Shown here: positions 1 through 64,000 of the stretch, piece by piece | Position numbering within the stretch: position 1 is the stretch's first letter | How the letters are laid out: each line of letters starts with the position of its first letter | From: a plasmid | Reading direction: 5' to 3' (one strand) | Assembly: GCF_053078305.1 (NCBI RefSeq) | Contig: NZ_CP166875.1 | Length of the DNA: 64,000 bases | Translations under genes and position numbers: made by a program | Notes under the pieces: model-generated | Told to the model about the DNA's origin: nothing | The model's database searches: none | Seen by the model: only the letters and a program-made list of their open reading frames with translations

Positions 1-1095
1 GTGTTCGACATGGGGGATGGCTACAAGTCCCTGTGTGAAAACATGGGGGGCGTATATCTGGACGGTGAAACCCTGCGCTTTAACCCGTTTGCGAACATCA
101 CCGATATTGACCAGTCAGCGGAGCGTGTCCGTGACCAGCTGTCGGTGATGGCCAGCCCCAACGGTAACCTGGATGAAGTGCATGAAGGTCTGCTGCTGCA
201 GGCGGTCAGGGCCTCCTGGCTTACCAGACAGAACCGGGCGCGTATTGATGACGTGGTGGATTTCCTGAAAAACGCCCGGGATAACGACCAGTATGCCGAG
301 TCCCCGACCATCCGCAGCCGTCTGGATGAAATGATAGTGCTGCTGGACCAGTACACAGCCAACGGTACTTACGGCCAGTATTTTAACTCTGATGAACCGT
401 CCCTGCGGGATGACGCAAAAATGGTGGTGCTGGAGCTGGGTGGACTGGAAGACCGTCCGTCCCTGCTGGTTGCGGTGATGTTCAGCCTTATCATTTACAT
501 CGAGAACCGGATGTACCGCACGCCGCGTAACCTCAAGAAACTGAACGTCATTGATGAGGGGTGGCGTCTGCTGGACTTCAAAAATCACAAGGTCGGTGAG
601 TTTATTGAGAAAGGTTACCGTACCGCCCGCCGTCATACTGGTGCCTATATCACCATCACACAGAACATCGTCGACTTTGACTCTGACAAGGCCTCCAGTG
701 CGGCCCGTGCGGCATGGGGTAACTCCTCCTACAAAATTATCCTCAAACAGAGTGCGAAGGAGTTCGCGAAATATAACCAGCTGTATCCGGACCAGTTCCT
801 GCCACTGCAGCGCGACATGATTGGTAAGTTTGGTGCGGCCAAAGACCAGTGGTTCAGTTCCTTCCTGCTGCAGGTGGAAAACCACTCCTCCTGGCACCGT
901 CTGTTTGTGGACCCGCTAAGCCGTGCCATGTACAGCTCTGACGGCCCGGATTTTGAGTTTGTGCAGCAGAAACGTAAAGAGGGGCTGAGTATTCATGAGG
1001 CGGTGTGGCAGCTGGCGTGGAAGAAGTCAGGGCCGGAGATGGCTTCGCTGGAAGCATGGCTGGAAGAACATGAGAAATACAGGAGTGTTGCATGA
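1..1095 (+). CDS. traC: TraC conjugative ATPase (VirB4-like), C-terminal part; 5' end lies outside the window
   Basis: ORF runs from window edge; translation resembles the TraC C-terminus as remembered; followed by trbI-traW-traU in F order; stop overlaps trbI start (ATGA). Confidence 0.85.
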   Translation: MFDMGDGYKSLCENMGGVYLDGETLRFNPFANITDIDQSAERVRDQLSVMASPNGNLDEVHEGLLLQAVRASWLTRQNRARIDDVVDFLKNARDNDQYAESPTIRSRLDEMIVLLDQYTANGTYGQYFNSDEPSLRDDAKMVVLELGGLEDRPSLLVAVMFSLIIYIENRMYRTPRNLKKLNVIDEGWRLLDFKNHKVGEFIEKGYRTARRHTGAYITITQNIVDFDSDKASSAARAAWGNSSYKIILKQSAKEFAKYNQLYPDQFLPLQRDMIGKFGAAKDQWFSSFLLQVENHSSWHRLFVDPLSRAMYSSDGPDFEFVQQKRKEGLSIHEAVWQLAWKKSGPEMASLEAWLEEHEKYRSVA

Positions 1096-1478
1096 CCACA
1101 ACGCAAAAAACGACTGATGTGACAGCCCGTCGACGCAGCCACTGGTGGTGGACGGTGCCGGGATGCCTGGCAATGGTGTTACTGAACGCAGCCGTCAGTT
1201 ACGGCATTGTCAGACTGAACACGCCGGTAACCGTCGCCTTCAACATGAAACAGACAGTGGATGCGTTTTTTGACAGCGCCAGCCAGAAAAAACTGTCAGA
1301 AGCGCAGTCGAAGGCGCTGGCTGACCGTTTTAACGCGGCACTGGAGGCCAGTCTGCAGACGTGGCAGCAGAAGCACCACGCTGTCATTCTGGTGTCGCCT
1401 GCCGTGGTACAGGGGGCACCGGATATCACCCGTGAAATCCAGCAGGATATTGCCCGGCGAATGAGGGCAGAACCATGA
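1092..1478 (+). CDS. trbI: TrbI
   Basis: 128 aa, N-terminal TM segment, position between traC and traW as in F; ATGA overlap with traC. Confidence 0.8.
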   Translation: MTTTQKTTDVTARRRSHWWWTVPGCLAMVLLNAAVSYGIVRLNTPVTVAFNMKQTVDAFFDSASQKKLSEAQSKALADRFNAALEASLQTWQQKHHAVILVSPAVVQGAPDITREIQQDIARRMRAEP

Positions 1479-2107
1479 GATGCCGGGGGCTGATTGCCCT
1501 GCTGGTATGGGGGCAGAGTGTGGCTGCAGCTGATCTTGGCACCTGGGGGGATTTGTGGCCGGTAAAGGAGGCGGACATGCTGACGGTGATTATGCAGCGT
1601 CTGACAGCTCTGGAGCAGTCCGGAGAGATGGGCCGGAAAATGGATGCGTTTAAGGAGCGGGTGATCCGCAACAGCCTGCGGCCCCCTGCCGTGCCCGGTA
1701 TCGGTCGGACGGAGAAATACAGCAGCCGCCTGTTTGACCCGTCTGTCAGACTGGCTGCGGATATCCGGGATAACGAAGGTCGTATCTTCGCCCGCCAGGG
1801 GGAGGTGATGAACCCGCTGCAGTATGTGCCTTTTAACCAGACACTGTATTTCATCAACGGTGATGATCCTGAGCAGATTGAATGGATGAAGCGCCAGACG
1901 CCTCCCACACTGGAGAGCAAAATTATCCTGGTGCAGGGCAGTATCCCGGAGATGCAGAAGGCTCTGGACAGTCGTGTTTACTTTGATCAGAACGGCGTGA
2001 TCTGCCAGCGTCTCGGCATTGATCAGGTGCCGGCACGGGTGAGTGCTGTCAGTGGCGATCGTTTCCTGAAGGTGGAGTTTATTCCGGTCGGGGAGGGAGG
2101 GAAATGA
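1475..2107 (+). CDS. traW: TraW pilus assembly protein
   Basis: 210 aa with signal peptide; size and synteny match F TraW. Confidence 0.85.
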   Translation: MRCRGLIALLVWGQSVAAADLGTWGDLWPVKEADMLTVIMQRLTALEQSGEMGRKMDAFKERVIRNSLRPPAVPGIGRTEKYSSRLFDPSVRLAADIRDNEGRIFARQGEVMNPLQYVPFNQTLYFINGDDPEQIEWMKRQTPPTLESKIILVQGSIPEMQKALDSRVYFDQNGVICQRLGIDQVPARVSAVSGDRFLKVEFIPVGEGGK

Positions 2108-3096
2108 AACGGTGTATGTGGTTGTGTGTGGTTTTGCTGCTGACTGGCCATGTTCCCGCAGCCTCAGCGGACGCTGCCTGTGAAGGGCGGTTTGTTAACC
2201 CGATCACGGATATCTGCTGGAACTGCATTTTTCCACTGTCGCTGGGCAGCACAAAAGTGAGTCAGGGGAAGGTGCCGGATACAATAAACCCGTCAATGCC
2301 GATCCAGTTCTGTCCTGCGCCACCGCCTGTATTTAAACGTATCGGGCTGGCTATTGGTTACTGGGAGCCGATGGCACTGACGGATGTGACCCGCAGTCCG
2401 GGATGTATGGTAAATCTTGGAATAACAATCCCGGAGCTGGGGAAAACCGGGCAGGGAACGGCCAAAAAAGACGACAAGCAGGTGAACGGGGCATTTTACC
2501 ATGTTCACTGGTACAAATACCCGCTGACATACTGGCTGAGTATTATCACCTCAGCAGGATGTCTGATGGGCGGCGATATGGATATCGGGTACATCTCAGA
2601 AATTGACCCTACCTGGACAGACAGCAGTCTGACCACCATTCTCAACCCGGAAGCGGTCATCTTTGCAAATCCGATAGCACAGGGAGCCTGTGCGGTGGAT
2701 GCCATTGCCAGTGCCTTTAACAAGCCGCTGGATATCCTGTTCTGGTGTGCCGGTTCGCAGGGCAGTATGTATCCGTTTAATGGCTGGGTGAGCAATGAAT
2801 CCAGTCCGTTGCAGTCATCCCTGCTGGTCAGTGAACGGATGGCGTTTAAGCTCCACCGTCAGGGAATGATAATGAACAGCATCGGCGTGGATGTGGCTGT
2901 CTGTTATGAATATCCGTCGCCCATACTTCCCAAAGAGCGCTGGCGTTATCAGATGGTGAATATGTACCCGGACAGCGGACAGTGCCATCCGTTCGGACGC
3001 AGTGTGATGCGCTGGGAGACGGGAAAAAATCCGCCCAACACAAAGAAAAACTTCGGTTACCTGATGTGGCGTAAACGTAACTGTGTGTTCCTGTAA
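2104..3096 (+). CDS. traU: TraU
   Basis: 330 aa, signal peptide, Cys-rich; size and synteny match F TraU. Confidence 0.9.
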   Translation: MKRCMWLCVVLLLTGHVPAASADAACEGRFVNPITDICWNCIFPLSLGSTKVSQGKVPDTINPSMPIQFCPAPPPVFKRIGLAIGYWEPMALTDVTRSPGCMVNLGITIPELGKTGQGTAKKDDKQVNGAFYHVHWYKYPLTYWLSIITSAGCLMGGDMDIGYISEIDPTWTDSSLTTILNPEAVIFANPIAQGACAVDAIASAFNKPLDILFWCAGSQGSMYPFNGWVSNESSPLQSSLLVSERMAFKLHRQGMIMNSIGVDVAVCYEYPSPILPKERWRYQMVNMYPDSGQCHPFGRSVMRWETGKNPPNTKKNFGYLMWRKRNCVFL

Positions 3097-3109
3097 TCGG
3101 GAAAATGTG

Positions 3110-3652
3110 ATGCGCAACAGTAAAGTGCAACTTGTATCAATCCTCAGACAGGTCAGTCTTTCACTGAACACGGAGCCATTACGACAGTTTATCTCTCTGA
3201 GGGAGATTGCAGAAGAGACGGATCACGTCGCTGCTCGTTTGTCCGGAGGAAAACGGGTAACACCTGCACAAATTTATGAATTGTGTGCACAGTTATGGAT
3301 GGCCAGGATGAAGGCAGTTGAAGTTTATGGGCGACATTCTGATGTGGTGATGTCTCTGGAAAGACAGACTGATTTACTTGAGGCTGCAGGCAACGTATTA
3401 AAACAACGCTGGTTTTACCGTCCGTGGGGATCATCAAAAGCATCTGTGATGCTGACAGGTATACTGGTGATCCCCGTATTTCTGGTTTTATCCGGATTGT
3501 TGAGTGCAGGGTATCCCGGGTTATTATGTATTACCGTATCCGGCTGTTATTTTTCCGGGATTGCCGCTTTTTCTTTGCGGGCTAAAGATCCAGTCGGGCT
3601 TTGCTGGTCTGTGTTCTGTTTTATTCTGCTATATCTGCTCCTGAAAAAATGA
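3110..3652 (+). CDS. hypothetical protein with soluble N-domain and C-terminal hydrophobic helices (non-F cargo)
   Basis: ORF 3083..3652, probable ATG at 3110; AT-rich codon usage unlike flanking tra genes; no family recognised. Confidence 0.35.
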   Translation: MRNSKVQLVSILRQVSLSLNTEPLRQFISLREIAEETDHVAARLSGGKRVTPAQIYELCAQLWMARMKAVEVYGRHSDVVMSLERQTDLLEAAGNVLKQRWFYRPWGSSKASVMLTGILVIPVFLVLSGLLSAGYPGLLCITVSGCYFSGIAAFSLRAKDPVGLCWSVFCFILLYLLLKK

Positions 3653-3654
3653 GA

Positions 3655-4446
3655 TTAATTATTCTGCGTCTGAATAATGAATGCTCCGCCATTGCGATGT
3701 ACTCTGAATCCATTGGGATGCCTCCTGCAGGAGAACAGTCTGTAGCGGGTTTTTCCCCCATACCTCAGATTCAGGACAATAGTTTCACAGAGTGGCGTCT
3801 TCCTTGCCTTTTCTTTATATAGTATACCTTTTTTTTTCAGGTTATTAGCTATTCTGTTTCGGATTCCGTGGCGCAGGATGTGAGACTGTAATGTGATCGT
3901 GTTATAAGACGGATAGCATAATATGAAATGTTCAATATTTCCGACAAGCTTGTCTGCGTTGATTCTTGAGGATACTTTGACAGATGGTCTGGTAATATAT
4001 TGTGGATGTATATCGATTCTCAGGCTGGATATAAAGGGGGTAAGATAAAGACCCGTAACAGGCGTTCTGAGCATGGACGATGAGAAAAAGAACAGAAAAA
4101 ACCATAGTGTAATTACAGATATCCCTGACCTGATAATTACAGAGTATATGTTTCCGCTGAAAGGTGAATAATCTTTTTGTATCATCAGATGTATGATGGA
4201 TGACAGTAAAAACAAAATAAAGCCAGCCGGGAATGGTCTTCTCAGAACTCTGAAAAAGAGACTGTTATTTATGAAGCGAAAACGAAGCAGGACCGTTAAC
4301 AACAGCGATAAGAATATCAGTATTATGACCATTTGCACTCCGAAACTGATACATGAACAGATGTTTAAGGGTGATATTAAATGAGTGAAGGGACAAGAGT
4401 AAATGATTTTGCTTATGTCAAACAGGCCCTTTTGGCGGTGTTTCAT
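3655..4446 (-). CDS. hypothetical polytopic membrane protein (may instead be antisense shadow of + strand genes)
   Basis: 263-aa ORF uninterrupted in AT-rich DNA; F/L/I-rich; overlaps small + strand ORF 4193..4384. Confidence 0.3.
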   Translation of the reverse strand: MKHRQKGLFDISKIIYSCPFTHLISPLNICSCISFGVQMVIILIFLSLLLTVLLRFRFINNSLFFRVLRRPFPAGFILFLLSSIIHLMIQKDYSPFSGNIYSVIIRSGISVITLWFFLFFFSSSMLRTPVTGLYLTPFISSLRIDIHPQYITRPSVKVSSRINADKLVGNIEHFILCYPSYNTITLQSHILRHGIRNRIANNLKKKGILYKEKARKTPLCETIVLNLRYGGKTRYRLFSCRRHPNGFRVHRNGGAFIIQTQNN

Positions 4447-4827
4447 CGGATGAATACCCGGCCGCTCACCAGGCTATGTGAAAAAGATGATATTCAGCGT
4501 GGAATTGCAGATATTCAATGGATGTTACATCATCACTATTATCCATCACCCGGACAGGTTTGTTTTATAATATTTTTATTGCGGGATGAGAAGTTCCGGG
4601 TAGTGCGGGAAGATGGGCGTCAGTCATTCCTTGCAGTTGAAATTCAGTCGTTAATTGATGTTCTGAAAGATATACGGAAATACCTGCAGTTTGTGACACG
4701 GTATGACTGTGATGGTTGTATTATCAGGCTGCATGCCAGTGCTGAACGTAAATACCTGTGGATTTTCCTTGAGTGTGTAATTGTGTTTATTTTGTGTGCT
4801 GTGCTGTTTTTTCTGATTATCTGTTAA
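4381..4827 (+). CDS. hypothetical protein with C-terminal TM anchor (non-F cargo)
   Basis: 148 aa; start overlaps stop of upstream 63-aa ORF (ATGA), suggesting translational coupling; no family recognised. Confidence 0.4.
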   Translation: MSEGTRVNDFAYVKQALLAVFHRMNTRPLTRLCEKDDIQRGIADIQWMLHHHYYPSPGQVCFIIFLLRDEKFRVVREDGRQSFLAVEIQSLIDVLKDIRKYLQFVTRYDCDGCIIRLHASAERKYLWIFLECVIVFILCAVLFFLIIC

Positions 4828-4835
4828 AAACACCT

Positions 4836-5015
4836 GGTGGTGAACATGTACCCGGACAGCGGACAGCGGACAGCGGACAGCGGACAGCGGACAGCGGACA
4901 GTGCCATCCGTTCGGGCGCAGTGTGATGCGCCGGGAGACGGAAAAAAATCCGCCTGACACAAAGAAAAACTTCGGTTACCTGATGTGGCGTAAACGTAAC
5001 TGTGTATTTCTGTAA
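4836..5015. repeat. direct duplication of the traU 3' end (copy of ~2953..3096) carrying an expanded heptamer tract
   Basis: Near-identical to traU 3' end including the TraU C-terminal codons and stop; read directly from sequence. Confidence 0.85.
4854..4888. repeat. tandem heptanucleotide GGACAGC x5 plus one degenerate unit
   Basis: Native traU copy at 2970..2983 has one perfect plus one degenerate unit; duplicate has five perfect units. Confidence 0.9.
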
Positions 5016-5041
5016 CTTAAACAAAAAGAGGAATATTTTAA

Positions 5042-5374
5042 ATGGAAAAGAAATTAAGCAGTAAATACATTCATATTTATATGAGTATATCCTGTGTGTT
5101 CATTCGTTTGACAGGCAAAGCATTAAAATTGTTTCCTTTTGCACTGGTGATGCTATTCACGGTGTTGTTTTATTTTATGCCTGAAAATGTTATCTGTGAC
5201 ATTATCAGTGAATGGCAGAGAAGTGATGTGTCAGACAGGATCAGAGTTATCAGACTATATCTGGGAACAACTTTTTTATGCACCTGGGCGGCTGTTTTTT
5301 TGGAGTTTCTCTGCTCTGATGAGTTTCTGCCGGGAAAGAGATTAAACAAAAATGAAGAAGAGAATAACGGGTAA
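5042..5374 (+). CDS. hypothetical small membrane protein (non-F cargo)
   Basis: 110-aa ORF, hydrophobic segments, AT-rich. Confidence 0.3.
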   Translation: MEKKLSSKYIHIYMSISCVFIRLTGKALKLFPFALVMLFTVLFYFMPENVICDIISEWQRSDVSDRIRVIRLYLGTTFLCTWAAVFLEFLCSDEFLPGKRLNKNEEENNG

Positions 5375-5602
5375 TATCTGACTCATTTTATGTGCATCGG
5401 TCAGAAATGAATTAATGATTTAACAGAGTGAATATCCGGTATCGTTTATCTAATTGCTGCCAGTCTCAGAAAAAAGATAAATGGAGAAAGAAGTTAATCA
5501 ACGATCTTCGTTGTGTTTAACATGGCGTCAGTTATCTCCAGGCTTGCTCTATTGAGCACCTCATTATGACGATTAATTACTGTCTGTTTGCAGGAGAATT
5601 AT

Positions 5603-6241
5603 ATGAACAAAAAAATATACATTTTATTCGCCCTGACAGCAGGATTGTTTCTTTCTGCCCATGCTTCGGAAAATGTGAATACGCCCGAAAATCGCCAGTT
5701 CCTGAAGCAGCAGGAAACACTGAGTCAGCAGTTGCGTGAAAAGCCGGACACACAACTGCAGGCATGGGCAGAACAGCAGGTCAGGGCGAATCCCCTTCAG
5801 CATGCCGATAACCAGTTTCTCGATGAACTGGTCCGTAAACAGCAGGCTGCTCAGAAAGACAAACCACAGCAGGGGGCCGTGTATTTTGTGTCGTTCTCCA
5901 TTCCCGAAGAGGGACTGAAACGGATGCTGGGAGAAACCAGGCACTACGGCATTCCGGCCACACTGCGGGGTATGGTGAACAATGACCTGAAGACTACCGC
6001 TGAAGCCGTGTTGTCCCTGGTAAAAGATGGCGCGACCGATGGTGTTCAGATTGACCCGACGTTGTTTTCACAGTACGGCATCCGCAGCGTGCCGGCCCTG
6101 GTGGTGTTCTGCAGCCAGGGGCACGACATCATCCGGGGAAATCTGCGCGTCAGGCAGGCGCTGGAAAAAGTGGCCGCCACGGGAGACTGCCGGCAGGTGG
6201 CTCAGGGACTGCTGGACGGCACCGGGGATAAGCTGCAATGA
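5603..6241 (+). CDS. trbC: TrbC
   Basis: ATG at 5603 preceded by aggag; 212 aa with signal peptide; size and synteny match F TrbC. Confidence 0.85.
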   Translation: MNKKIYILFALTAGLFLSAHASENVNTPENRQFLKQQETLSQQLREKPDTQLQAWAEQQVRANPLQHADNQFLDELVRKQQAAQKDKPQQGAVYFVSFSIPEEGLKRMLGETRHYGIPATLRGMVNNDLKTTAEAVLSLVKDGATDGVQIDPTLFSQYGIRSVPALVVFCSQGHDIIRGNLRVRQALEKVAATGDCRQVAQGLLDGTGDKLQ

Positions 6242-6618
6242 GTTTACCTGCCGGGTATTACCGGATTGAACCGGACATCCGTGCACTGGTGGCCGCGATG
6301 AACGTTCACGGATTCCGTACATATGCCTCCTGTCAGGGACATGGTTTCCCGGTCACAAAGCTGCTGCCTTATATTGCCTTTGCCTGTCCGGTAAAAATGA
6401 CTGCCCTTCTTGAGCAGCGACTGCGGCAGGATGCTGAATCAGCAATACCACGTCTGACATGGGGATGGTCGGTGAAGGGGGCTTTTAACAGTGACCTTCA
6501 GCTCTGTTTCCGGCTTCAGCCGGAAGGTCCTCATTGCTGGTATCACCGGTACTGTCGTCGTTCACTGCGTGCAGACTTCAGGACGCTGATATTGTTACTG
6601 AAGTCGTTATCTGAGTAG
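6238..6618 (+). CDS. hypothetical Cys/His-containing protein, not part of the F tra set
   Basis: 126 aa; ATGA overlap with trbC stop; no family recognised. Confidence 0.4.
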   Translation: MSLPAGYYRIEPDIRALVAAMNVHGFRTYASCQGHGFPVTKLLPYIAFACPVKMTALLEQRLRQDAESAIPRLTWGWSVKGAFNSDLQLCFRLQPEGPHCWYHRYCRRSLRADFRTLILLLKSLSE

Positions 6619-6699
6619 TAATCCCGGTACGCCAGGAAGCTCCATACACCAAAATCAACACCGTTCTGAAGTTGAGATGACATCACTTCATTCTCCAGT

Positions 6700-8616
6700 A
6701 TGGATCAGGTTATGAAAGAAAAGATAAATACCTTTTTCAGGTCTCTGAATGTTAATGACTCCGGAAGACCGCGCAATATTTGTGCAATTGTTTTTTTCCT
6801 GAGCTTTTCTGTATTTGCCGACAGCAACAGTGATTACCGGGCAGGTTCCGATTTTGCCCGTCAGATCCAGGGGCAGGGTATTGGCAGTATTCAGAGTTTT
6901 AATCCGCAGGAGAGTATCCCCGGGTATAACGCGAACCCGGATGAGACGCAGTATTACGGTGGGGTGACTGCCGGCGGGGATGGCGGTCTGAAAAATAACG
7001 GCACCACACAATGGGCAACCAGTGAAACCGGCAAAACCATCACAGAGTCATTCATGAACAAGCCGAAAGACATTCTGTCACCGGATGCGCCGTTTATTCA
7101 GACCGGCAGGGATGTGGTGAACCGGGCTGACAGTATCGTGGGAAATACCGGACAGCAGTGCAGTGCGCAGCAGATAAACCGCAGTGAATTCACAAACTAT
7201 ACCTGTGAACGTGACACGATGGTGGAGGAATATTGTTCCAGGACAGCCAGGATCACAGGAGACTGGAAATACACGGATGAATATCGTGAGGTGACGATAC
7301 CGCACTCACAGTTCCGGTTCAGTATGAACGGTCTGAAACTGGTGTTCAGCGTTACCGTACCTGTTGCCGGGACAGTGGAAAGTGCCTCGCTGTCGGCTCA
7401 TGCAGGGCTATATTTCCTTAACTCCCGTTACGACTTTATGAACACAGCCTTTAATGTGCAACTGGTTACAGGACAGAGCGGGACTTTCACCATACCTGTG
7501 CCCTCCGGGTTTTCTGTCACACAGGGGCAGGTTCTGACCGGTAGTGGCTGTACTGCAAACGGTAATTGCCTCCCGCACGGGAATGGTGACAGGATGGTCT
7601 ATGAATCGCTTGTCAGTGGTGCTTCCACCTTTACGCTGAAACTCAGGATGAAGGTCCGTGATAAGGAATGGGTTCCACGGGTGGAGTGGGTGGAGAGTTG
7701 TCCGTTTAATAAAGCGGATGGCGTGCTGAAAGGCACTGAGTGTTCAGAGCCGGGTGGTACGAAAACGGGTGTGATGGAAGGTAAAACCTGGAGCATCACA
7801 CAGGCGTGCTGGGCATACCGGGATAAATATGTCACACAGTCCGCAGATAACGGCACCTGTCAGAAATATGTCGATAATCCGGCCTGTACGCTGGCCTCAC
7901 GTCAGTGCGCGTTTTATTCCGATGAGGGAGCTTGTCTGCATGAGTATGCCACGTACTCCTGCGAGTCCAGAACGTCCGGAAAAGTGATGGTCTGTGGTGG
8001 TGATGTCTTCTGCCTTGACGGTGAATGCGACAAGGCGCAGAGCGGAAAAAGCAGTGATTTTGGTGAGGCAGTATCACAGCTGGCTGCGCTTGCCGCCGCA
8101 GGTAAGGATGTTGCCGCCCTGAATGGTGTGGATGTCAGGGCTTTCACGGGCGAGGCGAAATTCTGCCGTAAGGCCGCAGCCGGCTTCAGTAACTGCTGTA
8201 AGGATGGTGGCTGGGGTCAGGATGTGGGTTTGGCGAAGTGCAACAGCGAAGAAAAGGCGCTGGGAAAGGCAAAGGACAACAAACTGACGGTGAGTGTGGG
8301 CGAGTTCTGCTCCCGGAAAGTGCTGGGTGTCTGTCTGCAGAAAAAGCGCAGTTACTGCCAGTTTGATTCGAAGCTGGCGCAGATAGTCCAGCAGCAGGGG
8401 CGTAACGGGCAGTTGCGTATCGGGTTTGGCAGCGCAAAAAGTCCTGACTGCCGGGGAATAACCGTGGATGAACTGCAGCGTATTAAGTTCGACCAGCTGG
8501 ACTTCACTAACTTCTACGAAGACCTGATGAATAACCAGAAAATCCCGGATAATGGTGCGCTGACCGAAAAAGTGAAAGAGCAGATTGCCGGTCAGCTGAA
8601 ACAGGTGGGGCAGTAA
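6700..8616 (+). CDS. traN: TraN mating pair stabilisation protein
   Basis: Large Cys-rich protein with signal peptide; matches remembered TraN motifs; a later in-frame start at 6712 is possible. Confidence 0.9.
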   Translation: MDQVMKEKINTFFRSLNVNDSGRPRNICAIVFFLSFSVFADSNSDYRAGSDFARQIQGQGIGSIQSFNPQESIPGYNANPDETQYYGGVTAGGDGGLKNNGTTQWATSETGKTITESFMNKPKDILSPDAPFIQTGRDVVNRADSIVGNTGQQCSAQQINRSEFTNYTCERDTMVEEYCSRTARITGDWKYTDEYREVTIPHSQFRFSMNGLKLVFSVTVPVAGTVESASLSAHAGLYFLNSRYDFMNTAFNVQLVTGQSGTFTIPVPSGFSVTQGQVLTGSGCTANGNCLPHGNGDRMVYESLVSGASTFTLKLRMKVRDKEWVPRVEWVESCPFNKADGVLKGTECSEPGGTKTGVMEGKTWSITQACWAYRDKYVTQSADNGTCQKYVDNPACTLASRQCAFYSDEGACLHEYATYSCESRTSGKVMVCGGDVFCLDGECDKAQSGKSSDFGEAVSQLAALAAAGKDVAALNGVDVRAFTGEAKFCRKAAAGFSNCCKDGGWGQDVGLAKCNSEEKALGKAKDNKLTVSVGEFCSRKVLGVCLQKKRSYCQFDSKLAQIVQQQGRNGQLRIGFGSAKSPDCRGITVDELQRIKFDQLDFTNFYEDLMNNQKIPDNGALTEKVKEQIAGQLKQVGQ

Positions 8617-8629
8617 GGTCGGGAAAATA

Positions 8630-8887
8630 ATGAAAGTCATATTCACGTCGAATCGTCTTGTTGATTTTCTTATCCGGCTTGTTATTACAGCAATTGTCAT
8701 TTCCCCGGTAATTATCTGGTCGTGGGATACGGTAAAAGAAACCACGGCAGGCGGGGTGCTTGCTGCTGCTTTCATTATCCTTTACTCCGGTGTGCTCCTG
8801 TTTATTCTGTATGGTTGTTTTTCTGCACTGGCTGACCTGCAGAAACCTGATGAAAGAAAAAGTGATGAAAGGAATGAAGATGAATAA
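8630..8887 (+). CDS. trbE: TrbE
   Basis: 85-aa hydrophobic protein in the F TrbE position. Confidence 0.65.
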   Translation: MKVIFTSNRLVDFLIRLVITAIVISPVIIWSWDTVKETTAGGVLAAAFIILYSGVLLFILYGCFSALADLQKPDERKSDERNEDE

Positions 8888-9623
8888 AGCATTACTGCCG
8901 CTGTTACTCTGCTGCTTTATTTTTCCGGCGTCAGGGAAAGATGCAGGCTGGCAGTGGTATAACGAGAAAATAAATCCGAAGGAAAAAGAAAATAAACCAG
9001 TACCAGCAGCTCCCCGTCAGGAGCCGGATATTATGCAGAAACTGACCGCGCTGCAGACGGCAACAAAGCGGGCGCTGTACGAAGCCATTCTGTATCCCGG
9101 CGTGGATAATTTTGTGAAATATTTCCGGCTGCAGAATTACTGGACTCAGCAGGCCGGGCTTTTCACCATGAGCGCCAAAAAGGCCATGCTGGCACATCCT
9201 GAACTGGACTATAACCTGCAGTACAGCCATTACAACGGCACGGTACGGAACCAGCTGGCAGCAGACCAGGCGCAGCAGCGACAGGCGATTGCCAGACTGG
9301 CAGAGCATTACGGCATTATGTTTTTTTACCGGGGGCAGGACCCCATCGACGGGCAGCTGGCGCAGGTCATTAATGGCTTCCGGGATACGTATGGTCTGAG
9401 TGTTATTCCCGTTTCCGTGGATGGCGTGATTAATCCACTATTGCCGGATTCCCGGACTGACCAGGGGCAGGCGCAGCGCCTCGGCGTGAAATATTTCCCG
9501 GCCATGATGCTGGTAGACCCGAAACAGGGCAGTGTTCGTCCATTATCATACGGCTTTATTTCGCAGGATGACCTGGCAAAACAGTTCCTGAACGTATCTG
9601 AAGATTTTAAACCGAATTTTTAA
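8880..9623 (+). CDS. traF: TraF (thioredoxin-fold pilus assembly protein)
   Basis: Start set at MNKALLPLLL (8880) within the longer ORF 8760..9623; 247 aa; matches remembered F TraF N-terminus. Confidence 0.9.
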   Translation: MNKALLPLLLCCFIFPASGKDAGWQWYNEKINPKEKENKPVPAAPRQEPDIMQKLTALQTATKRALYEAILYPGVDNFVKYFRLQNYWTQQAGLFTMSAKKAMLAHPELDYNLQYSHYNGTVRNQLAADQAQQRQAIARLAEHYGIMFFYRGQDPIDGQLAQVINGFRDTYGLSVIPVSVDGVINPLLPDSRTDQGQAQRLGVKYFPAMMLVDPKQGSVRPLSYGFISQDDLAKQFLNVSEDFKPNF

Positions 9624-9636
9624 CCAAAGGATATAT

Positions 9637-9978
9637 ATGCATACAGGGGATTTGTGTTTTTTTACAGGTGCCAGCCTGTTTATCGTGGGGGGTGTTGGTT
9701 ATTTCTTTACAGGACCAAATAATAAAGGAGTTTATCTGCTGAGCTCGTTTGTCTTCTTTGTAGTAAATGTCATAAGTGTATGTGTGCTGCCAGATAATTT
9801 CTTGTTTCTTTGTGGTGCGGTTATGAATCAGTGTGCCGTACCCGTTGTTTCAATGGCAGTCGGTACCATTCCGGTTATCACGAAGTTCGAGAGGTTCAGA
9901 AGAATATTTGTCTGTATTATGTTGTCATCAGCATGGTCAGGAGTAATGTGGTTTTTTATTATTTCATTAGTGAAATGA
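9637..9978 (+). CDS. trbA: TrbA
   Basis: 113-aa hydrophobic protein in the F TrbA position. Confidence 0.55.
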   Translation: MHTGDLCFFTGASLFIVGGVGYFFTGPNNKGVYLLSSFVFFVVNVISVCVLPDNFLFLCGAVMNQCAVPVVSMAVGTIPVITKFERFRRIFVCIMLSSAWSGVMWFFIISLVK

Positions 9979-10303
9979 CTGGTGCTAATTTGTCATAAAT
10001 GACAAATCCAATAGTGAGGTTGATTACCACAGACCAGAGGATAAACCAGACTGCTATCCAGTGACTTCTGAATAATTCACAAAAATAAACATAGATGATT
10101 AGAAATAGCCATATCACAACAGCGATGATTGCTATAAATAACAGTATCGTCACAAATAAATCAGCAAAGGTTTTAATGGGGAAGGAATGCAATAATGAAT
10201 ACACCAGTAAAGCAAAAGCCGCATTACCTGATAATGACTCTCTTATGATGTTTCTCACTATTTCCAGTTTTTCTTTGAAAGATAACTTTTTCATATAACA
10301 CAC
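9959..10303 (-). CDS. artA: ArtA-like antisense-strand ORF
   Basis: 114-aa hydrophobic ORF on opposite strand between trbA and traQ, as artA in F. Confidence 0.4.
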   Translation of the reverse strand: MCYMKKLSFKEKLEIVRNIIRESLSGNAAFALLVYSLLHSFPIKTFADLFVTILLFIAIIAVVIWLFLIIYVYFCELFRSHWIAVWFILWSVVINLTIGFVIYDKLAPVISLMK

Positions 10304-10375
10304 TGATTAATTTCACGAAAGTTAAGCAGGTTATATACGTGAATAAATTCATGTAAACCACAACAGGATATTCAA

Positions 10376-10666
10376 ATGATAAGTAAACACAGATTCTCTT
10401 TACCCCGACTGGATATTACGGGGATGTGGGTATTTTCCCTGGGTGTCTGGTTCCATATTGTTGCCCGTCTGGTTTACAGAAAACCCTGGATGGCTTTCTT
10501 TCTGGCAGAGCTTATTGCAGCCATTCTCGTTCTGTTTGGCGCATACCAGATACTGGATACATGGATAGCCCGCGTCAGTCAGGAAGAGCGTGAGGCACTG
10601 GAAGTCAGACAGCAGTTGTTACTGAGAGAACGGAAGGATAATGATGATGAACATGTTTCCCGTTAA
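10376..10666 (+). CDS. traQ: TraQ pilin chaperone
   Basis: 96 aa, TM segment, F synteny. Confidence 0.8.
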   Translation: MISKHRFSLPRLDITGMWVFSLGVWFHIVARLVYRKPWMAFFLAELIAAILVLFGAYQILDTWIARVSQEEREALEVRQQLLLRERKDNDDEHVSR

Positions 10667-11198
10667 ATCGCTGTCCGTTGTCCTGCTTTTTCTGGCCAGC
10701 TGTACACAGGCATCCACACGTGCGGAAATCGAGCGACTCTGGCATCCGGAGGGAATGGCAGCACGGACAACTCAGCCGGCAGCAGACGCACAGGTGCGAC
10801 AGGAGAAAGCAGCAACCCGCTGGTTCCGCCTCAGCAACGGAACTCAGGTCAATCTTGCTGACTGGAAAGTGGTGCTGTTCATGCAAGGGCGATGTCCGTA
10901 CTGTCACCAGTTTGACCCGGTACTGAAACAACTGGCGCTGCAGTACGGATTTTCCGTATTTCCCTATACCCTGGATGGTCAGGGTGATACGGCCTTTCCG
11001 CAGGCGTTACCTGCACCACCGGATGTACTGAAAACATTCTTCCCGAATATCCCGGTGGCCACACCGACCACCTTCCTGGTCAACGTCAACACGCTTGAGG
11101 CATTACCGCTTTTACAGGGGGCAACGGATGCCGCCGGTTTTATGGCGCGGATGGATACCGTTCTGCAGATGTACGGAGGGAAAAAAGGTGCGAAATAA
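10641..11198 (+). CDS. trbB: TrbB thioredoxin-like disulfide isomerase
   Basis: 185 aa, signal peptide, CPYC motif. Confidence 0.85.
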   Translation: MMMNMFPVKSLSVVLLFLASCTQASTRAEIERLWHPEGMAARTTQPAADAQVRQEKAATRWFRLSNGTQVNLADWKVVLFMQGRCPYCHQFDPVLKQLALQYGFSVFPYTLDGQGDTAFPQALPAPPDVLKTFFPNIPVATPTTFLVNVNTLEALPLLQGATDAAGFMARMDTVLQMYGGKKGAK

Positions 11199-11412
11199 GC
11201 AGGTGGTGTTACTCATTGCCGGAATATCCGGCGTCGCGACGGGAATAATCGTCAGCCTGAATATCCCCTTTATCCGTCAGGGACTTTTTTATCCCGCCAG
11301 CCCTGCAGAAATTGTCGTTTCGCTGTGTCTTACCTTTTCTGTTTCTGTTGTGTTTTTGTGGGGGCAATTGTGGGATGGATTTCAGTATCTGAAATATATT
11401 ACAGCCGCATGA
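11188..11412 (+). CDS. trbJ: TrbJ
   Basis: Small hydrophobic protein; GTG start at 11188 inferred inside ORF 11095..11412. Confidence 0.5.
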   Translation: MRNKQVVLLIAGISGVATGIIVSLNIPFIRQGLFYPASPAEIVVSLCLTFSVSVVFLWGQLWDGFQYLKYITAA

Positions 11413-11421
11413 ACGGTCTGA

Positions 11422-11847
11422 ATGAATCATCAGAAATATCAGAGGAAACTTATAATGAAAGAAAAAAGAAATGATGCGGAACAAAAAAACAGAAAAACTA
11501 AACGGGATTATGATTATGAACGCAGGGTTTCTGATATATATTTTGATCTGTTTTTTGTGTTCGTTGCTGCCGGAACTTTTTTATGGGTGATTATGCACAG
11601 TATTTTTGATGCCTGTATTGATTCGTGGAAAGCGGACCCGAAATTACTTAATTTCCACTATATGTGGAACATCCTGATGTATGTCATTCCGTATACGTTA
11701 TGGGCGTTTGCAGGTGGATTTCTTATCGTATACGTCAGGAACCCTTTAAATGAATTAATAAACGGGGGGATCAGGATATTCCGGCTGAAACGCCGTATGC
11801 GCCGGGATAACAAATTAAGGGAGGGTGGCAATAATGCTTCGCATTAA
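11422..11847 (+). CDS. trbF: TrbF
   Basis: 141-aa ORF with TM segments in the F TrbF position. Confidence 0.6.
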   Translation: MNHQKYQRKLIMKEKRNDAEQKNRKTKRDYDYERRVSDIYFDLFFVFVAAGTFLWVIMHSIFDACIDSWKADPKLLNFHYMWNILMYVIPYTLWAFAGGFLIVYVRNPLNELINGGIRIFRLKRRMRRDNKLREGGNNASH

Positions 11848-13207
11848 ACCTCTTCTGGTTCTTTGTGCCGCTTTACTGACGGTCACACCTGCAGCGTCAG
11901 CGGATGTGAACAGCGACATGAACCAGTTCTTCAACAAGCTGGGCTTTGCCACCAATACCACCCAGGCCGGAGTCTGGCAGGGGCAGGCTGCCGGGTATGC
12001 CTATGGCGGTTCTCTGTATGCCCGTAATCAGGTCAGAAATATCCAGCTTATCTCCATGACACTGCCCGACATCAATGCAGGGTGTGGTGGCATCGATGCC
12101 TATCTCGGCTCATTCAGTTTTATTAATGGCGAGCAGCTGCAGCGTTTTGTTAAGCAGATTATGAGTAACGCGATGGGGTACTTTTTTGACCTTGCCCTGC
12201 AGACAACGGTGCCCGAAATCAAAACCGCGAAAGACTTCCTGCAGAAGATGGCGAATGACATTAACAGTATGAACCTCAGCTCCTGTCAGGTGGCACAGGG
12301 GATTGTCGGAGGATTATTTCCTCAGACTCAGGTGTCACAGCAGAAGGTCTGTCAGGATATTGCAGGTGAGAGCAATATTTTCGCCGACTGGGCCGCGTCC
12401 CGTCAGGGCTGCACGGTTGGGGGGCAGTCATCGTCTGTTCGTGACAAGGCCAGTGACAAAGATAAGGAACGGGTGCTGAAGAACATAAATATCATCTGGG
12501 ACTCGCTGTCCAAAAACAGGATGCTTGATGGTAACAAAGAGCTGAAAGAGTTCATTATGACGCTCACAGGTACGCTGATTTTTGGTGAAGACAGCGAGAT
12601 TACCCCCCTGCCGGCGCGTACCACTGACCGCGATATCCTCCGGGCGATTATGGAGGGGGGAACGGCAAAAATTTACCACTGCAACGATTCGGACAAGTGT
12701 CTGAAGGTGGTGGCGGATGCAAATGTGACCATCGCCCGGGATAAAGCCCTGAAATCACAGATTACAAAACTGCTCACCAGTATTCAGAATAAAGCCGTGA
12801 GTGACACTCCGCTGGATGACAGGGAAAAAGGCTTCATTTCCAGCACCACCGTCCCCGTCTTTAAATATCTTATTGACCCGCAGATGCTCGGTGTGTCCAG
12901 CAGCGTGGTTTACCAGCTGACGGACTATATCGGCTACGACATCATGCTCCAGTACATTCAGGAACTGCTTCAGCAGGCCCGGGCCATGATTGCCACCGGG
13001 AACTATCCACAGACCGTGCTGGACAGTGTGCTGGAGAATCTGAATCAGGCACAGCAACAGATTGCGGTTTTCCAGGGGCAGGTAAAGGTCCAGCAGGATG
13101 CACTGCTGGTTGTTGACCGTCAGATGAGCTACATGCGCCAGCAGCTGTCCGCCCGTATGCTCAGCCGTTACCAGAACAACTATCACTTCGGAGGGAGCAC
13201 GCTGTGA
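11825..13207 (+). CDS. traH: TraH
   Basis: 460 aa with signal peptide; size and synteny match F TraH. Confidence 0.9.
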   Translation: MAIMLRIKPLLVLCAALLTVTPAASADVNSDMNQFFNKLGFATNTTQAGVWQGQAAGYAYGGSLYARNQVRNIQLISMTLPDINAGCGGIDAYLGSFSFINGEQLQRFVKQIMSNAMGYFFDLALQTTVPEIKTAKDFLQKMANDINSMNLSSCQVAQGIVGGLFPQTQVSQQKVCQDIAGESNIFADWAASRQGCTVGGQSSSVRDKASDKDKERVLKNINIIWDSLSKNRMLDGNKELKEFIMTLTGTLIFGEDSEITPLPARTTDRDILRAIMEGGTAKIYHCNDSDKCLKVVADANVTIARDKALKSQITKLLTSIQNKAVSDTPLDDREKGFISSTTVPVFKYLIDPQMLGVSSSVVYQLTDYIGYDIMLQYIQELLQQARAMIATGNYPQTVLDSVLENLNQAQQQIAVFQGQVKVQQDALLVVDRQMSYMRQQLSARMLSRYQNNYHFGGSTL

Positions 13208-16047
13208 ATGAAGTCTATGTGATTGCCGGTGGTGAGTGGTTGCGCAATAACCTGAACGCCATTGCCGCTTTTATGGGGACCCGGACGTGGGATTCCATTG
13301 AAAAAATTGCGCTCACATTATCTGTTCTCGCAGTGGCTGTGATGTGGGTACAACGGCACAACGTGATGGATTTGCTGGGCTGGGTGGCCGTGTTTGTGCT
13401 TATCAGCCTGCTGGTTAATGTCCGCACATCGGTGCAGATTATTGATAACAGTGACCTGGTTAAGGTTCACCGGGTGGACAATGTGCCGGTCGGTCTGGCG
13501 ATGCCACTTTCACTGACGACCCGTATCGGGCATGCGATGGTGGCCGGCTATGAGATGGTGTTCGCTCAGCCGGACAGCGCCACCTACAGCAAGACAGGCA
13601 TGCTGTTCGGGGCGAACCTGATTGTGAAAAGCACCGATTTCCTGTCCCGGAATCCGGAAATCATCAATCTGTTTCAGGACTACGTCCAGAACTGCGTGCT
13701 GGGTGATATTTACCTGAACCATAAATACACGCTGGAAGACCTGATGGCCTCCTCTGACCCGTACACCATAATCTTTTCTCAGCCCAGCCCTTTACGTCAG
13801 GTGCCGAATAATAATTACAGTTTTCTGCAAAGCTCAGAGCCGTTTGTGTCCTGTAAGGACGCATCCGTCGGACTGAAGGATAAGCTGAATTTTGATACGA
13901 ATACCGGAGGCAAGACCTGGAATTATTATGTGCAGCAGATATTTGGCGGCAGGCCGGACCCTGACCTGTTATTCAGACAACTGGTGAGTGACAGTTACAG
14001 TTATTTCTACGGCTCCAGCCAGTCTGCCAGCCAGATTATGCGCCAGAACGTCACCATGAATGCCCTGAAAGAGGGTATCACCAGTAATGCGGCCCGTAAC
14101 GGTGATACCGCCAGCCTGGTGAATCTGGCCACCACCTCATCGATGGAGAAACAGCGTCTGGCACATGTCTCCATTGGTCATGTGCTGATGCGAAACCTGC
14201 CGATGGTACAGACCATTCTGGTGGGCATTACTATTGGTATCTTCCCGCTCCTGGTGCTGGCTGCGGTCTTCAACAAACTGACGCTGTCCGTCCTGAAAGG
14301 CTATGTGTTTGCCCTGATGTGGTTCCAGACTTGGCCGTTGCTGTATGCCATCCTGAACAGTGCCATGACATTCTATGCGAAGCAGAACGGGGCTCCGGTC
14401 GTGCTCTCTGAACTCTCTCAGATACAGCTGAAATACTCCGACCTGGCATCAACCGCAGGTTATCTTTCAGCAATGATCCCCCCTCTGTCATGGATGATGG
14501 TACGAGGCCTTGGTGCCGGATTTTCCAGCGTATACAGCCACTTTGCGTCTTCTTCCATCACGCCAACCGCCAGTGCGGCAGGCAGTGTGGTTGACGGTAA
14601 TTACTCCTACGGCAACATGCAGACGAATAACGTGAACGGCTTCAGCTGGAGCACCAACAGCACCACGTCATTTGGTCAGATGACGCACCAGACCGGTAGT
14701 GGTGCAACCGCCACGCAGACCCGTGACGGCAGTATGGTGATGGACGCCAGTGGGGCAATGTCCCGTTTGCCGGTTGGTATTAATGCAACGCGTCAGATTG
14801 CAGCAGCGCAACAGGAAATGGCCCGGGAGTCGATGAATAAGGCGGAAAGTGCCCTGCATGGTTTCAGCAGCAGTATTGCCAGTGCCTGGAACACACTCAG
14901 CCAGTTTGGCTCTAACCGGGGAAGCAGTGATTCAGTCACCAGTGGCGCTGACAGCACGATGAGCGCGCAGGACTCCATGATGGCCAGCCGTATGCGCAGT
15001 GCGGTGGAAAGCTATGCGAAGGCGCATAATATCAGCGATGAGCAGGCGACAAGAGAACTGGCATCCAGAAGTACGAGAGGTTCTGCGGGGATGTATGGTG
15101 ATGCTCATGCTGAATGGGGGGTTAAACCTAAAATTCTTGGTGTTGGTGGTGGCGCAGGTGTCAGAGGTGGTGGTAGGACAAGTATTGACTGGAATGATGA
15201 GGATGCGCATCAGGCCAGCAGTGGTTCACGGGCCAGCCATGATGCCCGTCATGATATTGATGCCAGAGCTACACAAGACTTTAAAGAAGCAAGCGATTAC
15301 TTTACCAGTCGCAAGGTCAGTGAATCCGGCAGCCATACTGACAATAATGCCGATTCCAGGGTGGACCAGCTTTCTGCAGCCCTGAACTCAGCGAAACAGA
15401 GTTACGACCAGTACACGACGAATATGACCCGCAGCCATGAATATGCTGAAATGGCCTCCCGTACTGAAAGCATGAGTGGGCAGATGAGTGAAGACCTGTC
15501 ACAACAGTTTGCACAGTATGTGATGAAACACGCGCCGCAGGATGCAGAAGCTATTCTGACAAACACCAGTTCACCGGAGATTGCAGAACGTCGTCGGGCA
15601 ATGGCCTGGTCTTTTGTTCAGGAACAGGTACAGCCTGGTGTTGATAACGCCTGGCGTGAATCCCGTGGCGATATCGGTAAAGGAATGGAGAGCGTACCTT
15701 CGGGCGGTGGCAGCCAGGATATTATTGCAGACCATCAGGGGCATCAGGGTATTATTGAGCAAAGAACGCAGGACAGTAATATCCGTAACGATGTGAAGCA
15801 GCAGGTTGATAATATGGTCACAGAATATCGGGGCAATATCGGGGATACTCAGAACAGCATCCACGGCGAGGAAAATATTGTAAGAGGGCAGTATTCTGAA
15901 CTGCAAAATCACCATAAAACAGAGGCATTATCTCAGAATAATAAATATAATGAAGAAAAATCAGCTCAGGAAGGAATGCCCGGTGCTGACAGCCCACAGG
16001 AACTTATGAACAGGGCAAAAGAGTATCAGGATAAGTATAAGCAATAA
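13204..16047 (+). CDS. traG: TraG (mating pair stabilisation / entry exclusion determinant)
   Basis: 947 aa, polytopic N-domain plus hydrophilic C-domain; size and synteny match F TraG. Confidence 0.9.
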   Translation: MNEVYVIAGGEWLRNNLNAIAAFMGTRTWDSIEKIALTLSVLAVAVMWVQRHNVMDLLGWVAVFVLISLLVNVRTSVQIIDNSDLVKVHRVDNVPVGLAMPLSLTTRIGHAMVAGYEMVFAQPDSATYSKTGMLFGANLIVKSTDFLSRNPEIINLFQDYVQNCVLGDIYLNHKYTLEDLMASSDPYTIIFSQPSPLRQVPNNNYSFLQSSEPFVSCKDASVGLKDKLNFDTNTGGKTWNYYVQQIFGGRPDPDLLFRQLVSDSYSYFYGSSQSASQIMRQNVTMNALKEGITSNAARNGDTASLVNLATTSSMEKQRLAHVSIGHVLMRNLPMVQTILVGITIGIFPLLVLAAVFNKLTLSVLKGYVFALMWFQTWPLLYAILNSAMTFYAKQNGAPVVLSELSQIQLKYSDLASTAGYLSAMIPPLSWMMVRGLGAGFSSVYSHFASSSITPTASAAGSVVDGNYSYGNMQTNNVNGFSWSTNSTTSFGQMTHQTGSGATATQTRDGSMVMDASGAMSRLPVGINATRQIAAAQQEMARESMNKAESALHGFSSSIASAWNTLSQFGSNRGSSDSVTSGADSTMSAQDSMMASRMRSAVESYAKAHNISDEQATRELASRSTRGSAGMYGDAHAEWGVKPKILGVGGGAGVRGGGRTSIDWNDEDAHQASSGSRASHDARHDIDARATQDFKEASDYFTSRKVSESGSHTDNNADSRVDQLSAALNSAKQSYDQYTTNMTRSHEYAEMASRTESMSGQMSEDLSQQFAQYVMKHAPQDAEAILTNTSSPEIAERRRAMAWSFVQEQVQPGVDNAWRESRGDIGKGMESVPSGGGSQDIIADHQGHQGIIEQRTQDSNIRNDVKQQVDNMVTEYRGNIGDTQNSIHGEENIVRGQYSELQNHHKTEALSQNNKYNEEKSAQEGMPGADSPQELMNRAKEYQDKYKQ

Positions 16048-16062
16048 TGCTGGGTTTGGGAG

Positions 16063-16566
16063 ATGATAATGAAAAATTTAGCTCATGTTGCTCTGATAAC
16101 TGTGATACAGCTCATTGCCTGTAATCTGGCTGATTGGGGGGGCGCTGAGACAGTTTTTATCCTGTGCTTTATTGTACTATGGCAGGGATTGTTTATATGG
16201 TTGTTTTCTCAAATACGAAAAAAACGGCATGTGTCGGATGAGTTTAAATTCAGTAAAGGCGTTTGGTATATACTGATGCCAGTATCTTCTTTATTCTCTC
16301 CGTTATTAAGCCTGATGACTTTTATCATTGGTACACTATACGAATTAAGGCGAGTTTGTGGTTGTGTAAGTGTAAGAGAATGGATGCAATCTCAGGTAAA
16401 TGAAAACACCAATGAAGAATTGCATCTGGATTTTGATGATGTGAATTTTGATTATGTGGATTTTTATCGTACTAATCCGGCAACAGGATTAGCTATGCAT
16501 GGAGGATTTGATTCAGCAGGAAATACTTTTGGGACTTGTTGGCAGGACTATGATGATAGGCGATAA
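16063..16566 (+). CDS. traS: TraS-like entry exclusion inner membrane protein
   Basis: 167-aa hydrophobic protein between traG and traT. Confidence 0.55.
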
Positions 16567-16597
16567 GAAAACTGTAGCTTGTAATAAAGGTAATTTG

Positions 16598-17329
16598 ATG
16601 AAAACAAAAAAATTGATGATGGTTACCCTGGTCAGTTCCACTCTGGTCCTTTCAGGGTGTGGTGCGATGAGCACAGCAATCAAGAAGCGTAATCTTGAAG
16701 TCAAAACTCAGATGAGTGAAACCATCTGGCTGGAGCCTTCCAGTGAACGCACCGTTTTCCTGCAAATCAAAAACACATCTGACAAGGATATGAGTGGATT
16801 GCAGGCAAAAATCAGTGATGCCGTTAAAGCCAAAGGCTACCAGGTTGTGACCTCACCTGACAAGGCATACTACTGGATCCAGGCCAATGTCCTGAAGGCA
16901 GACAAAATGGATTTGCGGGAGTCCCAGACCTGGCTGAACAGCGGTTATGAAGGTGCCATTGCCGGTGCAGCATTGGGCACCGGCATCACAGGATATAACT
17001 CCAGCTCTGCCGGTGCGGCGCTGGGTGTAGGGATTGCCACAGGGTTGATTGGTATGGCTGCCGATGCAATGGTGGAGGATATCAACTACACCATGATCAC
17101 GGATGTGCAGATTGCAGAGCGGACAACATCTAAAGTCAGAACTGATAATGTTGCTGCTCTCCGCCAGGGAACCTCCGGTGCAAAAGTGCAGACCAGCACA
17201 TCAACCGGAAATCAACATAAATACCAGACCCGTGTGGTATCTAATGCCAACAAGGTTAACCTGAAATTTGAAGAAGCGAAGCCTGTACTGGAAGACCAGC
17301 TGGCTAAATCCATCGCGAACATCCTGTAA
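16598..17329 (+). CDS. traT: TraT surface exclusion lipoprotein
   Basis: Start at MKTKKLMMV with lipobox LSGC; 243 aa, near-identical to remembered F TraT; perfect 7-bp-stem hairpin immediately downstream (17341..17364). Confidence 0.92.
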
Positions 17330-17388
17330 ATTACCCATCCGGCCCGGACAGATTGTACCGGGCCGATATTCCTGCCCCGGATGAATAC

Positions 17389-17649
17389 ATGAACCGTGCA
17401 GAATCTCGTCTCTCGCAGGTACTCTTTCTGCTGGGCTATGACAGTGAAAAGTATCCTGAGCATGTATGTCGGGAGTTATTAAAAGAACTTTACCGGTTTG
17501 CTGATGCAACCGGAGATTCTGAACTGGCCATAGCCTGCCAGAGATACCTGACAGCACTGGAACCGTTCTCTGCATATGAGATCGGCGTAAGCGCAACAGA
17601 ATATCTTCCTGTGAGTGAATATCCGACCGGACGTCGCAGAAGAAAATAG
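17389..17649 (+). CDS. hypothetical protein in traT/traD insert
   Basis: ORF 17353..17649 begins with TTG inside the traT hairpin; first ATG at 17389; weak ribosome-binding site. Confidence 0.3.
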   Translation: MNRAESRLSQVLFLLGYDSEKYPEHVCRELLKELYRFADATGDSELAIACQRYLTALEPFSAYEIGVSATEYLPVSEYPTGRRRRK

Positions 17650-17716
17650 CTGACGCCTCGCGTTGCTCGTTGTCCAACCCCGGGAAGTAACAAAATAAAT
17701 TTTGTCACTTCCCGGC
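17641..17716. repeat. conserved ~75-bp hairpin element, copy 1 (second copy at 29931..30005)
   Basis: Shared flanks TGACGCCT(T)CGCGTTGCTC(A)GTTGTCCAACCCCGG ... CCCGGCGTTTC around a stem-loop; both copies abut a stop codon. Confidence 0.7.
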
Positions 17717-17816
17717 GTTTCCGAAATAAATATGAGAACACTGAACGGTTGTGCAAATTCTTTGTGCGACCGTGAAGTGTTGCCGGCGAAGCCGGAAGCT
17801 TCCGGAGAAAGTCATT

Positions 17817-18548
17817 ATGACATCAGACAATATCGCTGAATATGTTGGTGAGAATAATCAATTTACTGAGAAGCCTGTAACTGAATACTCCCCGGTGATA
17901 CAGGATAATACAGCGACCACAAAAGATTATCTGTACAGCAATAATATTGATACTGACCTTTTAGTGGTTATCGGAGGGCTTATTGTTATATTGTTTCTCA
18001 TGATGCTTGTCATGTACTTTATTAATTCTCTCAGGCATAAGGAATTAACTGAAATACTGACAAAAATATCTTTTCCTGAGAAATCCGGGAGCAATCCGCT
18101 TAAGCCGGAAGAGGGCCGCTGTAATTTGTTGTCCCTGTGTGTGCTGGCCCCGGTATTCTGTACCCCCAAAAAACTGGCAGAAGTCTCCAGACAGATCATC
18201 GTGACCAGTGCGAAGGAAATTGCCTGGACGCCCGGGAGTAGCCGTATTGATGGTGAGCAGGAAGAAAATATTACCTGGTCTCTGTCGTCACAGACTCATG
18301 CCGATAAATACGATCTCATCAATAAAACATCCCGTGTTTCTCCTGACAGTGGCCACTTTTATGAACCGGGCACGGCTCTGGATTATCGTGAGCGGGTACG
18401 CCTTTTTGTTCAGATCCAGTATTCACACGAGAGTGACTGGTCTGAAATATTGCGCCTGACTGATATCGTGCTGGAAAAAGTTTCTTCCGGCAGACCAGCA
18501 GGCGGCTATCACCACCGGTATACAGGGTATACATGGTTTGTTCTGTGA
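17817..18548 (+). CDS. hypothetical membrane-anchored protein in traT/traD insert
   Basis: ATG at 17817 preceded by ggaga; one TM helix near residue 70; not an F tra protein. Confidence 0.45.
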   Translation: MTSDNIAEYVGENNQFTEKPVTEYSPVIQDNTATTKDYLYSNNIDTDLLVVIGGLIVILFLMMLVMYFINSLRHKELTEILTKISFPEKSGSNPLKPEEGRCNLLSLCVLAPVFCTPKKLAEVSRQIIVTSAKEIAWTPGSSRIDGEQEENITWSLSSQTHADKYDLINKTSRVSPDSGHFYEPGTALDYRERVRLFVQIQYSHESDWSEILRLTDIVLEKVSSGRPAGGYHHRYTGYTWFVL

Positions 18549-18603
18549 ATGTATTCCACACCGCTCTTTTCTGCTCTGTACCTGACTTTACCGGAGTTTC
18601 ATC

Positions 18604-20802
18604 ATGAGTTTTAACGCAAAGGATATGACCCAGGGCGGTCAGATTGCGTCCATGCGTATCCGCATGTTCAGCCAGATCGCCAATATCATGCTTTACTGCC
18701 TGTTTATTTTTTTCTGGATCCTCGTTGGTCTGGTTTTATGGGTAAAAATAAGCTGGCAGACGTTTGTGAACGGCTGTATTTACTGGTGGTGCACCACGCT
18801 GGAAGGCATGCGGGATTTAATCAGGTCCCAGCCGGTCTATGAGATCCAGTATTACGGCAAAACCTTCCGGATGAACGCGGCTCAGGTACTGCATGATAAA
18901 TACATGATCTGGTGCGGTGAGCAGCTATGGTCTGCATTCGTTCTGGCGTCTGTCGTGGCCCTGGTTATCTGCCTGATCACCTTCTTTGTTGTCTCCTGGA
19001 TTCTGGGGCGTCAGGGTAAACAGCAGAGTGAAAATGAAGTCACAGGTGGTCGTCAGCTGACTGACAATCCGAAAGAGGTTGCCAGGATGCTGAAAAAAGA
19101 CGGCAAGGACTCCGATATCCGGATTGGCGATCTGCCGATTATCCGGGATTCTGAAATCCAGAATTTCTGTCTGCACGGCACGGTCGGGGCCGGTAAGTCG
19201 GAAGTTATCCGTCGTCTGGCCAACTACGCCCGTCAGCGCGGTGATATGGTGGTGATTTATGACCGATCAGGGGAATTTGTTAAAAGTTACTATGACCCGT
19301 CCATCGATAATATCCTGAATCCGCTGGATGCCCGCTGTGCCGCCTGGGATTTGTGGAAGGAGTGCCTGACACAGCCGGATTTTGATAATACGGCAAATAC
19401 CCTGATCCCGATGGGCACAAAAGAAGACCCGTTCTGGCAGGGCTCAGGACGCACCATTTTTGCGGAAGCGGCGTACCTGATGCGTAATGACCCCAACCGC
19501 AGCTACAGCAAACTGGTGGATACACTACTCTCCATCAAAATTGAAAAACTGCGTACCTTCCTGCGTAACTCACCGGCGGCCAACCTGGTGGAAGAGAAAA
19601 TCGAGAAAACGGCGATTTCCATCCGTGCTGTGCTGACCAACTACGTGAAAGCCATCCGTTACCTGCAGGGGATTGAGCATAATGGTGAGTCCTTCACCAT
19701 CCGTGACTGGATGCGGGGTGTCCGTGAAGATAAGAAAAACGGCTGGCTGTTTATTTCGTCGAATGCCGACACCCATGCTTCCCTGAAACCGGTGATCTCC
19801 ATGTGGCTGTCCATCGCCATTCGTGGCCTGATGGCGATGGGGGAGAACCGTAACCGTCGTGTGTGGTTCTTCTGTGATGAGTTACCCACGTTACACAAAC
19901 TGCCGGACCTGGTGGAGATCCTGCCGGAAGCCCGTAAGTTCGGTGGCTGTTATGTGTTCGGTATCCAGTCCTATGCCCAGCTGGAAGATATCTACGGTGA
20001 GAAATCGGCAGCCTCGCTGTTTGACGTCATGAACACCCGTGCCTTTTTCCGTTCCCCCAGCCATAAGATTGCAGAGTTCGCTGCCGGTGAAATTGGTGAG
20101 AAAGAGCACCTGAAAGCCAGCGAGCAGTATTCCTACGGTGCTGATCCGGTACGTGACGGGGTATCGACCGGTAAGGATATGGAGCGCCAGACGCTGGTCA
20201 GTTATTCCGACATTCAGTCTCTGCCGGATCTGACCTGTTATGTCACCCTGCCCGGACCGTATCCGGCAGTAAAACTCTCCCTGAAATATCAGGCACGACC
20301 GAAGGTTGCTCCGGAGTTTATTCCGCGTGACATCAATCCTGAAATGGAGAACCGTCTGAGTGCCGTACTTGCCGCAAGGGAAGCAGAAGGTCGTCAGATG
20401 GCCAGCCTCTTCGAACCGGATGTCCCGGAGGTTGTTTCCGGAGAAGACGTGACTCAGGCTGAACAGCCGCAACAGCCGCAACAGCCGCAACAGCCGCAAC
20501 AGCCGCAACAGCCGCAACAGCCGGTGTCTCCTGCCATCAACGATAAGAAGTCAGATGCAGGTGTGAATGTTCCGGCAGGGGGGATCGAGCAGGAGCTGAA
20601 AATGAAACCGGAAGAAGAGATGGAACAGCAACTGCCACCCGGGATCAGTGAATCCGGTGAAGTGGTGGATATGGCCGTTTATGAGGCATGGCAACGGGAG
20701 CAGAATCCGGATATCCAGCAGCAGATGCAGCGCCGTGAAGAGGTGAATATCAACGTGCACCGGGAGCGCGGGGAGGATGTTGAGCCGGGAGATGATTTCT
20801 GA
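18604..20802 (+). CDS. traD: TraD type IV coupling protein
   Basis: 732 aa, N-terminal TM helices, Walker [10 protein letters not shown]-terminal QQP repeats; N-terminus matches remembered F TraD. Confidence 0.92.
20464..20523. repeat. tandem 9-bp repeat (CAGCCGCAA-type, ~6 units) encoding the PQQ repeat of the TraD C-terminal tail
   Basis: Read directly from sequence. Confidence 0.9.
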
Positions 20803-23800
20803 TGTTGAGTTTCAGCGTTGTTAAATCGGCAGGCAGTGCCGGAAACTATTACACCGACAAGGATAATTACTATGTGCTGGGTAGCATGGGGGAACGCTGG
20901 GCGGGCAAGGGGGCTGAACAGCTTGGGCTGCAGGGCAGTGTTGATAAGGATGTCTTTACCCGTCTTCTGGAGGGGAAGCTGCCGGACGGGGCGGATTTAA
21001 GCCGTATGCAGGATGGCAGTAATAAGCATCGTCCCGGCTATGACCTGACCTTCTCCGCCCCCAAAAGTGTCTCCATGATGGCCATGTTAGGTGGCGATAA
21101 GCGCCTGATTGATGCACATAATCAGGCCGTGGATTTTGCTGTCCGTCAGGTGGAGGCGCTGGCTTCCACACGGGTGATGACGGACGGACAGTCAGAAACG
21201 GTACTGACCGGTAATCTGGTGATGGCACTCTTTAACCACGACACCAGTCGCGATCAGGACCCACAGTTACACACGCATGCGGTGGTGGCTAATGTCACGC
21301 AGCATAACGGCGAATGGAAGACACTGAGCAGTGATAAAGTGGGGAAAACCGGTTTTTCCGAGAACGTGCTCGCGAACCGTATTGCGTTCGGGAAAATATA
21401 TCAGAGTGAGTTACGTCAGCGCGTTGAGGCGCTGGGCTATGAAACTGAAGTGGTGGGTAAGCACGGTATGTGGGAGATGCCGGGCGTACCGGTGGAGGCC
21501 TTTTCCGGACGCTCACAGGCTATCCGGGAGGCCGTCGGGGAAGACGCCTCGCTGAAATCCCGGGATGTGGCGGCACTGGATACGCGAAAATCCAAACAGC
21601 ACGTCGATCCTGAAGTCAGAATGGCTGAATGGATGCAGACGCTGAAGGAAACCGGGTTCGACATCCGGGCGTATCGTGACGCGGCAGACCAACGGGCGGA
21701 GACCCGCACGCAGACACCCGGACCCGCTTCACAGGACGGGCCGGATGTGCAGCAGGCGGTGACACAGGCCATTGCCGGATTAAGTGAACGAAAAGTGCAG
21801 TTCACGTACACGGACGTGCTGGCCAGGACGGTCGGCATACTGCCGCCGGAAGCCGGTGTGATTGAGCGGGCGCGTGCCGGTATCGATGAGGCCATCAGCC
21901 GTGAGCAGCTTATCCCCCTCGACCGTGAGAAGGGGCTGTTCACGTCCGGGATTCATGTGCTCGATGAGCTGTCCGTCCGGGCACTCAGTCGTGACATCAT
22001 GAAACAGAACCGGGTGACTGTACATCCGGAGAAAAGTGTTCCCCGGACGGCCGGTTACAGCGATGCGGTCAGTGTTCTGGCACAGGATCGCCCGTCGCTG
22101 GCCATTGTGTCCGGGCAGGGCGGTGCAGCCGGGCAGCGTGAGCGGGTGGCTGAACTGGTCATGATGGCCCGGGAGCAGGGGCGGGAGGTGCAGATTATTG
22201 CCGCTGACCGTCGCTCACAGATGAACCTGAAGCAGGATGAACGGCTGTCCGGTGAACTGATAACCGGACGTCGTCAGCTGCTGGAAGGCATGCCCTTCAC
22301 GCCGGGCAGTACCGTTATCGTCGACCAGGGCGAAAAACTCTCCCTGAAAGAGACGTTAACCCTGCTGGACGGTGCCGCACGTCATAACGTACAGGTCCTG
22401 ATAACCGACAGCGGGCAGCGAACCGGTACAGGCAGTGCGCTGATGGCCATGAAGGATGCCGGGGTGAACATATATCGCTGGCAGGGGGGAGAGCAGCGAC
22501 CGGCAACCATCATCTGTGAACCGGACCGTAATGTCCGCTATGCCCGGCTGGCCGGAGATTTTGCGGCCAGCGTGAAAGCCGGAGAAGAGAGCGTGGCACA
22601 GGTCAGCGGAGTACGGGAACAGGCCATACTGACACAGGCCATTCGCAGTGAACTGAAAACGCAGGGCGTACTCGGGCAGAGGGAGGTGACCATGACGGTG
22701 CTGTCACCGGTCTGGCTGGACAGCCGGAGTCGTTATCTGCGGGATATGTACCGCCCGGGGATGGTGATGGAGCAGTGGAACCCGGAGACACGCAGTCATG
22801 ACCGCTATGTTATCGACCGGGTGACAGCGCAGAGTCACAGCCTGACCCTGCGGGATGCGCAGGGCGAAACGCAGGTGGTGCGTATATCCTCCCTGGACAG
22901 CAGCTGGTCGTTGTTCCGGCCGGAAAAAATACCGGTGGCAGACGGCGAGCGTCTGAGGGTGACAGGGAAAATTCCCGGACTCCGCGTCTCCGGCGGTGAC
23001 CGCCTGCAGGTGGCATCCGTCAGTGAAGATGCGATGACGGTTGTTGTGCCGGGGCGGGCTGAACCGGCCACCCTGCCTGTGAGCGATTCACCGTTCACGG
23101 CACTGAAGCTGGAGAGCGGCTGGGTGGAAACGCCCGGGCATTCCGTCAGTGACAGTGCGAAGGTTTTTGCCTCCGTCACACAGATGGCAATGGACAACGC
23201 CACCCTGAACGGTCTGGCCCGCAGCGGTCGTGATGTCCGGCTGTATTCCTCACTGGATGAAACCCGTACTGCGGAAAAACTTGCCCGTCACCCCTCCTTT
23301 ACGGTGGTTTCTGAGCAGATAAAGGCGCGTGCCGGTGAGACATTGCTGGAAACCGCTATCAGTCTGCAGAAAGCCGGGCTTCACACGCCGGCACAGCAGG
23401 CCATTCATCTGGCCCTTCCTGTGCTGGAAAGTAAAAACCTGGCCTTCAGCATGGTGGACCTGCTGACAGAGGCGAAGTCGTTTGCTGCAGAAGGAACCAG
23501 TTTTACTGAACTGGGAGGGGAAATCAATGCGCAGATAAAACGCGGTGATTTGCTGTATGTGGATGTGGCAAAAGGCTATGGCACAGGCCTGCTGGTTTCC
23601 CGTGCGTCGTATGAGGCAGAAAAGAGCATTCTTCGCCATATTCTCGAAGGTAAGGAGGCGGTCACGCCGCTGATGGAGAGGGTACCCGGCGAACTCATGG
23701 AGACACTGACGTCGGGGCAGCGTGCCGCCACCCGCATGATACTGGAAACGTCCGACCGTTTCACGGTGGTGCAGGGTTATGCCGGTGTGGGTAAGACCAC

Positions 23801-26072
23801 ACAGTTCCGGGCGGTGATGTCAGCCGTGAAGATGCTGCCGGAGAGTGAGCGTCCCCGTGTCGTGGGGCTGGGCCCCACGCACCGTGCGGTCGGTGAGATG
23901 CGCAGCGCCGGCGTGGATGCACAGACACTGGCATCCTTTCTGCATGACACGCAGCTGCAGCAGCGCAGCGGAGAAACGCCGGATTTCAGCAACACGCTGT
24001 TCCTGCTCGATGAGAGCTCTATGGTGGGCAATACCGACATGGCACGGGCATACGCCCTGATTGCGGCCGGTGGTGGTCGTGCCGTGGCCAGCGGTGACAC
24101 GGACCAGCTGCAGGCTATCGCGCCCGGTCAGCCTTTCCGTCTCCAGCAGACGCGCAGTGCTGCCGATGTGGTCATCATGAAGGAGATTGTGCGTCAGACG
24201 CCGGAACTGCGGGAGGCGGTATACAGCCTGATTAACCGGGATGTGGAAAGGGCACTGTCCGGGCTTGAGAGTGTGAAACCGTCTCAGGTGCCACGTCAGG
24301 AGGGCGCATGGGCACCGGAGCACTCCGTGACGGAGTTCAGTCACAGCCAGGAAGCGAAACTGGCAGAAGCGCAGCAGAAGGCGATGCTGAAAGGCGAGGC
24401 TTTTCCGGATGTCCCCATGACACTGTATGAAGCCATTGTCCGCGACTATACCGGCAGAACACCGGAAGCACGGGAGCAGACGCTGATTGTCACGCACCTG
24501 AATGAGGACCGGCGCGTACTGAACAGCATGATTCATGATGTACGGGAAAAGGCCGGTGAGCTGGGGAAAGAGCAGGTCATGGTGCCTGTCCTGAACACAG
24601 CGAATATACGTGACGGAGAGCTGCGTCGTCTCTCCACCTGGGAGACACATCGGGACGCACTTGCCCTGGTGGATAATGTGTATCACCGGATTGCCGGTAT
24701 CAGTAAGGATGACGGGCTGATAACCCTGGAGGATGCGGAAGGTAACACGCGGCTGATTTCGCCCCGGGAGGCGGTGGCTGAAGGTGTCACACTGTACACC
24801 CCGGACACCATCCGGGTGGGGACCGGTGACCGGATGCGCTTCACGAAGAGTGACCGGGAGCGCGGCTATGTGGCCAACAGCGTCTGGACGGTGATGGCGG
24901 TTTCCGGTGACAGTGTCACGCTTTCTGACGGACAGCAGACCCGGGTGATTCGCCCCGGCCAGGAGCAGGCAGAGCAACATATTGACCTGGCCTATGCCAT
25001 CACCGCTCACGGTGCGCAGGGGGCGAGTGAAACCTTTGCCATCGCGCTTGAAGGCACGGAAGGTAACCGGAAACAGATGGCCGGCTTTGAGTCAGCCTAT
25101 GTGGCCCTGTCGCGTATGAAGCAGCATGTGCAGGTGTACACCGATAACCGTCAGGGCTGGACGGATGCCATCAGCAAAGCCGTACAGAAAGGAACGGCCC
25201 ATGATGTGCTGGAGCCGGGGGCTGACCGGGAGGTCATGAATGCAGAGCGGTTGTTCAGTACGGCACGGGAGCTGCGGGATGTGGCAGCTGGCCGTGCTGT
25301 TCTCCGCCAGGCGGGACTGGCCGGGGGCGACAGTCCGGCACGGTTTATTGCACCGGGGCGCAAATATCCGCAGCCGTATGTGGCCCTGCCGGCTTTTGAC
25401 CGTAACGGCAAGTCCGCCGGTATCTGGCTGAACCCACTGACCACGGATGACGGAAACGGGCTGCGGGGATTCAGTGGTGAAGGCCGGGTGAAAGGCAGCG
25501 GGGATGCGCAGTTTGTGGCCCTGCAGGGCAGCCGTAACGGCGAGAGCCTGCTGGCTGATAATATGCAGGATGGTGTCTGGATTGCCCGTGATAACCCCGA
25601 CAGCGGTGTGGTGGTGAGAATCGCCGGTGAAGGTCGTCCGTGGAATCCCGGTGCCATCACCGGTGGCCGCGTGTGGGGGGATATCCCGGACAACAGCGTC
25701 CAGCCGGGGGCCGGAAACGGTGAGCCGGTCACGGCAGAGGTGCTGGCACAGCGGCAGGCTGAAGAGGACATCCGTCGTGAAACGGAACGCCGTGCGGATG
25801 AGATTGTCAGAAAAATGGCAGAGGAAAAACCTGACCAGCCGGATGGTAAAACAGAGCAGGCTGTCAGGGCTATTGCCGGGCAGGAGCAGGACAGGGCTTC
25901 GTCATCAGAACGGGAAACTGCGCTGCCGGAAAGTGTGCTGCGTGAGTCTCAACGGGTGCAGGACGCTGTCCGGGAGGTTGCCCGGGAAAATCTGCTGCAG
26001 GAGCGACTTCAGCAGATGGAGCGGGATATGGTCCGTGACCTGCAGAAAGAGAAAACCCTGGGCGGAGACTGA
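20802..26072 (+). CDS. traI: TraI relaxase/helicase
   Basis: 1756 aa; N-terminal relaxase followed by helicase domains; start overlaps traD stop by one base. Confidence 0.95.
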   Translation: MLSFSVVKSAGSAGNYYTDKDNYYVLGSMGERWAGKGAEQLGLQGSVDKDVFTRLLEGKLPDGADLSRMQDGSNKHRPGYDLTFSAPKSVSMMAMLGGDKRLIDAHNQAVDFAVRQVEALASTRVMTDGQSETVLTGNLVMALFNHDTSRDQDPQLHTHAVVANVTQHNGEWKTLSSDKVGKTGFSENVLANRIAFGKIYQSELRQRVEALGYETEVVGKHGMWEMPGVPVEAFSGRSQAIREAVGEDASLKSRDVAALDTRKSKQHVDPEVRMAEWMQTLKETGFDIRAYRDAADQRAETRTQTPGPASQDGPDVQQAVTQAIAGLSERKVQFTYTDVLARTVGILPPEAGVIERARAGIDEAISREQLIPLDREKGLFTSGIHVLDELSVRALSRDIMKQNRVTVHPEKSVPRTAGYSDAVSVLAQDRPSLAIVSGQGGAAGQRERVAELVMMAREQGREVQIIAADRRSQMNLKQDERLSGELITGRRQLLEGMPFTPGSTVIVDQGEKLSLKETLTLLDGAARHNVQVLITDSGQRTGTGSALMAMKDAGVNIYRWQGGEQRPATIICEPDRNVRYARLAGDFAASVKAGEESVAQVSGVREQAILTQAIRSELKTQGVLGQREVTMTVLSPVWLDSRSRYLRDMYRPGMVMEQWNPETRSHDRYVIDRVTAQSHSLTLRDAQGETQVVRISSLDSSWSLFRPEKIPVADGERLRVTGKIPGLRVSGGDRLQVASVSEDAMTVVVPGRAEPATLPVSDSPFTALKLESGWVETPGHSVSDSAKVFASVTQMAMDNATLNGLARSGRDVRLYSSLDETRTAEKLARHPSFTVVSEQIKARAGETLLETAISLQKAGLHTPAQQAIHLALPVLESKNLAFSMVDLLTEAKSFAAEGTSFTELGGEINAQIKRGDLLYVDVAKGYGTGLLVSRASYEAEKSILRHILEGKEAVTPLMERVPGELMETLTSGQRAATRMILETSDRFTVVQGYAGVGKTTQFRAVMSAVKMLPESERPRVVGLGPTHRAVGEMRSAGVDAQTLASFLHDTQLQQRSGETPDFSNTLFLLDESSMVGNTDMARAYALIAAGGGRAVASGDTDQLQAIAPGQPFRLQQTRSAADVVIMKEIVRQTPELREAVYSLINRDVERALSGLESVKPSQVPRQEGAWAPEHSVTEFSHSQEAKLAEAQQKAMLKGEAFPDVPMTLYEAIVRDYTGRTPEAREQTLIVTHLNEDRRVLNSMIHDVREKAGELGKEQVMVPVLNTANIRDGELRRLSTWETHRDALALVDNVYHRIAGISKDDGLITLEDAEGNTRLISPREAVAEGVTLYTPDTIRVGTGDRMRFTKSDRERGYVANSVWTVMAVSGDSVTLSDGQQTRVIRPGQEQAEQHIDLAYAITAHGAQGASETFAIALEGTEGNRKQMAGFESAYVALSRMKQHVQVYTDNRQGWTDAISKAVQKGTAHDVLEPGADREVMNAERLFSTARELRDVAAGRAVLRQAGLAGGDSPARFIAPGRKYPQPYVALPAFDRNGKSAGIWLNPLTTDDGNGLRGFSGEGRVKGSGDAQFVALQGSRNGESLLADNMQDGVWIARDNPDSGVVVRIAGEGRPWNPGAITGGRVWGDIPDNSVQPGAGNGEPVTAEVLAQRQAEEDIRRETERRADEIVRKMAEEKPDQPDGKTEQAVRAIAGQEQDRASSSERETALPESVLRESQRVQDAVREVARENLLQERLQQMERDMVRDLQKEKTLGGD

Positions 26073-26091
26073 TACAGGAAGACAAACGCTG

Positions 26092-26838
26092 ATGACAACG
26101 GATAACACGAACACGACACGTAACGATTCACTGGCTGCCCGGACCGATACCTGGCTGCAGTCGTTGCTGGTCTGGTCACCCGGACAGCGGGATACCATCA
26201 AAACGGTGGCACTGGTGCTGATGGTGCTGGACCATGCAAACCGCATTCTGCATCTGGAGCAGACGTGGATGTTTCTGGCCGGGCGGGGCGCGTTTCCGCT
26301 GTTTGCGCTGGTCTGGGGACTGAATCTGTCCCGTCATGCGCATATCCGTCAGGCGTCCGTAAACCGCCTGTGGGGATGGGCTGTTGTGGCGCAGTTCGGG
26401 TACTTTCTGGCGGGATATCCGTGGTATGAGGGCAATATTCTGTTTGCCTTTGCGGTGGCAGCACAGATGCTGAAATGGTGTGAATATCACTCGCTGGTAT
26501 GGTCAGTCAGTGCACTTACACTTCTGGTTCTCTGGTTCCCGTTATCTTCCACCAGTTACGGTGCTGTCGGGATCATATTACTGATGCTCTGTCACAGGAT
26601 ATACAGGACGACGCACCTTTCTGTACGGAGCATGCTGGCGCTTTGTCTTTTCCCGGTCGTTGCTCTCGTTAACCTGCAGGACAGCGTGACTGCCGCTGTC
26701 AGTGGTGTGTTAGTGACATACATGGTCGTCAGGATGGTATCCGGTATCCGGTGGCCTGCTGCCCGTTTCTGGCCGGCAGACTTTTTCCCGGTATTTTATG
26801 TCTGTCATCTCGCTGTGCTGGGAGTGATGGCCCTGTAG
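26092..26838 (+). CDS. traX: TraX pilin acetyltransferase
   Basis: ATG at 26092 after traI stop; 248-aa polytopic membrane protein. Confidence 0.88.
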   Translation: MTTDNTNTTRNDSLAARTDTWLQSLLVWSPGQRDTIKTVALVLMVLDHANRILHLEQTWMFLAGRGAFPLFALVWGLNLSRHAHIRQASVNRLWGWAVVAQFGYFLAGYPWYEGNILFAFAVAAQMLKWCEYHSLVWSVSALTLLVLWFPLSSTSYGAVGIILLMLCHRIYRTTHLSVRSMLALCLFPVVALVNLQDSVTAAVSGVLVTYMVVRMVSGIRWPAARFWPADFFPVFYVCHLAVLGVMAL

Positions 26839-26917
26839 CAGGAAGCGCAAGAAAGCGGATGAACTGTGAAAGTCTTTTTGTTTAAATCAGAGCGCATTCA
26901 GGAAAAAACAGGAGCAG

Positions 26918-27289
26918 ATGATGAAAAAAATATTACTGGTGGCAGCCATTACGGGAATGTTCGTTCAGGGGGTATGGGCAAAATCAGATCAGCAAATCCG
27001 GGATGAGGCTAAAAATAATGTGATCACTGTTTCTCAGGTGAGTGACATGACGGAGGGGACCGGTGTGACGCTGAATGGTCAGATAGTGAAGCAACTGGCA
27101 GCCGAAGAGGATCATTTTGAACTCAGTGATGCATCAGGAAGTATTGTCATTGATGTCGATGATGAAGTATGGCGCCCGCTGGCCCTGAAAGCCGGAGATA
27201 AAGTTCAGGTTGTGGGAGAAGTGGATATTTCTGATGAGGGAAACCGGAAAGCCACGGTGGATGTACTGACTCTTGAGCGTCTTCGCTGA
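26918..27289 (+). CDS. YgiW/BOF-family periplasmic OB-fold protein
   Basis: 123 aa with signal peptide; family assignment from memory. Confidence 0.5.
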   Translation: MMKKILLVAAITGMFVQGVWAKSDQQIRDEAKNNVITVSQVSDMTEGTGVTLNGQIVKQLAAEEDHFELSDASGSIVIDVDDEVWRPLALKAGDKVQVVGEVDISDEGNRKATVDVLTLERLR

Positions 27290-27324
27290 TATGAACAACG
27301 GATACCGGTGAGGGCAGGTGAGTT

Positions 27325-27882
27325 ATGACAGAGCAGAAACGGCCAGTACTGACACTGAAACGAAGAACCGACGTGGAAACACCGACCCGGAGCCGGAAAA
27401 CCATCATCAATGTCACCACGCCACCAAAATGGAAGGTGAAAAAGCAGAAACTGGCGGAGAAGGCTGCCCGGGAAGCAGAGCTGGCGGCGAAGAAAGCACA
27501 GGCCAGACAGGCGCTGTCCATTTATCTGACGCTGCCCTCGCTGGATGAGGCGGTGAACACTCTGAAACCCTGGTGGCCGGGATTGTTTGACGGTAACACG
27601 CCCAGGCTTCTTGCCTGCGGTATCCGGGAGGTTTTACTGGATGAGGTGTCTCAGCGAAATATCCCGCTCTCTCATAAAAAACTCAGCCGGGCGCTGAAAG
27701 CCATCACCCGTTCGGAAAGTTATCTGTGCGCAATGAAAGCCGGCGCCTGCCGCTATGATACGGAAGGCTATGTGACAGAACATATCACACAGGAAGAAGA
27801 ACAGTATGCGCAGGCGCGCCTGGAAAAGGTGCGCAGACAGAACCGGATCAAGGATGAGCTGCGGGCGATCCTGGCTGAATAA
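27325..27882 (+). CDS. finO: FinO fertility inhibition RNA chaperone
   Basis: 185 aa, Lys/Arg-rich N-terminus; position after traX. Confidence 0.88.
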
Positions 27883-28983
27883 TAAAAACGCCCTCTGTAT
27901 GACAGAGGGCAACAGCGAAAAAATCGGGAAAACAGACATCCAGAGTTTTGATGGAGAAAAACACCCAACCGTTCAGGGATGTTTCATAATGTTTCTGACA
28001 TAATCCGGGCGCCGGGTCAAGGGGGGGATAAAAAATGGCTGTATCCAGTGGATTATCTGAGCACAGCGGTATTTATCGCTATCAGCGCGTGGGGCGTCAT
28101 GCCGTCCGTCAGGAGATTCGTGGCTTTTTCAGGGAAGCCGCTGAGGCCTGGCAGAATGCGGCCCGGCTGGCACCCTGTGAAGCATGGCGGGATTTTGCCC
28201 TGAAGAGGGCATCTGCATGCCGGTGTAAGTGCCGATAAAAATAACCCCCGTCGCGGAGCTCCGGGGGATCAGGCTTATATGGCAGATCGTTATTATTATT
28301 ATTATAGTGGTGTAAGAAGGAGTTGCCCTGTCTTTCAAACGGACATCACAGAATTAACATATTTCACCTCCCGGGTAAGCCAGCAGGGATAAAAAATGTG
28401 ATGAATTTCAAGAAGCAGGAGGTGACAGTGGCATGCATAACAGCAGGGTTATCCGGTGAATCTGACAGACAGCCGGGCTGTATTCGCGGCAGGATAAAGA
28501 AAAACCGGGAGATGACTCTCCCGGTCCGTCTTATCGCTAATCCCCTGAGCAGGGCATGTATGACTTATCTATGACCATTATATTCAGCGCCACATCCGGT
28601 AGCCTGCGATATAACACAGTTATCCTGTCAGTAAGAGCAGGTATGATGAATACACGGAGATTAAAAATATAATCTCCGTCACATGTTACCCCCGGAAACC
28701 GGTAACGCCGTCACGGGAAAGACGTGACAGAAAAAGCAGCCTCCGTTACTCCAGGTATCAGAAGGCTGAATAATGCATGAGACTTTCTTTCTTATGTGTC
28801 TGGTCAGGCTGGCTGACCAGCGTTTTTAGTAACACATAGCCATATGTGTATTAAGCCACCTCATCTTATTTTGTTGAATTGATCACAATTCAACGGTTTA
28901 TTTTTGGCGTGATGTGTGAGCCGTTATTCATCCCGGCATGGAATTCATGCAATAACGAAAAGTAATCAGTGACGGAGAGTAAA

Positions 28984-29445
28984 ATGAAGAAATATATACC
29001 ACTGGTATTATTTGTTTTTTCATGTCAGGTATTTTCTGCTGATATTCATGGACGGGTTGTGCGTGTTCTGGATGGCGATACCATTGACGTTATGTTATCT
29101 CAGCATCCGGTGCGTGTCCGTCTTGTTAATATTGATGCACCTGAAAAGAAACAGGACTATGGCCGGTGGTCTGAAAAAATAATGAAATCTCTGGTTGCGG
29201 GAAAAACGGTTACTGTCACATATTTTCAGCGAGATCGTTATGGTCGTATTCTCGGGCAGGTTTATGCACCAGACGGAATGAATGTTAATCAGTTTATGGT
29301 CCGTGCAGGCGCTGCATGGGTTTATGAGCAGTACAACACCGATCCTGTTCTTCCCGTCCTGCAGGGAGAAGCACGACAGCAGAAACGTGGTCTGTGGGCA
29401 GACAGCGCTCCTGTTCCGCCCTGGGTATGGCGCTCACGGAAATAA
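28984..29445 (+). CDS. secreted thermonuclease (staphylococcal nuclease-like)
   Basis: Signal peptide plus SNase-like motifs; ATG at 28984 preceded by ggagag. Confidence 0.75.
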   Translation: MKKYIPLVLFVFSCQVFSADIHGRVVRVLDGDTIDVMLSQHPVRVRLVNIDAPEKKQDYGRWSEKIMKSLVAGKTVTVTYFQRDRYGRILGQVYAPDGMNVNQFMVRAGAAWVYEQYNTDPVLPVLQGEARQQKRGLWADSAPVPPWVWRSRK

Positions 29446-29532
29446 TGATATTTCTGTGGCTATTGAGTTCTCATTGAAATGCGATATTTAAAAGTATGAA
29501 GCATATTACATTATTAACTTATTTCTCTGTTA

Positions 29533-29931
29533 ATGAAAGGTGAACAAATGAACTATCAGGCAGTATCAGAATTAATCACATCGTCTAATCATAATGTTCT
29601 TATTGTGGGGGACTCAGCTTCTGAAGTTGATAGCTTTTTAAATAAACTGAATATTACTGATTATAAGTATTATGATTTCAGCCAGATTTACAGTTGTTCT
29701 GACAGAACATTAAATGATTATGCGGTTATTTTTATCAGGGATGCACTGAACGCCAGTGAGCATATTATTATTTTTAATTGTACAGGATGGCCTGATTTGA
29801 ATAATGAATCTGCCGTCATGCAGTTTGCCAGAGTGGCACGAAAATCAGGAAAACAACTGATAGTCGCAGTAAGAGAACAGGATATGAAAAAAATGGAAGC
29901 AGAGTTTGGAAGGATCATAAAAATCCACTGA
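29533..29931 (+). CDS. hypothetical protein
   Basis: 132-aa ORF; stop abuts conserved hairpin element copy 2. Confidence 0.4.
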   Translation: MKGEQMNYQAVSELITSSNHNVLIVGDSASEVDSFLNKLNITDYKYYDFSQIYSCSDRTLNDYAVIFIRDALNASEHIIIFNCTGWPDLNNESAVMQFARVARKSGKQLIVAVREQDMKKMEAEFGRIIKIH

Positions 29932-30005
29932 CGCCTTCGCGTTGCTCAGTTGTCCAACCCCGGGGACGGGAAAAAGCAAGTTTTCCCCGCCCCCGGCGTT
30001 TCTGT
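29931..30005. repeat. conserved ~75-bp hairpin element, copy 2
   Basis: Same conserved flanks and stem-loop position as copy 1. Confidence 0.7.
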
Positions 30006-30210
30006 AGTGAAAAGCGGGAAATGGAGGGAATGGTCAGTAACAGGGAATGTGGTATTATCGCGGCGGGTGTCTGAGCCTTTCTGGTTCAGGCAAGACGCAG
30101 GTACTAGAAATGCGAAGACCCCACTTGTTAATCCATTAACTCGTGAGGCCTGCATGAAGTACTTGAACACTACTGATTGTAGCCTCTTCCTTGCAGAGAG
30201 GTCAAAGTTT

Positions 30211-30360
30211 ATGACGAAATATGCCCTTATCGGGTTGCTCGCCGTGTGCGCCACGGTGTTGTGTTTTTCACTGATATTCAGGGAACGGTTATGTGAGCTG
30301 AATATTCACAGGGGAAATACAGTGGTGCAGGTAACTCTGGCCTACGAAGCACGGAAGTAA
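30211..30360 (+). CDS. Hok/Gef-family type I toxin (SrnB/PndA-like)
   Basis: 49-aa peptide with N-terminal TM helix; in-frame upstream leader ORF (from 30154) as in srnB/pnd loci. Confidence 0.8.
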   Translation: MTKYALIGLLAVCATVLCFSLIFRERLCELNIHRGNTVVQVTLAYEARK

Positions 30361-30643
30361 GCTGCCGGGCGGGGACGGAAGTCCCCGCTTTCCGGAAGTG
30401 TGAGGTATTTCAGGGGCAGACACCCGACATGCCAGAAACCGCCGGTCCCGCCCGGGGCCGGCACACAGGTTAAGGCATTTCCTGTTTTTCAGCCATTTCG
30501 CAACAAAAATCACATTAAACAACAGTAATCACCGTTGATTTGTGCGCCAACACAGATCTTCGTCACAATTCTCAAGTCGCTGATTTCAAAAAACTGTAGT
30601 ATCCTCTGCGAAACGATCCCTGTTTGAGAATTGAGGAGGCGAG

Positions 30644-30904
30644 ATGTCGCAGACAGAAAATGCAGTGACTTCCTCATTGAGTCAAAAGCGGTTTGTGCGC
30701 AGAGGTAAGCCTATGACTGACTCTGAGAAACAAATGGCCGCTGTTGCAAGAAAACGTCTTACACACAAAGAGATAAAAGTTTTTGTCAAAAATCCTCTGA
30801 AAGATCTCATGGTTGAGTACTGCGAGAGAGAGGGGATAACACAGGCTCAGTTCGTTGAGAAAATCATCAAAGATGAACTGCAGAGACTGGATATACTAAA
30901 GTAA
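30644..30904 (+). CDS. copB: CopB/RepA2 transcriptional repressor of repA
   Basis: 86 aa, matches remembered R100/R1 CopB; RBS gaggagg. Confidence 0.9.
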
Positions 30905-31024
30905 AGACTTTACTTTGTGGCGTAGCATGCTAGATTACTGATCGTTTAAGGAATTTTGTGGCTGGCCACGCCATAAGGTGGCAGGGAACTGGTTCTGATG
31001 TGGATGTACAGGAGCCAGAAAAGT

Positions 31025-31115
31025 GAAAACCCCGATAATCTTCTTTAACTTTGGCGAGTGAGAAAGATTACCGGGGCCATCTAAAAACCGTATAGCCAAC
31101 AATTCAGCTATGCGG
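31025..31115 (-). ncRNA. copA: CopA antisense RNA (approximate bounds)
   Basis: CopT target motifs recognisable on + strand; exact ends not determinable by eye. Confidence 0.4.
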
Positions 31116-31128
31116 GGAGTATAGTTAT

Positions 31129-31203
31129 ATGCCCGGAAAAGTTCAAGACTTCTTTCTGTGCTCGCTCCTTCTGCGCATTGTAAGTGCAGGATGGTGTGAC
31201 TGA
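31129..31203 (+). CDS. tap: Tap/RepA6 leader peptide coupled to repA1
   Basis: 24-aa peptide [24 protein letters not shown]; stop overlaps repA1 start region. Confidence 0.7.
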
Positions 31204-32053
31204 TCTTCAACAAACGTATTACCGCCAGGTAAAGAACCCGAATCCGGTGTTTACACCCCGTAAAGGTGCCGGAACGCTGAAGTTCTGCGAAAAACTGATG
31301 GAAAAGGCGGTGGGCTTCACCTCCCGTTTTGATTTCGCCATTCATGTGGCGCATGCCCGTTCGCGTGGTCTGCGTCGACGCATGCCACCGGTGCTGCGTC
31401 GACGGGCTATTGATGCGCTGCTGCAGGGGCTGTGTTTCCATTATGACCCGCTGGCCAACCGCGTCCAGTGTTCCATTACCACACTGGCCATTGAGTGCGG
31501 ACTGGCGACAGAGTCCGGTGCAGGAAAACTCTCCATCACCCGGGCCACCCGGGCCCTGACGTTCCTGTCAGAGCTGGGACTGATTACCTACCAGACGGAA
31601 TATGATCCGCTTATCGGGTGCTACATTCCGACCGATATCACGTTCACACCGGCGCTGTTTGCCGCCCTTGATGTGTCTGAGGATGCAGTGGCAGCTGCGC
31701 GCCGCAGCCGTGTGGTATGGGAAAACAGACAGCGCAAAAAGCAGGGGCTGGATACCCTGGGTATGGATGAGCTGATAGCGAAAGCCTGGCGTTTTGTCCG
31801 TGAGCGTTTCCGCAGTTACCAGACAGAGCTTAAGTCCCACGGCATGAAACGTGCCCGTGCGCGCCGCGATGCAGGCAGAACCCGCCAGGACATTGTCACC
31901 CTGGTGAAACGGCAGCTGACGCGTGAAATCGCGGAAGGGCGTTTCCGGGGAAGCCTGGAGGCCGTGAAGCGCGAAATCGACCGTCGTGTGAAGGAACGCA
32001 TGATAATGTCGCGTAACAACAACTACACACGGCTGGCCACTGCCTCCCCCTGA
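31196..32053 (+). CDS. repA1: RepA1 replication initiator (RepFIIA)
   Basis: GTG start at 31196; 285 aa; near-identical to remembered R100 RepA1. Confidence 0.92.
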
Positions 32054-32224
32054 GTTTTACCTCATCTGAATAATCCGGCCTGCGCCGGAGGCATCTGCAC
32101 GCCTGAAGCCTGTCAGCGAACAAAAAAACAGCACCACATACAAAAAACAATCTCATCATCCCGCTTCTGGTGCATCCGGCCCCCCTGTTTTCGATACAAA
32201 ACATGCCTCACTGACGGGGAATTT

Positions 32225-32420
32225 TGCTTATCCACATTTAACTGCAAGGGACTTCCCCATAAAGTTACAACCGTTCATGTCATAAAGCGCCAGCCGCCAG
32301 CCTTACAGGGTGCAATGTATCTTTTAAACACCTGTTTATATCTCCTTTAAACCACTTAACTACATTCATTTAAAAAGAAAACCTATTCACTGCCTGTCCT
32401 GTGGACAGACAGATATGCAC
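32225..32420. other. candidate oriR of the FII replicon
   Basis: DnaA box TTATCCACA at 32228..32236 followed by AT-rich DNA ~170 bp downstream of repA1. Confidence 0.4.
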
Positions 32421-32623
32421 CTCCCACCGCAAGCGGCGGGCCCCGACCGGAGCCACTTTAGTTACAACACTCAGATACAACCACCAGAAAAACCCAAGTC
32501 CCGCGCAGAACTGAAACCACAAAGCCCCTCCTCATAACTGAAAAGCGGCCCCGCCCCGGCCCAAAGGGCCGGAACAGAGTCGCTTTTAATTATGAATGTT
32601 GTAACTATACTCCATCATTGCTG

Positions 32624-32897
32624 TCAGTATTCTGGCTGGAAGTCCTCAGTACACGCTCGTAAGCGGCCCTCACGGCCCGCTAACGCGGAGATACGCCCCG
32701 ACTTCGGGTAAACCCTCGTCGGGACCACTCCGACCGCGCACATAAGCTCTATCATAGCTGACAGCGGGTATGGCTTTGCAGGGTGGGGATGGGTAAGGTG
32801 AAATCTATCAATCAGTACCGGCTTACGCCGGGCTTCGGCGGTTTTACTCCGGTATCACATGTAACCACAGCGTGCCGCCTTACATGCGCTGACGCGC
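32624..32897. repeat. ~270-bp direct repeat, copy 1 (copy 2 at 34506..34779)
   Basis: Long near-identical GC-rich segment with multiple internal palindromes. Confidence 0.85.
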
Positions 32898-32988
32898 ATA
32901 AACAACAAGTTGCTACATTAGCTTACAGGTTAATTCACCTTGCATAAGATTAGCATATAGGTTAATGTTTATCGAAATGGGAGGTCAT

Positions 32989-33318
32989 ATGTTTAGCGTT
33001 GTTTATCACCCGGAAGCCAGGGAAGAAGCCACAGCATTACCCATAAAAATCAGGGTGAAGTTTGACCGTCTCATCAGCAAACTGGAATATGACGCCCGAT
33101 TACTGCGGGAACCGGATACAAAGCCCCTGGGGGATGGACTTTTTGAGATCCGCACGATGGGGACGGACATAGCCAGAGGCATCTGGGTATACCACAAAGG
33201 CAATACCATCATCATGCTCCGGGTTTTCATCAAGAAGTCTCAGAAAACGCCAGCAAAAGAAATCGATCTCGCCAAAAAGCGGTTAGCGGAGGTACTTAAT
33301 GAAACTGGTAAGCCATAA
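32989..33318 (+). CDS. RelE/ParE-superfamily toxin (HigB-like, toxin-first order)
   Basis: ATG at 32989 preceded by gggagg; ~109 aa; overlaps downstream HTH gene. Confidence 0.65.
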   Translation: MFSVVYHPEAREEATALPIKIRVKFDRLISKLEYDARLLREPDTKPLGDGLFEIRTMGTDIARGIWVYHKGNTIIMLRVFIKKSQKTPAKEIDLAKKRLAEVLNETGKP

Positions 33319-33580
33319 AGAACTGCATAACGAGTGGATGCAGGACGACGAATATCGCGCTGCATGGCAGGAAGAAGAACGTAAGGAGAAACTCAGGGAG
33401 TTGCTTGCAGAATGGCGTAAGCATGACAATTTGACAAAAGCGCAGGTTGCTGAACGCATGGGGGTTACTCCTCCTGTTATTTCCCGCCTGGAAAACAACA
33501 TCACTAAAGCCAGCATCGACACCCTGACTCGCTATGCCCATGCGTGCGGTATCAAAAAACCTGTTATTACGCTGTACTGA
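33299..33580 (+). CDS. HTH (XRE-type) antitoxin, HigA-like
   Basis: 93 aa with helix-turn-helix segment. Confidence 0.65.
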   Translation: MKLVSHKELHNEWMQDDEYRAAWQEEERKEKLRELLAEWRKHDNLTKAQVAERMGVTPPVISRLENNITKASIDTLTRYAHACGIKKPVITLY

Positions 33581-33768
33581 ACTCTGCTCTATGGCTGCCA
33601 GTTCTGGAGAAATCAGTAACTAAATTTTAATTAGCTACGTTATGGTAAATCTGCCTGATGTGTCGATTTCTCTGAAAGTAATTCGGCTTCTGTGGGCTGC
33701 GTTTGCCTTGTGCCACCTGAATGTAATCACTATGATTAAATATGATTAACAACTAATCGGATATACAA

Positions 33769-34047
33769 ATGAAAAACAATACCGCACAGGCAACAAAAGT
33801 AATTACCGCGCATGTGCCATTACCTATGGCTGATAAAGTCGACCAGATGGCCGCCAGACTGGAACGCTCCCGGGGCTGGGTTATCAAACAGGCACTTTCT
33901 GCATGGCTTGCCCAGGAGGAGGAGCGTAATCGCCTGACGCTGGAAGCCCTGGACGATGTGATATCCGGACAGATTATCGACCATCAGGCTGTACAGGCCT
34001 GGGCAGACAGCCTCAGTACTGACAATCCGTTACCGGTTCCACGCTGA
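33769..34047 (+). CDS. RHH/CopG-type antitoxin (ParD/RelB-like)
   Basis: 92 aa; one-base overlap with downstream toxin gene. Confidence 0.7.
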   Translation: MKNNTAQATKVITAHVPLPMADKVDQMAARLERSRGWVIKQALSAWLAQEEERNRLTLEALDDVISGQIIDHQAVQAWADSLSTDNPLPVPR

Positions 34048-34322
34048 TGGAACTGAAGTGGACCAGTAAGGCGCTTTCTGATTTGGCGCGGTTATATGAT
34101 TTTCTGGTGCTGGCCAGTAAACCTGCCGCCGCCAGAATGGTACAGTCCCTGATACAGGCACCGGTCATTCTGTTAACTCATCCACGTATGGGAGAACAGT
34201 TGTTTCAGTTTGAACCCAGGGAGGTCAGACGGATTTTTGCTGGCGAGTACGAAATCCGTTACGAACTTAATGGGCTGCGTTTGGGAAACGTACAATATTG
34301 TACGGTTGCGCTATTGCGGTAG
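34047..34322 (+). CDS. RelE/ParE-family toxin
   Basis: 91 aa with RelE/ParE-like C-terminal motifs. Confidence 0.75.
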   Translation: MELKWTSKALSDLARLYDFLVLASKPAAARMVQSLIQAPVILLTHPRMGEQLFQFEPREVRRIFAGEYEIRYELNGLRLGNVQYCTVALLR

Positions 34323-34505
34323 GGTGTACTCCAACGCTATACGGTATTTGGCAGACCTTTAGGGACATGAGATAACCTAAATGCAATAAGAGAAAAGCAA
34401 TAACTTAAAGGCGATAGCTGATCACGATGAATCAATCAGTTACTTATCCGCATCGATTAAAAAATGCTCCTAACGTACAATAATTCCGTTTCCCAAACCG
34501 ACCCC

Positions 34506-34779
34506 TCAGTGTTCTGGCTGGAAGTCCTCAGTACACGCTCGTAAGCGGCCCTGACGGCCCGCTAACGCGGAGATACGCCCCGACTTCGGGTAAACCCTCG
34601 TCGGGACCACTCCGACCGCGCACAGAAGCTCTCTCATGGCTGAAAGCGGGTATGGCTTAACAGGGTGGGAATGGGATAGGCGAAATCTATCAATCAGTAC
34701 CGGCTTACGCCGGGCTTCGGCGGTTTTACTCCGGTATCACATGTAACCACAGCGTACCGCCTTCCATGCCGCTGGCGCG
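34506..34779. repeat. ~270-bp direct repeat, copy 2
   Basis: Near-identical to 32624..32897. Confidence 0.85.
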
Positions 34780-34847
34780 GCATATCATGGTGACGATATC
34801 TGAATCGTTATATACTGTGTATATACGTGGTAATGACGAGGTGATAA

Positions 34848-34940
34848 ATGGCACAGGTTAATATGAGTTTAAGAATCGACGCTGAACTGAAGGATGCTTT
34901 TATGGGGTCAGCCTGGAATTCGGAAAATAAACCACGTTAA
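34848..34940 (+). pseudogene. RelB/DinJ-like antitoxin N-terminal fragment
   Basis: 30-codon ORF MAQVNMSLRIDAELKDAF... resembling the RHH strand of RelB/DinJ, ending prematurely. Confidence 0.35.
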
Positions 34941-35112
34941 GACTATTTTTTAGCCAAATGACTGTCAGGAATCCGGACGGTCGGAACATTTCGTACAGCC
35001 TTTACGTTCAGTGAGTTAGCTGGCCTGGATGTAACCACTCGTTCAACTCAATTCTCTTAGCGTGGGAAAATTTCCGTTTTCCAAGCGGACCCCTAGAAGA
35101 AGGGAAGCGATA

Positions 35113-35529
35113 TCAAGCCCAGGGATTAATAATTGATACTCCGGTTAATTCAAAATCACCAACATTTCTGGTTACAACCGTCATCCCATGTACCAGCGCC
35201 GTTGCTGCGATCAATGCGTCTCGTTCACTGCGCCTGTCGGGAACATGTAAACGAGAACAACGTAATGCAACCGCAGTATCTACAGGAAGTATCTTATCAG
35301 AAAACGCTGGTAACACATGCTGATCCATCCAAGAACGTAGCATAATCCCTTGTCGCATATCTCGACGTTCAACTTGTAATATTCCCTGTTCAAGTTCCAT
35401 TATGGAAATAACAGAAATAAAGAAATCTGCCGCATCTGTATGCAATACCCATTTTGCAACATTATTATCTATACGTCCTGTCCGAGCCTTCCGTAGCTCA
35501 GAGATAACATTAGTATCAAGAATATACAC
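35113..35529 (-). CDS. vapC: VapC PIN-domain toxin (VagD-like)
   Basis: 138 aa, MYILDTNVISE N-terminus typical of PIN domain. Confidence 0.85.
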   Translation of the reverse strand: MYILDTNVISELRKARTGRIDNNVAKWVLHTDAADFFISVISIMELEQGILQVERRDMRQGIMLRSWMDQHVLPAFSDKILPVDTAVALRCSRLHVPDRRSERDALIAATALVHGMTVVTRNVGDFELTGVSIINPWA

Positions 35530-35783
35530 TATAAAAACTCCGCAGGTTTTAAACTAACCGTAATACGAGGCGGTTCAAATTCAACTGCATCAGCATCGGG
35601 CATCGCCAGAATGTCAATGAGAGTTCGTCGTTGTTGCGTCAATTTTCGGTATTCTTCGATACTAAGAAGTACATGTGCGGTTTTACCCCGATCAGTAATA
35701 AATACTGGACCATAATTCGTGGCGCGTTTGGCTCGAGTTACATCTTGATTAAGTTCCCGACTGGATAGGGTTGTAATCTTCAT
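35529..35783 (-). CDS. vapB: VapB antitoxin (VagC-like)
   Basis: Start at MKITTL inside ORF 35529..35843; one-base overlap with vapC. Confidence 0.8.
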   Translation of the reverse strand: MKITTLSSRELNQDVTRAKRATNYGPVFITDRGKTAHVLLSIEEYRKLTQQRRTLIDILAMPDADAVEFEPPRITVSLKPAEFL

Positions 35784-35942
35784 GCTGTTGCCTTTTGATG
35801 TATATAGGTACGTTACTACATTGTAGGGCATGAAATAGTACAATGCAAGAAATGTACTTGATTAGGGGTAGTCTTCGCCGCTTGTTGCTGTCAGATATTA
35901 ATGCTAATGTATGCATACATTAGCATTAATGAGGGATGATAT

Positions 35943-36356
35943 GTGAGAGACAAAACCAGGGAGGCCATGCGGTTTTTTTTAGGCGGCAGGTGTTACACGG
36001 CTGAAAACCTTGAAAAGGATTATCTGGCTGAAGTTGCTAATTACAGTGACGACCGCTGGGAAGCACCCCAACGCGCCGCACGTCTGGCAGCTGCCGTAAA
36101 GCGTTACAAGACATCAGAAATGCTGCGCTTTATTTTTGCTACCACTGCCTACGATCCCGATCCAGATTTAACCCCGCTGACTGTGAGACGTTTGTGCAAG
36201 GCATTGTTCGGCAGAACAGGAAGCCAGTGGCTGGTTGTTGAAGTTTTTGGGGAGAAGGGGCGTCAGCACCGCAGCGCGGACAGCAATCCGGAGATGGTGG
36301 AAAAAGGGGGTTCGCGCCCATTTCCTCTAAAAGTCTCACCTTGCTTAGGTAATTAA
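35943..36356 (+). CDS. hypothetical protein whose 3' end runs into the transposon inverted repeat
   Basis: GTG-initiated ORF; C-terminal ~16 codons are encoded by the Tn left inverted repeat. Confidence 0.25.
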   Translation: MRDKTREAMRFFLGGRCYTAENLEKDYLAEVANYSDDRWEAPQRAARLAAAVKRYKTSEMLRFIFATTAYDPDPDLTPLTVRRLCKALFGRTGSQWLVVEVFGEKGRQHRSADSNPEMVEKGGSRPFPLKVSPCLGN

Positions 36357-36362
36357 TTGAAT

Positions 36363-36944
36363 TTATTTATAAAACGTTGCAATTTTAGCATCATTTTTTA
36401 TTGTTCTTTTTAACCTGAAGTACGTCGATCGAGAGATACCTGTTTTTTCTGTCACACTGCCCAGAGATTCTCCCTGTGATATAAGCTCCAACGCTGTAGG
36501 CGTTCGTGGATGCTTCTTCCTGCCAAATTTTACGCCTGCGGCAAGTGCCGCTATTCTTCCGTCGTTTGTCCGCTCCAGAATACGCTCACGTTCCGCTTCA
36601 GCTACAGCAGCAAGGATTTGGATAACCATTTTGCCCATTGTCCCTTCTGTACTGAGACCGTTCTCCAGGAACCGGATGGCGATCCCCTTTTTGTAACAGC
36701 TATCAACCACACGAATCATGTCAGCAGTGTTACGCCCCAGTCGGTCCATTTTTGTACAGATGATTACGTCGTCTTTCTCTGCACGGGCCAACAACCGCTG
36801 TAGTCCTTCCCGTTCATCAGTTGCGCCAGTCATCATATCCGTAAAAATACGATCTTCCCGTACCCCGGCATTTTTTAGCTCCGAGATTTGATGTGTTAGC
36901 TTCTGATGACTGGTTGATACCCGTGCATACCCCAATAACGCCAT
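36363..36944 (-). CDS. tnpR: serine recombinase / resolvase
   Basis: N-terminal MALLGYARVSTSHQ catalytic motif, C-terminal HTH. Confidence 0.85.
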   Translation of the reverse strand: MALLGYARVSTSHQKLTHQISELKNAGVREDRIFTDMMTGATDEREGLQRLLARAEKDDVIICTKMDRLGRNTADMIRVVDSCYKKGIAIRFLENGLSTEGTMGKMVIQILAAVAEAERERILERTNDGRIAALAAGVKFGRKKHPRTPTALELISQGESLGSVTEKTGISRSTYFRLKRTIKNDAKIATFYK

Positions 36945-37100
36945 TTTTAGTCTCACTTATCGTTTTTGACACTGCATGGTATCATAATGTACAAAATACG
37001 ATTTTTGAAACCTGCTTTTATGCTGTTTTAGACAGGTATCAGATATCTTAATATTTGATACTAGCCATATTTAACAAATATTTAGCATTTTGGTAAATGT

Positions 37101-40100
37101 ATGCAGAAGTACAAGAAAAGAATTAGTATATTAACAAAAAGTGAAATAAATGAATTATATCAAGTCCCCTCTTTTAATCCTGTTGAAAGGGATGAGTTTT
37201 TTTCGCTGGATATCAGCCTTAAAAGAGAAATTGATAAAATAATAAATATAGAAAGCAGGGTGTATCTGATATTAATAACAGGGTATTTCAGATATAAACC
37301 TGTGATTCCTGAATTTACATTAAAAGACGTAAAAAGGGATGTGAAATATATTATCCAGACATATTATAAAAACGAAAGTACTAATCTCAATTTAAACATA
37401 CCTAAAAGTACAAAGTACCGCCTTGTTAAACGAATGCTTTCTACTCTAGGATTTGAACAACTCACCCCATCTATAAAAAATGAGTTAAGTGAACGTCTGA
37501 ATGATGTTGCTACTATATGTATGGAACCAAAATATATTTTTGATGAATTACTTGCTTTTTTAGGACAGCGGCGTATAGCTCTTCCTGGATACAGTACTGT
37601 CCAGAACCTCGTTTCAGATGCTTTAAACTTTGAAAGGAAAAGGACAATTAATATTTTGTCAAAGAGAATTTATCCTGCCACTGCACAAAAGATTACATCC
37701 ATCATCCATGATGATGGAATATTAAATTCCATCAGGGGATATAATTATAGCACGAGAGACTTCTCAGCATCAGAAATAGAAAATGAATTAAGAACTCACA
37801 ATGTGATAAGTAGTATTTACTATGAAATAAAAGATATAATTAATTCATTAGGTATATCCCAGGGAAACATGGAGTACTATGCAACTATCGTAAAACACAG
37901 TACAACATTCAGACTTAAGCGACACCCTAAATGGCAAGGAATACTTTATTTGTGCTGCTACTTGTACTTCAGATACAGAGAGATAAATGATAAAATAATC
38001 ACAGCCTTCAGATATTTAGTAAAAAAACATAAAGACGCTTCAGTTTTGTTTGCAAAAGCTCGGGCAACAGAGGAAATAGATCTAATAAATAAAAAGCTTA
38101 AGTTTGCGAGTAAAATATTTAACTTCTTCGTTGATAGTAACATTGAAGACAGCATCCCTTTTGGATATGTTCGTGAAAAGGTTTTTTCACTTATATCGAA
38201 AGATGATATGCATCTTGTGAGTGAATTTTTTGACAAAAATAAAATCGATGTAATTGAATATCAATGGCAGTATATTGACAGCCATCACCTTAAGATCGCC
38301 AATTCAATCCGAAAGCTTTTTCTGGCTATAGATATAGTATATGACAACGAGAAGTCTGTTATTGGCCAGCAAATTACTGCTGCCAAGGATGATCTCAGAG
38401 GAAAAGGAAAGCTGGATGCTAAGGATCTGAGGGTAATTCATCCATCCGAGAAAAATTACATTGTAAAAGAAGGAGAAATTAACACTCAACGATTCGAATT
38501 TCATATGTACAGCAGGGTATCTAACCATCTGGAAAACGGTGTCTTTTATGCTGCGGAGAGTGAACAAAACAAGAGACTGGAAGATGATCTCATAGAACGA
38601 AGTTACTGGCATAAGAATAAATCGATTTTGATAGAGAAAACAGGCCTTGAACGACTTATCACACCAATAACGCAGACTCTTAATGAGCTGGAGAATACCT
38701 TTAGCGATAAACTGGCTCGTATAACCATTGGAATAAACTCAGATGCTAATGAGTTTGTGAAAAAACAACCACACTCCAACAGATTACAGTGGAGTCTGGC
38801 CAGTAAAAAATGGAAGACCAGCATCGATAATCCGATTTACAATCAGATAAAAAATATCGGAATAGTTGACGTAATGAAGTATGTAAACAATGAGACGAAT
38901 TTTTTGTCTGTGTTTAATGCCATATCATCCAGGAAAAATAATCTTGAAGCTGACTATAATGACCTTCTTGCCTGTATATTTGGTAATGGCGCAAATTATG
39001 GTGTTCACAGAATGGCATCTGCATCAGACCGTAGTATTGGAATACTACGTGATGTGAATGACAAATTCATTCGTCCAGAAACAACAGGAATGGCCAACAC
39101 AGTAATATCTGATGCAATTGCAAATCTTTCTGTATATAAATACTGGACGATAAATGAAGATTCTCCATTTGGAAGTGTTGATGGGCAGAAGCACACTTGC
39201 AGAATAAATACATTTAAAGCCCGTTATTCTGCCAAGTATTTCAGAAAGGGGAAAGGGGTTTCTGCGATGACACTGGTATCTAATCATGTGCCATTATCAA
39301 CTGTGGTAATTTCTCCAAATGAATATGAAGGTCATTTTGCATTTGACTTGTTATATAACAACACCAGTGAAATACAACCAAAGTCATTAGCGACTGACAA
39401 TCATGGTATAAACAACGTTAATTTTGCGATTCTTGACATTTTTGGCTATCAGTTTTCACCACGTTATGCAAAATTCAAGAAAATATTTAATGAATTATTT
39501 GATGTTATACTGGAGAGTGATAAACTCATTATAAAACTTAAAAAACAATTTAACTTTAAGCTCATTGAACATGAATGGGAAAACATCCAACATATTATTT
39601 GTTCTTTAAGCAGAAAAACAACCATTCAAAGTACGGTTGTTAAGAAGTTATCTAATACAAAGCGTAGCAACAAGACATTAGCAGCACTTCGGGAGTATGA
39701 CCGAGTTATAAAATGCATATATGTCCTGGATTATGCTGACAATAAAACCTTAAGGCAATTTGTGCAACAAGCACTGAACAGAGGTGAAGCTTATCATCAA
39801 CTAAGAAGAGCAATAGCATCAGTAAATGGAAATCAATTTCGCGGTGGTAATGACTACCAAATAGATCAATGGAACGACTGTGCGAGGTTAATAGCTAATT
39901 GTGTAATCTATTATAATTCAGCAATATTATCCAGGCTGGTCGAGAAATTTGAAAAAGAAAATAATAAAAAAGCGATAGATGTTCTGGCTAACTTATCCCC
40001 AGTAGCATGGAGACACATTCTCCTTGGAGGGAATTATTCTTTTGAAGATCAAGTTGCGATCACAAATTTGGACAGTCTTTTGGAGGGAGTAGACCCACTA

Positions 40101-40139
40101 AGTGATATCGGAGATATTGAGTCCGAATATGACGGTTAA
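37101..40139 (+). CDS. tnpA: Tn3-family DDE transposase
   Basis: 1012 aa; N- and C-terminal regions consistent with Tn3-family TnpA; low-GC codon usage. Confidence 0.85.
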   Translation: MQKYKKRISILTKSEINELYQVPSFNPVERDEFFSLDISLKREIDKIINIESRVYLILITGYFRYKPVIPEFTLKDVKRDVKYIIQTYYKNESTNLNLNIPKSTKYRLVKRMLSTLGFEQLTPSIKNELSERLNDVATICMEPKYIFDELLAFLGQRRIALPGYSTVQNLVSDALNFERKRTINILSKRIYPATAQKITSIIHDDGILNSIRGYNYSTRDFSASEIENELRTHNVISSIYYEIKDIINSLGISQGNMEYYATIVKHSTTFRLKRHPKWQGILYLCCYLYFRYREINDKIITAFRYLVKKHKDASVLFAKARATEEIDLINKKLKFASKIFNFFVDSNIEDSIPFGYVREKVFSLISKDDMHLVSEFFDKNKIDVIEYQWQYIDSHHLKIANSIRKLFLAIDIVYDNEKSVIGQQITAAKDDLRGKGKLDAKDLRVIHPSEKNYIVKEGEINTQRFEFHMYSRVSNHLENGVFYAAESEQNKRLEDDLIERSYWHKNKSILIEKTGLERLITPITQTLNELENTFSDKLARITIGINSDANEFVKKQPHSNRLQWSLASKKWKTSIDNPIYNQIKNIGIVDVMKYVNNETNFLSVFNAISSRKNNLEADYNDLLACIFGNGANYGVHRMASASDRSIGILRDVNDKFIRPETTGMANTVISDAIANLSVYKYWTINEDSPFGSVDGQKHTCRINTFKARYSAKYFRKGKGVSAMTLVSNHVPLSTVVISPNEYEGHFAFDLLYNNTSEIQPKSLATDNHGINNVNFAILDIFGYQFSPRYAKFKKIFNELFDVILESDKLIIKLKKQFNFKLIEHEWENIQHIICSLSRKTTIQSTVVKKLSNTKRSNKTLAALREYDRVIKCIYVLDYADNKTLRQFVQQALNRGEAYHQLRRAIASVNGNQFRGGNDYQIDQWNDCARLIANCVIYYNSAILSRLVEKFEKENNKKAIDVLANLSPVAWRHILLGGNYSFEDQVAITNLDSLLEGVDPLSDIGDIESEYDG

Positions 40140-40205
40140 CAACATGATAAATAATGGTTTTTATGCTAAGAGTGAGACTTTTGGAGGAAATGGGCGCAGA
40201 ACCCC

Positions 40206-40429
40206 TGTATCTGCCGTTCGGTTTTTGCACGAAGTTTTTCTGAGCTTTTACCGAACTGCATACGTTGCAGTTTCGCAACCAGCGCCTTCAGCCGGTTGAT
40301 TTCGGAAGCATAAGCCGCCACCCGCTGTGAGAGCAGGCGGTTGTATTCAGCCATCTGGCGGATGGTGTCCTGTTGCGTCTGCAACAGTGCCCGCAGGCGG
40401 GCGTTCTCATGAGCAAGTGAGGTGTCCAT
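40206..40429 (-). pseudogene. IS66-family transposase (TnpC), N-terminal fragment only
   Basis: N-terminal coiled-coil region with GKSSEK motif; reading frame continues into the Tn inverted repeat. Confidence 0.7.
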
Positions 40430-40448
40430 ATCCTCACTTTACAACGGG

Positions 40449-40796
40449 TTATATGCGGATTCCAGCGCGTTCCGTTCGTTTCGGGTGCTTCCAGTTGATA
40501 CCTTCAAGAAGCATGGATAACTGAGCCGGAGTAAGGTGCACCTTGCCGTCACGGGTGACTGGCCAGACGAAGCGGCCCCGCTCCAGGCGTTTGGTGAAGA
40601 GGCACAGTCCGTCACTGTCAGCCCACAACACTTTTATCTGGTCACCCCGGCGTCCGCGGAAGATGAACAGGTGTCCGGAGAACGGGTCATCCTTCAGGAC
40701 GTTCTGAACTTTTGATGCCAGGCCGTTAAAGCCATTTCGCATATCGGTGATACCTGCAACCAGCCAGATACGCGAACCTGCAGGGAGAGATATCAT
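40449..40796 (-). CDS. IS66 Orf2 (TnpB)
   Basis: 115 aa, characteristic IS66 orf2 sequence. Confidence 0.8.
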   Translation of the reverse strand: MISLPAGSRIWLVAGITDMRNGFNGLASKVQNVLKDDPFSGHLFIFRGRRGDQIKVLWADSDGLCLFTKRLERGRFVWPVTRDGKVHLTPAQLSMLLEGINWKHPKRTERAGIRI

Positions 40797-41473
40797 CAGT
40801 GGCTGCTCCCTTTTATTTCGCGGATAAGTGTCTGTAATAACGCCGGCGTCAGTTTACCTTTAAGCCTGAGAGTTCCGGCCGGCAGAACCAGCTCACAACA
40901 CAGACTGTCGGACGGTGTATTTATCTGCTCTGGTTCCTGTGCGGGGGCCGGGATTTTATTATCCGGCTCCGGCGTTAACGTCACGGGAAGCAGTGCCGGC
41001 ATATTTTTTCCGGAAGGCAGCAGGCCACCTTTCCGGTATTGATGGCGCCAGTTGAAGAGCAGGTTATCGTTGATTCCGTTTTCCCGGGCGATCTGCGCCA
41101 CACAGGCTCCGGGCTGCAGTGACTGCTCCACTAAGGCGATTTTAAACTCATAAGGGAAGTTGGGCCGCCGGGGACGTTTTTTTACCACGGGGGCTTCGGA
41201 TATAACGGTGCTTTCAGGACGTACGACTGGTACCGTGGAAAATTGTCCGTAAAGGCAGGCATCAAGTTCCTGCTCCGACATGCCTGCGGGCAAAGGCCAC
41301 GAAAGGCCAGCTCTCCGAAAGCGCACGAACATACTACAAACTGTTGATTTTGGTACACCCAGGCGACGCCCGGCCACAACCCGGGGTAAATGTTCTTCAA
41401 AGTGAAGACGTAAAGCTTCAGTGATCCAGGTCCGGTGTTTCATACGATAGTGTCCATTAAAAATGATGGACAT
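40796..41473 (-). CDS. IS66-family Orf1-like accessory protein
   Basis: 225-aa ORF immediately upstream of orf2 with overlapping stop/start. Confidence 0.55.
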   Translation of the reverse strand: MSIIFNGHYRMKHRTWITEALRLHFEEHLPRVVAGRRLGVPKSTVCSMFVRFRRAGLSWPLPAGMSEQELDACLYGQFSTVPVVRPESTVISEAPVVKKRPRRPNFPYEFKIALVEQSLQPGACVAQIARENGINDNLLFNWRHQYRKGGLLPSGKNMPALLPVTLTPEPDNKIPAPAQEPEQINTPSDSLCCELVLPAGTLRLKGKLTPALLQTLIREIKGSSH

Positions 41474-41849
41474 TATTTTTGTAGAGCCGGAGGAAACAGA
41501 CCAGACGGTTTAAATGAGCCGGTTACAAACAAATTCGCTTCATAAATTTCATAGTGCAGACCACATCCCCAATGAGCCTGCTTTTCCAGCCTGCTGATCA
41601 CCACATCAGCCCGGATAACATCAAAGGGATTGCGGGAATGAATATTACGAATAAAGCCATCGGTACGTGCTGCTGACATATTTCTGCCCATCTTTAATAC
41701 ACCTCTGTTTTTTGCCCCCATCATCTGTTGAGTTTCGGGAGCCGCGGTTTTGACGTTTTGCGGGGACCTGCCTTTTGTTCCCTCCGGTATTCACCATCAC
41801 CTGTTTGAGAACCTTCGCCGCAAGGGGCATCACTGCCACGGCCGGAAAC

Positions 41850-42160
41850 GACTGTCCGGGGGCAGACCGCAAAAGTTTTTGCCTGCTTTTGGGCAAAAAG
41901 TTTTGCGGGATGTGCATTTCACCCCTGGACTGGCGGAGACGGTTGTGGCTGTCTTTGCCCCCGGCGACAGGGGCTTAAACAGGTGTATGGCACCGGACAC
42001 AACAACGGGCAGGGACCCGCCGCAACGACGAAGAGCGCGTGCGCGAAACGGCGTTGCCCCTTACATCCCGGCGGCCTTTTGCCGGGATGCCAGGAGCGCA
42101 GGCCACGGCGCGACAGAGGCGGCGCGACCGGAACGGTCGCTGCAAGCCCGGGGTTTCGCG
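41850..42160 (-). promoter_or_regulatory. Frpo/ssi-like structured single-strand promoter region, copy A
   Basis: GC-rich non-coding block sharing motifs (CTGTCCGGGGGC, GAGCGCAGGCCACGGCGCGACA, GTCGCTGCAAGCCCGG) with the region upstream of ssb. Confidence 0.5.
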
Positions 42161-42583
42161 TCAGGGATGGAAGCCCGCCAGGGCGGAGACAGCTTCGCTG
42201 GCTCCGTTCACGACAGCCCGCCCCGCCTGGGGGACGCCCGGAAAAGGCATAAGCAGGAGAACAACAAAACAGACAATAATCAGGGCAGCAGTAATCAGAG
42301 TCAGAACAGGAGGAAAAAGAGAATAATCAAAGGGAAGGTGATGTGATTTCCGACAGGTCATAAACAGAGAAGGCGGGGGAAAAGAACGGGCGCCGCAGGC
42401 GCGCGTTCATCCCCGTTCCCGGAGGGAATCGGCCTTCCTGGCAGTCTGGTTGTTCATGCTGCTGCAATGTCAGCAAGGAGAAAGGGGCCACCGGCGAACC
42501 AGCAGCCCCTTTATAAAGGCGCTTCAGTGCAGTCAGACCAGCATCAGCCCTGAAAAGGCGGGCCTGCGCCCGCCTCCAGGTTG

Positions 42584-42742
42584 CTACTTACCGGATTCGT
42601 AAGCCATGAAAGCCGCCACCTCCCTGTATCCGTCTCTGTAACGAATCTCGCACAGCGATTTTCGTGTCAGATAAGTAAATATCAACAGTGTGAGACACAC
42701 AATCAACACACACCAGACAAGAGAGCTGCGTGGTAGTTTCAT
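42584..42742 (-). CDS. hok: Hok type I toxin (flmA/hok-type)
   Basis: 52-aa peptide [52 protein letters not shown]; overlapping upstream leader ORF. Confidence 0.85.
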
Positions 42743-43016
42743 GGCCTTCTTCTCCTTGCGCAAAGCGCGGTAAGAGGCTATCCTGATGTTGTCAGACATA
42801 TGGGATGCCTCGTGGGTTAATGAAAAATTAACTACGGGGCTATCTTCTTTCTGCCACACAACACGGTAACAAACCACCTTCACGTCATGAGGCAGAAAGC
42901 CTCAAGCGCCGGGCACATCATAGCCCATATACCTGCACGCTGACCACACTCACTTTTCCTGAAAATAACCCGCTCATTCAGGCTGTTTACGGGTAATCTG
43001 TGTGATTGTTGCCGCA

Positions 43017-43736
43017 TCACGCCGCCTCCCGGAGTTTGTTCGGCACCATCCACCGCTCCATCTCACGGACAGCGTGACCCGCCTCCCTTGCTGCCATACC
43101 TGCCTCTGCGATGACCTGCCAGAATGGCATATCCTGCCACTGCCAGCGTTCCATCCCGGCCAGTGACGGAAAACGCTCACCCCACTGCCAGAACAGGGTT
43201 TCCAGGTCATGCTCTGCCACCCGGTCACTCCAGCGTGCATACCAGCTTCCGACTGTTTCCGGTGAATGGAACGCCAGTTCGATTTCAGCCTGAGCGACCA
43301 GCGTCTGGTACGCACGGGCTTTCTGCTCTGCCTCCCGTGCCTGCTGGCGGCTGTACTTCTGCATGACCAGCACGGATTTATGGCGACTGCGTTCCCTGAC
43401 ACGGAACCGCACCGACGGGAACAACCGCTCTGCTGCATCACCGGGAAGGGGAAGGAGGCAGACCTCGCCCTGTGTTTCAATCAGCACATCGACGGCATAC
43501 AGCCACTGAGAACGGTTGCCGCGCAGTTCTTCTGCGGTCAGGGACGGCATGAAAAATCGCAGGTCAGACAGCGAAATCCTGCGGCTTCCGTTCAGACAGC
43601 GGAAAAACGCCCCCGCATACGGATATTCCGCCAGCGTGTTACCCTGGTGGCGGCGTTTTTCTGTCTCCGCCACCGCCCGCCATGCGGCCTGTTGCTCTGT
43701 GCTGAGAGGAACCAGTGCCTGTGAACGTGCGCTCAT
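43017..43736 (-). CDS. psiA: PsiA
   Basis: 239 aa; position immediately after psiB as in F leading region. Confidence 0.88.
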
Positions 43737-44167
43737 GCCTGACCTCCTTCCGCCATCAGGATATGGATGATGTCACTGACGCTGTATCCCTGTTCATCCA
43801 GTGATGCCGCCAGTGCCAGTGAATGGCTGACAGCTTCCGGTGCAAACCGCCGCTGCACCTGAACCACCGCAAACGGCTCACCACCGGCATTCACCAGAAC
43901 CAGCACCCAGACCTGAGAGACATCGCCCGGTGAACATAACGCCAGGTGAAAACGTTCGTGGGCAGGCGTGAAACGGACCTGGACGGGGAAAAAGCCGCCG
44001 AACTCGCTGCCGTACTCGCCATTCATCGTCCAGTTGTCCGGCGCATCCAGTTCCCGCATCACGGCGTGTGTCAGCTCACGGCGTTCATCACTTCCGGCAG
44101 CCCGGATATCTTCATATTCCTGTGCGCTCATGGTCTGTAATACATTCAGGGTCAGTTCAGTTTTCAT
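43733..44167 (-). CDS. psiB: PsiB plasmid SOS inhibition protein
   Basis: Start at MKTELT preceded by gggaga; 144 aa. Confidence 0.9.
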
Positions 44168-44221
44168 CACGGTATCTCCCTTGCTGCCGCCCCGTCTCCG
44201 GCGGGGCGGTGTGGTTGTTCA

Positions 44222-46180
44222 TCAGGCGGCATCAGCCAGGTTATCGGCGCGTTCAGTGGCATCCGTCTGTGGACGTGGTGAACCCATCCAGCCAGGCACC
44301 CAGCGGTTGTCTTTCATGTGGAACTCTGCATGTTCAGCGGCATCGCCTTTCTTCATCTTCTCCGCGTCCCGTGCGGCACCGGACAGTCCGGCATCATTCA
44401 GGGCATCGATAATCTGCGGCTTTTTCAGGTGACCGAAGAAGTTTGCTTTTGTCGGCTGCCACCAGTCACGCATGTGAAAGCCGATGGCGCTCTCCAGCGA
44501 GTCCAGCGGACTGCGTGACGTGTGACCATACTCGCGGGTCTGAACGCCGTGGATGCTGCACGCGGTGCAGAAACTGAGCAGTGATAACAGCACGTCCTGG
44601 CTGAGTGACAGGAACGTCGTCATGTCCCGTGCCCATCCCTCCGGTAACAGGGCAGCAAGACGGGCTTTTTCTGCCATCATCGCCATGAATGCGGCACCGT
44701 CCTTCCCCGATGGCGCATCGCTGGTCAGCGAATAATGTTTACATTCCAGGCTGATTTGTGCTGGTTTACTGTACGCTCCGCTGCCAAACACATTCAGGCA
44801 GAGCGTCCATGCCAGCAGTGCCAGAGATTTGTCCGGTTGCTGCATGAGTGCCGCCTGGACTGCCAGCGTGCGTTCGGAAGACATTTTCGTCAGCAGTGGC
44901 AGACTGATTTCCTCCACTGACGCTTTCTCCTGCACCTGTTCCGTGCGGTCAGCGTCGTCAGTCACGTCATCTTCACTGCGCAACTGCACACCACGCTGGA
45001 CACACACATTACCGTAACGCCAGGACACCACCACGCCACTTCCGGCACGCATCTCCGGCGTCCACGCCCTGACCTTCGCCATGCAGTCAATCAGCTTCAT
45101 TTCTGCTGCCAGCAGGTCAGATTCCTCACACTGGTTTTCCAGCGCGTCGTAACGCATCATCAGTTCGTTCAGGCGTTCTTCTTCTGCCTCCGTCAGCACC
45201 GCTTCCGGCTCCGGCAGGTTGCGGTATGCCCGGGAATCTTCACGGCACTCACCGACAGGCTCCATGCGTCCGGCGCACCATTCCCAGCCTTCGGCTTCCC
45301 GAAGGTGTTCAGCGACAGCCTGGAGTTTTTCCAGCAGGGCGGCATCGAGCGCCACGCAGTCCACATAGCCACCCTCGTCATCGCTGAACAAATCAGTACG
45401 CAGTTCGTCAGGTGAGAAAGCATCAGCCCCCACGAAGCGGAATTTAGTGTTGTCCTTCACCGCCACTTCACTTTCCGTAATCAGATTGCGGATAACCCGC
45501 ACATCCGGTTTACCGCCCCATCCTGACTGGCAGGCCGCTTCAAACACCTGCACCTGACGCGCGGTGTCGTTCTCCAGCGCCAGCGCCTGACAGTGCTCGG
45601 TGGTGATGCGGTCTTCTGCCAGCGCATCGAGGATGACAGGCGCAAGGTCTGCCAGTTTCAGCATTCGCTGAACGTGGCGGGGCGAATAACCCAGCAAATC
45701 ACCGATTTGTGCAGGTGTTTTGCCTTCCTGCGCCATTGCACGGAATCCGGCAATCTGTTCGGCAGGGTGCATATCCCGACGATGACCGTTCTCGGTCATC
45801 GATGCGGCAGTCGCCAGCTCCTGCGGAATGACCTTCACACGGACAGGCCAGTCAACCTGAATGATGTCACGCTCTGCCAGCATGTTGAGTGCTGCCAGTC
45901 GGCGACCACCTGCGGCGACACCGTAACGGTCACCTGGCAGGGCATGAACAACCAGATTCTGTAACAGGCCGACACCTTTAATGGAGTCCGCCAGTTCGCT
46001 GACGGACTCCGCAGAATACGGCACCGTGCGCACATTCAGCGGAGACTTAATCAGCGAGGCCAGCGGCACGCTCACTTCCTCCGTCTGCGCCAGCAGGGCC
46101 GACAGGACTGTTTCCTGCGTTTTTGCAGGTTTACGGCTGGATTTACGCTCCGTTTTTGCCTTAGACTCTGTAACTGACAT
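44222..46180 (-). CDS. ParB-like nuclease-domain protein of the leading region
   Basis: Start at MSVTESKAK preceded by gggagg; 652 aa; ParB/Srx-like N-terminal region. Confidence 0.75.
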   Translation of the reverse strand: MSVTESKAKTERKSSRKPAKTQETVLSALLAQTEEVSVPLASLIKSPLNVRTVPYSAESVSELADSIKGVGLLQNLVVHALPGDRYGVAAGGRRLAALNMLAERDIIQVDWPVRVKVIPQELATAASMTENGHRRDMHPAEQIAGFRAMAQEGKTPAQIGDLLGYSPRHVQRMLKLADLAPVILDALAEDRITTEHCQALALENDTARQVQVFEAACQSGWGGKPDVRVIRNLITESEVAVKDNTKFRFVGADAFSPDELRTDLFSDDEGGYVDCVALDAALLEKLQAVAEHLREAEGWEWCAGRMEPVGECREDSRAYRNLPEPEAVLTEAEEERLNELMMRYDALENQCEESDLLAAEMKLIDCMAKVRAWTPEMRAGSGVVVSWRYGNVCVQRGVQLRSEDDVTDDADRTEQVQEKASVEEISLPLLTKMSSERTLAVQAALMQQPDKSLALLAWTLCLNVFGSGAYSKPAQISLECKHYSLTSDAPSGKDGAAFMAMMAEKARLAALLPEGWARDMTTFLSLSQDVLLSLLSFCTACSIHGVQTREYGHTSRSPLDSLESAIGFHMRDWWQPTKANFFGHLKKPQIIDALNDAGLSGAARDAEKMKKGDAAEHAEFHMKDNRWVPGWMGSPRPQTDATERADNLADAA

Positions 46181-46245
46181 AGTTAGTACCTCCCAAAACG
46201 GTAATAATGATTGTCTGCCGGACGCGTTCCCGTCCGGCACCTCTC

Positions 46246-46521
<276 letters not shown>

Positions 46522-46536
46522 TCACAGTCAGGCCAG

Positions 46537-47064
46537 TCAGAACGGGATATCGTCTGAAAATCCGTAATCCTCCCCCTCCGGCGGCTGAGGCTGAGGCTCG
46601 GGCTGCGCGGCCTTACGTCCACGGCCTTTCGTTTTCGCGCCACTTTTTTTCGTCGCGTCAGCACTCTGTGGCTGCCCATTCTGCTGAGGCTGCGGTTGTG
46701 CCTGAGCGTTCTGCTGTGGTGCAATCCCCAGCATCTGCATGGTGCCCGTGGTCTTAACAAGAATTTCAGTGACGTAACGGGTGATACCGTTATCTTCCCA
46801 GCTACGGGTTCGGAGTTGCCCCTCGATATAGACCTGCGCGCCCTTGCGCAGATATTCACCAGCCACTTCCGCGAGCTTGCCGAACAGCACCACGCGGTGC
46901 CATTCCGTCTGCTCCCGCATCTCCCCCGTCTTTTTGTCGCGCCAGCTTTCTGATGTGGCCACCTGCAGGTTTGCCACTGCGCCCCCGTTGGGGATGTAAC
47001 GGACCTCCGGATCATTGCCCAGACGCCCGACGAGGATGACCTTGTTGATACCACGTGCACTCAT
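46537..47064 (-). CDS. ssb: plasmid single-stranded DNA-binding protein
   Basis: OB-fold N-domain, Gln/Pro-rich linker and acidic C-terminal DDIPF tail. Confidence 0.92.
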
Positions 47065-47227
47065 GAGAACCTCCTGACTGAAAGATGTGAGATAAACCGG
47101 ATACCGGAGACGGGACGTTCATATGCCCCTTCAGAGGAGCGAAAGCTCCTCCTGCCGTCCACTTCTTCGGGGTTTCTCCCCGCAGTGGACCTTTCCGATG
47201 GGGGCCCGTTTACCGCCTCACGGGACA

Positions 47228-47452
47228 GCTGTCCGGGGGCGGACGCAAAATTTTTTGCCGGGTTCATGGCTAAAAATTTTGTGGCCGGTATATCTTCCCC
47301 TGGACTGATGGAACGGGAGGTGGTTACGTCTGCCCCCCGGAAAGTCCACAGCGGGAAACAGGCCGCAGAGGTGGCGGCAGAAGAGGAGCGCAGGCCACGG
47401 CGCGACAAAGGCGGCGCGACCGTTCCGGTCGCTGCAAGCCCGGGTTTTCACG
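47228..47452 (-). promoter_or_regulatory. Frpo/ssi-like structured single-strand promoter region, copy B, upstream of ssb
   Basis: Homologous to 41850..42160; non-coding, GC-rich, hairpin-rich. Confidence 0.55.
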
Positions 47453-47764
47453 CATCGGACCGTAGCGACAGCCCGAAACCGCGCCAGCGGGTTCGGCGGA
47501 GACTGGCGGGTGCGCCAGCAGTTGCCTGTCGGAGTCGGGCCTGACGACCGGATGCCGCCAGGCAGCCGGGAGCCGAAGGGGCGCATGTGTAAGAAGGTTC
47601 TTTAACGACAGGTCTGTAACAGGTACTTCCTGAAACAACGCCTGTCACCAACAGGAAGGGTAACGGGCGACGCGCCAGCGTGGCCCGCATCCCTTCCGGC
47701 AGGCGCCAGCCTGCCAGGGGTTTTCGCGCGGGCTGACAGGCGGCCTCCACCGCCTACCCCTGTA

Positions 47765-47956
47765 TCACCTGTGCCTGCTGCCCTGAAGGATGTAGTGACC
47801 ACCGAGGAAAACCGCCTGCTGATTCGCCACAAAATCACAGATTTCATCAACAATCTGCGCGGTGGTGAGCGGTTTCTGCCCCATTTCACGACGCCGCGCA
47901 TTAATCACGGCTTTGTAATTGCGCAGAATTTCGCGGGTTTCCGTGCTGATATTCAT
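47765..47956 (-). CDS. hypothetical small protein
   Basis: 63-aa ORF whose start overlaps upstream gene stop. Confidence 0.45.
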   Translation of the reverse strand: MNISTETREILRNYKAVINARRREMGQKPLTTAQIVDEICDFVANQQAVFLGGHYILQGSRHR

Positions 47957-48375
47957 TACCCGTTCTCCCCGTCCAGCGCCTGACGCATTACCCGCATAAT
48001 CTCACGTTCTTCCCTGACAAATGCGTCACCGTCGCCCCCGTTCTCGCTCCCTACAGCATGGAGGCGATAAATTTCACTACCAGCCATCACCATCACTTTT
48101 TCCAGCAGCACCGCAGGGACTGTTACAAGACGGTTTACGCGCTTTTCCTCCATCAGTTCATTGACAATATCGGAAACAACTCTGTCACATGCGCCATATA
48201 CAAAAGCATCGTCCAGCCGCTGCATGACGGTTTCCAGCTCATCGTCTGACAGGTTCCAGTCCCGGGCTATGTGGCGCACATCCCCGCGGGTCAGCACCAC
48301 GGCAAAAACACATTCACTGTCCGGCACGTCTGTATTCAGCACTTCGCGGATAATTTCTTTAACAGTACAGTACAT
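47956..48375 (-). CDS. hypothetical protein
   Basis: 139 aa; ATG preceded by aaggag. Confidence 0.55.
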   Translation of the reverse strand: MYCTVKEIIREVLNTDVPDSECVFAVVLTRGDVRHIARDWNLSDDELETVMQRLDDAFVYGACDRVVSDIVNELMEEKRVNRLVTVPAVLLEKVMVMAGSEIYRLHAVGSENGGDGDAFVREEREIMRVMRQALDGENG

Positions 48376-48421
48376 GTTCTCGTCTCCTTTACAGGGGCGG
48401 CATTGCCGCCCCGTCCGTTAA

Positions 48422-48847
48422 TCAGTCCAGTGCCGCGTAAATCGCGTTACATTCGGGGTGAAATTCGATGTGGCTCCACAACTGCGCATCGCGCATCCGG
48501 TAAAGCTGGGTCAGTCCTGCATCCCCGCTGTCGTGGTACAGCCACAACTGGCGGTTAATCACAAGGGAAGTCAGGATGATACCTGCGGCATCAGCACTCA
48601 CAGTGCGGTCAAACCAGTTTTCACCGTTGACCAGATGAAAACGGTCGCCATCCGGCATCATGTAACCGCCACCGTCCGGCAGGCGGATGAAATGCCAGAA
48701 GCCTCCCTGATATTCCGGCATCATTTTTTGCGCCAGCGCGTACACATACGCCTCGGCATACAGAAAATCGTTGCCAAACAGGTAAGGCAGAAAGGAGAGA
48801 CGGTCGCACTCTTCAACGTTCAGAGTGACAGATTTCGCATACTGCAT
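48422..48847 (-). CDS. antirestriction-family protein (ArdB/KlcA/YfjX-like)
   Basis: Start at MQYAKS inside ORF 48422..49066; motifs [20 protein letters not shown]; family assignment from memory. Confidence 0.65.
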
Positions 48848-49093
48848 GGGATTTCCTCCGTTGTTCACATATTCCGCGACACCGGGCGGTGCCGTGCCTC
48901 CAGAAAAGCCGGGCGATAAGGCGGGGATGCAAGGGCGCAAGGGAAGCCGCAGCCTGACGCACACGGCTGGCGGGAGTTGGAGGGTGAGACCGCGAAATCT
49001 GAGCGGGTGAACGACCGGAAAATCACGGCAGACGGGAAGGAGGGACCGGGTGACCGCCGCGTGCATTTTACCCTTGCATCCCCGCCAGCGTCA

Positions 49094-49864
49094 TCATTTC
49101 CGGATTTTCGCCAGTGCATCCGCCATGCTGCGGATTTCATCCCGTGCCTCCAGAACAACCTCCCGCAGAATATCCCTGTCAAACCAGCGACGGGACGGTT
49201 CATCCGGTATACGCAGCACATCACAGACCAGACCACTGGCCAGGATATGCTCCACACACTCACAGACCAGGTACATTTCCACCGCCGAAAAACGGGCGCC
49301 ACGGTTCAGAATGGCATCGAGCACCACGGGCAGATTTTCGTCATCTTCATCAAGCCAGCAGGGGTAATCGCTTTCCTTCACGACCAGACGAAAGCGGCGC
49401 GTCTGGCGGGTCAGCAACGTCTGACCGGTGGTGGTCAGCGCCGCCCGGATACGCCGCGTATCTTCTGCCACCTGGTAACAGATGCTTCGTACTGCATTGC
49501 GCACCGCATCAAGAACTGCCCTGATTTCTTCCTCCGTCAGCCATTCACCGGCATACGGGAAAGACACCTGCGTTCCGTCTGCCGGAAGTACCGGCAGCGC
49601 CTGCCACTGGCTGCCGGACAGAACAAGTTCCGCTCCGGTTCCGGTCAGTTTCTGAATGGCGGAGGCCAGGTGCGGCGGCAGTACGCCATCATGGCGGCTG
49701 ATAAGTAACGTCGCCAGCCGGGATATATCCAGTCGCACATAAATGCTGATCCAGCCCGGATAGTGCGGATTCAGTTGTTCAATATCCGTCTCTTCCGGCC
49801 AGCCCTGCGCCAGCAGCAGGTTACGGGCGTGGCGACAAACCAGTGCATTCAGCGTTTTGTTCAT
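49094..49864 (-). CDS. hypothetical protein
   Basis: Start at MNKTLN preceded by ggaga; 256 aa. Confidence 0.55.
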
Positions 49865-49908
49865 GATTAATGGTCTCCCTGAATCGCCGCCCGAAGGCGG
49901 CGATAACA

Positions 49909-50343
49909 TCAGTCGTTTTCGTGTGTGTTGTTTTTCAGCAGGGCGCGGGCCTGATTAACCACCGCCTGACGGCGGGTGACGCATTCCGGGACGACGAGGC
50001 CGTTATCACGGGCGTCCCACTCACGTTTCCACAGTGCCTGTTCGGCGGTCTGAATCAGGGACGCCAGCAGTTCAGCCGGGACGGTCACCTGGCGGTTTTC
50101 GCTCACGTTGCTGATAATCTCCATCGCCACGCCGGAAGAAATACCGGACTCAGTCCGCTGGTCTTCCGGGATGTCCTCCAGGCGCACCAGGACGGTCCTG
50201 ATTTCATGATCGGACAGGGAAATATCCATTCCGTCAGCGAGGGCCTGAATCTCTTCCGGGGACCAGACAACCAGCATCAACGGCGTGTCTCCCGGATACT
50301 TTACTGCCAGCGCCCGGCAGAGCGTTTCGCATGTTCCGTACAT
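49909..50343 (-). CDS. hypothetical protein
   Basis: Start at MYGTCE preceded by gaggggag; 144 aa. Confidence 0.55.
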
Positions 50344-50354
50344 ACTCTCTCCCC

Positions 50355-50576
50355 TCAATCTTTGAAGCAGGAATCCAGTTCCAGAATTTCGGTATATGCC
50401 TCCATCAGGAGGCGGTTTGCGCGAAACAGCGTCTGACGCACCAGACGTTCCGGCAGGGTGTCAGCATTAAAGCTGTACCGCCGCTCCATCTCATTCATGG
50501 TTGTACGCAGGTCGCACATGGCATTGGCCACCTCCGCCACTTCGGCGCGAAGGTTTTCATGTCCGGCATAGTTCAT
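50355..50576 (-). CDS. hypothetical small protein
   Basis: 73-aa ORF adjacent to methyltransferase stop. Confidence 0.45.
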   Translation of the reverse strand: MNYAGHENLRAEVAEVANAMCDLRTTMNEMERRYSFNADTLPERLVRQTLFRANRLLMEAYTEILELDSCFKD

Positions 50577-51260
50577 TTACGCAGCCTCCGGCATAAACCA
50601 GTCATCATTTGCGGCCCCCTGCTGCATGGCCCGCTGTACGGCAGCCAGACGTTGCTGTCCGGCACGGTGATACTGCTCAAGCAGCTCGATACCGATATAC
50701 CGGCGTCCGGACTGGAGGGCGGCGACGCAGGTTGAGCCGCTGCCTGCAAACGGGTCCAGCACAATCGCGTTCGGATGTGTGAAGCTCTCAATCAGTGGTT
50801 GCAGGCTGGTAACGGGCTTTTCCGTCGGGTGATGGCGGTTGCCCGAATATTTCCAGCCCAGCACATCCGGCAGCGGGTTACGGGGCCGGGCCGGACTGCC
50901 CTTTGCCAGGATGTAAGCGCATTCGTGGCGGTACGCGACATACACAGATTTGGATGTGTAGTTTTTGGTGAAGACCAGGTGCCCAACCACGCTGAATCCG
51001 GCGCGTTTCCAGGCCGCCATAAAGCGGTCAATACGGTGCCAGCCGTAGAAGCTGACCATCAGCGCGTCTTTTTTGAGTACGCGGTACATCTCATTGCTGG
51101 CAGGTTGCAGCCAGTCATCATTAACGTCACCGGCAATGGTGCGCCCGGAACGGTCACGGAAACCGACGAGATATGGCGGATCGGTTAATATGAAATCAAT
51201 GGCGTTATCAGGAATCGTGGCCATAACACGCACGCAGTCACCCAGGATAAAACGGGACAT
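50577..51260 (-). CDS. orphan DNA N6-adenine methyltransferase
   Basis: Start at MSRFILGDC preceded by aaggag; DPPY catalytic motif; no restriction endonuclease partner seen nearby. Confidence 0.8.
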   Translation of the reverse strand: MSRFILGDCVRVMATIPDNAIDFILTDPPYLVGFRDRSGRTIAGDVNDDWLQPASNEMYRVLKKDALMVSFYGWHRIDRFMAAWKRAGFSVVGHLVFTKNYTSKSVYVAYRHECAYILAKGSPARPRNPLPDVLGWKYSGNRHHPTEKPVTSLQPLIESFTHPNAIVLDPFAGSGSTCVAALQSGRRYIGIELLEQYHRAGQQRLAAVQRAMQQGAANDDWFMPEAA

Positions 51261-51643
51261 AACAGCTCCTTCTCTTACAGAGGGCACCGGGAGGGCACCC
51301 CTGTGGTGCCCGTTCCCCGCTGCCTGTGGGCTGTACACCGCGTCCGGTAACGGGTCAGGCCGACCGTGGAATACCGCAGCCGTCGTCTTTTTGACGGCAA
51401 GGTTATGCCGCGAAAGCGGCTTGAAGGGCGTTCATCAGAAAAGGGCGACGGGCTGGCGTACACTGTCACCGACGCCAGCCGGGAGCGGTAAAAGCGCCCG
51501 TCCCGTGCCCGGCCGGACGCGGGACACTGACCACAGGCAGCGTTTATGCCGCGCCGCATCAGCCGGCGCAGTAAAAAGAGGAGCACAGCGACATCCTTTA
51601 CCGGAAAAGAAACGGGCGGTTGCCCGCCCGTCTCCGTCATACT

Positions 51644-52570
51644 TCATCCGCCATAATGCGCCACCTTGTCGACTATCCACGCAGGTCCGGTGACTTCCGG
51701 CAGCTCATCGTCATCTGTCGGGGAAGACCATTCCAGTTCCCCCCACAGCACATCAACGAGCTCTCCGCGCTCATACAACTGCCAGCCACAGAAATCACAG
51801 CCCTGTTCGGCATACCAGTGCTCCAGCGTGCAGCTGAAACGGCGGCTTAATTCTGCAATAACGTCGCTTTCCGGCTGACACCACGGCGTGTCGAAATCAA
51901 CCTGAATGAAGTTGTCTCCCTGACTACTGATATTCACCTCATACCCCACAGGCCACTTCACGCCATACCGTTCCGTATACCAGTGATATGCAGAAGGAAC
52001 ACCGTTCAGAACACCACCGTTAAAGCCATTCACTTCAACATCCAGGCGGGTCGGCAGAACCGTCAGCAGGTCAAACGGCATGGTTTTTTCCGGCAGTACG
52101 TTGTCACACAGACGGTTCCACCACACCGATACATCCTCGTTACTCCAGAAGCCACACCAGTCACCTCTTTTTGCGGTGAAAAGTGCGGTGATGGTATCCC
52201 TGACATCGTCCGGTAATCCTTTCCAGCGACGCTGTCCAGTACCGCTCTGCAGCCAGAGTTCATGCAGCATCAGGCAGTTTTGCTCATCCAGCAGTACACC
52301 GTCCTGCAGGTGTGTCAGCCAGCGGGTGAACGCGATATTCTCCGGCGATACAACGCCACGTCCGGCAGCCGTCAGTCCGGGGCATGGTTCAAACCGCACA
52401 TCTTCAGTGGTCTGCAGAAGTCCGGCACTTCCGGCCAGAAACAGCTGAATACCTTCATTTGTGGCGCGGCGATAAAGCGGTGTGACTGCACCGCTGGCCA
52501 GTCGTTTAATCTCAGCAATCTGTGCCGGTTCACCAGAAAAATGCATACGATTTGAGCACCAGTTTGGCAT
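51644..52570 (-). CDS. hypothetical protein (MPNWCSNR N-terminus)
   Basis: Start at 52570 preceded by gagaggag; ~308 aa. Confidence 0.55.
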   Translation of the reverse strand: MPNWCSNRMHFSGEPAQIAEIKRLASGAVTPLYRRATNEGIQLFLAGSAGLLQTTEDVRFEPCPGLTAAGRGVVSPENIAFTRWLTHLQDGVLLDEQNCLMLHELWLQSGTGQRRWKGLPDDVRDTITALFTAKRGDWCGFWSNEDVSVWWNRLCDNVLPEKTMPFDLLTVLPTRLDVEVNGFNGGVLNGVPSAYHWYTERYGVKWPVGYEVNISSQGDNFIQVDFDTPWCQPESDVIAELSRRFSCTLEHWYAEQGCDFCGWQLYERGELVDVLWGELEWSSPTDDDELPEVTGPAWIVDKVAHYGG

Positions 52571-52922
52571 GGGAATTCTCCTCTCACATGCGGCCTCCAT
52601 CAGGCCGTGCCGCACCTGTAACCGGGCGACCGCATACGAATGCAGGTGCGGCCCCGAAGCCGCATCGCGTGGAGGAGGAACGACGAAACGTGACCGGGTG
52701 AGGAGGCTGGCGACAGCGACACACTTGCATCGGATGCAGCCCGGTTAACGTGCCGGCACGGCCTGGGTAACCAGGTATTTTATTCACAGAACCGTGCGCA
52801 AAATGCTGTGGATAAGCTGGACACAGCAGTCCACAGCAGGCATACAGCCACCCCCTCAGAGAATTGAGCGTTTTTTAGTCACAATAATGACATTTGACTG
52901 TGTGGATTCAGTTATTAGAATG

Positions 52923-52938
52923 CTGTATATACATACAG
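52923..52938. promoter_or_regulatory. LexA (SOS) box CTGTATATACATACAG upstream of impC
   Basis: Matches CTGT-N8-ACAG consensus; sits ~25 bp upstream of impC start. Confidence 0.65.
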
Positions 52939-52961
52939 CAATAGAAAAGGGAGATGAGAAC

Positions 52962-53210
52962 ATGATCCGCATTGAAATTCTTTTCGACCGCCAGAGCACA
53001 AAAAACCTCAAATCAGGCACACTTCAGGCGCTACAGAATGAAATCGAACAACGTCTGAAACCACACTACCCGGAAATCTGGCTGCGTATAGACCAGGGCA
53101 GCGCCCCGTCTGTATCTGTCACAGGAGCCCGCAACGACAAGGATAAAGAACGTATCCTGTCTCTGCTGGAAGAAATCTGGCAGGACGACAGCTGGCTGCC
53201 TGCAGCATGA
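52962..53210 (+). CDS. impC: ImpC (DinI-like)
   Basis: 82-aa DinI-like protein; ATG preceded by aaaagggaga. Confidence 0.75.
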   Translation: MIRIEILFDRQSTKNLKSGTLQALQNEIEQRLKPHYPEIWLRIDQGSAPSVSVTGARNDKDKERILSLLEEIWQDDSWLPAA

Positions 53211-53644
53211 GTACCGTTTATCACCGTCCGGCTGACCCTTCAGGCGATGACAGTTACGTGCGACCGTTGTTTGCCGATCGTTGCCAGGCCGGTTTTCCTT
53301 CGCCTGCCACTGATTATGCTGAGCAGGAACTGGATCTGAACAGCTATTGCATCAGCAGACCTGCAGCCACCTTCTTTCTGCGCGCCAGCGGTGAATCGAT
53401 GAACCAGGCTGGCGTGCAGAATGGTGATCTGCTGGTAGTGGACAGGGGCGAAAAACCACAACACGGGGACATCGTTATCGCTGAGATCGACGGTGAGTTC
53501 ACCGTCAAACGACTGCTGTTGCGCCCACGCCCGGCACTGGAGCCGGTTTCAGACAGCCCGGAATTCCGCACACTGTATCCGGAAAACATCTGTATTTTTG
53601 GTGTTGTCACTCACGTGATACACAGGACGCGGGAGTTACGCTGA
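53207..53644 (+). CDS. impA: ImpA (UmuD-like, LexA-type self-cleaving protein)
   Basis: 145 aa with S24 peptidase-like motifs GESM and KRL. Confidence 0.88.
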   Translation: MSTVYHRPADPSGDDSYVRPLFADRCQAGFPSPATDYAEQELDLNSYCISRPAATFFLRASGESMNQAGVQNGDLLVVDRGEKPQHGDIVIAEIDGEFTVKRLLLRPRPALEPVSDSPEFRTLYPENICIFGVVTHVIHRTRELR

Positions 53645-54918
53645 TGTTTGCACTGGCTGATATCAACAGTTTCTACGCCTCATGTGAAAAAGTTTTCCGC
53701 CCGGACCTTCGCAACGAACCGGTCATCGTACTCAGCAATAACGATGGCTGTGTGATCGCGCGCAGCCCGGAGGCAAAAGCCCTTGGCATCAGAATGGGGC
53801 AGCCCTTGTTTCAGGTGAGACAAATGCGCCTGGAGAAGAAAATACATGTATTTTCCAGCAATTATGCGCTGTACCACAGCATGAGCCAACGGGTCATGGC
53901 TGTTCTGGAGTCGCTTTCTCCCGCAGTTGAGCCCTACTCAATTGATGAAATGTTTATTGATTTGCGGGGGATAAATCATTGCATCTCTCCGGAGTTTTTT
54001 GGTCATCAGCTCAGGGAACAGGTAAAGAGCTGGACAGGACTCACCATGGGGGTGGGCATTGCGCCTACAAAAACGCTGGCTAAAAGTGCACAGTGGGCAA
54101 CAAAGCAATGGCCACAGTTTTCCGGTGTGGTCGCGCTGACGGCAGAAAACCGTAATCGGATCTTGAAGCTACTGGGACTGCAGCCAGTTGGTGAGGTCTG
54201 GGGAGTAGGACACAGACTGACGGAAAAGCTGAATGCGCTGGGTATTAACACAGCACTGCAGCTGGCGCAGGCTAACACGGCATTCATCCGGAAAAACTTC
54301 AGCGTCATTCTTGAGCGTACGGTACGCGAACTCAACGGCGAGTCCTGCATATCCCTGGAAGAAGCACCACCGGCAAAACAGCAGATTGTCTGTAGTCGCA
54401 GTTTTGGTGAACGAATCACAGACAAAGATGCCATGCACCAGGCTGTTGTTCAGTATGCAGAGCGGGCCGCAGAGAAACTACGTGGGGAGCGTCAGTATTG
54501 CCGGCAGGTGACGACATTTGTACGGACATCCCCCTTTGCAGTAAAAGAACCCTGTTACAGCAATGCCGCTGTGGAAAAGCTTCCATTGCCCACACAGGAC
54601 AGCCGGGACATTATTGCCGCCGCATGCAGAGCCTTAAACCATGTCTGGCGTGAAGGGTACCGCTATATGAAGGCAGGAGTCATGCTGGCTGATTTCACAC
54701 CATCGGGTATAGCGCAGCCGGGATTATTTGATGAAATCCAGCCCCGTAAAAACAGTGAAAAGTTAATGAAAACACTCGATGAACTGAACCAGTCGGGAAA
54801 AGGGAAAGTGTGGTTTGCGGGGCGAGGAACCGCCCCTGAATGGCAAATGAAACGGGAAATGTTGAGTCAGTGTTATACAACTAAATGGCGAGATATTCCC
54901 CTGGCCAGGCTGGGTTAG
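53644..54918 (+). CDS. impB: ImpB (UmuC-like Y-family polymerase subunit)
   Basis: 424 aa starting MFALADINSFYAS. Confidence 0.9.
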   Translation: MFALADINSFYASCEKVFRPDLRNEPVIVLSNNDGCVIARSPEAKALGIRMGQPLFQVRQMRLEKKIHVFSSNYALYHSMSQRVMAVLESLSPAVEPYSIDEMFIDLRGINHCISPEFFGHQLREQVKSWTGLTMGVGIAPTKTLAKSAQWATKQWPQFSGVVALTAENRNRILKLLGLQPVGEVWGVGHRLTEKLNALGINTALQLAQANTAFIRKNFSVILERTVRELNGESCISLEEAPPAKQQIVCSRSFGERITDKDAMHQAVVQYAERAAEKLRGERQYCRQVTTFVRTSPFAVKEPCYSNAAVEKLPLPTQDSRDIIAAACRALNHVWREGYRYMKAGVMLADFTPSGIAQPGLFDEIQPRKNSEKLMKTLDELNQSGKGKVWFAGRGTAPEWQMKREMLSQCYTTKWRDIPLARLG

Positions 54919-54919
54919 T

Positions 54920-55336
54920 TCAGTCATCTCCGAACATATTTTCAGCGTTTCTTCTGGTCTGGTCTTCACCGTCATTTCTCGACAGACTCTGCTCTGTAAG
55001 AGGAGTACTGCAATCCACAGACGTATGGAGACCAGATTGTTTTTCCAGTAATTCAAGCAATTTCTTTTCAACCGAAAAAGCACCTGGTATCACGCTGGAA
55101 ATCACCTTATTAATATCATCCAGAGTCGTATTTTCTGTCAGTAACTCCGATATCAGCAAAGGAAGACGTTTATCTATAGCTGCAAACGCCGCACCAGTAA
55201 CTAACATCGCGCGCATGAAACGTCCCCGCTCCTTCAGTTTTTCATTTGCAATGAGCTCATCTGCTATCTTATCTCCTGTCCGTTCATCCGGGAAAAGTTC
55301 AAATGAGCAGCGTCTGGATTTATTTTCATCACTCAT
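54920..55336 (-). CDS. ParR/StbB-like partition adaptor
   Basis: 138-aa ORF immediately downstream of and overlapping parM. Confidence 0.5.
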   Translation of the reverse strand: MSDENKSRRCSFELFPDERTGDKIADELIANEKLKERGRFMRAMLVTGAAFAAIDKRLPLLISELLTENTTLDDINKVISSVIPGAFSVEKKLLELLEKQSGLHTSVDCSTPLTEQSLSRNDGEDQTRRNAENMFGDD

Positions 55337-56309
55337 TAGTCACACCACCTTTCATTTTTATCATTCCCATGACTAAATCAAACTGCGGGGATGAGCTCAG
55401 ATAAAAGCGCTCATCAGGAACCTTAGTCAGGTTCTTCACAGCCTCGGCCACAATTTCAGCCCCACCACCAACACACATTACATGTGTATAGTCGGTGAAA
55501 CGGCTGATGACATCATTAACTCGTTTAATAAGCAACTTCTGCCGTTCATTGATAACATTAATGATAGACTCACGCTGTTCAGCATTATAAATGCGACGGG
55601 AAAGGTAGTCAGGTTCATTACGGTGCACAATGATATTGTCAGCCTGGAATGAGCTCACTCTTGTATTAGCATGTACAGCCATCTGTTCCTTAACCCCGGA
55701 TGTAATCAGGGACACGCCGATATTCGGATCACACCAGGTTTTTGTAATCCCTGTCATTTTGCTACGAACATGCGACACATCAAGAGTTGTACCACCGAGA
55801 TCTACGATCAAAAGGGATTCATCATCCTCAAGCCCCGCAAGAACACTGAAACCAGCGGGAATACTTTCAGGAAGAACGGAAACACTGCGAATAACAAATG
55901 CATCACTCCCCTGCACCCGTACTTCACGCATCACATTTTTTTTCTTTCTTTCAATGTTTTGCTTATTTTTCTGATTGTTGGCGTCAAGGTATTCAGAGAT
56001 CGGCAATGTGACGATGACATCAACAGGCTGCGCTTTCAGGCCGGTCTGCTGTAGCGCATGCTGAATGGCCACAACATTCACATCACTGTACTGATAGCGT
56101 GTTTCAGTCGTTACGACAGCATCAGCACTTAATGGATCAAATGAAAACTTCTCGCCGTCGATCTCGTAATTAGCCGGGGCAGCATCATCCAGTAAACTAA
56201 AAGACCATTCCGGTTTAAAGCTGTTAGGGCTGATTAACGTTTTCACGTCACCATCCTCCAACCAGGCAAGTTTAATGTTGGTAGAACCATCATCAATAAA
56301 GATTTTCAT
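55329..56309 (-). CDS. parM: ParM/StbA actin-like segregation ATPase
   Basis: Start at MKIFIDDGSTNIKL; similar throughout to remembered R1 ParM. Confidence 0.85.
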   Translation of the reverse strand: MKIFIDDGSTNIKLAWLEDGDVKTLISPNSFKPEWSFSLLDDAAPANYEIDGEKFSFDPLSADAVVTTETRYQYSDVNVVAIQHALQQTGLKAQPVDVIVTLPISEYLDANNQKNKQNIERKKKNVMREVRVQGSDAFVIRSVSVLPESIPAGFSVLAGLEDDESLLIVDLGGTTLDVSHVRSKMTGITKTWCDPNIGVSLITSGVKEQMAVHANTRVSSFQADNIIVHRNEPDYLSRRIYNAEQRESIINVINERQKLLIKRVNDVISRFTDYTHVMCVGGGAEIVAEAVKNLTKVPDERFYLSSSPQFDLVMGMIKMKGGVTNE

Positions 56310-56722
56310 AACCAGTCTCCGTTGCTCATAAACAAATAGAAAAAACAAACATGCTTCATACATGCAATGTATATTTAATTATAATGAAAAAATGGTCTTT
56401 CTGAAAGGAGAAATACAACATAAAAACACGATAAATTGCATGTGCATTGTACACACAACTTTAAGACCAGAGGAAATCATAGATACAAAAACATTATGAA
56501 GGTTATATGTAATACATAAATGCAATATAAAAACATCTTTGACATCATGGTTCAGGTTAAGGGAAAAGGAATGACATGGTGAAACTGAGAGGAAAGGAAA
56601 GCGGTGACGAATCATGTCACCATAAACAGAAAGATGTCTAATGGGGACTCTTTAGGTACGTGAAGAATCCCCATAACGCATTTAAAAGACACACATCAGA
56701 TACCCTTAAGGTATCCGATAGT

Positions 56723-57031
56723 TTATTGACCTATTGCACCATCACGTTCAAGCTTCTCTCTTATAGCCTCAATAATATATGAGCTAAAATCCAGAGATGT
56801 TTTACTGGTCGCTTTAAGTTCCGCATGAGCTTCAAAATACGACAGCGGTATGGCCTTAAGATTCTTAGCCTTCGTCCTGGCAGCCACGGGACGACCTGAA
56901 ACTTCCTCTGCACCTTCATTTGGCTGAGACGGGGCTGTTGCTGTTACGGCAGAAGAAGAAGTTTGTAATCTGGCAGAATCCACCAGGTTTTTCAGTTTTT
57001 CAGCCTGTGCACTAAATTTCGCTTTGCTCAT
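56723..57031 (-). CDS. small partition adaptor downstream of parA (ParG/ParB-like)
   Basis: 102 aa with flexible N-terminus and C-terminal ribbon-helix-helix-like region. Confidence 0.45.
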   Translation of the reverse strand: MSKAKFSAQAEKLKNLVDSARLQTSSSAVTATAPSQPNEGAEEVSGRPVAARTKAKNLKAIPLSYFEAHAELKATSKTSLDFSSYIIEAIREKLERDGAIGQ

Positions 57032-57117
57032 GAGATAACCAAGGATGTTTGTTAGATACTTAAAAGATATCCATTAAAAGCCCAAAGGATACTATATGGA
57101 TACCCAATAGATACACC

Positions 57118-57762
57118 TTACTGTTTGTTATTTTCAATCAGATGATTGATTTCTTCGATCAGGGCAATAACTTCCTTACCTCCTGCCGAATAGCGCCCAT
57201 GAACAGACTCAGTGATTCCCATCCCAGTCTCAATGACATCCTCAAATTCTGCACGAGCAGAAATGCGGCTCTTCATCAGTTTCAGATGTTTGAACGATGG
57301 CAGGATTGCATCAAGCTTAGGGAATTTCTTCTTGTTAGGATTAACTTTACAGAGATACAGGTGAGCAGTTATATCGGTCCCCATGATAGAGCTGATTTCG
57401 TCCAGTACTCCATCAAAATGCATCAAACCAATACGTTCAGTCAGGGAGTCTTTTGAAGGGACAATAACGCAGTCTGCAAAGGCAATCGCAGTACGGGTAA
57501 GATCTGAGTCAAATCCCCCACAGTCAATAAGTAACGTCTTATCGCTGTTCTTGTAGGGAGTCATAATTTCGATTAACTCATCCACTGTTTTGGGTACTTT
57601 CACGGAAATTTCTTTTCCTTCAGGTCTCAGTCCCAGAATGATAGAAAGCCCGGTATGAGTATCCAGATCAACTGTATCAGACTTCATTTCACCAACAATG
57701 TTTACGGATGAAGTTGTCTTACCCACACCACCTTTGGGATGCGTATTAGCAATAACAGGCAT
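57118..57762 (-). CDS. parA: ParA/ParF-type Walker partition ATPase
   Basis: Start at MPVIANTHPKGGVGKTT preceded by ggaga; deviant Walker A. Confidence 0.85.
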   Translation of the reverse strand: MPVIANTHPKGGVGKTTSSVNIVGEMKSDTVDLDTHTGLSIILGLRPEGKEISVKVPKTVDELIEIMTPYKNSDKTLLIDCGGFDSDLTRTAIAFADCVIVPSKDSLTERIGLMHFDGVLDEISSIMGTDITAHLYLCKVNPNKKKFPKLDAILPSFKHLKLMKSRISARAEFEDVIETGMGITESVHGRYSAGGKEVIALIEEINHLIENNKQ

Positions 57763-57942
57763 AGTGTATCTCCAGAATCCACATGTAATACCCATAAAGA
57801 ACCCCCAAAGACACCTTTCGGATATCCAAGAGGTACTCAATAGATGTTTTTTTACTCTATACCGGTCCTGCATGTCAACAGAATATGAAATACCGATAAT
57901 ATATCCATGAGATATCCGAAAGGGATTTAAAAAAGTCAGAGC

Positions 57943-58722
57943 TTAAGGAATTCTTTTGAGCATAGACACCGCATCGGACTCAGGCATCGAAAACTGCACC
58001 CGGTGCCGTGCAGCCACATCCAGCGCAAACACCTTCGTGTAGACCTCTGTTGAGCTGATGGACTTATGCCCCATCAGGCTCTGCAGGACCTTCAGTGGTA
58101 TACCGGCATACAGCATGTGCATCGCATAGGAATGGCGGAACGTATGTGGAGTGACCGGGACAGAAAACGTCACACCATCAGCGGCAGCGGCGGCAACCGC
58201 TTCCCCAATCCAAGTCCTGGCCGTTCTGTCCGTCACTTCCCAGATCCGCGCTTTCTCTGTCCTGCCTGTTCGTTTATTACGCCGTTCCATGGGGATTTTC
58301 AGTGTGGCCATCATCGTCTGCAGCTGGCTGACGTACTGGTGATCTGAGAGCGGAACCAGGCGGTGTGTCTGCGCACCGGCTGCCGGACGTCCTGCCGTTC
58401 TGCCGGCTTTTTCCGTTCGCTGCTTGAGGGTCGCCAGCTGGACGAACGGGTAGGGAGATGTCAACTGAAAGTCATTCCGGGTCAGGGCCAGCGCTTCATT
58501 AATACGCGCGCCGGTGTTCCATAAAGTGGCCAGCAGCATTTTTCGGTGAAGGTCGGGCACGTAGTGGAGCAGGGCGCTGATTTCGGGCGCCAGCAGGTAT
58601 TTCGGCAGTTCGTCCTGAACGAGGGCCATCTGGCGCAGGGCCAGCGCCGCAGGGTAGTCGATGGCTACCGGCAACTGAGCAGTTGTCAACGAAACACCCT
58701 GACCTGGAACTGTCGGCATCAT
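57943..58722 (-). CDS. tyrosine site-specific recombinase (multimer-resolution type)
   Basis: 259 aa with catalytic-region motifs HTFRHSYA and Y. Confidence 0.85.
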   Translation of the reverse strand: MMPTVPGQGVSLTTAQLPVAIDYPAALALRQMALVQDELPKYLLAPEISALLHYVPDLHRKMLLATLWNTGARINEALALTRNDFQLTSPYPFVQLATLKQRTEKAGRTAGRPAAGAQTHRLVPLSDHQYVSQLQTMMATLKIPMERRNKRTGRTEKARIWEVTDRTARTWIGEAVAAAAADGVTFSVPVTPHTFRHSYAMHMLYAGIPLKVLQSLMGHKSISSTEVYTKVFALDVAARHRVQFSMPESDAVSMLKRIP

Positions 58723-58734
58723 TGTTTGTCGTCC

Positions 58735-59127
58735 TTAGCCATTGAGTCCATTGTGCTCTCCGGCTTCATTGGTTGTTGCGTGTCCGGCTTCAGCTTTAAT
58801 GATCGCGGTGACGGCTTTGTCTACTGAGAATGGGCGCAACTCCTGATTACTGAACCGAACTTTAAAACAAAGGTGCTGGGCATACTGCCCGTTCTGCCGT
58901 AACTCGTAATCAACAACAAAGGCAACGATGTGGCGGCCGTTCAGTTCCCAGCCTGGCGAAGCACCGCAGTAGCGGATGTAGAGATCTGACAGCTCGTCAA
59001 AGAACTCGCCTTCAGTTACTGGGCCGGATGCTCTTACCTCGTCACGCCGGGTCATGAAGTGATCCACGGCTGCCTTTTTGGAAGAAAACTCCCGTCCCCC
59101 GATAATCACCTTAGTGGAACGCCCCAT
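58735..59127 (-). CDS. hypothetical protein upstream of the recombinase
   Basis: 130 aa; ATG preceded by aaggag. Confidence 0.5.
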   Translation of the reverse strand: MGRSTKVIIGGREFSSKKAAVDHFMTRRDEVRASGPVTEGEFFDELSDLYIRYCGASPGWELNGRHIVAFVVDYELRQNGQYAQHLCFKVRFSNQELRPFSVDKAVTAIIKAEAGHATTNEAGEHNGLNG

Positions 59128-60121
59128 CCTTAACTCCTTTCTGGTTATGCAGCATTATTGTGAAATCCCGCCAGCCCTGGTGTGAGTGCCCTGCTTTCCG
59201 GCAGGACACTCAGTTTATCCCGGCGTGTAAGAAAAACCCTTTTTATCGAAGGCGGCTTTCTTACATACCTGGTTTACCGCTGGAGGAGCAGATACACGAT
59301 ACTAAGTATCGTAGGCAGGCATTTATAAAGCAGTGTCAGTACCATCTTTTTAATTGATAACTTCATAAACTAGCTGATATCTGTCTTGCTTTTCGTTGGT
59401 TTCATAGAAGCTCCTTTGCTTCTGATTAAAGCCAACATTATGCGCAAAGTTACATTTGAGTAGGGGATCAACAAAAAATTTCTTCCCTTCTCAAGATCAT
59501 TCTGATGACGATTCTGATCGCCCTCTCCAGTACAGTGATAACGCAGAAAACAATCACCATCAGCAACCATCCATACCACCGATAACCTGCCTGACTGTCA
59601 CTCTGATGGATTTTCCCTGCCGTAATGTTTACTTCTTATGATAATTCGCAGACATATAAAAACTACACTAAATTACTGGATGCCGGTTTTCAGATGATCC
59701 GATTTTCTGACTATACACGACTTTCCGGAAGTGTAGCACGCCTGAAGAATAAGCGAAGCGCTGTTTTCCGCCCCAGCGCGGCGCATCACAGGTCAGGGAG
59801 ATGACACAACATATAGTGTCACAAGCAGATGAATCCGGCACTACATATTGTGCTGACGGAAGATGGCGCTGTGCGGAGGGAGAGGAAGATCCGTGACCCA
59901 GGGTTTTCGGATCTGCGCGGCAGAAAAGCCGGAAACCGGATCTGCGCGGCGGGAAACGGGCAGGTGATATGATAATTAAGCAACACACATAAATTCATAG
60001 CAGACATGATTTTAATCATCAGTAATGAAATAATATCTGATATTATCAGAAATCGATAACACAAAAATCATATAGAATTTGATTTTTACCTGTCAGAACA
60101 TTATCAGATGGAGCGCGCAGG

Positions 60122-60379
60122 ATGGATGAAGAAAGGGTGTTTTCACTCAGCTATGAACAACTGACCCGGTTTGCGGAAAAACGCATCCGGGAATGCAATC
60201 TGGACAGCCAGGGCGCGATTTATCTCTGCGAGTCAGCCAAAGCCGGAGCCGTGCTGATCTTCTGGCATGAACTGGCCATAAATGGCTATGCCTCAATGAA
60301 TGCCATAAAGAGACAGGAGCTCATTGACGCCGACTTTCAGCGCCTCAGAAACCTCATCTGGCCGGAGAATGACAGGTAA
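60122..60379 (+). CDS. hypothetical protein
   Basis: 85-aa ORF whose stop overlaps next gene start. Confidence 0.4.
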   Translation: MDEERVFSLSYEQLTRFAEKRIRECNLDSQGAIYLCESAKAGAVLIFWHELAINGYASMNAIKRQELIDADFQRLRNLIWPENDR

Positions 60380-60969
60380 TGACCCAAAGCCGCCGACCGT
60401 CGCCACTGCAGCGGAGAGTGCTGATTGTGCTGGCTGCCCTTGATGAAAAACGGCCAGGCCCCGTGCTGACGCGGGACCTGGAACGGGTGCTGGAGCGAAG
60501 CGGGGAAGCCCCGGTCTACGGGCCAAACCTGCGCGCCTCCTGCCGTCGTCTGGAGGATGCCGGCTGGCTGCGTACCCTGCGCGCTCCGAACCTGCAGCTG
60601 GCAGTGGAGCTGACGGACGCCGGCCGGGCCGTGGCACAGCCTCTGCTGCTGGCAGAACAGGACCGCCTCCGGGCAGAACAGCGTGCGGCAGAAGTCGTCG
60701 TACTGCCGCTGATCCCGGCAGCAGGTCTGCCCGCAGACGGCACTTCTGCCACTGATCTGGCGGTGGAGCTGAACGGCATAACGTATCAGGCCTGCCGTGG
60801 GGATTTTGTGGTGCGTCTCGACGGCAGCACCTGTCTGCAGTTATGGAATAAAGAAGGCAGGGTGGTACGCCGGGAGGGCGATCCGCTGGAAGTGGCGCAG
60901 TGGCTGCAGGCCTGTCATGACGCAGGAATAGAAGTTCGCGTACAGATAAATGAAAGTGCCGCTCCGTAA
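60379..60969 (+). CDS. hypothetical GC-rich protein, possible winged-helix N-domain
   Basis: 196 aa; markedly GC-rich codon usage; overlap with upstream ORF. Confidence 0.45.
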   Translation: MTQSRRPSPLQRRVLIVLAALDEKRPGPVLTRDLERVLERSGEAPVYGPNLRASCRRLEDAGWLRTLRAPNLQLAVELTDAGRAVAQPLLLAEQDRLRAEQRAAEVVVLPLIPAAGLPADGTSATDLAVELNGITYQACRGDFVVRLDGSTCLQLWNKEGRVVRREGDPLEVAQWLQACHDAGIEVRVQINESAAP

Positions 60970-60988
60970 GAACACGCCTGTGCACGGT

Positions 60989-61336
60989 TTACACATCATC
61001 CCATGGTGGCAGCCGGTTAACTTTCCTGCGCCACCAGTGGAAAGAGGCCATGCACAGTCCGAACAAAAAACCCCCCGTGATACTTATAATAATGGCCTCA
61101 CCTGCCACCATTCCTGACGGCCCCCAGTAGATAAACCACATTGCACATCCCCAGGAAATGCCCCATAAGCCCCCCATCAGCACCGTGACCTGCCAGAACG
61201 GCATAAAGGGTAATGGCAGAAGCCGGATACCCAGCCGCCAGAGAATACGCAGAAGAGGAGGGGCATAATTGCTCCGCCACATCTTTTTGCTGTCCATCAG
61301 GGCAATGGCCCGGGCTTTTTTCTGCTCAAAGGTCAC
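60989..61336 (-). CDS. hypothetical membrane protein
   Basis: 115 aa with predicted TM helices. Confidence 0.4.
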   Translation of the reverse strand: MTFEQKKARAIALMDSKKMWRSNYAPPLLRILWRLGIRLLPLPFMPFWQVTVLMGGLWGISWGCAMWFIYWGPSGMVAGEAIIISITGGFLFGLCMASFHWWRRKVNRLPPWDDV

Positions 61337-61464
61337 AGGAGCACCTCCGTTCCATGATGTAAACGTGACACAACTTATTGTTATTGATTATTATTATCAT
61401 GCTGTGGTTATGTTGTCATGCATCAGTACATTGACAAAAGTGCAAAAGAAAGGAAAACAGGCAG

Positions 61465-61800
61465 ATGAACAGAAAATATTATTTTAATAATATGTGGTGG
61501 GGATGGTTTATGGGTGGGTATACTCTGTATATGTCATGGGATTATGAGTTTAAATACAGATTGCTGTTCTGGTGTATTTCTCTCTGCGGAATGGTTTTGT
61601 ATCCGGTTGCCAGATGGTGTATTGAAAATACTGCCCTGAAATTTACCCGGCCTGATTTCTGGAACAGCGGTTTTTTTGCTGATACTCCCGGAAAAATGGG
61701 ATTACTTGCGGTTTATACGGGTACTGTTTTCATATTATCTCTTCCGTTAACTCTGATATATATTCTTTCTGTTATCATAAAAAGGCTGTCTGTAAGATAG
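61465..61800 (+). CDS. colicin Ia/Ib-type immunity protein
   Basis: 111-aa polytopic protein starting MNRKYYFNNMWWGW, recalled as colicin Ia immunity; convergent with colicin gene. Confidence 0.8.
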   Translation: MNRKYYFNNMWWGWFMGGYTLYMSWDYEFKYRLLFWCISLCGMVLYPVARWCIENTALKFTRPDFWNSGFFADTPGKMGLLAVYTGTVFILSLPLTLIYILSVIIKRLSVR

Positions 61801-61821
61801 ACAGCCTGTCTTATATATTAT

Positions 61822-63239
61822 TTAAATGCCCCAGAACTTATTCGCTTTTTCCACAAGCGTTTCATCAATCAGTGCACCGGTGACAGCCATCAGTAAACCA
61901 TACCCGATAATGCCTAAAGCGCTTCCGGTAAGAATACTGAAGACCAGAGCAACAAGAGCCGTTGCGGCATTACCTGCTATGATGGTTTCTGTTTTAACAA
62001 AAAAGGACGCCAGTTATCTGTCCGGGCAGCCTTACCAAACTCAGTGATCCAGTCAGCAAAATTTGTAATTTTTCCTGCATATCCCAGTCCGCGACTGAAC
62101 CTGTTCAGATTAGACGATATATCAGACAGCTTCACAGACTCAAGGGCTGCGGCAATCGCTGCACGATCTTTTGCATTAATTTTTTTGTTAATGTCAGTCC
62201 GGTACTTTTCATACGTTTTTAATGCCTCTTCAACATTACGTATTTTCTTCCCTTTAGCCTGCCCGGCCATCTCTCTGGCTAACTGCTCAGCTTTTGCACC
62301 ATATTTTTCTGAAACTGATTTCAGGAACTCTGTTGTGAAATTAATTGCGTCTTTCGTTGCCTTCAGTTCATCCTGTTTTCTTTTCTCTTCCGCTATCTTC
62401 TGATTGATGCCGGCAAGCTGGTTACGGGTATTCTCTTTTTCCTTCAACAGGGCATTAAGAGCGTCATTTGCATGCTTTTGCTCATTTGTTCTGGCACTGA
62501 GGTTATTTCTCACCGAATTTACCGCAGATTCAGCAGAGGTGATTTTATTTCTGGCATCAAGCAATCTTTGCCGTAACTTATCCCATTCAGTAACTTCAGC
62601 ATTATAAATTTTCTTGTCACCTTCCACATCCTCTGTCACCACCGGATTCCGGTCATTCAGAATATTGCGTTTATAGTCCAGACCGGAATGAGTCAGAAGA
62701 TAATTCAGGTTTGCACGGTTATCGATGACTGCGCTGGTTGTGATTTTTATCGTATCGGCAAATCTCGGATCACCGCTCACAACAATAGAATGATTTGTTG
62801 ATGAACGCCCCGGGAATTTTTCAGAGGAAACTATCGTTTTGCCGTCAGGCGTGTTTTTCTGTTGCGTCAGCTGTTGTTCAGCTCTGGTTAATGCATTACG
62901 GGCCGTGTTAAGCGATTCCGTCACCGAACTGAGTTTATTCCGGGCCTCTGAAATGGCCCTGTCATTCCGTGTCTGCTGCTCGAGCAGACGGGCCTGTTGT
63001 GCATCAAGAACGGCAAGGGCTGCCCCGCCCTTTTTTTCCAGCTCTGACAACCGCGTATTCAGAATACCTTTTCTGCGCTCGTATTCAGCAAGCATATCAG
63101 CGGCCTTCTTGTCTGCGTTCTGCGCATCCTTCTGCCGTTTTTCAGCCTGTTCAATTAACGACCTGGCCTCGCGGGGAGATATACGAAGAGAATCAGCATC
63201 AGCAAACAGCATCCGGCTCTCTGTATGTGTCAACGCCAC
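61822..63239 (-). pseudogene. cia: colicin Ia-like pore-forming colicin, 5'-truncated and frameshifted
   Basis: 420-aa ORF matches colicin Ia from HTESRMLFADADSL onward; final ~50 codons (channel domain, ending KFWGI) are in another frame after a T-run near 62005..62015; colicin Ia N-terminus (MSDPVRITNPG...) not found in any frame upstream. Confidence 0.75.
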
Positions 63240-64000
63240 GATGTTTGACCGTCTTATATCACTGGCGCTGACAACACGACAGAGTTATCAGGCATGGTGT
63301 CAATCAGTTCACAATTTTTCCATCGGAGCAGCCTACCACCGGTGATAACCTGACTTTGCCTGTAGTTTGTATACACAATCCCTGGCATTGAAACACGCAT
63401 ATGAGGTGTACTTCGGAATATGACCGTGCGCTCAGGAAGTACGGCAGATTCCGTCAAAAATTACCTGTAAAGACAGACTTCAGAAAAAACAGTGCTCGCC
63501 GCAGACCGGTGACCGGGCGAAGCCCGCGAACCGGCGAGGAAGCGCAATATATCTGTAGTTACAATGAGCAGGTACGCCCTGAAGCCTTCATAATCGGTAG
63601 TGTATGTTGTTTTTCTGGAATGATTTATCCACATATCTGGAGGTCCGATCCAGTAAACAGATCCATGAATGATCAACAAAGGATCCATTAAAGATCCCCA
63701 TATCGCTGCAAACCTTGTCACTCATGGGCCGGGACCACGATCACATAAGCTGTGGCATGTTACTGATAAACTGTAACATGCTAATGATAAGCTGTATTCA
63801 GTAATCCATATACTGAAGTAAGTTAATGACATAAACTATGGTCAGTACGTCAGACTCAGTTGTTAAATACAGGCTGCAGGTTTTTATTCAGTCAGTTAGC
63901 GGAGTTCTGACACACGATTTTCTGTTTATTCTTTTACTGTCCACAGGCTGGAGGCTTTCTGGAAAACGAAAATTCAGACATCAAAAAACTGTTCGGCGAG

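Follow-up and report, generated by a model that had tools for sequence, protein, structure and literature searches.

Introduction

The closest described counterparts of the locus analysed here are the leading regions of plasmid F and of the IncI1 plasmid pESBL, in which a DNA methyltransferase gene and an antirestriction gene each head a short operon. Wen et al. (2025; PMC12672017) reported zygotic induction of both operons from single-stranded-DNA promoters in pESBL and F; three promoter classes with mapped transcription starts were described, and the start belonging to the promoter ssp1 was mapped in pESBL by 5' RACE (PMC12672017). A second promoter, ssp2, also serves F as a replication roadblock (Fraikin et al., 2026 preprint). 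Deletion of ssp2 from F lowered transfer into E. coli HS, B, IAI1, and ED1a at least 21-fold. With regard to the encoded proteins, the pESBL methyltransferase M.EcoGIX is a characterized, single-strand-specific orphan enzyme that carries out promiscuous m6A methylation of single-stranded DNA at SAY sites, associates with DNA polymerase I, and confers protection that depends on the orientation of oriT (Fomenkov et al., 2020; PMC7736820); SAY single-strand activity has been described only for M.EcoGIX and M.BceJIII (PMC7736820). ArdB inhibits type I restriction systems whatever the recognition site, with the mechanism of the ArdB/KlcA family still undescribed (PMC10149784); the F homologue, encoded by yfgB, was reported to be 93% identical to R64 ArdB and to be under ssp2 (bioRxiv 10.64898/2026.01.09.698686). 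Among gene families enriched in leading regions, Samuel et al. (2024; PMC11541004, Supplementary Table 1) ranked YffA 6th, DUF1380/YfcB 7th, YchA/YfdA 10th, YfcA 11th, and YfeC 14th.

We describe here a version of this locus found in a plasmid stretch of 64,000 nt, hereafter the window. We are highly confident that what we see here is the canonical "establishment" module of the leading regions of F-like and IncI/K/B/O plasmids, represented by its distal half. The composition of this module, its regulation by single-stranded-DNA promoters, and the idea that its unknown neighbours are anti-defence genes are already in the literature of 2020-2026; what the window adds is a plasmid-specific variant with a truncated ssp2, probably fused operons, and a block that is inverted and apparently detached from oriT, along with a confident but uninformative structure model of YchA/YfdA.

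Results

Layout and conservation of the block

The seven open reading frames (ORFs) named in an initial annotation of this DNA are all present (7/7), and all lie on the minus strand. In the direction of transcription, the block and its surroundings are arranged as follows:

51261-51643, minus strand: ssp1 ("class 3") single-stranded-DNA promoter region, upstream of yfbB
50577-51260, minus strand: yfbB, 227 aa, orphan beta-class N6-adenine DNA methyltransferase, M.EcoGIX orthologue (by sequence)
50355-50576, minus strand: yfcA (YfcA/YubE), 73 aa, PF27407
49909-50343, minus strand: yfcB (YfcB/YcgB/YubF), 144 aa, DUF1380
49094-49864, minus strand: yfdA (YfdA/YchA/NgrC/YubG), 256 aa
48848-49093, minus strand: truncated klcA leader with the ssp2 ("class 2") remnant
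48422-48847, minus strand: klcA (yfeB; yfgB in F), 141 aa, ArdB/KlcA-family antirestriction protein (by sequence)
47956-48375, minus strand: yfeC (YfeC/YcgC/YubJ), 139 aa, divergent DUF1380 paralogue
47765-47956, minus strand: yffA, 63 aa, its start overlapping the yfeC stop by 1 nt
47065-47764, minus strand: ssi/Frpo-type ("class 1") single-strand promoter region, upstream of ssb
43017-47064, minus strand: downstream operon ssb-yfjA-yfjB-psiB-psiA (NCBIfam and Pfam matches)
46537-47064, minus strand: ssb, in the operon directly downstream of the block
46246-46479, minus strand: DUF905/yfjA
44222-46180, minus strand: ParB-like YfjB/HerB
43733-44170, minus strand: psiB
43017-43736, minus strand: psiA

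Intergenic spacing within the block is 0, 11, 44, 46, and -1 nt, and ribosome-binding sites of the GGAG/GAGG type are found 5-10 nt upstream of each of the seven ORFs, in agreement with the good sites that the initial annotation had noted. We assigned the klcA start to the ATG at 48847; a longer klcA ORF reaching 49066 was rejected as an artefact of the GC-rich leader. The leading-region block has all of its ORFs intact (12/12), with zero frameshifts. When the seven ORFs were compared with their F, pESBL, and pLH50 orthologues, dN/dS ranged from 0.04 to 0.56, which shows both conservation and purifying selection in the five hypothetical ORFs, as their description as conserved-looking had suggested; the placement of the block near psiB and ssb was likewise borne out. 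The gene order of the block is the same in F (NC_002483, 54166-57837), in pESBL-EA11, and in the IncK2/Z plasmid pLH50-c-A, and a PLSDB search returned at least 5,000 matching plasmids, with 3,995 among the matches listed covering at least 80% of the 5.7-kb query.

The five small neighbour proteins

YfcA, which is 96% identical to its pESBL version, matches phrog_4830 (PHROGs, E 1.9e-33), and identical genes in related contigs carry the label PF27407:YubE; the yfcA start codon abuts the yfbB stop codon (0-nt gap), and its dN/dS is 0.10-0.29. YfcB, 92% identical to the pESBL protein and with a dN/dS of 0.30-0.56, matches DUF1380 (PF07128, E 9.6e-53); its AF2 model was unusable (pLDDT 56.6) and was kept out of the fold search. 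YfeC (dN/dS 0.25-0.28) matches PF07128 only at E <= 0.1 in Pfam, but RefSeq gives its orthologues the name DUF1380, and its alignment with the DUF1380 family extends over the whole length at 28% identity, with the MYxT and RxVTVP motifs in common. YfdA/YchA is predicted, with a pLDDT of 90, to be a two-domain alpha/beta protein, for which the fold search found zero structural neighbours outside its own family. YffA yielded no match in NCBIfam, PHROGs, Pfam, or the PDB; it is 98% identical to its F, pESBL, and pLH50 orthologues, with a dN/dS of 0.04-0.09.

Searches of all five proteins, YfcA included, against PDB chains gave nothing significant with either single sequences or profiles, and structure and profile searches together produced zero functional leads. 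Two assignments for DUF1380 were considered and set aside. Its invariant motif looks like the beta-hairpin of AbrB/MazE/Kis, and a weak AbrB match (E ~1) was obtained; this relationship was not supported by a profile-profile comparison (probability 1.2%, against a manually entered alignment), and there was no Pfam SpoVT-AbrB match. The "adenine-specific methyltransferase" label that some databases and Samuel et al. attach to DUF1380/YfeC finds no support here either, as these proteins do not match N6_N4_Mtase and lack both the DPPY and the FxGxG motif.

All five small proteins are genuine passengers, co-transcribed within the block, and our best guess is that at least one of them assists anti-restriction or another establishment task. 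The suggestion in the initial annotation that they are candidates for anti-defence functions is thus reasonable, but it is not new, as the families appear in Samuel et al. (2024), and our searches gave it no functional lead. That these genes instead serve tasks other than anti-defence, such as reprogramming the host, regulating the methyltransferase or KlcA, or handling single-stranded DNA, comes close to an even call, although we place it just short of one. The neighbouring YfjB/HerB reprograms host transcription instead of countering defence (PMC13370423), yfcA is translationally coupled to yfbB, and neither sequence nor fold comparison linked any of the five to a known anti-defence protein; by contrast, no specific alternative role is positively supported for them, and they reside in operons headed by anti-restriction genes and belong to families strongly enriched in leading regions. 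We propose, tentatively and with our confidence well short of even, that at least one of YfcA/YubE, the two DUF1380 paralogues, YchA/YfdA, and YffA is a new anti-defence or establishment factor and, separately, that the plasmid is a natural ssp2-deleted, operon-fused variant.

Single-strand promoters and a 167-nt deletion

An inverted-repeat search located the ssp1 hairpin arms at 51318-51347 and 51513-51542, and the upstream DUF1281 gene has a hairpin resembling a terminator at approximately 51603-51632. The predicted DNA fold of ssp1 has a free energy of -110.8 kcal/mol (z = -7.4 versus shuffles), and its stem is conserved, with 2 compensatory base-pair changes among 5 sequences. Identity of this region to the M.EcoGIX promoter region of pESBL reaches 97.6%, and to F 95.3%, which exceeds the 88-93% nucleotide identity of the adjacent yfbB. 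On these sequence features, yfbB is preceded by a predicted class 3 single-strand promoter hairpin. The ssi/Frpo region at 47065-47764 also folds strongly (-202.6 kcal/mol, z = -10.5) and resembles the three pESBL ssi regions and the F Frpo regions; a related copy, in direct repeat with it, is found at 41922-42160.

When aligned with F, pESBL, and pLH50, the klcA leader lacks 167 nt, which are kept in all of the closest PLSDB relatives. The deletion junction lies inside a direct repeat, GCTGGCGGGGA, at 49079-49089, and the missing segment carries the yfdA terminator together with the outer ssp2 arm. A 31-nt inner stem is retained (48920-48950 with 49056-49086), but the fold z-score of ssp2 is +0.1 here versus -6.6 in F and -5.2 in pLH50; ssp2 in this plasmid does not form the long, exceptionally stable hairpin with promoter elements that defines class 2 and is structurally crippled. 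No terminator-like site is left between yfdA and klcA. Because the deletion removed both the yfdA terminator and the outer arm of ssp2, klcA-yfeC-yffA are probably read through from ssp1, with the two operons fused into one long operon. If so, this natural ssp2-deleted, operon-fused plasmid could reveal whether klcA depends on a promoter and roadblock of its own. A promoter at the deletion junction was considered as well and rejected; a single sigma-70-like site was found there (49094-49065, 9/12 matches), and the region holds fewer such sites than chance predicts.

Orientation of the block and its apparent detachment from oriT

TraI, TraD, and TraG are encoded on the plus strand of the window and the block on the minus strand, whereas block and tra run the same way in F. 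The oriT-proximal end of the block is bounded by a truncated IS66 together with a Tn3-family transposon (35.9-41.7 kb), and homology to F ends at 41703. No homology to an F-type or IncI-type oriT, to traM, or to nikAB was detected within the window. The Tn3/IS66/leading-region junction has no record in PLSDB or in complete E. coli genomes, and a 214-aa ORF specific to the junction has no database record.

The colicin gene of the window was also seen on another contig, which matches only 4 kb of the window.

If the usual orientation of oriT relative to traI applies, the plasmid would transfer the coding strand of the block genes, not their template, and expression from single-strand promoters could not occur. 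Early expression of the block in this plasmid is thus uncertain, because the block is inverted relative to tra and apparently cut off from oriT by the IS66/Tn3 insertions. The initial annotation had called the block early-expressed, which holds for the homologous pESBL and F blocks (PMC12672017), but here the block is inverted and apparently detached from oriT and has one of its two promoters truncated.

The block could alternatively be a stranded relic that inversion and the IS66/Tn3 insertions have detached from oriT and placed on the wrong strand, so that it has lost its role as an early anti-defence module and is expressed at most weakly from double-stranded DNA, an explanation that we consider unlikely. 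It would fit the orientation opposite to traI, traD, and traG, the end of F homology beside the IS66 and Tn3-family elements with no oriT in the window, and the truncation of ssp2 by a deletion absent from the closest relatives; inversion of oriT abolished protection in pESBL (PMC7736820), and orientation dependence has also been shown in F (PMC11541004). Against it, every one of the 12 block ORFs is intact, while F itself has a split DUF1281 gene, and the ssp1 and ssi hairpins are intact as well. Moreover, oriT sits outside the window, so that either orientation is possible. In NZ_CP010120.1, an IS1 inversion moved traM and adjoining oriT-side genes along with the leading region, and an inversion of this type would preserve function if transfer proteins were supplied.

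The two predicted anti-restriction genes

The initial annotation had described klcA as ArdB/KlcA-like and yfbB as a DPPY N6-adenine methyltransferase with no nuclease partner, and profile searches substantiated each of these descriptions. KlcA matches PF03230 (Pfam, E 1.9e-26) and, in the PDB, aligns with KlcA (2kmg; E 6.4e-18, residues 12-142, 68 bits) and ArdB (2wj9; E 2.4e-7); its F and pESBL homologues share ~97% of its residues (96.5% for pESBL), with a dN/dS of 0.06-0.08. These matches identify it as a full-length member of the ArdB/KlcA family. Its 97% identity to F YfgB and pESBL KlcA, together with the literature on these proteins, leads us to infer anti-type-I activity.

YfbB matches NF010253/PRK13699 over residues 1-227 (484.9 bits versus a cutoff of 244; 226-position profile) and also PF01555, and its translation has the beta-class motif order, with TDPPY near the N-terminus and FAGSG near the C-terminus. 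At the amino acid level it is 95.2% identical to pESBL M.EcoGIX (227 residues), 91.2% to the F protein, and 98.7% to that of pLH50-c-A, with a dN/dS of 0.06-0.11. Searches of NCBIfam, PHROGs, Pfam, and PADLOC found no nuclease or defence match among its neighbours (43.0-52.6 kb), and yfbB thus encodes an orphan, M.EcoGIX-type enzyme with no cognate nuclease; this product may, by analogy with its homologues, methylate single-stranded DNA. That yfbB is part of a restriction-modification system or of some other defence system, and not of anti-defence, is extremely improbable. The top PADLOC model for it does carry the label "Type II methyltransferase" (PDLC03228, E 1e-144), but zero nuclease or defence models match within 5 kb on either side, and the absence of an adjacent endonuclease-like protein effectively rules out a Type II restriction-modification reading. 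In addition, the same conserved small genes flank yfbB in the leading regions of F, pESBL, and thousands of other plasmids, and M.EcoGIX, at 95% identity, is a characterized orphan enzyme (PMC7736820). With an orphan methyltransferase and an ArdB/KlcA protein in a leading-region block beside ssb and psiB, the initial view of an anti-defence style gene set is well founded. Neither of the results that would have spoken against this view, a lack of conservation in the hypothetical ORFs or a cognate nuclease beside the methyltransferase, was obtained.

Discussion

Proposed role of the module

In the reference plasmids, the module comprises two operons driven by hairpin promoters that exist only while the entering strand is single-stranded. 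The first runs from ssp1 through yfbB, yfcA, yfcB (DUF1380), and yfdA (YchA), the second from ssp2 through klcA/ardB (yfeB), yfeC (DUF1380-like), and yffA, and the Frpo/ssi-driven ssb-yfjA-yfjB-psiB-psiA operon comes after the second. M.EcoGIX places m6A on single-stranded DNA at loosely defined SAY sites before synthesis of the complementary strand and so blunts many restriction enzymes, while ArdB/KlcA would block type I restriction enzymes, with the recognition site irrelevant. Both anti-restriction activities would be transient, because the promoters vanish once the DNA is double-stranded. For the present plasmid, gene identities, collinearity, absence of a nuclease partner, and purifying selection on all ORFs were shown here, and the ssp1 and ssi hairpins proved to be conserved and to fold strongly; single-stranded-DNA methylation, anti-type-I activity, and zygotic induction are taken from the literature on homologues with 91-97% identity. 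The module is one main way in which F-like and IncI-like resistance plasmids survive restriction on entering a new host, and its five unknown families occur in thousands of plasmids.

Comparison with known systems

At the level of single proteins, KlcA (pBP136, PDB 2kmg) and ArdB (PDB 2wj9; R64) have PF03230 and a full-length alignment in common with the klcA product of the window, although similarity to the solved KlcA structure is moderate (68 bits). At the level of gene grouping, all seven genes of the block fall among the 14 largest leading-region-enriched families, as families 6-11 and 14, in the work on anti-defence islands of Samuel et al. (2024; PMC11541004), and, as in those islands, anti-defence genes are grouped with ssb, psiB, and Frpo/ssi promoters; by contrast, the position that these authors used to define such islands, among the ORFs that immediately follow oriT on the T-strand, appears to be violated in the window relative to tra.

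The IncI1 leading region of pESBL has a gene order from DUF1281 to psiA that is identical to that of the window, and in both plasmids divergent impCAB adjoin DUF1281. The pESBL klcA leader has, however, the 167 nt (terminator and outer ssp2 arm) missing here, and the window carries neither ardA nor oriT-nikAB; it has F-type tra genes and an IncFII replicon, not IncI transfer genes, and its psiA, psiB, ParB, and DUF905 are F-like, unlike the IncI-like versions of pESBL. The leading region of F, with ssp1-ssp4 (Fraikin et al., 2026 preprint; Couturier et al., 2023), has the same genes in the same order; psiA, psiB, ParB, and DUF905 of the window are 96-98% identical to those of F, and identity is 96% for the Frpo1-type region (41.7-42.3 kb). 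In F, however, the block lies directly beside oriT and runs in the same direction as tra; in the window it is inverted, with IS66 and Tn3 apparently separating it from oriT, and ssp2 is truncated. Finally, the methyltransferase, YfcA, and ssb of the window are closer to the IncI/K versions than to those of F.

Conserved coding genes in two anti-restriction operons

Seven minus-strand genes are closely packed between 47.7 and 51.3 kb, with the methyltransferase gene first and yffA last in transcription order (ColIb/R64-style gene names in brackets); ssb, DUF905, a ParB-like gene, psiB and psiA lie downstream.

51644-52570, minus strand: DUF1281 gene, upstream of the methyltransferase gene
50577-51260, minus strand: DNA methyltransferase (yfbB), 227 aa
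50355-50576, minus strand: small ORF (yfcA, YubE), 73 aa
49909-50343, minus strand: DUF1380 protein (yfcB), 144 aa
49094-49864, minus strand: larger ORF (yfdA, YchA), 256 aa
48422-48847, minus strand: KlcA/ArdB (yfeB), 141 aa
47956-48375, minus strand: second, divergent DUF1380-like protein (yfeC), 139 aa
47765-47956, minus strand: small ORF (yffA), 63 aa

The same gene order is found in F (NC_002483, 54166-57837), pESBL-EA11 and the IncK2/Z plasmid pLH50-c-A, where the first four genes follow the hairpin promoter ssp1 and the klcA group follows a second such promoter, ssp2. The initial annotation had described this gene set and its coordinates correctly, the sole change being the klcA start, an ATG at 48847, and the good ribosome-binding sites it had seen for the small genes are GGAG/GAGG-type sites, which precede all seven genes. 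Intergenic gaps are 0, 11 and 44 nt in the methyltransferase group and 46 and -1 nt in the klcA group, and the 73-aa YubE is translationally coupled to the methyltransferase.

Synonymous change exceeded non-synonymous change in every one of the seven genes when these were compared with the orthologues of F, pESBL-EA11 and pLH50-c-A; dN/dS was 0.06-0.11 for the methyltransferase and KlcA, 0.04-0.09 for YffA, 0.10-0.29 for YfcA, 0.22-0.25 for YchA/YfdA and 0.25-0.56 for the two DUF1380 genes. All five hypothetical ORFs, for which a lack of conservation had been considered, are hence constrained (0.04-0.56), and on sequence comparison the seven ORFs are conserved protein-coding genes.

Methyltransferase and KlcA

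Over its full length, the methyltransferase matches NCBIfam NF010253 (PRK13699; 484.9 bits vs a cutoff of 244); it also matches PF01555 and shows the beta-class motif order, with DPPY before FAGSG. Its identity is 95.2% to M.EcoGIX of pESBL, 98.7% to the orthologue of pLH50-c-A and 91.2% to that of F. M.EcoGIX has been characterised experimentally; it forms m6A in single-stranded DNA, at degenerate SAY sites, apparently works together with DNA polymerase I, and guards pESBL from restriction in a manner dependent on oriT orientation (PMC7736820). Searches of NCBIfam, PHROGs, Pfam and PADLOC gave no nuclease or defence match for any neighbouring protein; the enzyme is therefore an orphan, as proposed from the sequence.

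The assignment of an ArdB/KlcA-like protein likewise holds, with matches to PF03230 (E 1.9e-26) and to the solved structures of KlcA (2kmg, E 6e-18, residues 12-142) and ArdB (2wj9). The protein is approximately 97% identical to its F and pESBL homologues; the F homologue, yfgB, reportedly shares 93% identity with R64 ArdB (bioRxiv 10.64898/2026.01.09.698686). ArdB inhibits type I enzymes whatever their recognition site, by a mechanism yet to be described (PMC10149784).

The five small families

The profile and structure check of the five small ORFs proposed in the initial annotation yielded a confident model for YchA/YfdA, a small family found largely in Enterobacterales (184 cluster representatives among 1.84 billion proteins), which AlphaFold2 modelled from a 22-sequence alignment as a two-domain alpha/beta protein (pLDDT 90.3, pTM 0.82). 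DUF1380 was modelled poorly (pLDDT 56.6), and profile, structure-prediction and family searches gave no functional lead for any of the five. Aligned over their full length, the two DUF1380 paralogues are 28% identical and share the invariant motifs MYxT and RxVTVP; the 73-aa protein belongs to PF27407 (YubE), a new Pfam family, and YffA had no match in NCBIfam, PHROGs, Pfam or PDB searches. Two assignments were not supported: the 10-residue motif invariant in both DUF1380 paralogues (47956-48375 and 49909-50343) resembles the DNA-binding hairpin of AbrB/MazE/Kis antitoxins, but homology had a profile-profile probability of only 1.2%, and the label "adenine-specific methyltransferase", given to DUF1380-type proteins in some databases, found no motif or profile support. 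The five small genes are real, co-transcribed passengers of anti-restriction operons.

Promoter DNA and a deletion in the klcA leader

The 383-nt spacer upstream of the methyltransferase gene (51261-51643), which corresponds to ssp1, contains a long inverted repeat and folds far more stably than shuffled controls (-110.8 kcal/mol, z = -7.4), with compensatory changes at two base pairs of the hairpin region among five sequences. With the promoter regions of pESBL and F it shares 97.6% and 95.3% identity, the adjoining methyltransferase gene being less conserved (92.7% and 88.0% nucleotide identity, respectively). The 700-nt spacer upstream of ssb (fold z = -10.5) resembles both the pESBL ssi regions and the F Frpo regions. 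Long minus-strand ORFs lie within these GC-rich hairpin promoter regions (51275-51640 and 47448-47750), and RefSeq lists "hypothetical proteins" at matching positions in pLH50-c-A, F and pESBL; both are probably false gene calls in structured non-coding DNA. Both regions are better conserved than the neighbouring methyltransferase nucleotide sequence.

By contrast with the 413-414 nt in F, pESBL and pLH50-c-A, the klcA leader, in the interval 48848-49093, is here 243 nt long. The 167 nt absent from it lie between two copies of the short direct repeat GCTGGCGGGGA, with the junction at 49079-49089, and include a terminator-like hairpin, GGCGGGGAAAATCCCCGCC-TTTTT, right after yfdA, as well as the outer arm of the long ssp2 stem. 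The leader has a fold z-score of +0.1, vs -6.6 in F and -5.2 in pLH50-c-A, and a scan of the interval between yfdA and klcA found no terminator-like site left. All best PLSDB matches listed keep the 167 nt, and so do six contigs whose YchA protein is identical. From the sequence, we infer that both operons are fused in this plasmid and that klcA-yfeC-yffA would be read through from ssp1; the promoter and roadblock functions of ssp2 have probably been lost.

Orientation and mosaic structure

Within 1-27900, the plus strand carries F-type TraG, TraD and TraI, finO and IncFII repA, and within 41700-56400 the minus strand carries the whole leading and maintenance block, from psiA through the methyltransferase gene to DUF1281, stbB and parM. 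This layout is the reverse of that in F/R100; in F, leading-region and tra genes are co-oriented, so that both use the transferred strand as template, whereas here the block lies on the strand opposite to tra. The F-like, oriT-proximal end of the block stops at 41703 (F coordinate ~64016) against a truncated, ISCro1-like IS66 element (40205-41528), which interrupts the F-like leading region and has in turn been disrupted by a Tn3-family transposon (35.9-40.2 kb); the second half of the IS66 is absent from the 64-kb window. The transposon is AT-rich (GC 0.31-0.36), with a resolvase at 36363-36956 and a transposase at 37101-40139. Beside the IS66 remnant, a second Frpo/ssi-type element (41704-42270) is Frpo1-like and 96% identical to F but has lost its downstream genes (ygdA and a DUF932 gene); a 69-nt core of it recurs, at 91% identity, in the element upstream of ssb (47384-47452).

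No match to F-type oriT, traM or traJ, or to IncI-type oriT or nikAB, was found anywhere within the 64-kb window, and together with the inverted layout this makes it doubtful how the transferred strand is oriented with respect to the block. If oriT is canonical relative to traI, the block genes would be on the wrong strand for single-strand-promoter expression, the condition in which protection was lost experimentally (PMC11541004, PMC7736820). In NZ_CP010120.1, an IS1 inversion moved traM and adjoining oriT-side genes together with the leading region; a function-preserving arrangement is therefore possible.

The block is a mosaic. The genes psiA, psiB, ParB/YfjB and DUF905 show 96-98% identity to F, whereas from ssb to DUF1281 the closest relatives are IncI/K plasmids (97-100% for ssb, yfeC, yfcA, the methyltransferase and DUF1281), with a recombination junction between DUF905 and ssb at ~46.5 kb. 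Divergent from DUF1281, as in IncI1 pESBL, is a plus-strand impC-impA-impB operon (DinI-like, UmuD-like and UmuC-like; 52794-54918), in which impC is called at 138 aa (GTG start, 52794) vs 82-aa DinI-like proteins at the equivalent position of related contigs. Elsewhere, a 420-aa protein (61977-63239) has colicin Ia and pore-forming colicin domains and is short for a full colicin Ia/Ib; judging from related contigs, a RepFIB (Rep3) replicon would follow just past the right end of the window. Direct repeats of ~94% identity occur downstream of repA (32624-32900 and 34506-34784; 279 nt) and within the tra region (2969-3096 and 4888-5015; 128 nt).

Comparison with known leading regions

The 5.7-kb block is present in at least 5,000 PLSDB plasmids at 90-96% identity, at least 80% of it being covered in 3,995 of those listed. 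The leading-region families ranked by Samuel et al. (2024; PMC11541004, Supplementary Table 1) cover all seven genes, namely YffA (rank 6), DUF1380/YfcB (7), adenine methyltransferase (8), KlcA-HS (9), YchA/YfdA (10), YfcA (11) and YfeC (14), and these authors considered anti-defence functions probable among the uncharacterised families. Using transconjugant-specific RNA-seq, Wen et al. (2025; PMC12672017) found strong induction of the M.EcoGIX and klcA operons of pESBL within 15 min of transfer, with transcripts of the F homologues likewise raised in transconjugants, and described three classes of single-stranded-DNA promoters with mapped transcription starts. Fraikin et al. (2026; bioRxiv 10.64898/2026.01.09.698686) reported that ssp2, the klcA promoter of F, doubles as a replication roadblock and that its deletion in F reduced transfer into non-isogenic hosts. 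The anti-defence reading of the initial annotation is therefore sound but already published, including the idea that the uncharacterised neighbours may take part (PMC11541004), and the roles of the five small families are a question spanning thousands of plasmids that the literature has already raised. The module's gene content, its regulation and the concept behind it have all been described before; what is new in this plasmid is confined to two minor features, the deletion of the terminator and part of ssp2 and the inverted position detached from oriT.

What the first reader, a model, noticed from the sequence alone, without database searches (positions are those of the whole stretch)
52923..54918. 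LexA-controlled impCAB mutagenic repair operon
A consensus SOS box sits immediately upstream of a DinI-like, UmuD-like, UmuC-like operon. It runs on the strand opposite to the surrounding leading-region genes. An error-prone polymerase inducible on entry could raise mutation rates in transconjugants.
Basis: partly seen in the sequence, partly recalled or inferred. Interest (0 to 1): 0.4.

Follow-up and report, generated by a model that had tools for sequence, protein, structure and literature searches.

The report
Known SOS-controlled impCAB polymerase operon
This is an intact copy of impCAB, a long-known plasmid operon for a damage-inducible error-prone DNA polymerase kept off by the host LexA repressor, so the finding is correct but ordinary.

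Summary
A LexA (SOS) box, TGCTGTATATACATACAGCA (52921-52940), matches the 20-mer consensus at 17 of 20 positions. It is the only such site in the window and never appeared in 100 shuffles. It overlaps the -10 hexamer of the best sigma-70 promoter in the region. Three translationally coupled genes follow: impC (DinI-like, 82 aa), impA (UmuD-like, 145 aa) and impB (UmuC-like, 424 aa). The ImpB catalytic carboxylates, steric gate and clamp motif are intact, as are the ImpA cleavage site and Ser/Lys dyad.

The proteins differ from those of plasmid R64 by 0, 1 and 1 residues. More than 2,000 plasmid records carry the operon. Published work shows SOS induction of a near-identical operator and toxicity on overexpression.

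The opposite-strand placement at the end of the leading region is also a published generality: 90.3% of plasmid umuDC homologues lie this way, read as "not expressed early". Here the leading region is also cut off from any oriT by IS66- and Tn3-family elements.

This copy has some small peculiarities. The promoter spacer is 2 bp shorter, the operator has A→G at position 2, and ImpA A81G and ImpB W55L are private substitutions. Verdict: already known, low interest.

The parts
52894..52899 (+). -35 hexamer TTGACT of the imp promoter
   Evidence: Promoter scan, best site in 52500-55500 at 10/12. Invariant in 6 aligned plasmids. Predicted only; no transcript mapping.
52900..52915 (+). 16-bp promoter spacer. 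It is 2 bp (TG) shorter than the 18-bp spacer of R64, ColIb-P9 and nearly all relatives. The deletion also removes the weak second LexA-like site (CTG-N10-CAG becomes CTG-N8-CAG).
   Evidence: Alignments. None of 1402 full-length plasmid hits or 938 E. coli RefSeq hits matches exactly. The same 2-bp deletion occurs in NZ_CP074358.1. The second site is listed with HI 13.49 in pTF2 (PMC12211044) and is absent here.
52916..52921 (+). -10 hexamer TAGAAT; its last base is the first base of the SOS box
52921..52940 (.). LexA operator (SOS box) TGCTGTATATACATACAGCA; core CTG-N10-CAG at 52923-52938. Position 2 (52922) is G where most relatives have A.
   Evidence: unique, 17/20, 0 in shuffles. Conserved CTG/CAG half-sites in 6 plasmids. 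Analogous boxes lie 33-39 nt upstream of the first gene in five other umu-type operons. The near-identical pTF2 box has HI 1.60 with SOS-dependent protein induction (PMC12211044).
52947..52953 (+). Shine-Dalgarno AAGGGAG, 8 nt before the impC ATG
   Evidence: Read directly from the sequence.
52962..53210 (+). impC: 82-aa DinI-like protein, probable modulator of RecA* activity
   Evidence: Pfam DinI 65 bits. Matches PDB 1ghh DinI at E 6.8e-6. 32% identical to E. coli DinI, with the acidic C-terminal helix conserved. 100% identical to R64 and IncK2/Z ImpC. Below the NCBIfam DinI equivalog cutoff (41 vs 111 bits), so it is a paralogue, not DinI itself.
53207..53644 (+). impA: 145-aa UmuD-like S24 self-cleaving subunit. 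Cleavage site A28-G29, nucleophile S64, general base K101. Private substitution A81G (53448).
   Evidence: UmuD 8gmt E 1.2e-35; 47% identity to UmuD; residues mapped against C24-G25, S60, K97. (A81G in 0 of 2334 plasmid records)..
53644..54918 (+). impB: 424-aa UmuC-like Y-family DNA polymerase. Catalytic D6, D101, E102; steric gate F10-Y11; beta-clamp-type motif QPGLF 358-362. Private substitution W55L (53807).
   Evidence: NF002955, 789 bits; 57% identity to UmuC; W55 invariant in 6 comparators; W55L in 0 of 2333 records.

Best explanation
This is an intact copy of the impCAB operon of I-complex (IncI1/K/B/O/Z) plasmids, here carried on a mosaic plasmid with F-type transfer genes. It is the plasmid counterpart of dinI plus umuDC (DNA polymerase V).

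Shown by sequence:
- A strong sigma-70-type promoter whose -10 element and predicted start site are covered by a high-quality LexA operator.
- Three translationally coupled genes.
- All residues needed for UmuD-type self-cleavage and for Y-family polymerase catalysis.

Inferred from established knowledge of LexA, UmuDC and MucAB, and from published work on imp:
- In undamaged cells host LexA dimers occupy the box and block RNA polymerase.
- DNA damage generates RecA* filaments, LexA self-cleaves, and the operon is transcribed.
- RecA* then promotes ImpA cleavage at A28-G29 to ImpA'. An ImpA' dimer plus ImpB, with RecA-ATP and the beta clamp, forms a Pol V-like translesion polymerase.
- That polymerase copies past UV and chemical lesions at the price of mutations, giving UV protection and induced mutagenesis.
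- ImpC, the most strongly induced product, most likely acts like DinI on RecA filaments to time or limit ImpA processing.

Tight repression matters because overexpression is toxic. The operon lies at the distal boundary of the leading region on the non-T-strand-transcribed strand. It is therefore a resident, SOS-dependent function rather than an early-entry function.
For: SOS box unique in the window, 17/20 to consensus, 0 in shuffles. It overlaps the best promoter.

Family assignments are above curated cutoffs for UmuD and UmuC. Identity is 57%, 47% and 32% to E. coli UmuC, UmuD and DinI, with catalytic and cleavage residues conserved.

The proteins differ from R64 ImpC/A/B by 0, 1 and 1 residues. 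About 2,000-2,330 PLSDB plasmid records and about 900 of 5,426 complete E. coli genomes carry the operon.

Literature:
- ImpC 21-fold, ImpA 9-fold and ImpB 2-fold up in a strain with a hyper-induced SOS response (mutated lexA); box HI 1.60 (PMC12211044).
- impCAB overexpression causes a severe growth defect, and the genes are under purifying selection across 460 I-complex plasmids (PMC10286972).
- UV protection and mutagenesis by imp in TP110 and Shigella are cited. Those primary papers were not readable here.
- umuCD homologues bound leading-region islands, and 90.3% are not T-strand oriented (PMC11541004).
Against: No experiment was done on this copy.

Its operator differs at position 2 from the tested pTF2 site. 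Its promoter spacer is 16 bp instead of 18 bp.

ImpB carries W55L at a Trp that is invariant in all six UmuC-type comparators. ImpA carries A81G. Neither substitution is seen in about 2,330 plasmid records, so activity of this allele could be altered. Solved DinB-type polymerases have L or M at the aligned position, so loss of function is not implied.

The role of ImpC is inferred from DinI at only 32% identity.
Confidence: 0.93

Rival explanations
1. Attenuated or re-tuned allele. The operon is impCAB by descent, but in this plasmid lineage its expression or activity has been changed or partly lost. This could be because the operon is toxic when over-expressed, or because constraint relaxed after transfer to an F-type backbone. 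The changes would be the 18-to-16 bp promoter spacer, the operator A-to-G, ImpA A81G and ImpB W55L.
For: Within 52700-55000 the window has five private SNPs and one 2-bp deletion relative to five relatives. Three SNPs and the deletion fall in the 260-bp regulatory region. Both coding changes are non-synonymous. W55 is invariant in six UmuC-type proteins. Neither W55L nor A81G is found in about 2,330 plasmid records. Published dN/dS for impA and impC is about 0.001 (PMC10286972), and overexpression is toxic.
Against: The numbers are tiny: two coding changes. All catalytic and cleavage residues are intact and the reading frames are complete. L or M occupies the aligned position in active DinB-type polymerases. 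16-bp and 18-bp spacers are both one step from the 17-bp optimum. The 2-bp deletion recurs in another plasmid and the operator G variant in about 7, so these look like ordinary polymorphisms. Sequencing or assembly error cannot be excluded.
Confidence: 0.12
2. Early-entry mutator. The operon is induced when the plasmid enters a new cell, and it transiently raises mutation rates in transconjugants.
For: The operon sits next to leading-region genes. Conjugative ssDNA entry can induce SOS (Baharoglu et al. 2010, cited in PMC12211044; not read here).
Against: The operon is on the strand opposite to all leading genes, so the incoming T-strand is its coding strand and cannot serve as template. The operator and promoter need duplex DNA. 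The published survey reached the same conclusion: 90.3% of umuCD homologues are not oriented for T-strand transcription and are 'not expressed early'. The repressor is host LexA, already present in the recipient. psiB lies in the same block, with known Frpo-type ssDNA promoters at 47134-47381 and 41706-41972, and it counters RecA*. Deleting impCAB did not change conjugation frequency. In this window no oriT adjoins the block.
Confidence: 0.05
3. Chance palindrome. The 'SOS box' is a coincidental AT-rich palindrome and the operon is expressed constitutively or from another promoter.
For: The loose pattern CTGT-N8-ACAG occurs three times in the window against 0.89 expected, so loose patterns do arise by chance.
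Against: The 20-mer match is unique, with 0 in shuffles. It overlaps the -10 element. It is conserved in position and half-sites across divergent umu-type operons. A one-base variant behaves as a LexA-regulated operator in vivo.
Confidence: 0.01

Closest known systems
impCAB operon of IncI1 plasmids TP110, R64 and ColIb-P9 (Lodwick, Owen & Strike 1990; Glazebrook et al. 1986; cited)
   Same: Same three genes in the same order with the same overlaps. The neighbours are the same: a divergent DUF1281 gene upstream, and convergent stbB/parM one nucleotide downstream. The operator core is the same. Proteins are 82/82, 144/145 and 423/424 identical to R64. DNA is 99.4-99.5% identical to the best plasmid hits.
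   Different: The promoter spacer is 16 bp, not 18 bp, so the weak second LexA-like site is lost. Operator position 2 is G, not A. ImpA carries A81G and ImpB carries W55L. The host replicon is a mosaic with MOBF TraI and F-type tra genes rather than an I-type transfer system.
E. coli chromosomal umuDC (DNA polymerase V) plus dinI
   Same: LexA box 37-39 nt upstream of the first gene. Small S24 subunit followed by an overlapping Y-family catalytic subunit. Conserved D6/D101/E102, Y11, clamp-type motif, Ser/Lys dyad and GFPSPA cleavage region.
   Different: Identity is only 57% (ImpB vs UmuC), 47% (ImpA vs UmuD) and 32% (ImpC vs DinI). The cleavage site is Ala-Gly rather than Cys-Gly. The dinI-like gene is fused into the operon as its first cistron, whereas dinI is unlinked on the chromosome.
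Other plasmid umuDC-type operons: samAB-like on Salmonella pSLT-type plasmids, Klebsiella IncF umuDC, and mucAB of pKM101 (the last from knowledge only)
   Same: SOS box immediately upstream, and two overlapping umuD/umuC-type genes beside partition genes. ImpB is 66-70% identical to these catalytic subunits.
   Different: Most lack the dinI-like first gene. A Raoultella plasmid has a diverged three-gene impC/impA/samB version at 69% ImpB identity. mucAB was not fetched or compared here.

Membership tests
impCAB operon of I-complex plasmids | Three co-oriented, overlapping genes in the order dinI-like, umuD-like, umuC-like | tested here: met
   ORFs at 52962-53210, 53207-53644 and 53644-54918, with ATGA and TGATG overlaps. 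Domain assignments.
impCAB operon of I-complex plasmids | Near-identity to ImpC/ImpA/ImpB of reference IncI1 plasmids | tested here: met
   82/82, 144/145 and 423/424 identical to the R64 proteins. 99.8% identical to an annotated 'impB: DNA polymerase V subunit ImpB'.
impCAB operon of I-complex plasmids | Conserved location between the divergent DUF1281 gene at the end of the leading region and the convergent stbB/parM partition genes | tested here: met
   Same neighbours in IncK2/Z p3RM9976, R64 and ColIb-P9.
impCAB operon of I-complex plasmids | UV protection and UV/chemical mutagenesis phenotype | not testable with these tools
   Known for TP110 and the Shigella virulence plasmid from papers cited.
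LexA (SOS) regulon member | CTG-N10-CAG operator close to consensus and overlapping the promoter | tested here: met
   17/20 to consensus, unique in the window, 0 in shuffles, overlaps the -10 element.
LexA (SOS) regulon member | LexA binding and derepression on DNA damage | not testable with these tools
   Shown by proteomics for the one-base-different pTF2 operator (PMC12211044). Not shown for this exact sequence.
DNA polymerase V type (UmuD'2C) translesion polymerase | Y-family catalytic subunit of the UmuC subfamily with catalytic Asp/Asp/Glu and a steric-gate Tyr | tested here: met
   NCBIfam NF002955 at 789 bits against a cutoff of 431. D6, Y11, D101 and E102 are aligned and invariant.
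DNA polymerase V type (UmuD'2C) translesion polymerase | S24 self-cleaving accessory subunit with a cleavage site and Ser/Lys dyad | tested here: met
   NF007621 at 141.9 bits against a cutoff of 110. A28-G29, S64 and K101 align with UmuD C24-G25, S60 and K97.
DNA polymerase V type (UmuD'2C) translesion polymerase | Beta-clamp-binding pentapeptide in the C-terminal part of the catalytic subunit | tested here: inconclusive
   QPGLF at 358-362 aligns with UmuC QLNLF, and Q, L and F are invariant. Binding itself was not tested.
DinI (equivalog, chromosomal DNA damage-inducible protein I) | Score above the NCBIfam equivalog cutoff for DinI | tested here: not met
   41.1 bits against a cutoff of 111. 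ImpC belongs to the broader Pfam DinI-like family (65 bits against 24.2) but is not the DinI orthologue.

The most novel reading that the evidence does not exclude
This copy may be a naturally re-tuned or attenuated imp allele. Several changes are concentrated in one operon: a promoter spacer shortened from 18 to 16 bp (which also deletes the weak secondary LexA-like site), an operator A-to-G change, and private substitutions at ImpA A81 and at ImpB W55. W55 is invariant among the UmuC-type polymerases compared. Such a pattern would indicate selection to change the expression or activity of a toxic mutagenic polymerase after it moved onto an F-type plasmid backbone.
Probability: 0.1. Interest if true: 0.3.

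Novelty: already known. Interest (0 to 1): 0.1.

Why it matters
The operon matters in general. It is a plasmid-borne, SOS-inducible error-prone polymerase found in roughly one in six complete E. coli genomes, and it can raise survival and mutation supply under DNA-damaging stress, including some antibiotics.

All of this is established for impCAB. Nothing in this copy changes the picture.

The useful outcomes here are:
- The annotation is confirmed.
- The 'induced on entry' idea runs against the gene orientation and the published analysis.
- A few private regulatory and coding variants are catalogued. They would matter only if they were shown to change expression or activity.

Tried and rejected
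- **Original papers.** I tried to read the TP110 and Shigella imp papers (PMC332119, PMC213445, PMC96475). None is held, so the phenotype statements rest on citations in later papers.
- **First protein scan.** It used a wrong impC start and failed. The correct ATG is 52962.
- **F-type nic site.** I searched the window for an F-type nic sequence recalled from memory. There were no matches, so no oriT can be placed next to the leading block. No I-type nic sequence was searched, and no relaxase other than MOBF TraI was seen among the listed ORFs.
- **Source plasmid.** I tried to identify it through the IS66/psiA junction. There is no exact record in PLSDB.
- **2-bp promoter deletion.** I first thought it unique. 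That was rejected, because NZ_CP074358.1 has it too.
- **Hairpin at 52600-52790.** I tested whether the GC-rich hairpin between the DUF1281 gene and the imp promoter is a known ssDNA promoter. It has no blastn similarity to ColIb-P9 Frpo1 or F Frpo2, although both have clear homologues elsewhere in the window. There are no direct repeats of it in the leading region.
- **Rfam.** The scan of 52000-56000 found nothing meaningful.
- **Terminator.** The pattern scan found no intrinsic terminator downstream of impB.
- **Heterology index.** I did not compute one for this exact box, because the Lewis matrix was not available. Only the published value for the one-base variant is quoted.
- **Not used.** The large protein-database searches and structure prediction were deliberately left unused, because sequence-level evidence was already decisive.
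Full report
**Observation.** The 20-mer TGCTGTATATACATACAGCA (52921-52940; core CTG-N10-CAG at 52923-52938) matches the LexA consensus TACTGTATATATATACAGTA at 17 of 20 positions. It is the only match with up to three mismatches in the 64-kb window, and none occurred in 100 dinucleotide-preserving shuffles. The looser pattern CTGT-N8-ACAG occurs three times against 0.89 expected. The other two hits (6809, 12283) have GC-rich spacers. The next-best 20-mer in the window scores 16/20 and lacks the CAG half-site.

The box begins at the last base of the -10 hexamer of the best sigma-70-like promoter in the region, TTGACT(52894)-16 bp-TAGAAT(ending 52921), which scores 10/12. Bound LexA would therefore cover the -10 edge and the predicted start site. 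A Shine-Dalgarno sequence, AAGGGAG (52947-52953), precedes the ATG at 52962.

**The genes.** Three ORFs follow on the + strand: 52962-53210 (82 aa), 53207-53644 (145 aa) and 53644-54918 (424 aa). They overlap as ATGA and TGATG, which indicates translational coupling.

| Product | Family evidence |
|---|---|
| ImpC, 82 aa | Pfam DinI-like 65 bits; matches the DinI structure 1ghh; below the NCBIfam DinI equivalog cutoff, 41 vs 111 bits, so a paralogue of DinI |
| ImpA, 145 aa | Peptidase_S24; NCBIfam UmuD model 141.9 bits, cutoff 110; matches UmuD structures (8gmt, 1umu) |
| ImpB, 424 aa | IMS, IMS_C and DUF4113 domains; NCBIfam UmuC subfamily model 789 bits, cutoff 431 |

I aligned the products with E. 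coli K-12 proteins fetched for the purpose. ImpB is 57% identical to UmuC, ImpA 47% to UmuD and ImpC 32% to DinI.

The residues that define activity are all present:
- ImpB has D6, F10-Y11 (steric gate), D101-E102, and QPGLF (358-362) aligned with the UmuC clamp motif QLNLF.
- ImpA has the cleavage site A28-G29 within QAGFPSPA (UmuD has C24-G25), the nucleophile S64 and the base K101.

**Relatives.** The 2.3-kb region is 99.4-99.5% identical to many conjugative I-complex plasmids (IncI1, IncK2/Z, IncI-gamma). About 2,000 records hold most of it. About 2,330 plasmid records contain the impA and impB segments I queried. The promoter segment occurs in 895-1,107 of 5,426 complete E. coli genomes, almost always on plasmids.

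Relative to the reference IncI1 plasmid R64, ImpC is identical, ImpA differs at one residue and ImpB at one residue. Some records annotate the genes explicitly as impC, impA and impB. The neighbourhood is the canonical one seen in R64, ColIb-P9 and an IncK2/Z plasmid: a divergent DUF1281 gene upstream, and convergent stbB/parM partition genes one nucleotide downstream.

More distant plasmid umu-type operons have ImpB identities of 66-70%. These include a Salmonella pSLT-type plasmid, Klebsiella IncF plasmids and an Erwinia plasmid. E. coli umuDC belongs in the same comparison. All carry an SOS box 33-39 nt upstream of their first gene. That shows the operator is a conserved functional element rather than a chance palindrome.

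**Published evidence.** On the IncI1 plasmid pTF2 the operator TACTGTATATACATACAGCA has a heterology index of 1.60. It differs from the window's box only at position 2. In a strain with a hyper-induced SOS response (multiply mutated lexA), ImpC rose 21-fold, ImpA 9-fold and ImpB 2-fold. Deleting the genes did not change conjugation frequency (PMC12211044).

On the I-complex plasmid pMS7163B, transposon insertions that drive impCAB were counter-selected. Induced expression caused a severe growth defect. The genes are conserved under strong purifying selection in 460 I-complex plasmids (PMC10286972).

The UV-protection and mutagenesis phenotypes of imp (TP110; Shigella virulence plasmid) are cited in those papers and. 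The primary papers could not be read here.

**Mechanism.** Two things are shown by sequence: the operator-promoter overlap, and complete coding capacity with catalytic and cleavage residues. The rest is inferred from established LexA, RecA and Pol V biology and from the imp literature.
- Host LexA represses the operon.
- DNA damage activates RecA*, LexA cleaves itself, and the operon is transcribed.
- RecA* promotes ImpA self-cleavage at A28-G29.
- An ImpA' dimer plus ImpB, with RecA-ATP and the beta clamp, performs error-prone translesion synthesis.
- ImpC, by analogy with DinI, modulates RecA* to time or limit that processing.

**Context, and the 'induced on entry' idea.** Pfam confirms that the left flank carries leading-region genes, all on the - strand: psiA (43017-43736), psiB (43733-44170), a ParB-like gene, ssb (46537-47064) and a DNA methylase (50577-51338). 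Homologues of known ssDNA promoters lie at 47134-47381 (ColIb-P9 Frpo1, 81%) and 41706-41972 (F Frpo2, 87%).

The leading genes are read from the incoming T-strand. The imp operon lies on the other strand, so the T-strand is its coding strand. It cannot be transcribed, and its operator cannot exist as duplex DNA, until the complementary strand is made.

This arrangement is a published generality. umuCD homologues often form the terminating boundary of leading-region anti-defence islands. [quoted passage not shown]

In addition, LexA is supplied by the recipient, and PsiB antagonises RecA* (established knowledge).

In this window the block is not even adjacent to an oriT:
- The window is a mosaic with F-type tra genes. 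MOBF TraI (1756 aa) lies at 20802-26072 on the + strand.
- A Tn3-family transposase and resolvase lie at 36.4-40.1 kb, and IS66-family remnants at 40.2-41.5 kb cut the leading region just beyond psiA.
- No F-type nic sequence is present.

The hedged suggestion of an entry-induced mutator is therefore not supported. The general statement that carriage of imp can raise damage-induced mutagenesis remains reasonable.

**What is peculiar to this copy.** Against five relatives (IncK2/Z, R64, ColIb-P9 and two others), the window has six private differences in 52700-55000.
- C-to-T at 52708 and A-to-C at 52852, both intergenic.
- A 2-bp TG deletion in the promoter spacer, near 52900.
- A-to-G at 52922, which is operator position 2.
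- C-to-G at 53448, giving ImpA A81G.
- G-to-T at 53807, giving ImpB W55L.

The deletion shortens the spacer from 18 to 16 bp. It also turns the weak second LexA-like site of relatives (HI 13.49 in pTF2) from CTG-N10-CAG into CTG-N8-CAG. No plasmid or E. coli record matches the 100-bp promoter segment exactly. However, the same 2-bp deletion occurs in NZ_CP074358.1, and the G variant occurs in about seven plasmids.

W55 is invariant in six UmuC-type comparators, including UmuC itself. Neither W55L nor A81G is present in about 2,330 plasmid records. On the other hand, the solved DinB-type polymerases aligned have L or M at the equivalent position, so loss of function is not implied.

These differences could be ordinary private polymorphisms, sequencing errors, or a mild re-tuning of a toxic operon. 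The data cannot decide. I give the last reading about 10%.

**Verdict.** The element is a textbook member of an already described and experimentally studied operon, and its strand placement at the edge of the leading region is also already described. Novelty: already known. Interest: low.

Noticed in passing
window 52894-52940: The imp promoter/operator differs from nearly all relatives. A 2-bp TG deletion makes the -35/-10 spacer 16 bp instead of 18 bp and abolishes the weak second LexA-like site. Position 2 of the SOS box is G instead of A. No exact 100-bp match exists in PLSDB or RefSeq E. coli, but the deletion recurs in NZ_CP074358.1 and the G variant in about 7 plasmids.
   Followed up: yes
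window 53448 and 53807: There are two private non-synonymous changes. ImpA A81G and ImpB W55L are each absent from about 2,330 plasmid records. W55 is invariant in six UmuC-type comparators, though L or M occupies the aligned position in solved DinB-type polymerases.
   Followed up: partly
window 52600-52790: A long GC-rich imperfect hairpin lies between the DUF1281 gene and the imp promoter. The ssDNA fold is about -52 kcal/mol, with z -3.3 on the minus strand and -2.6 on the plus strand. It is placed like an ssDNA promoter or ssi for the leading-region genes, but it has no similarity to ColIb-P9 Frpo1 or F Frpo2.
   Followed up: partly
window 47134-47381 and 41706-41972: Homologues of known single-strand promoters are present: ColIb-P9 Frpo1 (81% identity), just upstream of ssb, and F Frpo2 (87%), beyond psiA next to the IS66 remnant.
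   Followed up: partly
window 36363-41500: A Tn3-family resolvase and a 1012-aa transposase (37101-40139), together with IS66-family tnpA/tnpB remnants, truncate the leading region just beyond psiA. No oriT adjoins the block. The window is an F-type/I-type mosaic (MOBF TraI at 20802-26072, an ORF at 31184-32053 in the position of the RepFII initiator of a related IncF plasmid, IncI1-like segment 52-63.2 kb), and its source is not in PLSDB as an exact record.
   Followed up: partly
window 61465-63239: The colicin Ia gene appears truncated at its 5' end. It is a 420-aa ORF with the Colicin_Ia and pore-forming domains, and similarity to IncI1 plasmids stops near 63227. It therefore lacks its own promoter, which in intact colicin Ia genes is SOS-regulated (from general knowledge). 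The 111-aa immunity gene (61465-61800) is intact.
   Followed up: partly
window 54916-54922: The impB stop codon and the stop codon of the convergent stbB gene are separated by a single nucleotide. No intrinsic terminator was detected downstream of impB. SOS-induced transcription could therefore run antisense into the stbB/parM partition operon. The same 1-nt arrangement is present in R64 and ColIb-P9.
   Followed up: no
window 6809-6824, 12283-12298, 39128-39147: Other partial SOS-box-like matches lie inside tra genes and inside the Tn3-family transposase gene. They have GC-rich spacers or lack the CAG half-site, so they look like chance matches.
   Followed up: partly

Follow-up and report, generated by a model that had tools for sequence, protein, structure and literature searches.

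Results

Genes of the locus

The DNA analysed here, called the window, is a whole stretch of 64 kb from an IncFII/IncI1-like mosaic plasmid (NZ_CP166875.1). The genes considered are as follows.

54920..55336, minus strand: stbB/parR, centromere-binding adaptor, 138 aa (Pfam Plasmid_stab_B, 7.6e-28)
55329..56309, minus strand: parM, actin-like segregation ATPase, 326 aa (Pfam StbA_N, 5e-82; ParM_N, 2.5e-72)
56723..57031, minus strand: yegA, 102-aa partner protein, presumed centromere-binding protein (conserved family)
57118..57762, minus strand: parA (named yefA in R64), small Walker-type partition ATPase, 214 aa (Pfam AAA_31, MipZ and CbiA)
57943..58722, minus strand: resD-type tyrosine recombinase, presumed to act in multimer resolution (Pfam Phage_integrase, 1.7e-18)

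An ORF check of the window placed stbB, parM, yegA and parA on the minus strand with these limits, and the four ORFs agree with the RefSeq gene calls in near-identical plasmids, R64 included. The gene block is resD–parA(yefA)–yegA–parM–stbB, and the layout is identical in the reference IncI1 plasmid R64. A preliminary description of this DNA had read the region as two different partition cassettes that follow each other on the same strand, a type II ParMR module and a small ParA with its small partner. The ORFs and the Pfam matches confirm this reading. The same description had named the lack of key catalytic residues in one of the ATPases as a ground for rejecting it; the motifs of ParM and ParA are both intact, as described below.

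The parM-stbB cassette

ParM aligns end to end with the R1 ParM structures at about 55% identity (E 6e-104). In the alignment with R1 ParM, the nucleotide-binding motifs FIDDGSTNIKL, PESIPAG, DLGGTTLD and GGGAE are kept. The stbB gene lies directly downstream of parM, with an 8-nt overlap with the parM stop, and residues 1-83 of StbB match pB171 ParR (2jd3, E 2e-6). An actin-fold ParM with intact motifs, followed immediately by a ParR-type adaptor, points to a type II cassette. Three further features were predicted around it.

56330..56545, minus strand: candidate parC, T-rich repeats flanking the parM promoter (repeat families; weak)
56378..56405, minus strand: σ70-like parM-stbB promoter, TTCAGA-16-TATAAT (promoter scan, 10 of 12 matches; consensus match only)
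56602..56622, minus strand: terminator-like hairpin between the two cassettes (terminator scan; consensus match only)

In the candidate parC, TGTTTTTRT copies are found at 56420-56428, 56485-56493 and 56527-56535, and related copies lie downstream of the -10 element. Only four TGTTTTTRT sites occur in the window, and three of them fall here, on one strand and just upstream of the parM promoter. Furthermore, T-rich ATTTTTC iterons surround the parM promoters of two relatives (L009 and L010). The candidate is nevertheless a weak one, because the surrounding DNA is AT-rich: the GC content of 56300-56750 is 0.30-0.37, as compared with about 0.43-0.46 in the flanking genes. In this AT-rich DNA, a repeat search resolved no regular iteron array within the candidate.

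The cassette resembles R1/R100 ParMRC in the full-length identity of ParM, in its identical nucleotide-binding motifs, in the order of parM then parR, and in the AT-rich upstream region with a promoter. In contrast, the StbB adaptor is only distantly related (the Pfam family match and the 2jd3 match given above). Moreover, R1 possesses ten 11-bp parC iterons, whereas no such set is evident here and only the T-rich repeats are seen.

ParA (YefA)

ParA does not possess an N-terminal DNA-binding domain, and its Walker A motif starts at residue 10. The deviant Walker A (KGGVGKT), A' (TVDLD) and Walker B (LLIDCGG) motifs are invariant across the relatives, including residues K10, G11, G12, G14, K15, D32, D34 and D80. 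The size (about 200-220 aa for type Ib) and the motifs (KGGxxK[ST], A' and B) are those of type Ib, to which we assign ParA from its sequence. The protein matches the NCBIfam ParA_partition model over its full length (positions 1-202 of 203, E 1.6e-14). The score of 53.9 bits is below the curated cut-off of 180 for this equivalog (NF041546), as are those of the pB171-type ParA (117 bits) and the pESBL ParA (156 bits). ParA is a divergent relative of NF041546 and stands outside that equivalog. The single PDB sequence match was a weak one to SegA (7dut, E 8e-4), and some of the ParA relatives are annotated as MipZ.

The dN values of ParA against its relatives were 0.09-0.28, and synonymous sites were saturated. 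Because dS was saturated for most pairs, only dN and a qualitative conclusion were used: between lineages, ParA has experienced strong purifying selection. In relatives, the parA cassette lies directly beside a RepB replicon, and such a position is the usual one for a partition operon. The resD gene travels with the ParA cassette: the ResD/ParA identities to the relatives are 86/84, 82/82, 76/63 and 43/45%.

YegA

The yegA gene starts 86 bp downstream of parA and is kept in all five loci compared. Its family is conserved and comprises 77 clusters, and the last 45 aa, at the C-terminus, are nearly invariant. No Pfam or NCBIfam domain was found in YegA, and a Pfam search at E <= 10 over 20 family members gave only weak DUF3950 matches. 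In annotations, YegA is often mislabelled as "GroEL".

In the AF2 model of full-length YegA (pLDDT 65), an N-terminal helix is followed by a disordered linker and then by a C-terminal extended segment and two helices. No significant PDB match was obtained with this model or with that of a C-terminal "single-chain dimer" joined by a linker (pLDDT 62), and an RHH fold of YegA was not confirmed. The arrangement is similar to that of TP228 ParF/ParG and other type Ib systems of the RHH type, in which a small ParA is paired with a small partner that has a flexible N-terminus and a C-terminal strand-helix-helix-like segment. In contrast, there is no significant sequence or profile similarity to ParF/ParG: ParF was absent from the PDB search matches, and hhalign of the YegA family against ParG was not significant (E 0.69).

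Box arrays of the ParA cassette

Boxes of the near-palindromic form GGATATCY, strictly in 11-bp register, make up three arrays: one upstream of parA, one in the parA-yegA gap and one downstream of yegA.

57786..57917, minus strand: upstream array flanking the parA promoter, boxes starting at 57917, 57906, 57838, 57827, 57816 and 57793 (PWM and spacing)
57873-57878 (-35, TTGACA) and 57849-57854 (-10, TAAAAA), minus strand: predicted parA promoter, 18-nt spacer
57033..57120, minus strand: parA/yegA intergenic array, eight consecutive 11-bp units, seven of the eight ending in ATC
56630..56722, minus strand: downstream array, three strong boxes and about five degenerate 11-bp units (PWM and 11-bp chopping)

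The strong downstream boxes GGATACCT, GGGTATCT and GTGTGTCT start at 56716, 56705 and 56694, respectively. A plain count of GGWTATC over the window was enriched yet scattered, and the informative test was that of the 11-bp spacing. Same-strand PWM pairs exactly 11 bp apart number nine in the 64 kb, eight of which lie inside 56698-57917; in a Markov simulation, 0.34 pairs were expected and the maximum was three. The PWM was trained on these array regions, and the spacing was outside the training.

Relatives whose ParA is 63–84% identical show the same layout of three arrays. By sequence reading, the TTGACA-18-TAAAAA promoter is kept in L005 and L006, and a close version is present in L007. The position of the intergenic array is filled in L005-L008. 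Homologous downstream arrays are found in L005-L007, and the array here is shorter and more degenerate than theirs. Spacings that are multiples of 11 account for 27 of 39 pairs in the Pectobacterium locus, 49 of 60 in Salmonella and 30 of 30 in Pantoea. In a relative with 45%-identical ParA, the box core becomes GGAWWTCC and the 11-bp register is retained. The box core co-varies with the protein lineage. Since parM is absent beside the cassette in the Pantoea and pECAZ161_KPC loci, the arrays belong to the ParA cassette.

With these arrays, the cassette possesses the repeats of a type Ib system, and we infer that YegA binds the boxes. The preliminary description had pointed to 57763-57940 as a place where iterons should be sought, and the phased boxes of the upstream array (57786-57917) are indeed there. 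It had also suggested that the AT-rich DNA at 56320..56700 may hold a centromere, and that iterons be sought there too. The AT-richness was borne out, and the downstream array lies at 56630-56722. As the best centromere candidate, however, the gap as a whole gives way to the better supported arrays at 57786-57917, 57033-57120 and 56630-56722; the rest of it (about 56330-56545) offers only the weaker T-rich candidate parC.

Distribution of the gene block

The block is present in about 1,075 PLSDB plasmids (>=95% identity), and both cassettes are kept in 1,075 of about 1,145 carriers of the ParA cassette in PLSDB. The near-identity of more than 1,000 IncI1 plasmids is due to their recent common descent and is not independent evidence of selection. 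The pairing had been called unusual in the preliminary description. This does not hold, given that R64 and these plasmids carry the same block and that double loci of types Ib and II are a known design. To call the two cassettes redundant, as was also done there, is an assumption.

Discussion

A probable tandem double partition locus

We consider it likely that 54920-57762 represents part of the maintenance region of R64-type IncI1 plasmids, namely its tandem double partition locus, in which a type II cassette and a type Ib cassette, with activities that are predicted, lie side by side. In the searchable literature, no functional work was found on the R64-type locus, its ParA cassette or its ParM cassette, and a search for yefA/yegA gave unrelated papers only.

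In 2001, Ebersbach and Gerdes reportedly gave the first description of such a locus, the double par locus of pB171 with par1 (ParMRC) and par2 (type Ib ParABC). As a stand-in for pB171 itself, we compared a pB171-type locus (L011, CP091396), which was reached via the 2jd3 ParR sequence. The two loci are alike in that type II and type Ib cassettes lie within about 3 kb, that a 214-aa ParA is paired with a small partner and with repeat arrays both upstream and downstream of parAB, and that a resD-type integrase, 91% identical to resD here, adjoins them. In contrast, ParA is only 19% identical and ParM 37%, and the partners share no detectable similarity. The cassettes of the pB171-type locus are divergent with only the parC1 region between them, whereas those described here follow one another in the same direction; each has an upstream region of its own, and the terminator-like hairpin separates them. 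As repeat units, the pB171 type has short TATGAA/GTGATG-like sequences, whereas the present locus has 11-bp-phased GGATATCY boxes. Judged from these sequence comparisons, the R64-type locus is an analogue, not an orthologue, of the pB171 double par locus.

Another system for comparison is that of pESBL, an IncI plasmid in which a type Ib ParABS occupies the impB-adjacent slot and for which partition has been proven experimentally (Daniel et al. 2020, PMC7602700). The IncI backbone, the impB-adjacent position, the small ParA (208 aa), the repeat arrays that flank the operon on either side and a partner of about 100 aa without a recognisable domain are common to both. However, the ParA proteins are only 24% identical, and the pESBL repeat is the octamer GATAACAA as opposed to GGATATCY at 11-bp spacing. 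Moreover, the pESBL operon is co-directional with impCAB, and pESBL has no annotated ParM cassette. For pESBL, it has been shown that loss is masked when plasmid-free cells are killed and when the plasmid is transferred back.

Alternative explanations

That one cassette does the work, and the other is a host- or condition-specific back-up or a decaying passenger, is unlikely, if a possibility to be taken seriously. The partition of pESBL is explained by one type Ib ParAB, and Tn-seq found only that region of about 1 kb (PMC7602700). Similarly, a 2026 census states that, of the two par systems of SCP1, only one is important in the laboratory (PMC13245405). In the present locus, the downstream array is shorter than those of relatives, and the ParM cassettes beside this ParA lineage have been freely swapped (52% and 39% identity). 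Against this, all four ORFs are intact with their catalytic motifs preserved, selection on ParA between lineages is strongly purifying, and the carriers of the ParA cassette nearly always keep both cassettes together.

We think it rather improbable that the pairing was never selected and that the adjacency is a by-product of ResD/rfsF-type recombination or of cointegrate formation, by which the maintenance modules of different replicons were joined. In relatives, resD and parA are separated by a RepB replicon that is missing here and in R64, a 91%-identical resD adjoins the non-orthologous pB171-type double locus, and a third type of ParAB fills the slot in pESBL. The window itself is a mosaic, and rfsF-ResD-associated exchange has been reported among IncI1, IncR and IncFII plasmids (PMC9412624). 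A search of the window for an rfsF/dif-like core gave no match at <=3 mismatches, a result that is uninformative. Such an account of the origin is, however, compatible with function. The pairing of types Ib and II beside resD arose at least twice (pB171 type and R64 type), and this recurrence hints at an advantage. Furthermore, the 2026 census cites pB171 and pINV among plasmids with two types of partition system, and the title cited there calls both pINV systems functional (PMC13245405).

It is very improbable that parA-yegA encodes a ParA-like ATPase and a small DNA-binding regulator that serve a purpose other than partition, for instance in controlling transcription or in positioning for conjugation: no domain is recognised in YegA, ParA is divergent and below the family cut-off with some relatives labelled MipZ, and the boxes overlap the promoter as those of a regulator might, but multi-site arrays upstream and downstream are the signature of a type Ib centromere (pB171, pSM19035 and pESBL; PMC7602700), the cassette adjoins replicons and resolution genes, and no other par-like cassette is annotated within the 8.6 kb examined around the pECAZ161_KPC relative.

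Proposed mechanism

For the double partition locus, we propose the following model. YegA would bind the GGATATCY boxes of all three arrays, and boxes at every 11 bp would place it on roughly one face of the helix. The upstream array would serve as an autoregulatory operator. Together, the three arrays would form a partition complex; by stimulating ParA-ATP on the nucleoid, this complex would space the plasmids evenly. In the type II cassette, by analogy with R1, StbB/ParR dimers would coat the iterons around the parM promoter; this coating would repress the operon and form the complex that caps ParM filaments, and the capped filaments would push sister plasmids apart. The adjacent ResD recombinase would resolve multimers. 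Because the downstream array is about 300 bp from the parM promoter, it could couple the regulation of the two cassettes, as in pB171.

Significance

Only the small partner of the ParA cassette and its binding sites seem to be uncharacterised. We suggest tentatively that YefA/YegA may represent an uncharacterised type Ib lineage, with a partner that is invisible to Pfam and NCBIfam and a centromere made up of three arrays of 8-bp boxes at 11-bp spacing, including one within the operon. Since YegA is unrecognisable, the lineage may be overlooked by censuses that are based on homology and demand an identifiable ParB. The 2026 census counted 971 PLSDB plasmids with a type I RHH-ParB and a type II system, and no IncI1 accessions were matched in those of its supplements that were searched (PMC13245405). 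If the suggestion is true, about 1,000 IncI1-type plasmids would be scored as single-system plasmids while carrying two.

Our understanding of partition would be unchanged, with one further member added to known classes. In the searched literature, the only characterised IncI partition system was that of the pESBL type. Among the records retrieved, the R64-type backbone is far commoner than the pESBL type, and it carries a different ParA cassette together with a ParM cassette. The definition of the YegA box may provide targets for incompatibility-based curing, stability assays and corrections of annotation (the GroEL label and swapped type labels). Among the major vehicles of ESBL and AmpC resistance genes in E. 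coli and Salmonella are the IncI1 plasmids, which rely on maintenance modules to persist.

Organization of the locus and integrity of the ATPases

The locus has five genes, all encoded on the minus strand (54.9-58.7 kb) and listed here in the order of transcription:

57943-58722, minus strand: resD-type tyrosine recombinase (Pfam assigns recombinase)
57118-57762, minus strand: parA, small ParA (Pfam AAA_31, MipZ and CbiA)
56723-57031, minus strand: yegA, 102-aa ORF
55329-56309, minus strand: parM (Pfam StbA_N, 5e-82; ParM_N, 2.5e-72)
54920-55336, minus strand: stbB/parR (Pfam Plasmid_stab_B, 7.6e-28)

The preliminary description had read the last four genes as two different partition systems in tandem. 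Its coordinates are correct and agree with the RefSeq calls in near-identical plasmids, and Pfam assigns the ParM/StbB pair and the small ParA, though not the partner downstream of ParA. Judged from the anatomy, the two-system reading is well supported. The catalytic residues, whose loss had been named as an argument against this reading, were checked and are conserved in both ATPases. ParM aligned over its full length with R1 ParM structures (E 6e-104, approximately 55% identity) and keeps the phosphate-binding and connect motifs. ParA possesses the deviant Walker A (KGGVGKT), A′ (TVDLD) and Walker B (LLIDCGG) motifs, which are invariant in an alignment reaching relatives of 24% identity. Its alignment to the NCBIfam ParA_partition model spans 1-202 of 203 positions (E 1.6e-14), with a score well under the curated cut-off, and the sole match in a PDB sequence search was a weak one to archaeal SegA. 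R64-type ParA is a divergent ParA. It is under purifying selection: dN values against relatives were 0.09-0.28, with synonymous sites saturated.

The stbB (minus) and impB (plus) genes are convergent, and 1 nt separates their stop codons (54918-54920), leaving no space for a terminator. The last 163 bp of stbB (54920-55082) was found alone and unannotated, at 98.8% identity, in many IncF plasmids from E. coli, Klebsiella and Salmonella; these solitary ends look like remnants of the present ParM cassette.

Distribution and plasmid background

Side-by-side partition systems had been regarded as unusual. This is wrong: hundreds of IncI1-family plasmids match the 3.2-kb stretch at 99.4-99.6% identity, and 1,075 PLSDB records contain at least 80% of it in a single piece. 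The ParA cassette alone is found in approximately 1,145 records and the ParM cassette in approximately 1,078. In R64, the reference IncI1 plasmid, the order resD-ParA-hypothetical-ParM-StbB, convergent with impBAC, is identical, and the ParA protein accession is shared. R64-style annotations name the genes resD, yefA, yegA, parA and parB. They swap the partition types (LC567055, 3221-6063): "type I parA/parB" is used for parM/stbB, whereas the yefA product, a Walker ParA, is given as "type II". R64-style annotations also label a large leading-region ParB/Spo0J-like protein (yfhA; window 44222-46240) as a partitioning protein.

The left part of the window (1-35000) contains F-type traD (18604-20802), traI (20802-26072, 1756 aa) and traX, together with IncFII repA (approximately 31184-32053). 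The right part (40000-63200) is IncI1/R64-like leading and stability DNA, approximately 94% identical overall and 99.6% over the par block. The window is thus a mosaic plasmid. According to one paper, IncI1 segments have passed into IncFII and IncR plasmids in association with rfsF-ResD (PMC9412624). GC content peaks at 0.61-0.69 at 60293-60985, in ydeA/ydfA-like ORFs, against 0.40-0.55 in the surrounding backbone.

Phased boxes around the ParA operon

GGATATC-like boxes surround the ParA operon when the minus strand is read. A PWM refined on the window locus and three relatives gave the consensus GGATATCY (near palindrome GGATATCC), and high-scoring boxes form three arrays:

57917, 57906, 57838, 57827, 57816 and 57793 (box starts), minus strand: upstream array, flanking the parA promoter
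57116, 57105, 57072, 57061 and 57040 (box starts), minus strand: intergenic array, parA to yegA
56716, 56705 and 56694 (box starts), minus strand: downstream array, past yegA

The upstream array was found in 57763-57940, one of the two segments proposed for an iteron search. It brackets a putative parA promoter (TTGACA-18-TAAAAA), both hexamers of which are conserved in relatives. Boxes lie 11 bp, or close to a multiple of 11 bp, apart. The 64-kb window contains nine pairs of same-strand PWM hits at a distance of exactly 11 bp; eight pairs lie in the ParA locus, against a mean of 0.34 and a maximum of 3 in a first-order Markov simulation; the PWM training set included the array regions themselves, but spacing was not used in training. 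When chopped into 11-mers, the 86-bp parA-yegA spacer forms eight consecutive units, seven of which end in ATC. Approximately five further degenerate 11-bp units belong to the downstream array.

Between the two cassettes, the DNA is AT-rich (GC 0.30-0.37), and these features were located in its minus strand:

56622-56602, minus strand: terminator-like hairpin, separating the two cassettes
56405-56378, minus strand: σ70-like promoter (TTCAGA-16-TATAAT), 69 nt 5′ of the parM start codon

T-rich repeats flank the putative parM promoter. The window has four TGTTTTTRT sites, three of which lie within the 110 bp directly upstream. Relatives with 64-66% ParM identity have T-rich ATTTTTC iterons around their promoters. 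The repeats are compatible with a parC, although a weak candidate because the DNA is AT-rich. The proposal of a centromere at 56320-56700 needs correction: the best-supported centromere-like sequences are the three box arrays, just one of which lies in the gap, and the remainder of the gap holds the weaker T-rich candidate.

The partner protein and relatives of the ParA cassette

YegA (102 aa) matched no Pfam or NCBIfam model. Its family comprises at least 77 clusters, and the C-terminal approximately 45 residues are almost invariant. In many NCBI records these approximately 100-aa proteins are named "molecular chaperone GroEL", an obvious misannotation. In the AlphaFold2 model, a disordered linker joins an N-terminal helix (4-19, with the invariant R21 region) to an extended segment, which is followed by two helices (65-75 and 82-97). 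Other type Ib partners are ribbon-helix-helix proteins with a flexible N-terminal tail, and the predicted order of elements in YegA would fit such a protein.

A yegA homologue lies immediately 3′ of parA in all four relatives compared.

ParA identity of the relatives
Pectobacterium pPAR01: 84%
Salmonella pCFSAN024441_02: 82%
Pantoea pPAT9B05: 63%
E. coli pECAZ161_KPC: 45%

In the first three, PWM hits occupy the upstream, intergenic and downstream positions as in the window, and spacings are multiples of 11 in 27 of 39 pairs (Pectobacterium), 49 of 60 (Salmonella) and 30 of 30 (Pantoea). Because parM is not adjacent in the Pantoea and pECAZ161_KPC loci, the arrays are to be assigned to the ParA cassette rather than to ParR. 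pECAZ161_KPC retains the 11-bp register, with the core GGAWWTCC in eight boxes versus one of window type; in the other loci this ratio is reversed. A shift of this kind would be predicted were the boxes read by the partner protein.

Evolution of the block

Identities of resD and ParA to the relatives run in step (86/84, 82/82, 76/63 and 43/45%), whereas adjacent ParM cassettes are far more divergent (52% and 39%). Therefore, resD-parA-yegA behaves as a single old unit beside which ParM cassettes have been exchanged. Classically, a partition operon lies beside a replicon. In the Pectobacterium (3466-3800) and Salmonella (3464-3800) loci, a RepB-family replicon separates resD from parA and carries five approximately 22-bp TTATGAAAGTGACCGC-like iterons; its absence from that place in the window and R64 suggests that what survives as the IncI1 block was once part of an older rep-par unit.

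Between the ParA and ParM cassettes, the same two loci have a LexA-box-like TACTGT-N8-ACAGT (approximately 5900-5960 in Pectobacterium; 6987-7030 in Salmonella), with umuD/C remnants in the former and complete umuDC in the latter. The error-prone polymerase operon therefore changes place within the block.

The DNA beside the highly conserved resD or impB serves as a slot for non-orthologous partition cassettes in different plasmids. Its occupants are the R64-type tandem double locus, the pB171-type divergent double locus (CP091396, 1936-5393) and the pESBL/IncR-type single ParAB (pESBL locus, 1-2394).

Comparison with known partition loci

The pB171-type locus was reached through the 2jd3 ParR sequence. 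Its adjoining resD is 91% identical to that of the window, whereas its ParA is 19% identical, its ParM 37% identical and its ParB unrelated; by eye, the order of elements predicted for YegA resembles the C-terminus of this ParB. Its cassettes are divergent with just a 228-bp parC1 region between them, in contrast to the tandem cassettes of the window. In the IncI plasmid pESBL, one type Ib ParAB alone adjoins impB, with a ParA 24% identical to ours and repeats that are GATAACAA octamers; this ParA type occurs in approximately 1,360 plasmids. The ParAB is the experimentally proven partition system of pESBL (PMC7602700).

Double loci of type I plus type II are established, with pB171, R27 and pINV cited as examples in a 2026 census (PMC13245405). 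The census counted 971 PLSDB plasmids with a type-I RHH-ParB plus type II and required a recognisable ParB (PMC13245405). Because 971 is near the 977 records with pB171-type ParR at 95-99% identity, and because of that requirement, the census may omit the R64-type locus. No functional work on R64-type cassettes turned up in the literature searched; a correlation between instability and large deletions covering them is given in one preprint.

The locus has long been annotated as a backbone feature and is analogous, rather than orthologous, to the pB171 design. The new content is modest: the YefA/YegA cassette can be defined, on sequence grounds, as a putative divergent type Ib system whose GGATATCY boxes form three 11-bp-phased arrays.

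Follow-up and report, generated by a model that had tools for sequence, protein, structure and literature searches.

The sequence of this region very probably encodes a ResD/rfsF site-specific recombination system of the F-plasmid type, carried by a mosaic plasmid that combines F-type transfer genes with IncI1-like maintenance genes. The window analysed here is the whole 64,000-nt stretch of plasmid contig NZ_CP166875.1 (assembly GCF_053078305.1). Its first 25 kb form an F-type transfer region that is 99.7% identical to NZ_CP045714.1, and over its last 25 kb the identity to IncI1 plasmids is ~94%, which makes the replicon a mosaic. While the ResD/rfsF system itself is already known, in F and IncI1 form, the uncharacterised genes lodged between its site and its recombinase, together with their recurrent linkage to rfsF, are mildly new. 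The features of the module are listed in Table 1.

Table 1. Features of the predicted ResD/rfsF module, in window coordinates
Feature	Position	Strand	Evidence
resD, 259-aa tyrosine recombinase	57943-58722	minus	ORF list, Pfam, BLASTP
130-aa first gene of the operon, predicted divergent DUF3223/DeCL fold	58735-59127	minus	ORF list, remote relatives above Pfam threshold, PADLOC, AlphaFold
Hairpin pair, 3' part of the small-ORF module	59183-59272 (59183-59212, 59219-59272)		inverted repeats I6 and I3, blastn, alignments
43-codon small ORF	59274-59405	minus	ORF list, IncHI2 comparison, hydropathy
Conserved ~260-bp block, homologous to the F oriV1/rfsF region	59625-59886	minus	three-way alignment, local blastn, 14-locus alignment
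TTATATG..TTATC element	59640-59659		14-locus alignment
GTAATTTA box	59668-59682		14-locus alignment
rfsF-arm-like element, AAAATCGGATCA / AAAATCGGATC	59695-59706		14-locus alignment
CTACACTTCCGGAAAGT sub-element / GTACACTTCCGGAAAG box	59720-59736		14-locus alignment
GGGGCGGAAAACAGCG sub-element of the conserved block	59759-59774		
Inverted-repeat pair, CACAAnATGTAG...CTATATGTTGTG	59805-59818 / 59839-59852		14-locus alignment
rfsF core, AGATCCGAAA-ACCCTGGG-TCACGGATCT in operon sense	59887-59914	minus	match to published pattern, alignments
Orphan extra left arm, IncI1 type, AGATCCGGTTTCCGGC	59928-59943	minus	direct repeat D2, alignment with IncI1 pND12_96 and F

The last gene of the operon encodes a protein with a Phage_integrase domain (PF00589, Pfam, E 1.7e-18, residues 42-231). 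It lies on the same strand as the 130-aa gene, 12 nt separating the stop codon of the latter from the resD ATG, and the predicted co-orientation of the two genes is thus confirmed. In BLASTP, the protein is 88% identical over 258 aa (E 1e-164) to F ResD (the D protein, for which the product encoded directly after ccdA-ccdB served as the F reference); its identity to the IncI1 homologue from the IncI-gamma/K1 plasmid pND12_96 is 93%. Candidate catalytic residues, by sequence position, are R73, H193, R196, H219 and Y228; the motifs ARINE (R73), HTFRH (H193 and R196) and GH (H219), as well as Y228, are visible in the alignments, in which the assignment of the β-hairpin lysine is ambiguous. The HxxR...H...Y block aligns with XerC-like and XerD structures, and the protein gives only partial matches to the NCBIfam models XerD, XerC and XerA, scoring well short of the cut-offs (83.7 bits against 329.6 for XerD). 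Judged by its sequence, the recombinase is an orthologue of ResD, the multimer and cointegrate resolvase of the F plasmid, which agrees with the kind of system that had been predicted. The 1986 work of Lane et al. reportedly deals with a repressor role of ResD and with any accessory binding sites. In F, ccd and the resolvase gene share one operon (PMC7157771).

The target of ResD is rfsF (PMC4398462), defined as a 28-bp site of two 10-bp inverted repeats (arms AGATCCGNAA) around an 8-bp spacer, with the search pattern AGATCCGNAANNNNNNNNTTNCGGATCT (PMC8299605). In the 64-kb window this pattern matches once, one mismatch included; by chance, 0.02 matches would be expected. The matching 28 bp consist of 10-bp inverted arms flanking an 8-bp spacer; the one-base departure from the published pattern sits in the right arm, TCACGGATCT, which is identical in the E. 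coli plasmid AR_451 unnamed4. The site lies ~760 bp upstream of the start codon of the 130-aa gene and 1.2 kb from the recombinase gene, has the same orientation as the operon ending in resD, and leads into the oriV1-homologous block. In a three-way alignment including F and IncI1 and in local blastn, the DNA upstream of F ccdA aligned with positions 59603-59917 of the window in the orientation of the operon. An rfsF-like match with four mismatches at 57798-57825 was rejected, because it forms part of the GATAYC repeats in the operator region of parA.

We then assembled rfsF-resD modules from F, IncI1, E. coli AR_451, Citrobacter, Salmonella pRSE21, Raoultella, Klebsiella grimontii, Intestinirhabdus, Pantoea and one metagenome bin, in a 14-module set whose plasmids include F, IncI1, IncFIA/FII and others. 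All 14 modules carry one 10-8-10 site each, with conserved arms and a variable spacer, and the position and orientation of the site in the window match those in F and 12 other modules. The elements 3' of the core are common to nearly all of the aligned modules. Given this conservation, accessory or regulatory sites are probably contained in the 260-bp block next to the core. In F, the DNA matching the block bears the name oriV1.

The site also varies at a short scale. E. coli contigs that encode an identical 130-aa protein and a near-identical ResD match the window across ~1 kb, except for four substitutions in the spacer and right arm of rfsF (ACCCTGAG-TTCAGGATCT versus ACCCTGGG-TCACGGATCT); in contig L014, the differences lie mainly beyond rfsF, on its far side. 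With such differences between near-identical contigs, rfsF is not uniform within the lineage. The orphan left arm of the window belongs to a 29-bp tandem duplication (59908-59927 / 59937-59956), lacks a partner right arm, and is also present in contigs L011 and L014. On IncI1 plasmids, variable gene sets (Delta/Col) are exchanged with rfsF as their boundary (PMC8004404). The pattern of differences among the contigs fits a role of rfsF as an exchange point, as in IncI1, without proving it, and the placement of the site would mark the likely junction between the variable and backbone regions of the mosaic plasmid.

The gene-free stretch upstream of the operon extends over ~994 bp (59128-60121), up to a divergent 85-aa gene at 60122, rather than the ~300 bp initially described, and gene callers run on five near-identical E. 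coli contigs called no gene in the equivalent interval. The original prediction had located the resolution site among recombinase-binding repeats in the ~300 bp upstream of the 130-aa gene, at 59130-59400. The site is indeed upstream of the operon, but it lies ~500 bp beyond that stretch, in which a repeat search spanning 58700-60150 found hairpins but no arms of the recombinase type, and which also holds a small ORF. Strong inverted repeats (I6 at 59183-59212, I3 at 59219-59272, and a further one at 59296-59315) and a fold better than that of shuffled sequence would speak for a site at 59130-59400. However, the stretch contains no rfsF-like arm and is missing from the other 12 rfsF-resD modules, all modules have their canonical site further upstream, and its hairpins are shared with IncHI2 plasmids, whose 6-kb locus showed neither a ResD homologue nor an rfsF-like site. 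The comparison largely refutes a resolution site in this stretch, which on these sequences appears very unlikely. In another reading, the recombinase would serve an integrative element as its integrase, with an att site at a distance, and would not resolve plasmid multimers; this was the case that the original prediction had named against itself. The database does annotate the protein as a 'site-specific integrase', and ResD/rfsF does catalyse fusion, that is, integration, between replicons (PMC8299605). Nevertheless, its identity to F ResD, the mere ~40 residues that precede its catalytic domain, its position in a plasmid partition and stability cluster close to its site, and a context in which no tRNA or att-type feature was seen make this reading extremely improbable. 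What the locus holds is a ResD orthologue with its predicted site upstream of the operon.

Immediately downstream of resD, genes for a ParA ATPase, a 102-aa (small ParB-like) protein and ParM/StbB, followed by impCAB, are arranged in the IncI1 order. Between rfsF and the 130-aa gene, we found no convincing sigma-70 promoter, the counts of promoter-like and terminator sequences not exceeding those of shuffled sequence, so that transcription as an operon is deduced from the gene spacing only. The interval between the rfsF block and resD has different occupants on different plasmids. It holds ccdAB in F; an 85-aa gene and a 229-aa gene in IncI1, the latter matching the PADLOC candidate PDC-S67 (E 1.3e-15); a DUF3223 homologue and a 273-aa protein with a sub-threshold HEPN match in AR_451; a homologue of the 130-aa gene and two genes without known function in K. 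grimontii; and a small hydrophobic-ORF/hairpin module with the DUF3223-fold gene on the plasmid of the window.

The 130-aa gene is preceded by a strong Shine-Dalgarno (SD) sequence (AAAGGAG at 59134-59140, 6 nt before its ATG), as the original prediction had noted. The exact protein occurs on 71 E. coli contigs, where it is annotated as hypothetical. It has no direct match in Pfam, NCBIfam or PHROGs, and neither the protein nor 20 close homologues matched any Pfam model even at E 10, the DUF3223 model (PF11523) included. Two remote members of the family, P0095 (29.9 bits) and P0102 (21.7 bits), exceed the DUF3223 cut-off of 21, and two PADLOC HamC models ('DUF3223 domain') match the protein weakly (E 0.004 and 0.007). 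An AlphaFold model was built with 20 homologues (pLDDT 80.6), and the protein is predicted to share the fold of PDB 2k0m, the solved representative of DUF3223; an alignment profile gave only a chance match against PDB sequences. Based on this model, the weak HamC matches and the remote members above the Pfam cut-off, the protein is predicted to be a divergent DUF3223/DeCL-fold protein. Its family is narrow and plasmid-borne, a profile search of 1.8 billion representatives recovering only 77 clusters.

In the literature searched, no bacterial function is assigned to DUF3223. Within the La protein of a ciliate, the domain helps defective pre-tRNAs to fold (bioRxiv 10.1101/2022.06.07.494954), and in type II Hachiman systems it occurs as HamC, known there as an associated gene only (PMC8565338). 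Such a system would be recognised by a DUF3223 gene adjoining hamA (DUF1837) and hamB (helicase); the neighbours here are resD, parA and the rfsF region, with no PADLOC HamA or HamB among the neighbours scanned. We further investigated 14 distinct loci carrying homologues of the 130-aa gene. In ten of them, an rfsF-like site precedes the homologue by 360-790 bp and a ResD gene follows it at 0-2.4 kb; the homologue is in each case the first gene after that site. A Shewanella locus instead has a short tyrosine recombinase just upstream, and neither ResD nor rfsF was found near the homologues of Aeromonas, Serratia and Pseudoalteromonas. We take the 130-aa gene to be a cargo gene that occurs preferentially alongside rfsF/ResD. 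Small ORFs upstream of the Citrobacter, Salmonella and Aeromonas homologues were set aside, having no counterpart in the window.

The other occupant of the interval consists of a 43-codon ORF, preceded by a strong SD sequence (AAAGGAG at 59411-59417), and of the hairpins that follow it (folding z-scores of -2.7 and -3.1 over the hairpin region). Codon 12 of the ORF is an in-frame TAG (59370-59372), so that this copy may be a pseudogene; an ATG at codon 14 would give a 30-aa peptide, hydrophobic by hydropathy (MKLSIKKMVLTLLYKCLPTILSIVYLLLQR). The segment 59172-59590 is specific to the lineage of the window: megablast of 58723-59620 against PLSDB and complete E. coli genomes returned no match, and distant blastn returned two short blocks only. 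The hairpin pair is ~77% identical in nucleotides to an intergenic element of IncHI2 plasmids, with matches in 59 IncHI2-type records. The IncHI2 module has the same layout (SD, 43-aa hydrophobic ORF and the same two hairpins) and its copies are 100% conserved in the 59 records. Its ORF agrees with the small ORF of the window in length, frame and position, with 9/43 identical residues, and tblastn with the IncHI2 peptide recovered the 59 identical copies only. This comparison involves two sequence lineages, from which no covariation or codon-level signal is obtainable. A search of Rfam (E<=1, over 56500-61500) gave a spurious snoRNA match only, and there was no antisense promoter above chance at the module. 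The module may be a cassette of the small-membrane-protein or type-I-toxin-like kind, possibly in decay.

How closely these occupants are tied to the recombination system can be read in several ways. The DUF3223-fold protein could be a dedicated partner of rfsF/ResD, for instance a nucleic-acid-binding accessory or regulatory factor, and not unrelated cargo. Its flanking by rfsF-like sites and ResD in 10 of the 14 homologue loci, the recombinase beside the Shewanella homologue, the tight spacing to resD and the pre-tRNA activity of the ciliate domain point in this direction, but the ResD modules of F and IncI1 lack the gene, the Aeromonas, Serratia and Pseudoalteromonas homologues stand apart from any ResD or rfsF, DUF3223 is also found as HamC in Hachiman, and the remaining occupants (ccdAB, the PDC-S67 candidate, the HEPN-like partner) resemble addiction or defence cargo. 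We consider a dedicated partner unlikely, if worth keeping in mind. The module at 59183-59417 could likewise be a type-I-toxin-like or small-membrane-protein stability cassette that sits in the slot of ccdAB, possibly with the same role. The pair of conserved hairpins behind a hydrophobic ORF with a strong SD, the invariant IncHI2 counterpart and the toxin-antitoxin pair in the F slot argue for it; the comparison of just two lineages, the TAG in the window copy, the few residues shared with the IncHI2 peptide and the negative Rfam and antisense-promoter searches argue against it, and this role is doubtful. A bolder proposal joins these ideas: the rfsF-resD interval would be a recombination-linked cargo slot for addiction and defence genes, the DUF3223-fold family an unrecognised specific companion of ResD, and the 43-codon ORF with its hairpins an undescribed type-I-toxin-like cassette common to IncHI2. 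We offer this combination tentatively, as an improbable one. Within it, the companion could act in recombination, as a nucleic-acid-binding accessory or as a regulator, or could serve stability or defence, and the cargo-slot idea, if true, would provide a simple rule for finding new plasmid stability or defence genes beside rfsF.

The preferred reading remains that of a ResD/rfsF module with variable cargo. Published work on F places strand exchange in the spacer, via a Holliday-junction intermediate. Fusion and resolution at rfsF are reversible, with exchange inside the 8-bp spacer, and their dependence on ResD in vivo was shown for F and for fusions between pOX38 and virulence plasmids (PMC8299605). 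On the plasmid of the window, two directly repeated rfsF sites would recombine to turn dimers or cointegrates into monomers, and sites on different plasmids would recombine to fuse replicons. The interval between the conserved block and resD would act as a variable cargo slot, in which the DUF3223-fold gene probably shares both a transcript and translational coupling with resD. Large conjugative plasmids are kept monomeric by ResD/rfsF modules, which also fuse and reshuffle plasmids with resistance and virulence genes, as in the IncF-virulence hybrids of Klebsiella and the Delta/Col swaps of IncI1. The analysis also refines two annotations: the 'site-specific integrase' of this locus can be named ResD, and its 'hypothetical protein' becomes a predicted DUF3223-fold gene tied to rfsF.

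Compared with known systems, the module shares with Cre/loxP and XerCD/dif-cer its enzyme class, an inverted-arm core with a spacer of 6-8 bp and dimer resolution, but ResD lacks their long N-terminal core-binding domain and the similarity is confined to the catalytic domain. The 130-aa protein differs from DUF3223/DeCL proteins (PF11523; PDB 2k0m; HamC) in that it falls below every Pfam threshold and has no hamA or hamB nearby. Krause and Guiney are said to have described in 1991 the Rsd/crs system of Salmonella virulence plasmids, in which crs reportedly has eight 17-bp direct repeats; our general repeat search of 58700-60150 found no such array. By description, the Rsd/crs system and RsdB/rfsF of pSLT derivatives (PMC9412624) resemble the module in their ResD-family recombinase of ~260 aa, in a cis site upstream, and in a repeat-rich segment homologous to F oriV1.

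The IncI1 plasmids R64, ColIb-P9 and pND12_96 are closer. In addition to the 93% identical recombinase, they share the downstream genes from ParA and the 102-aa gene to ParM/StbB and impCAB and, beyond rfsF, an 85-aa and a 196-aa gene together with DUF6404 and colicin Ia immunity. They differ in the core, AGATCCGGTT-TCCGGCGG-TTACGGATCT, and in their cargo, the 85-aa gene and the 229-aa PDC-S67 candidate taking the place of the 130-aa gene. The RepFIA region of plasmid F, with the order rfsF - oriV1 - ccdA - ccdB - resD, offers the same plan: a site upstream of an operon with resD as its last gene, a 28-bp 10-8-10 core with identical 7-bp arm ends (AGATCCG/CGGATCT), the same ~260-bp block after the core and a recombinase 88% identical to that of the window. 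In contrast, the spacer is ACCCTGGG in the window and ACCCCAAG in F, the right arm has TCA in place of TTA, and the window carries an extra orphan left arm 29 bp upstream. The window module then leads into IncI1-type parA/parB, whereas F has repE/sopABC, and the ccdAB genes of F are replaced by the small-ORF/hairpin module and the DUF3223-fold gene.

By sequence comparison, the window is a mosaic plasmid in which an F-type tra region (1-25000, 99.7% to NZ_CP045714.1) is joined to an IncI1-like leading/maintenance region (39001-64000, ~94% to IncI1 plasmids). Within the latter interval, the colicin Ia gene (61825-63227, minus strand) is a pseudogene that lacks its N-terminal 158 codons and carries a frameshift near 62000, and the adjoining colicin Ia immunity gene (61465-61800, plus strand) is intact.

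We compared rfsF in the window (59887-59914) with its copy in L011-L015 (5214-5241), the E. coli contigs nearly identical to the window around resD. Four substitutions, all grouped within the spacer and right arm, set the two versions of the site apart (GGGTCAC vs GAGTTCA); L011-L015 are otherwise identical to the window across ~1 kb. L014 carries 9 further SNPs, all on the far side of rfsF. Both the clustered substitutions and the one-sided SNPs of L014 fit an exchange at rfsF. Upstream of the core, the orphan left arm and its 29-bp duplication may be the scar of a past recombination between IncI1 and IncF plasmids, or may provide an extra half-site for ResD.

Coordinates of small features around resD and rfsF, with the counterpart in the IncHI2-type locus L008
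Feature	Position	Strand	Details
Hydrophobic small ORF	59274-59417	minus	43 codons; strong SD; in-frame TAG at codon 12 in the window copy
Two conserved hairpins	59183-59272		3' of the 43-codon small ORF
Counterpart of the small-ORF/hairpin module	L008 3001-3232		43-aa ORF and hairpins
Short hydrophobic ORF	59468-59566	minus	32 aa (TTG start) or 30 aa (ATG start: MVIVFCVITVLERAIRIVIRMILRREEIFC)
29-bp tandem duplication	59928-59956		Source of an orphan left arm of rfsF, IncI1-type (AGATCCGGTT); the F-like core lies downstream of it
GATAYC motifs	57055-57120 and 57800-57930		11-bp spacing; flank parA and the 102-aa gene
Perfect 13-bp inverted repeat	within 57055-57120 / 57800-57930		CCTTTCGGATATC / GATATCCGAAAGG, 84 nt apart; regions flank parA and the 102-aa gene

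On the other side of resD, the GATAYC repeats and the 13-bp inverted repeat are probably operator or centromere sites of a type Ib partition system.

The module formed by the 43-aa ORF and its hairpins is 100% conserved across 59 IncHI2-type plasmids, and may represent a type-I-toxin-like or small-membrane-protein cassette. Directly upstream of it lies the second short hydrophobic ORF, whose 32-aa form has a GRAVY of 1.5. No homologue of this ORF was found, and it may be a chance occurrence.

Other plasmids have other genes in the variable slot between rfsF and resD. The 229-aa protein of the IncI1 locus (L001 7728-8417) matches the PADLOC candidate PDC-S67 (E 1.3e-15), and the 273-aa protein of E. 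coli AR_451 (L002 4406-5227) has a sub-threshold match to HEPN_RiboL-PSP (E 6.8e-5, 23.3 bits vs a cut-off of 28.4). These slot occupants in IncI1 and AR_451 look defence- or addiction-like.
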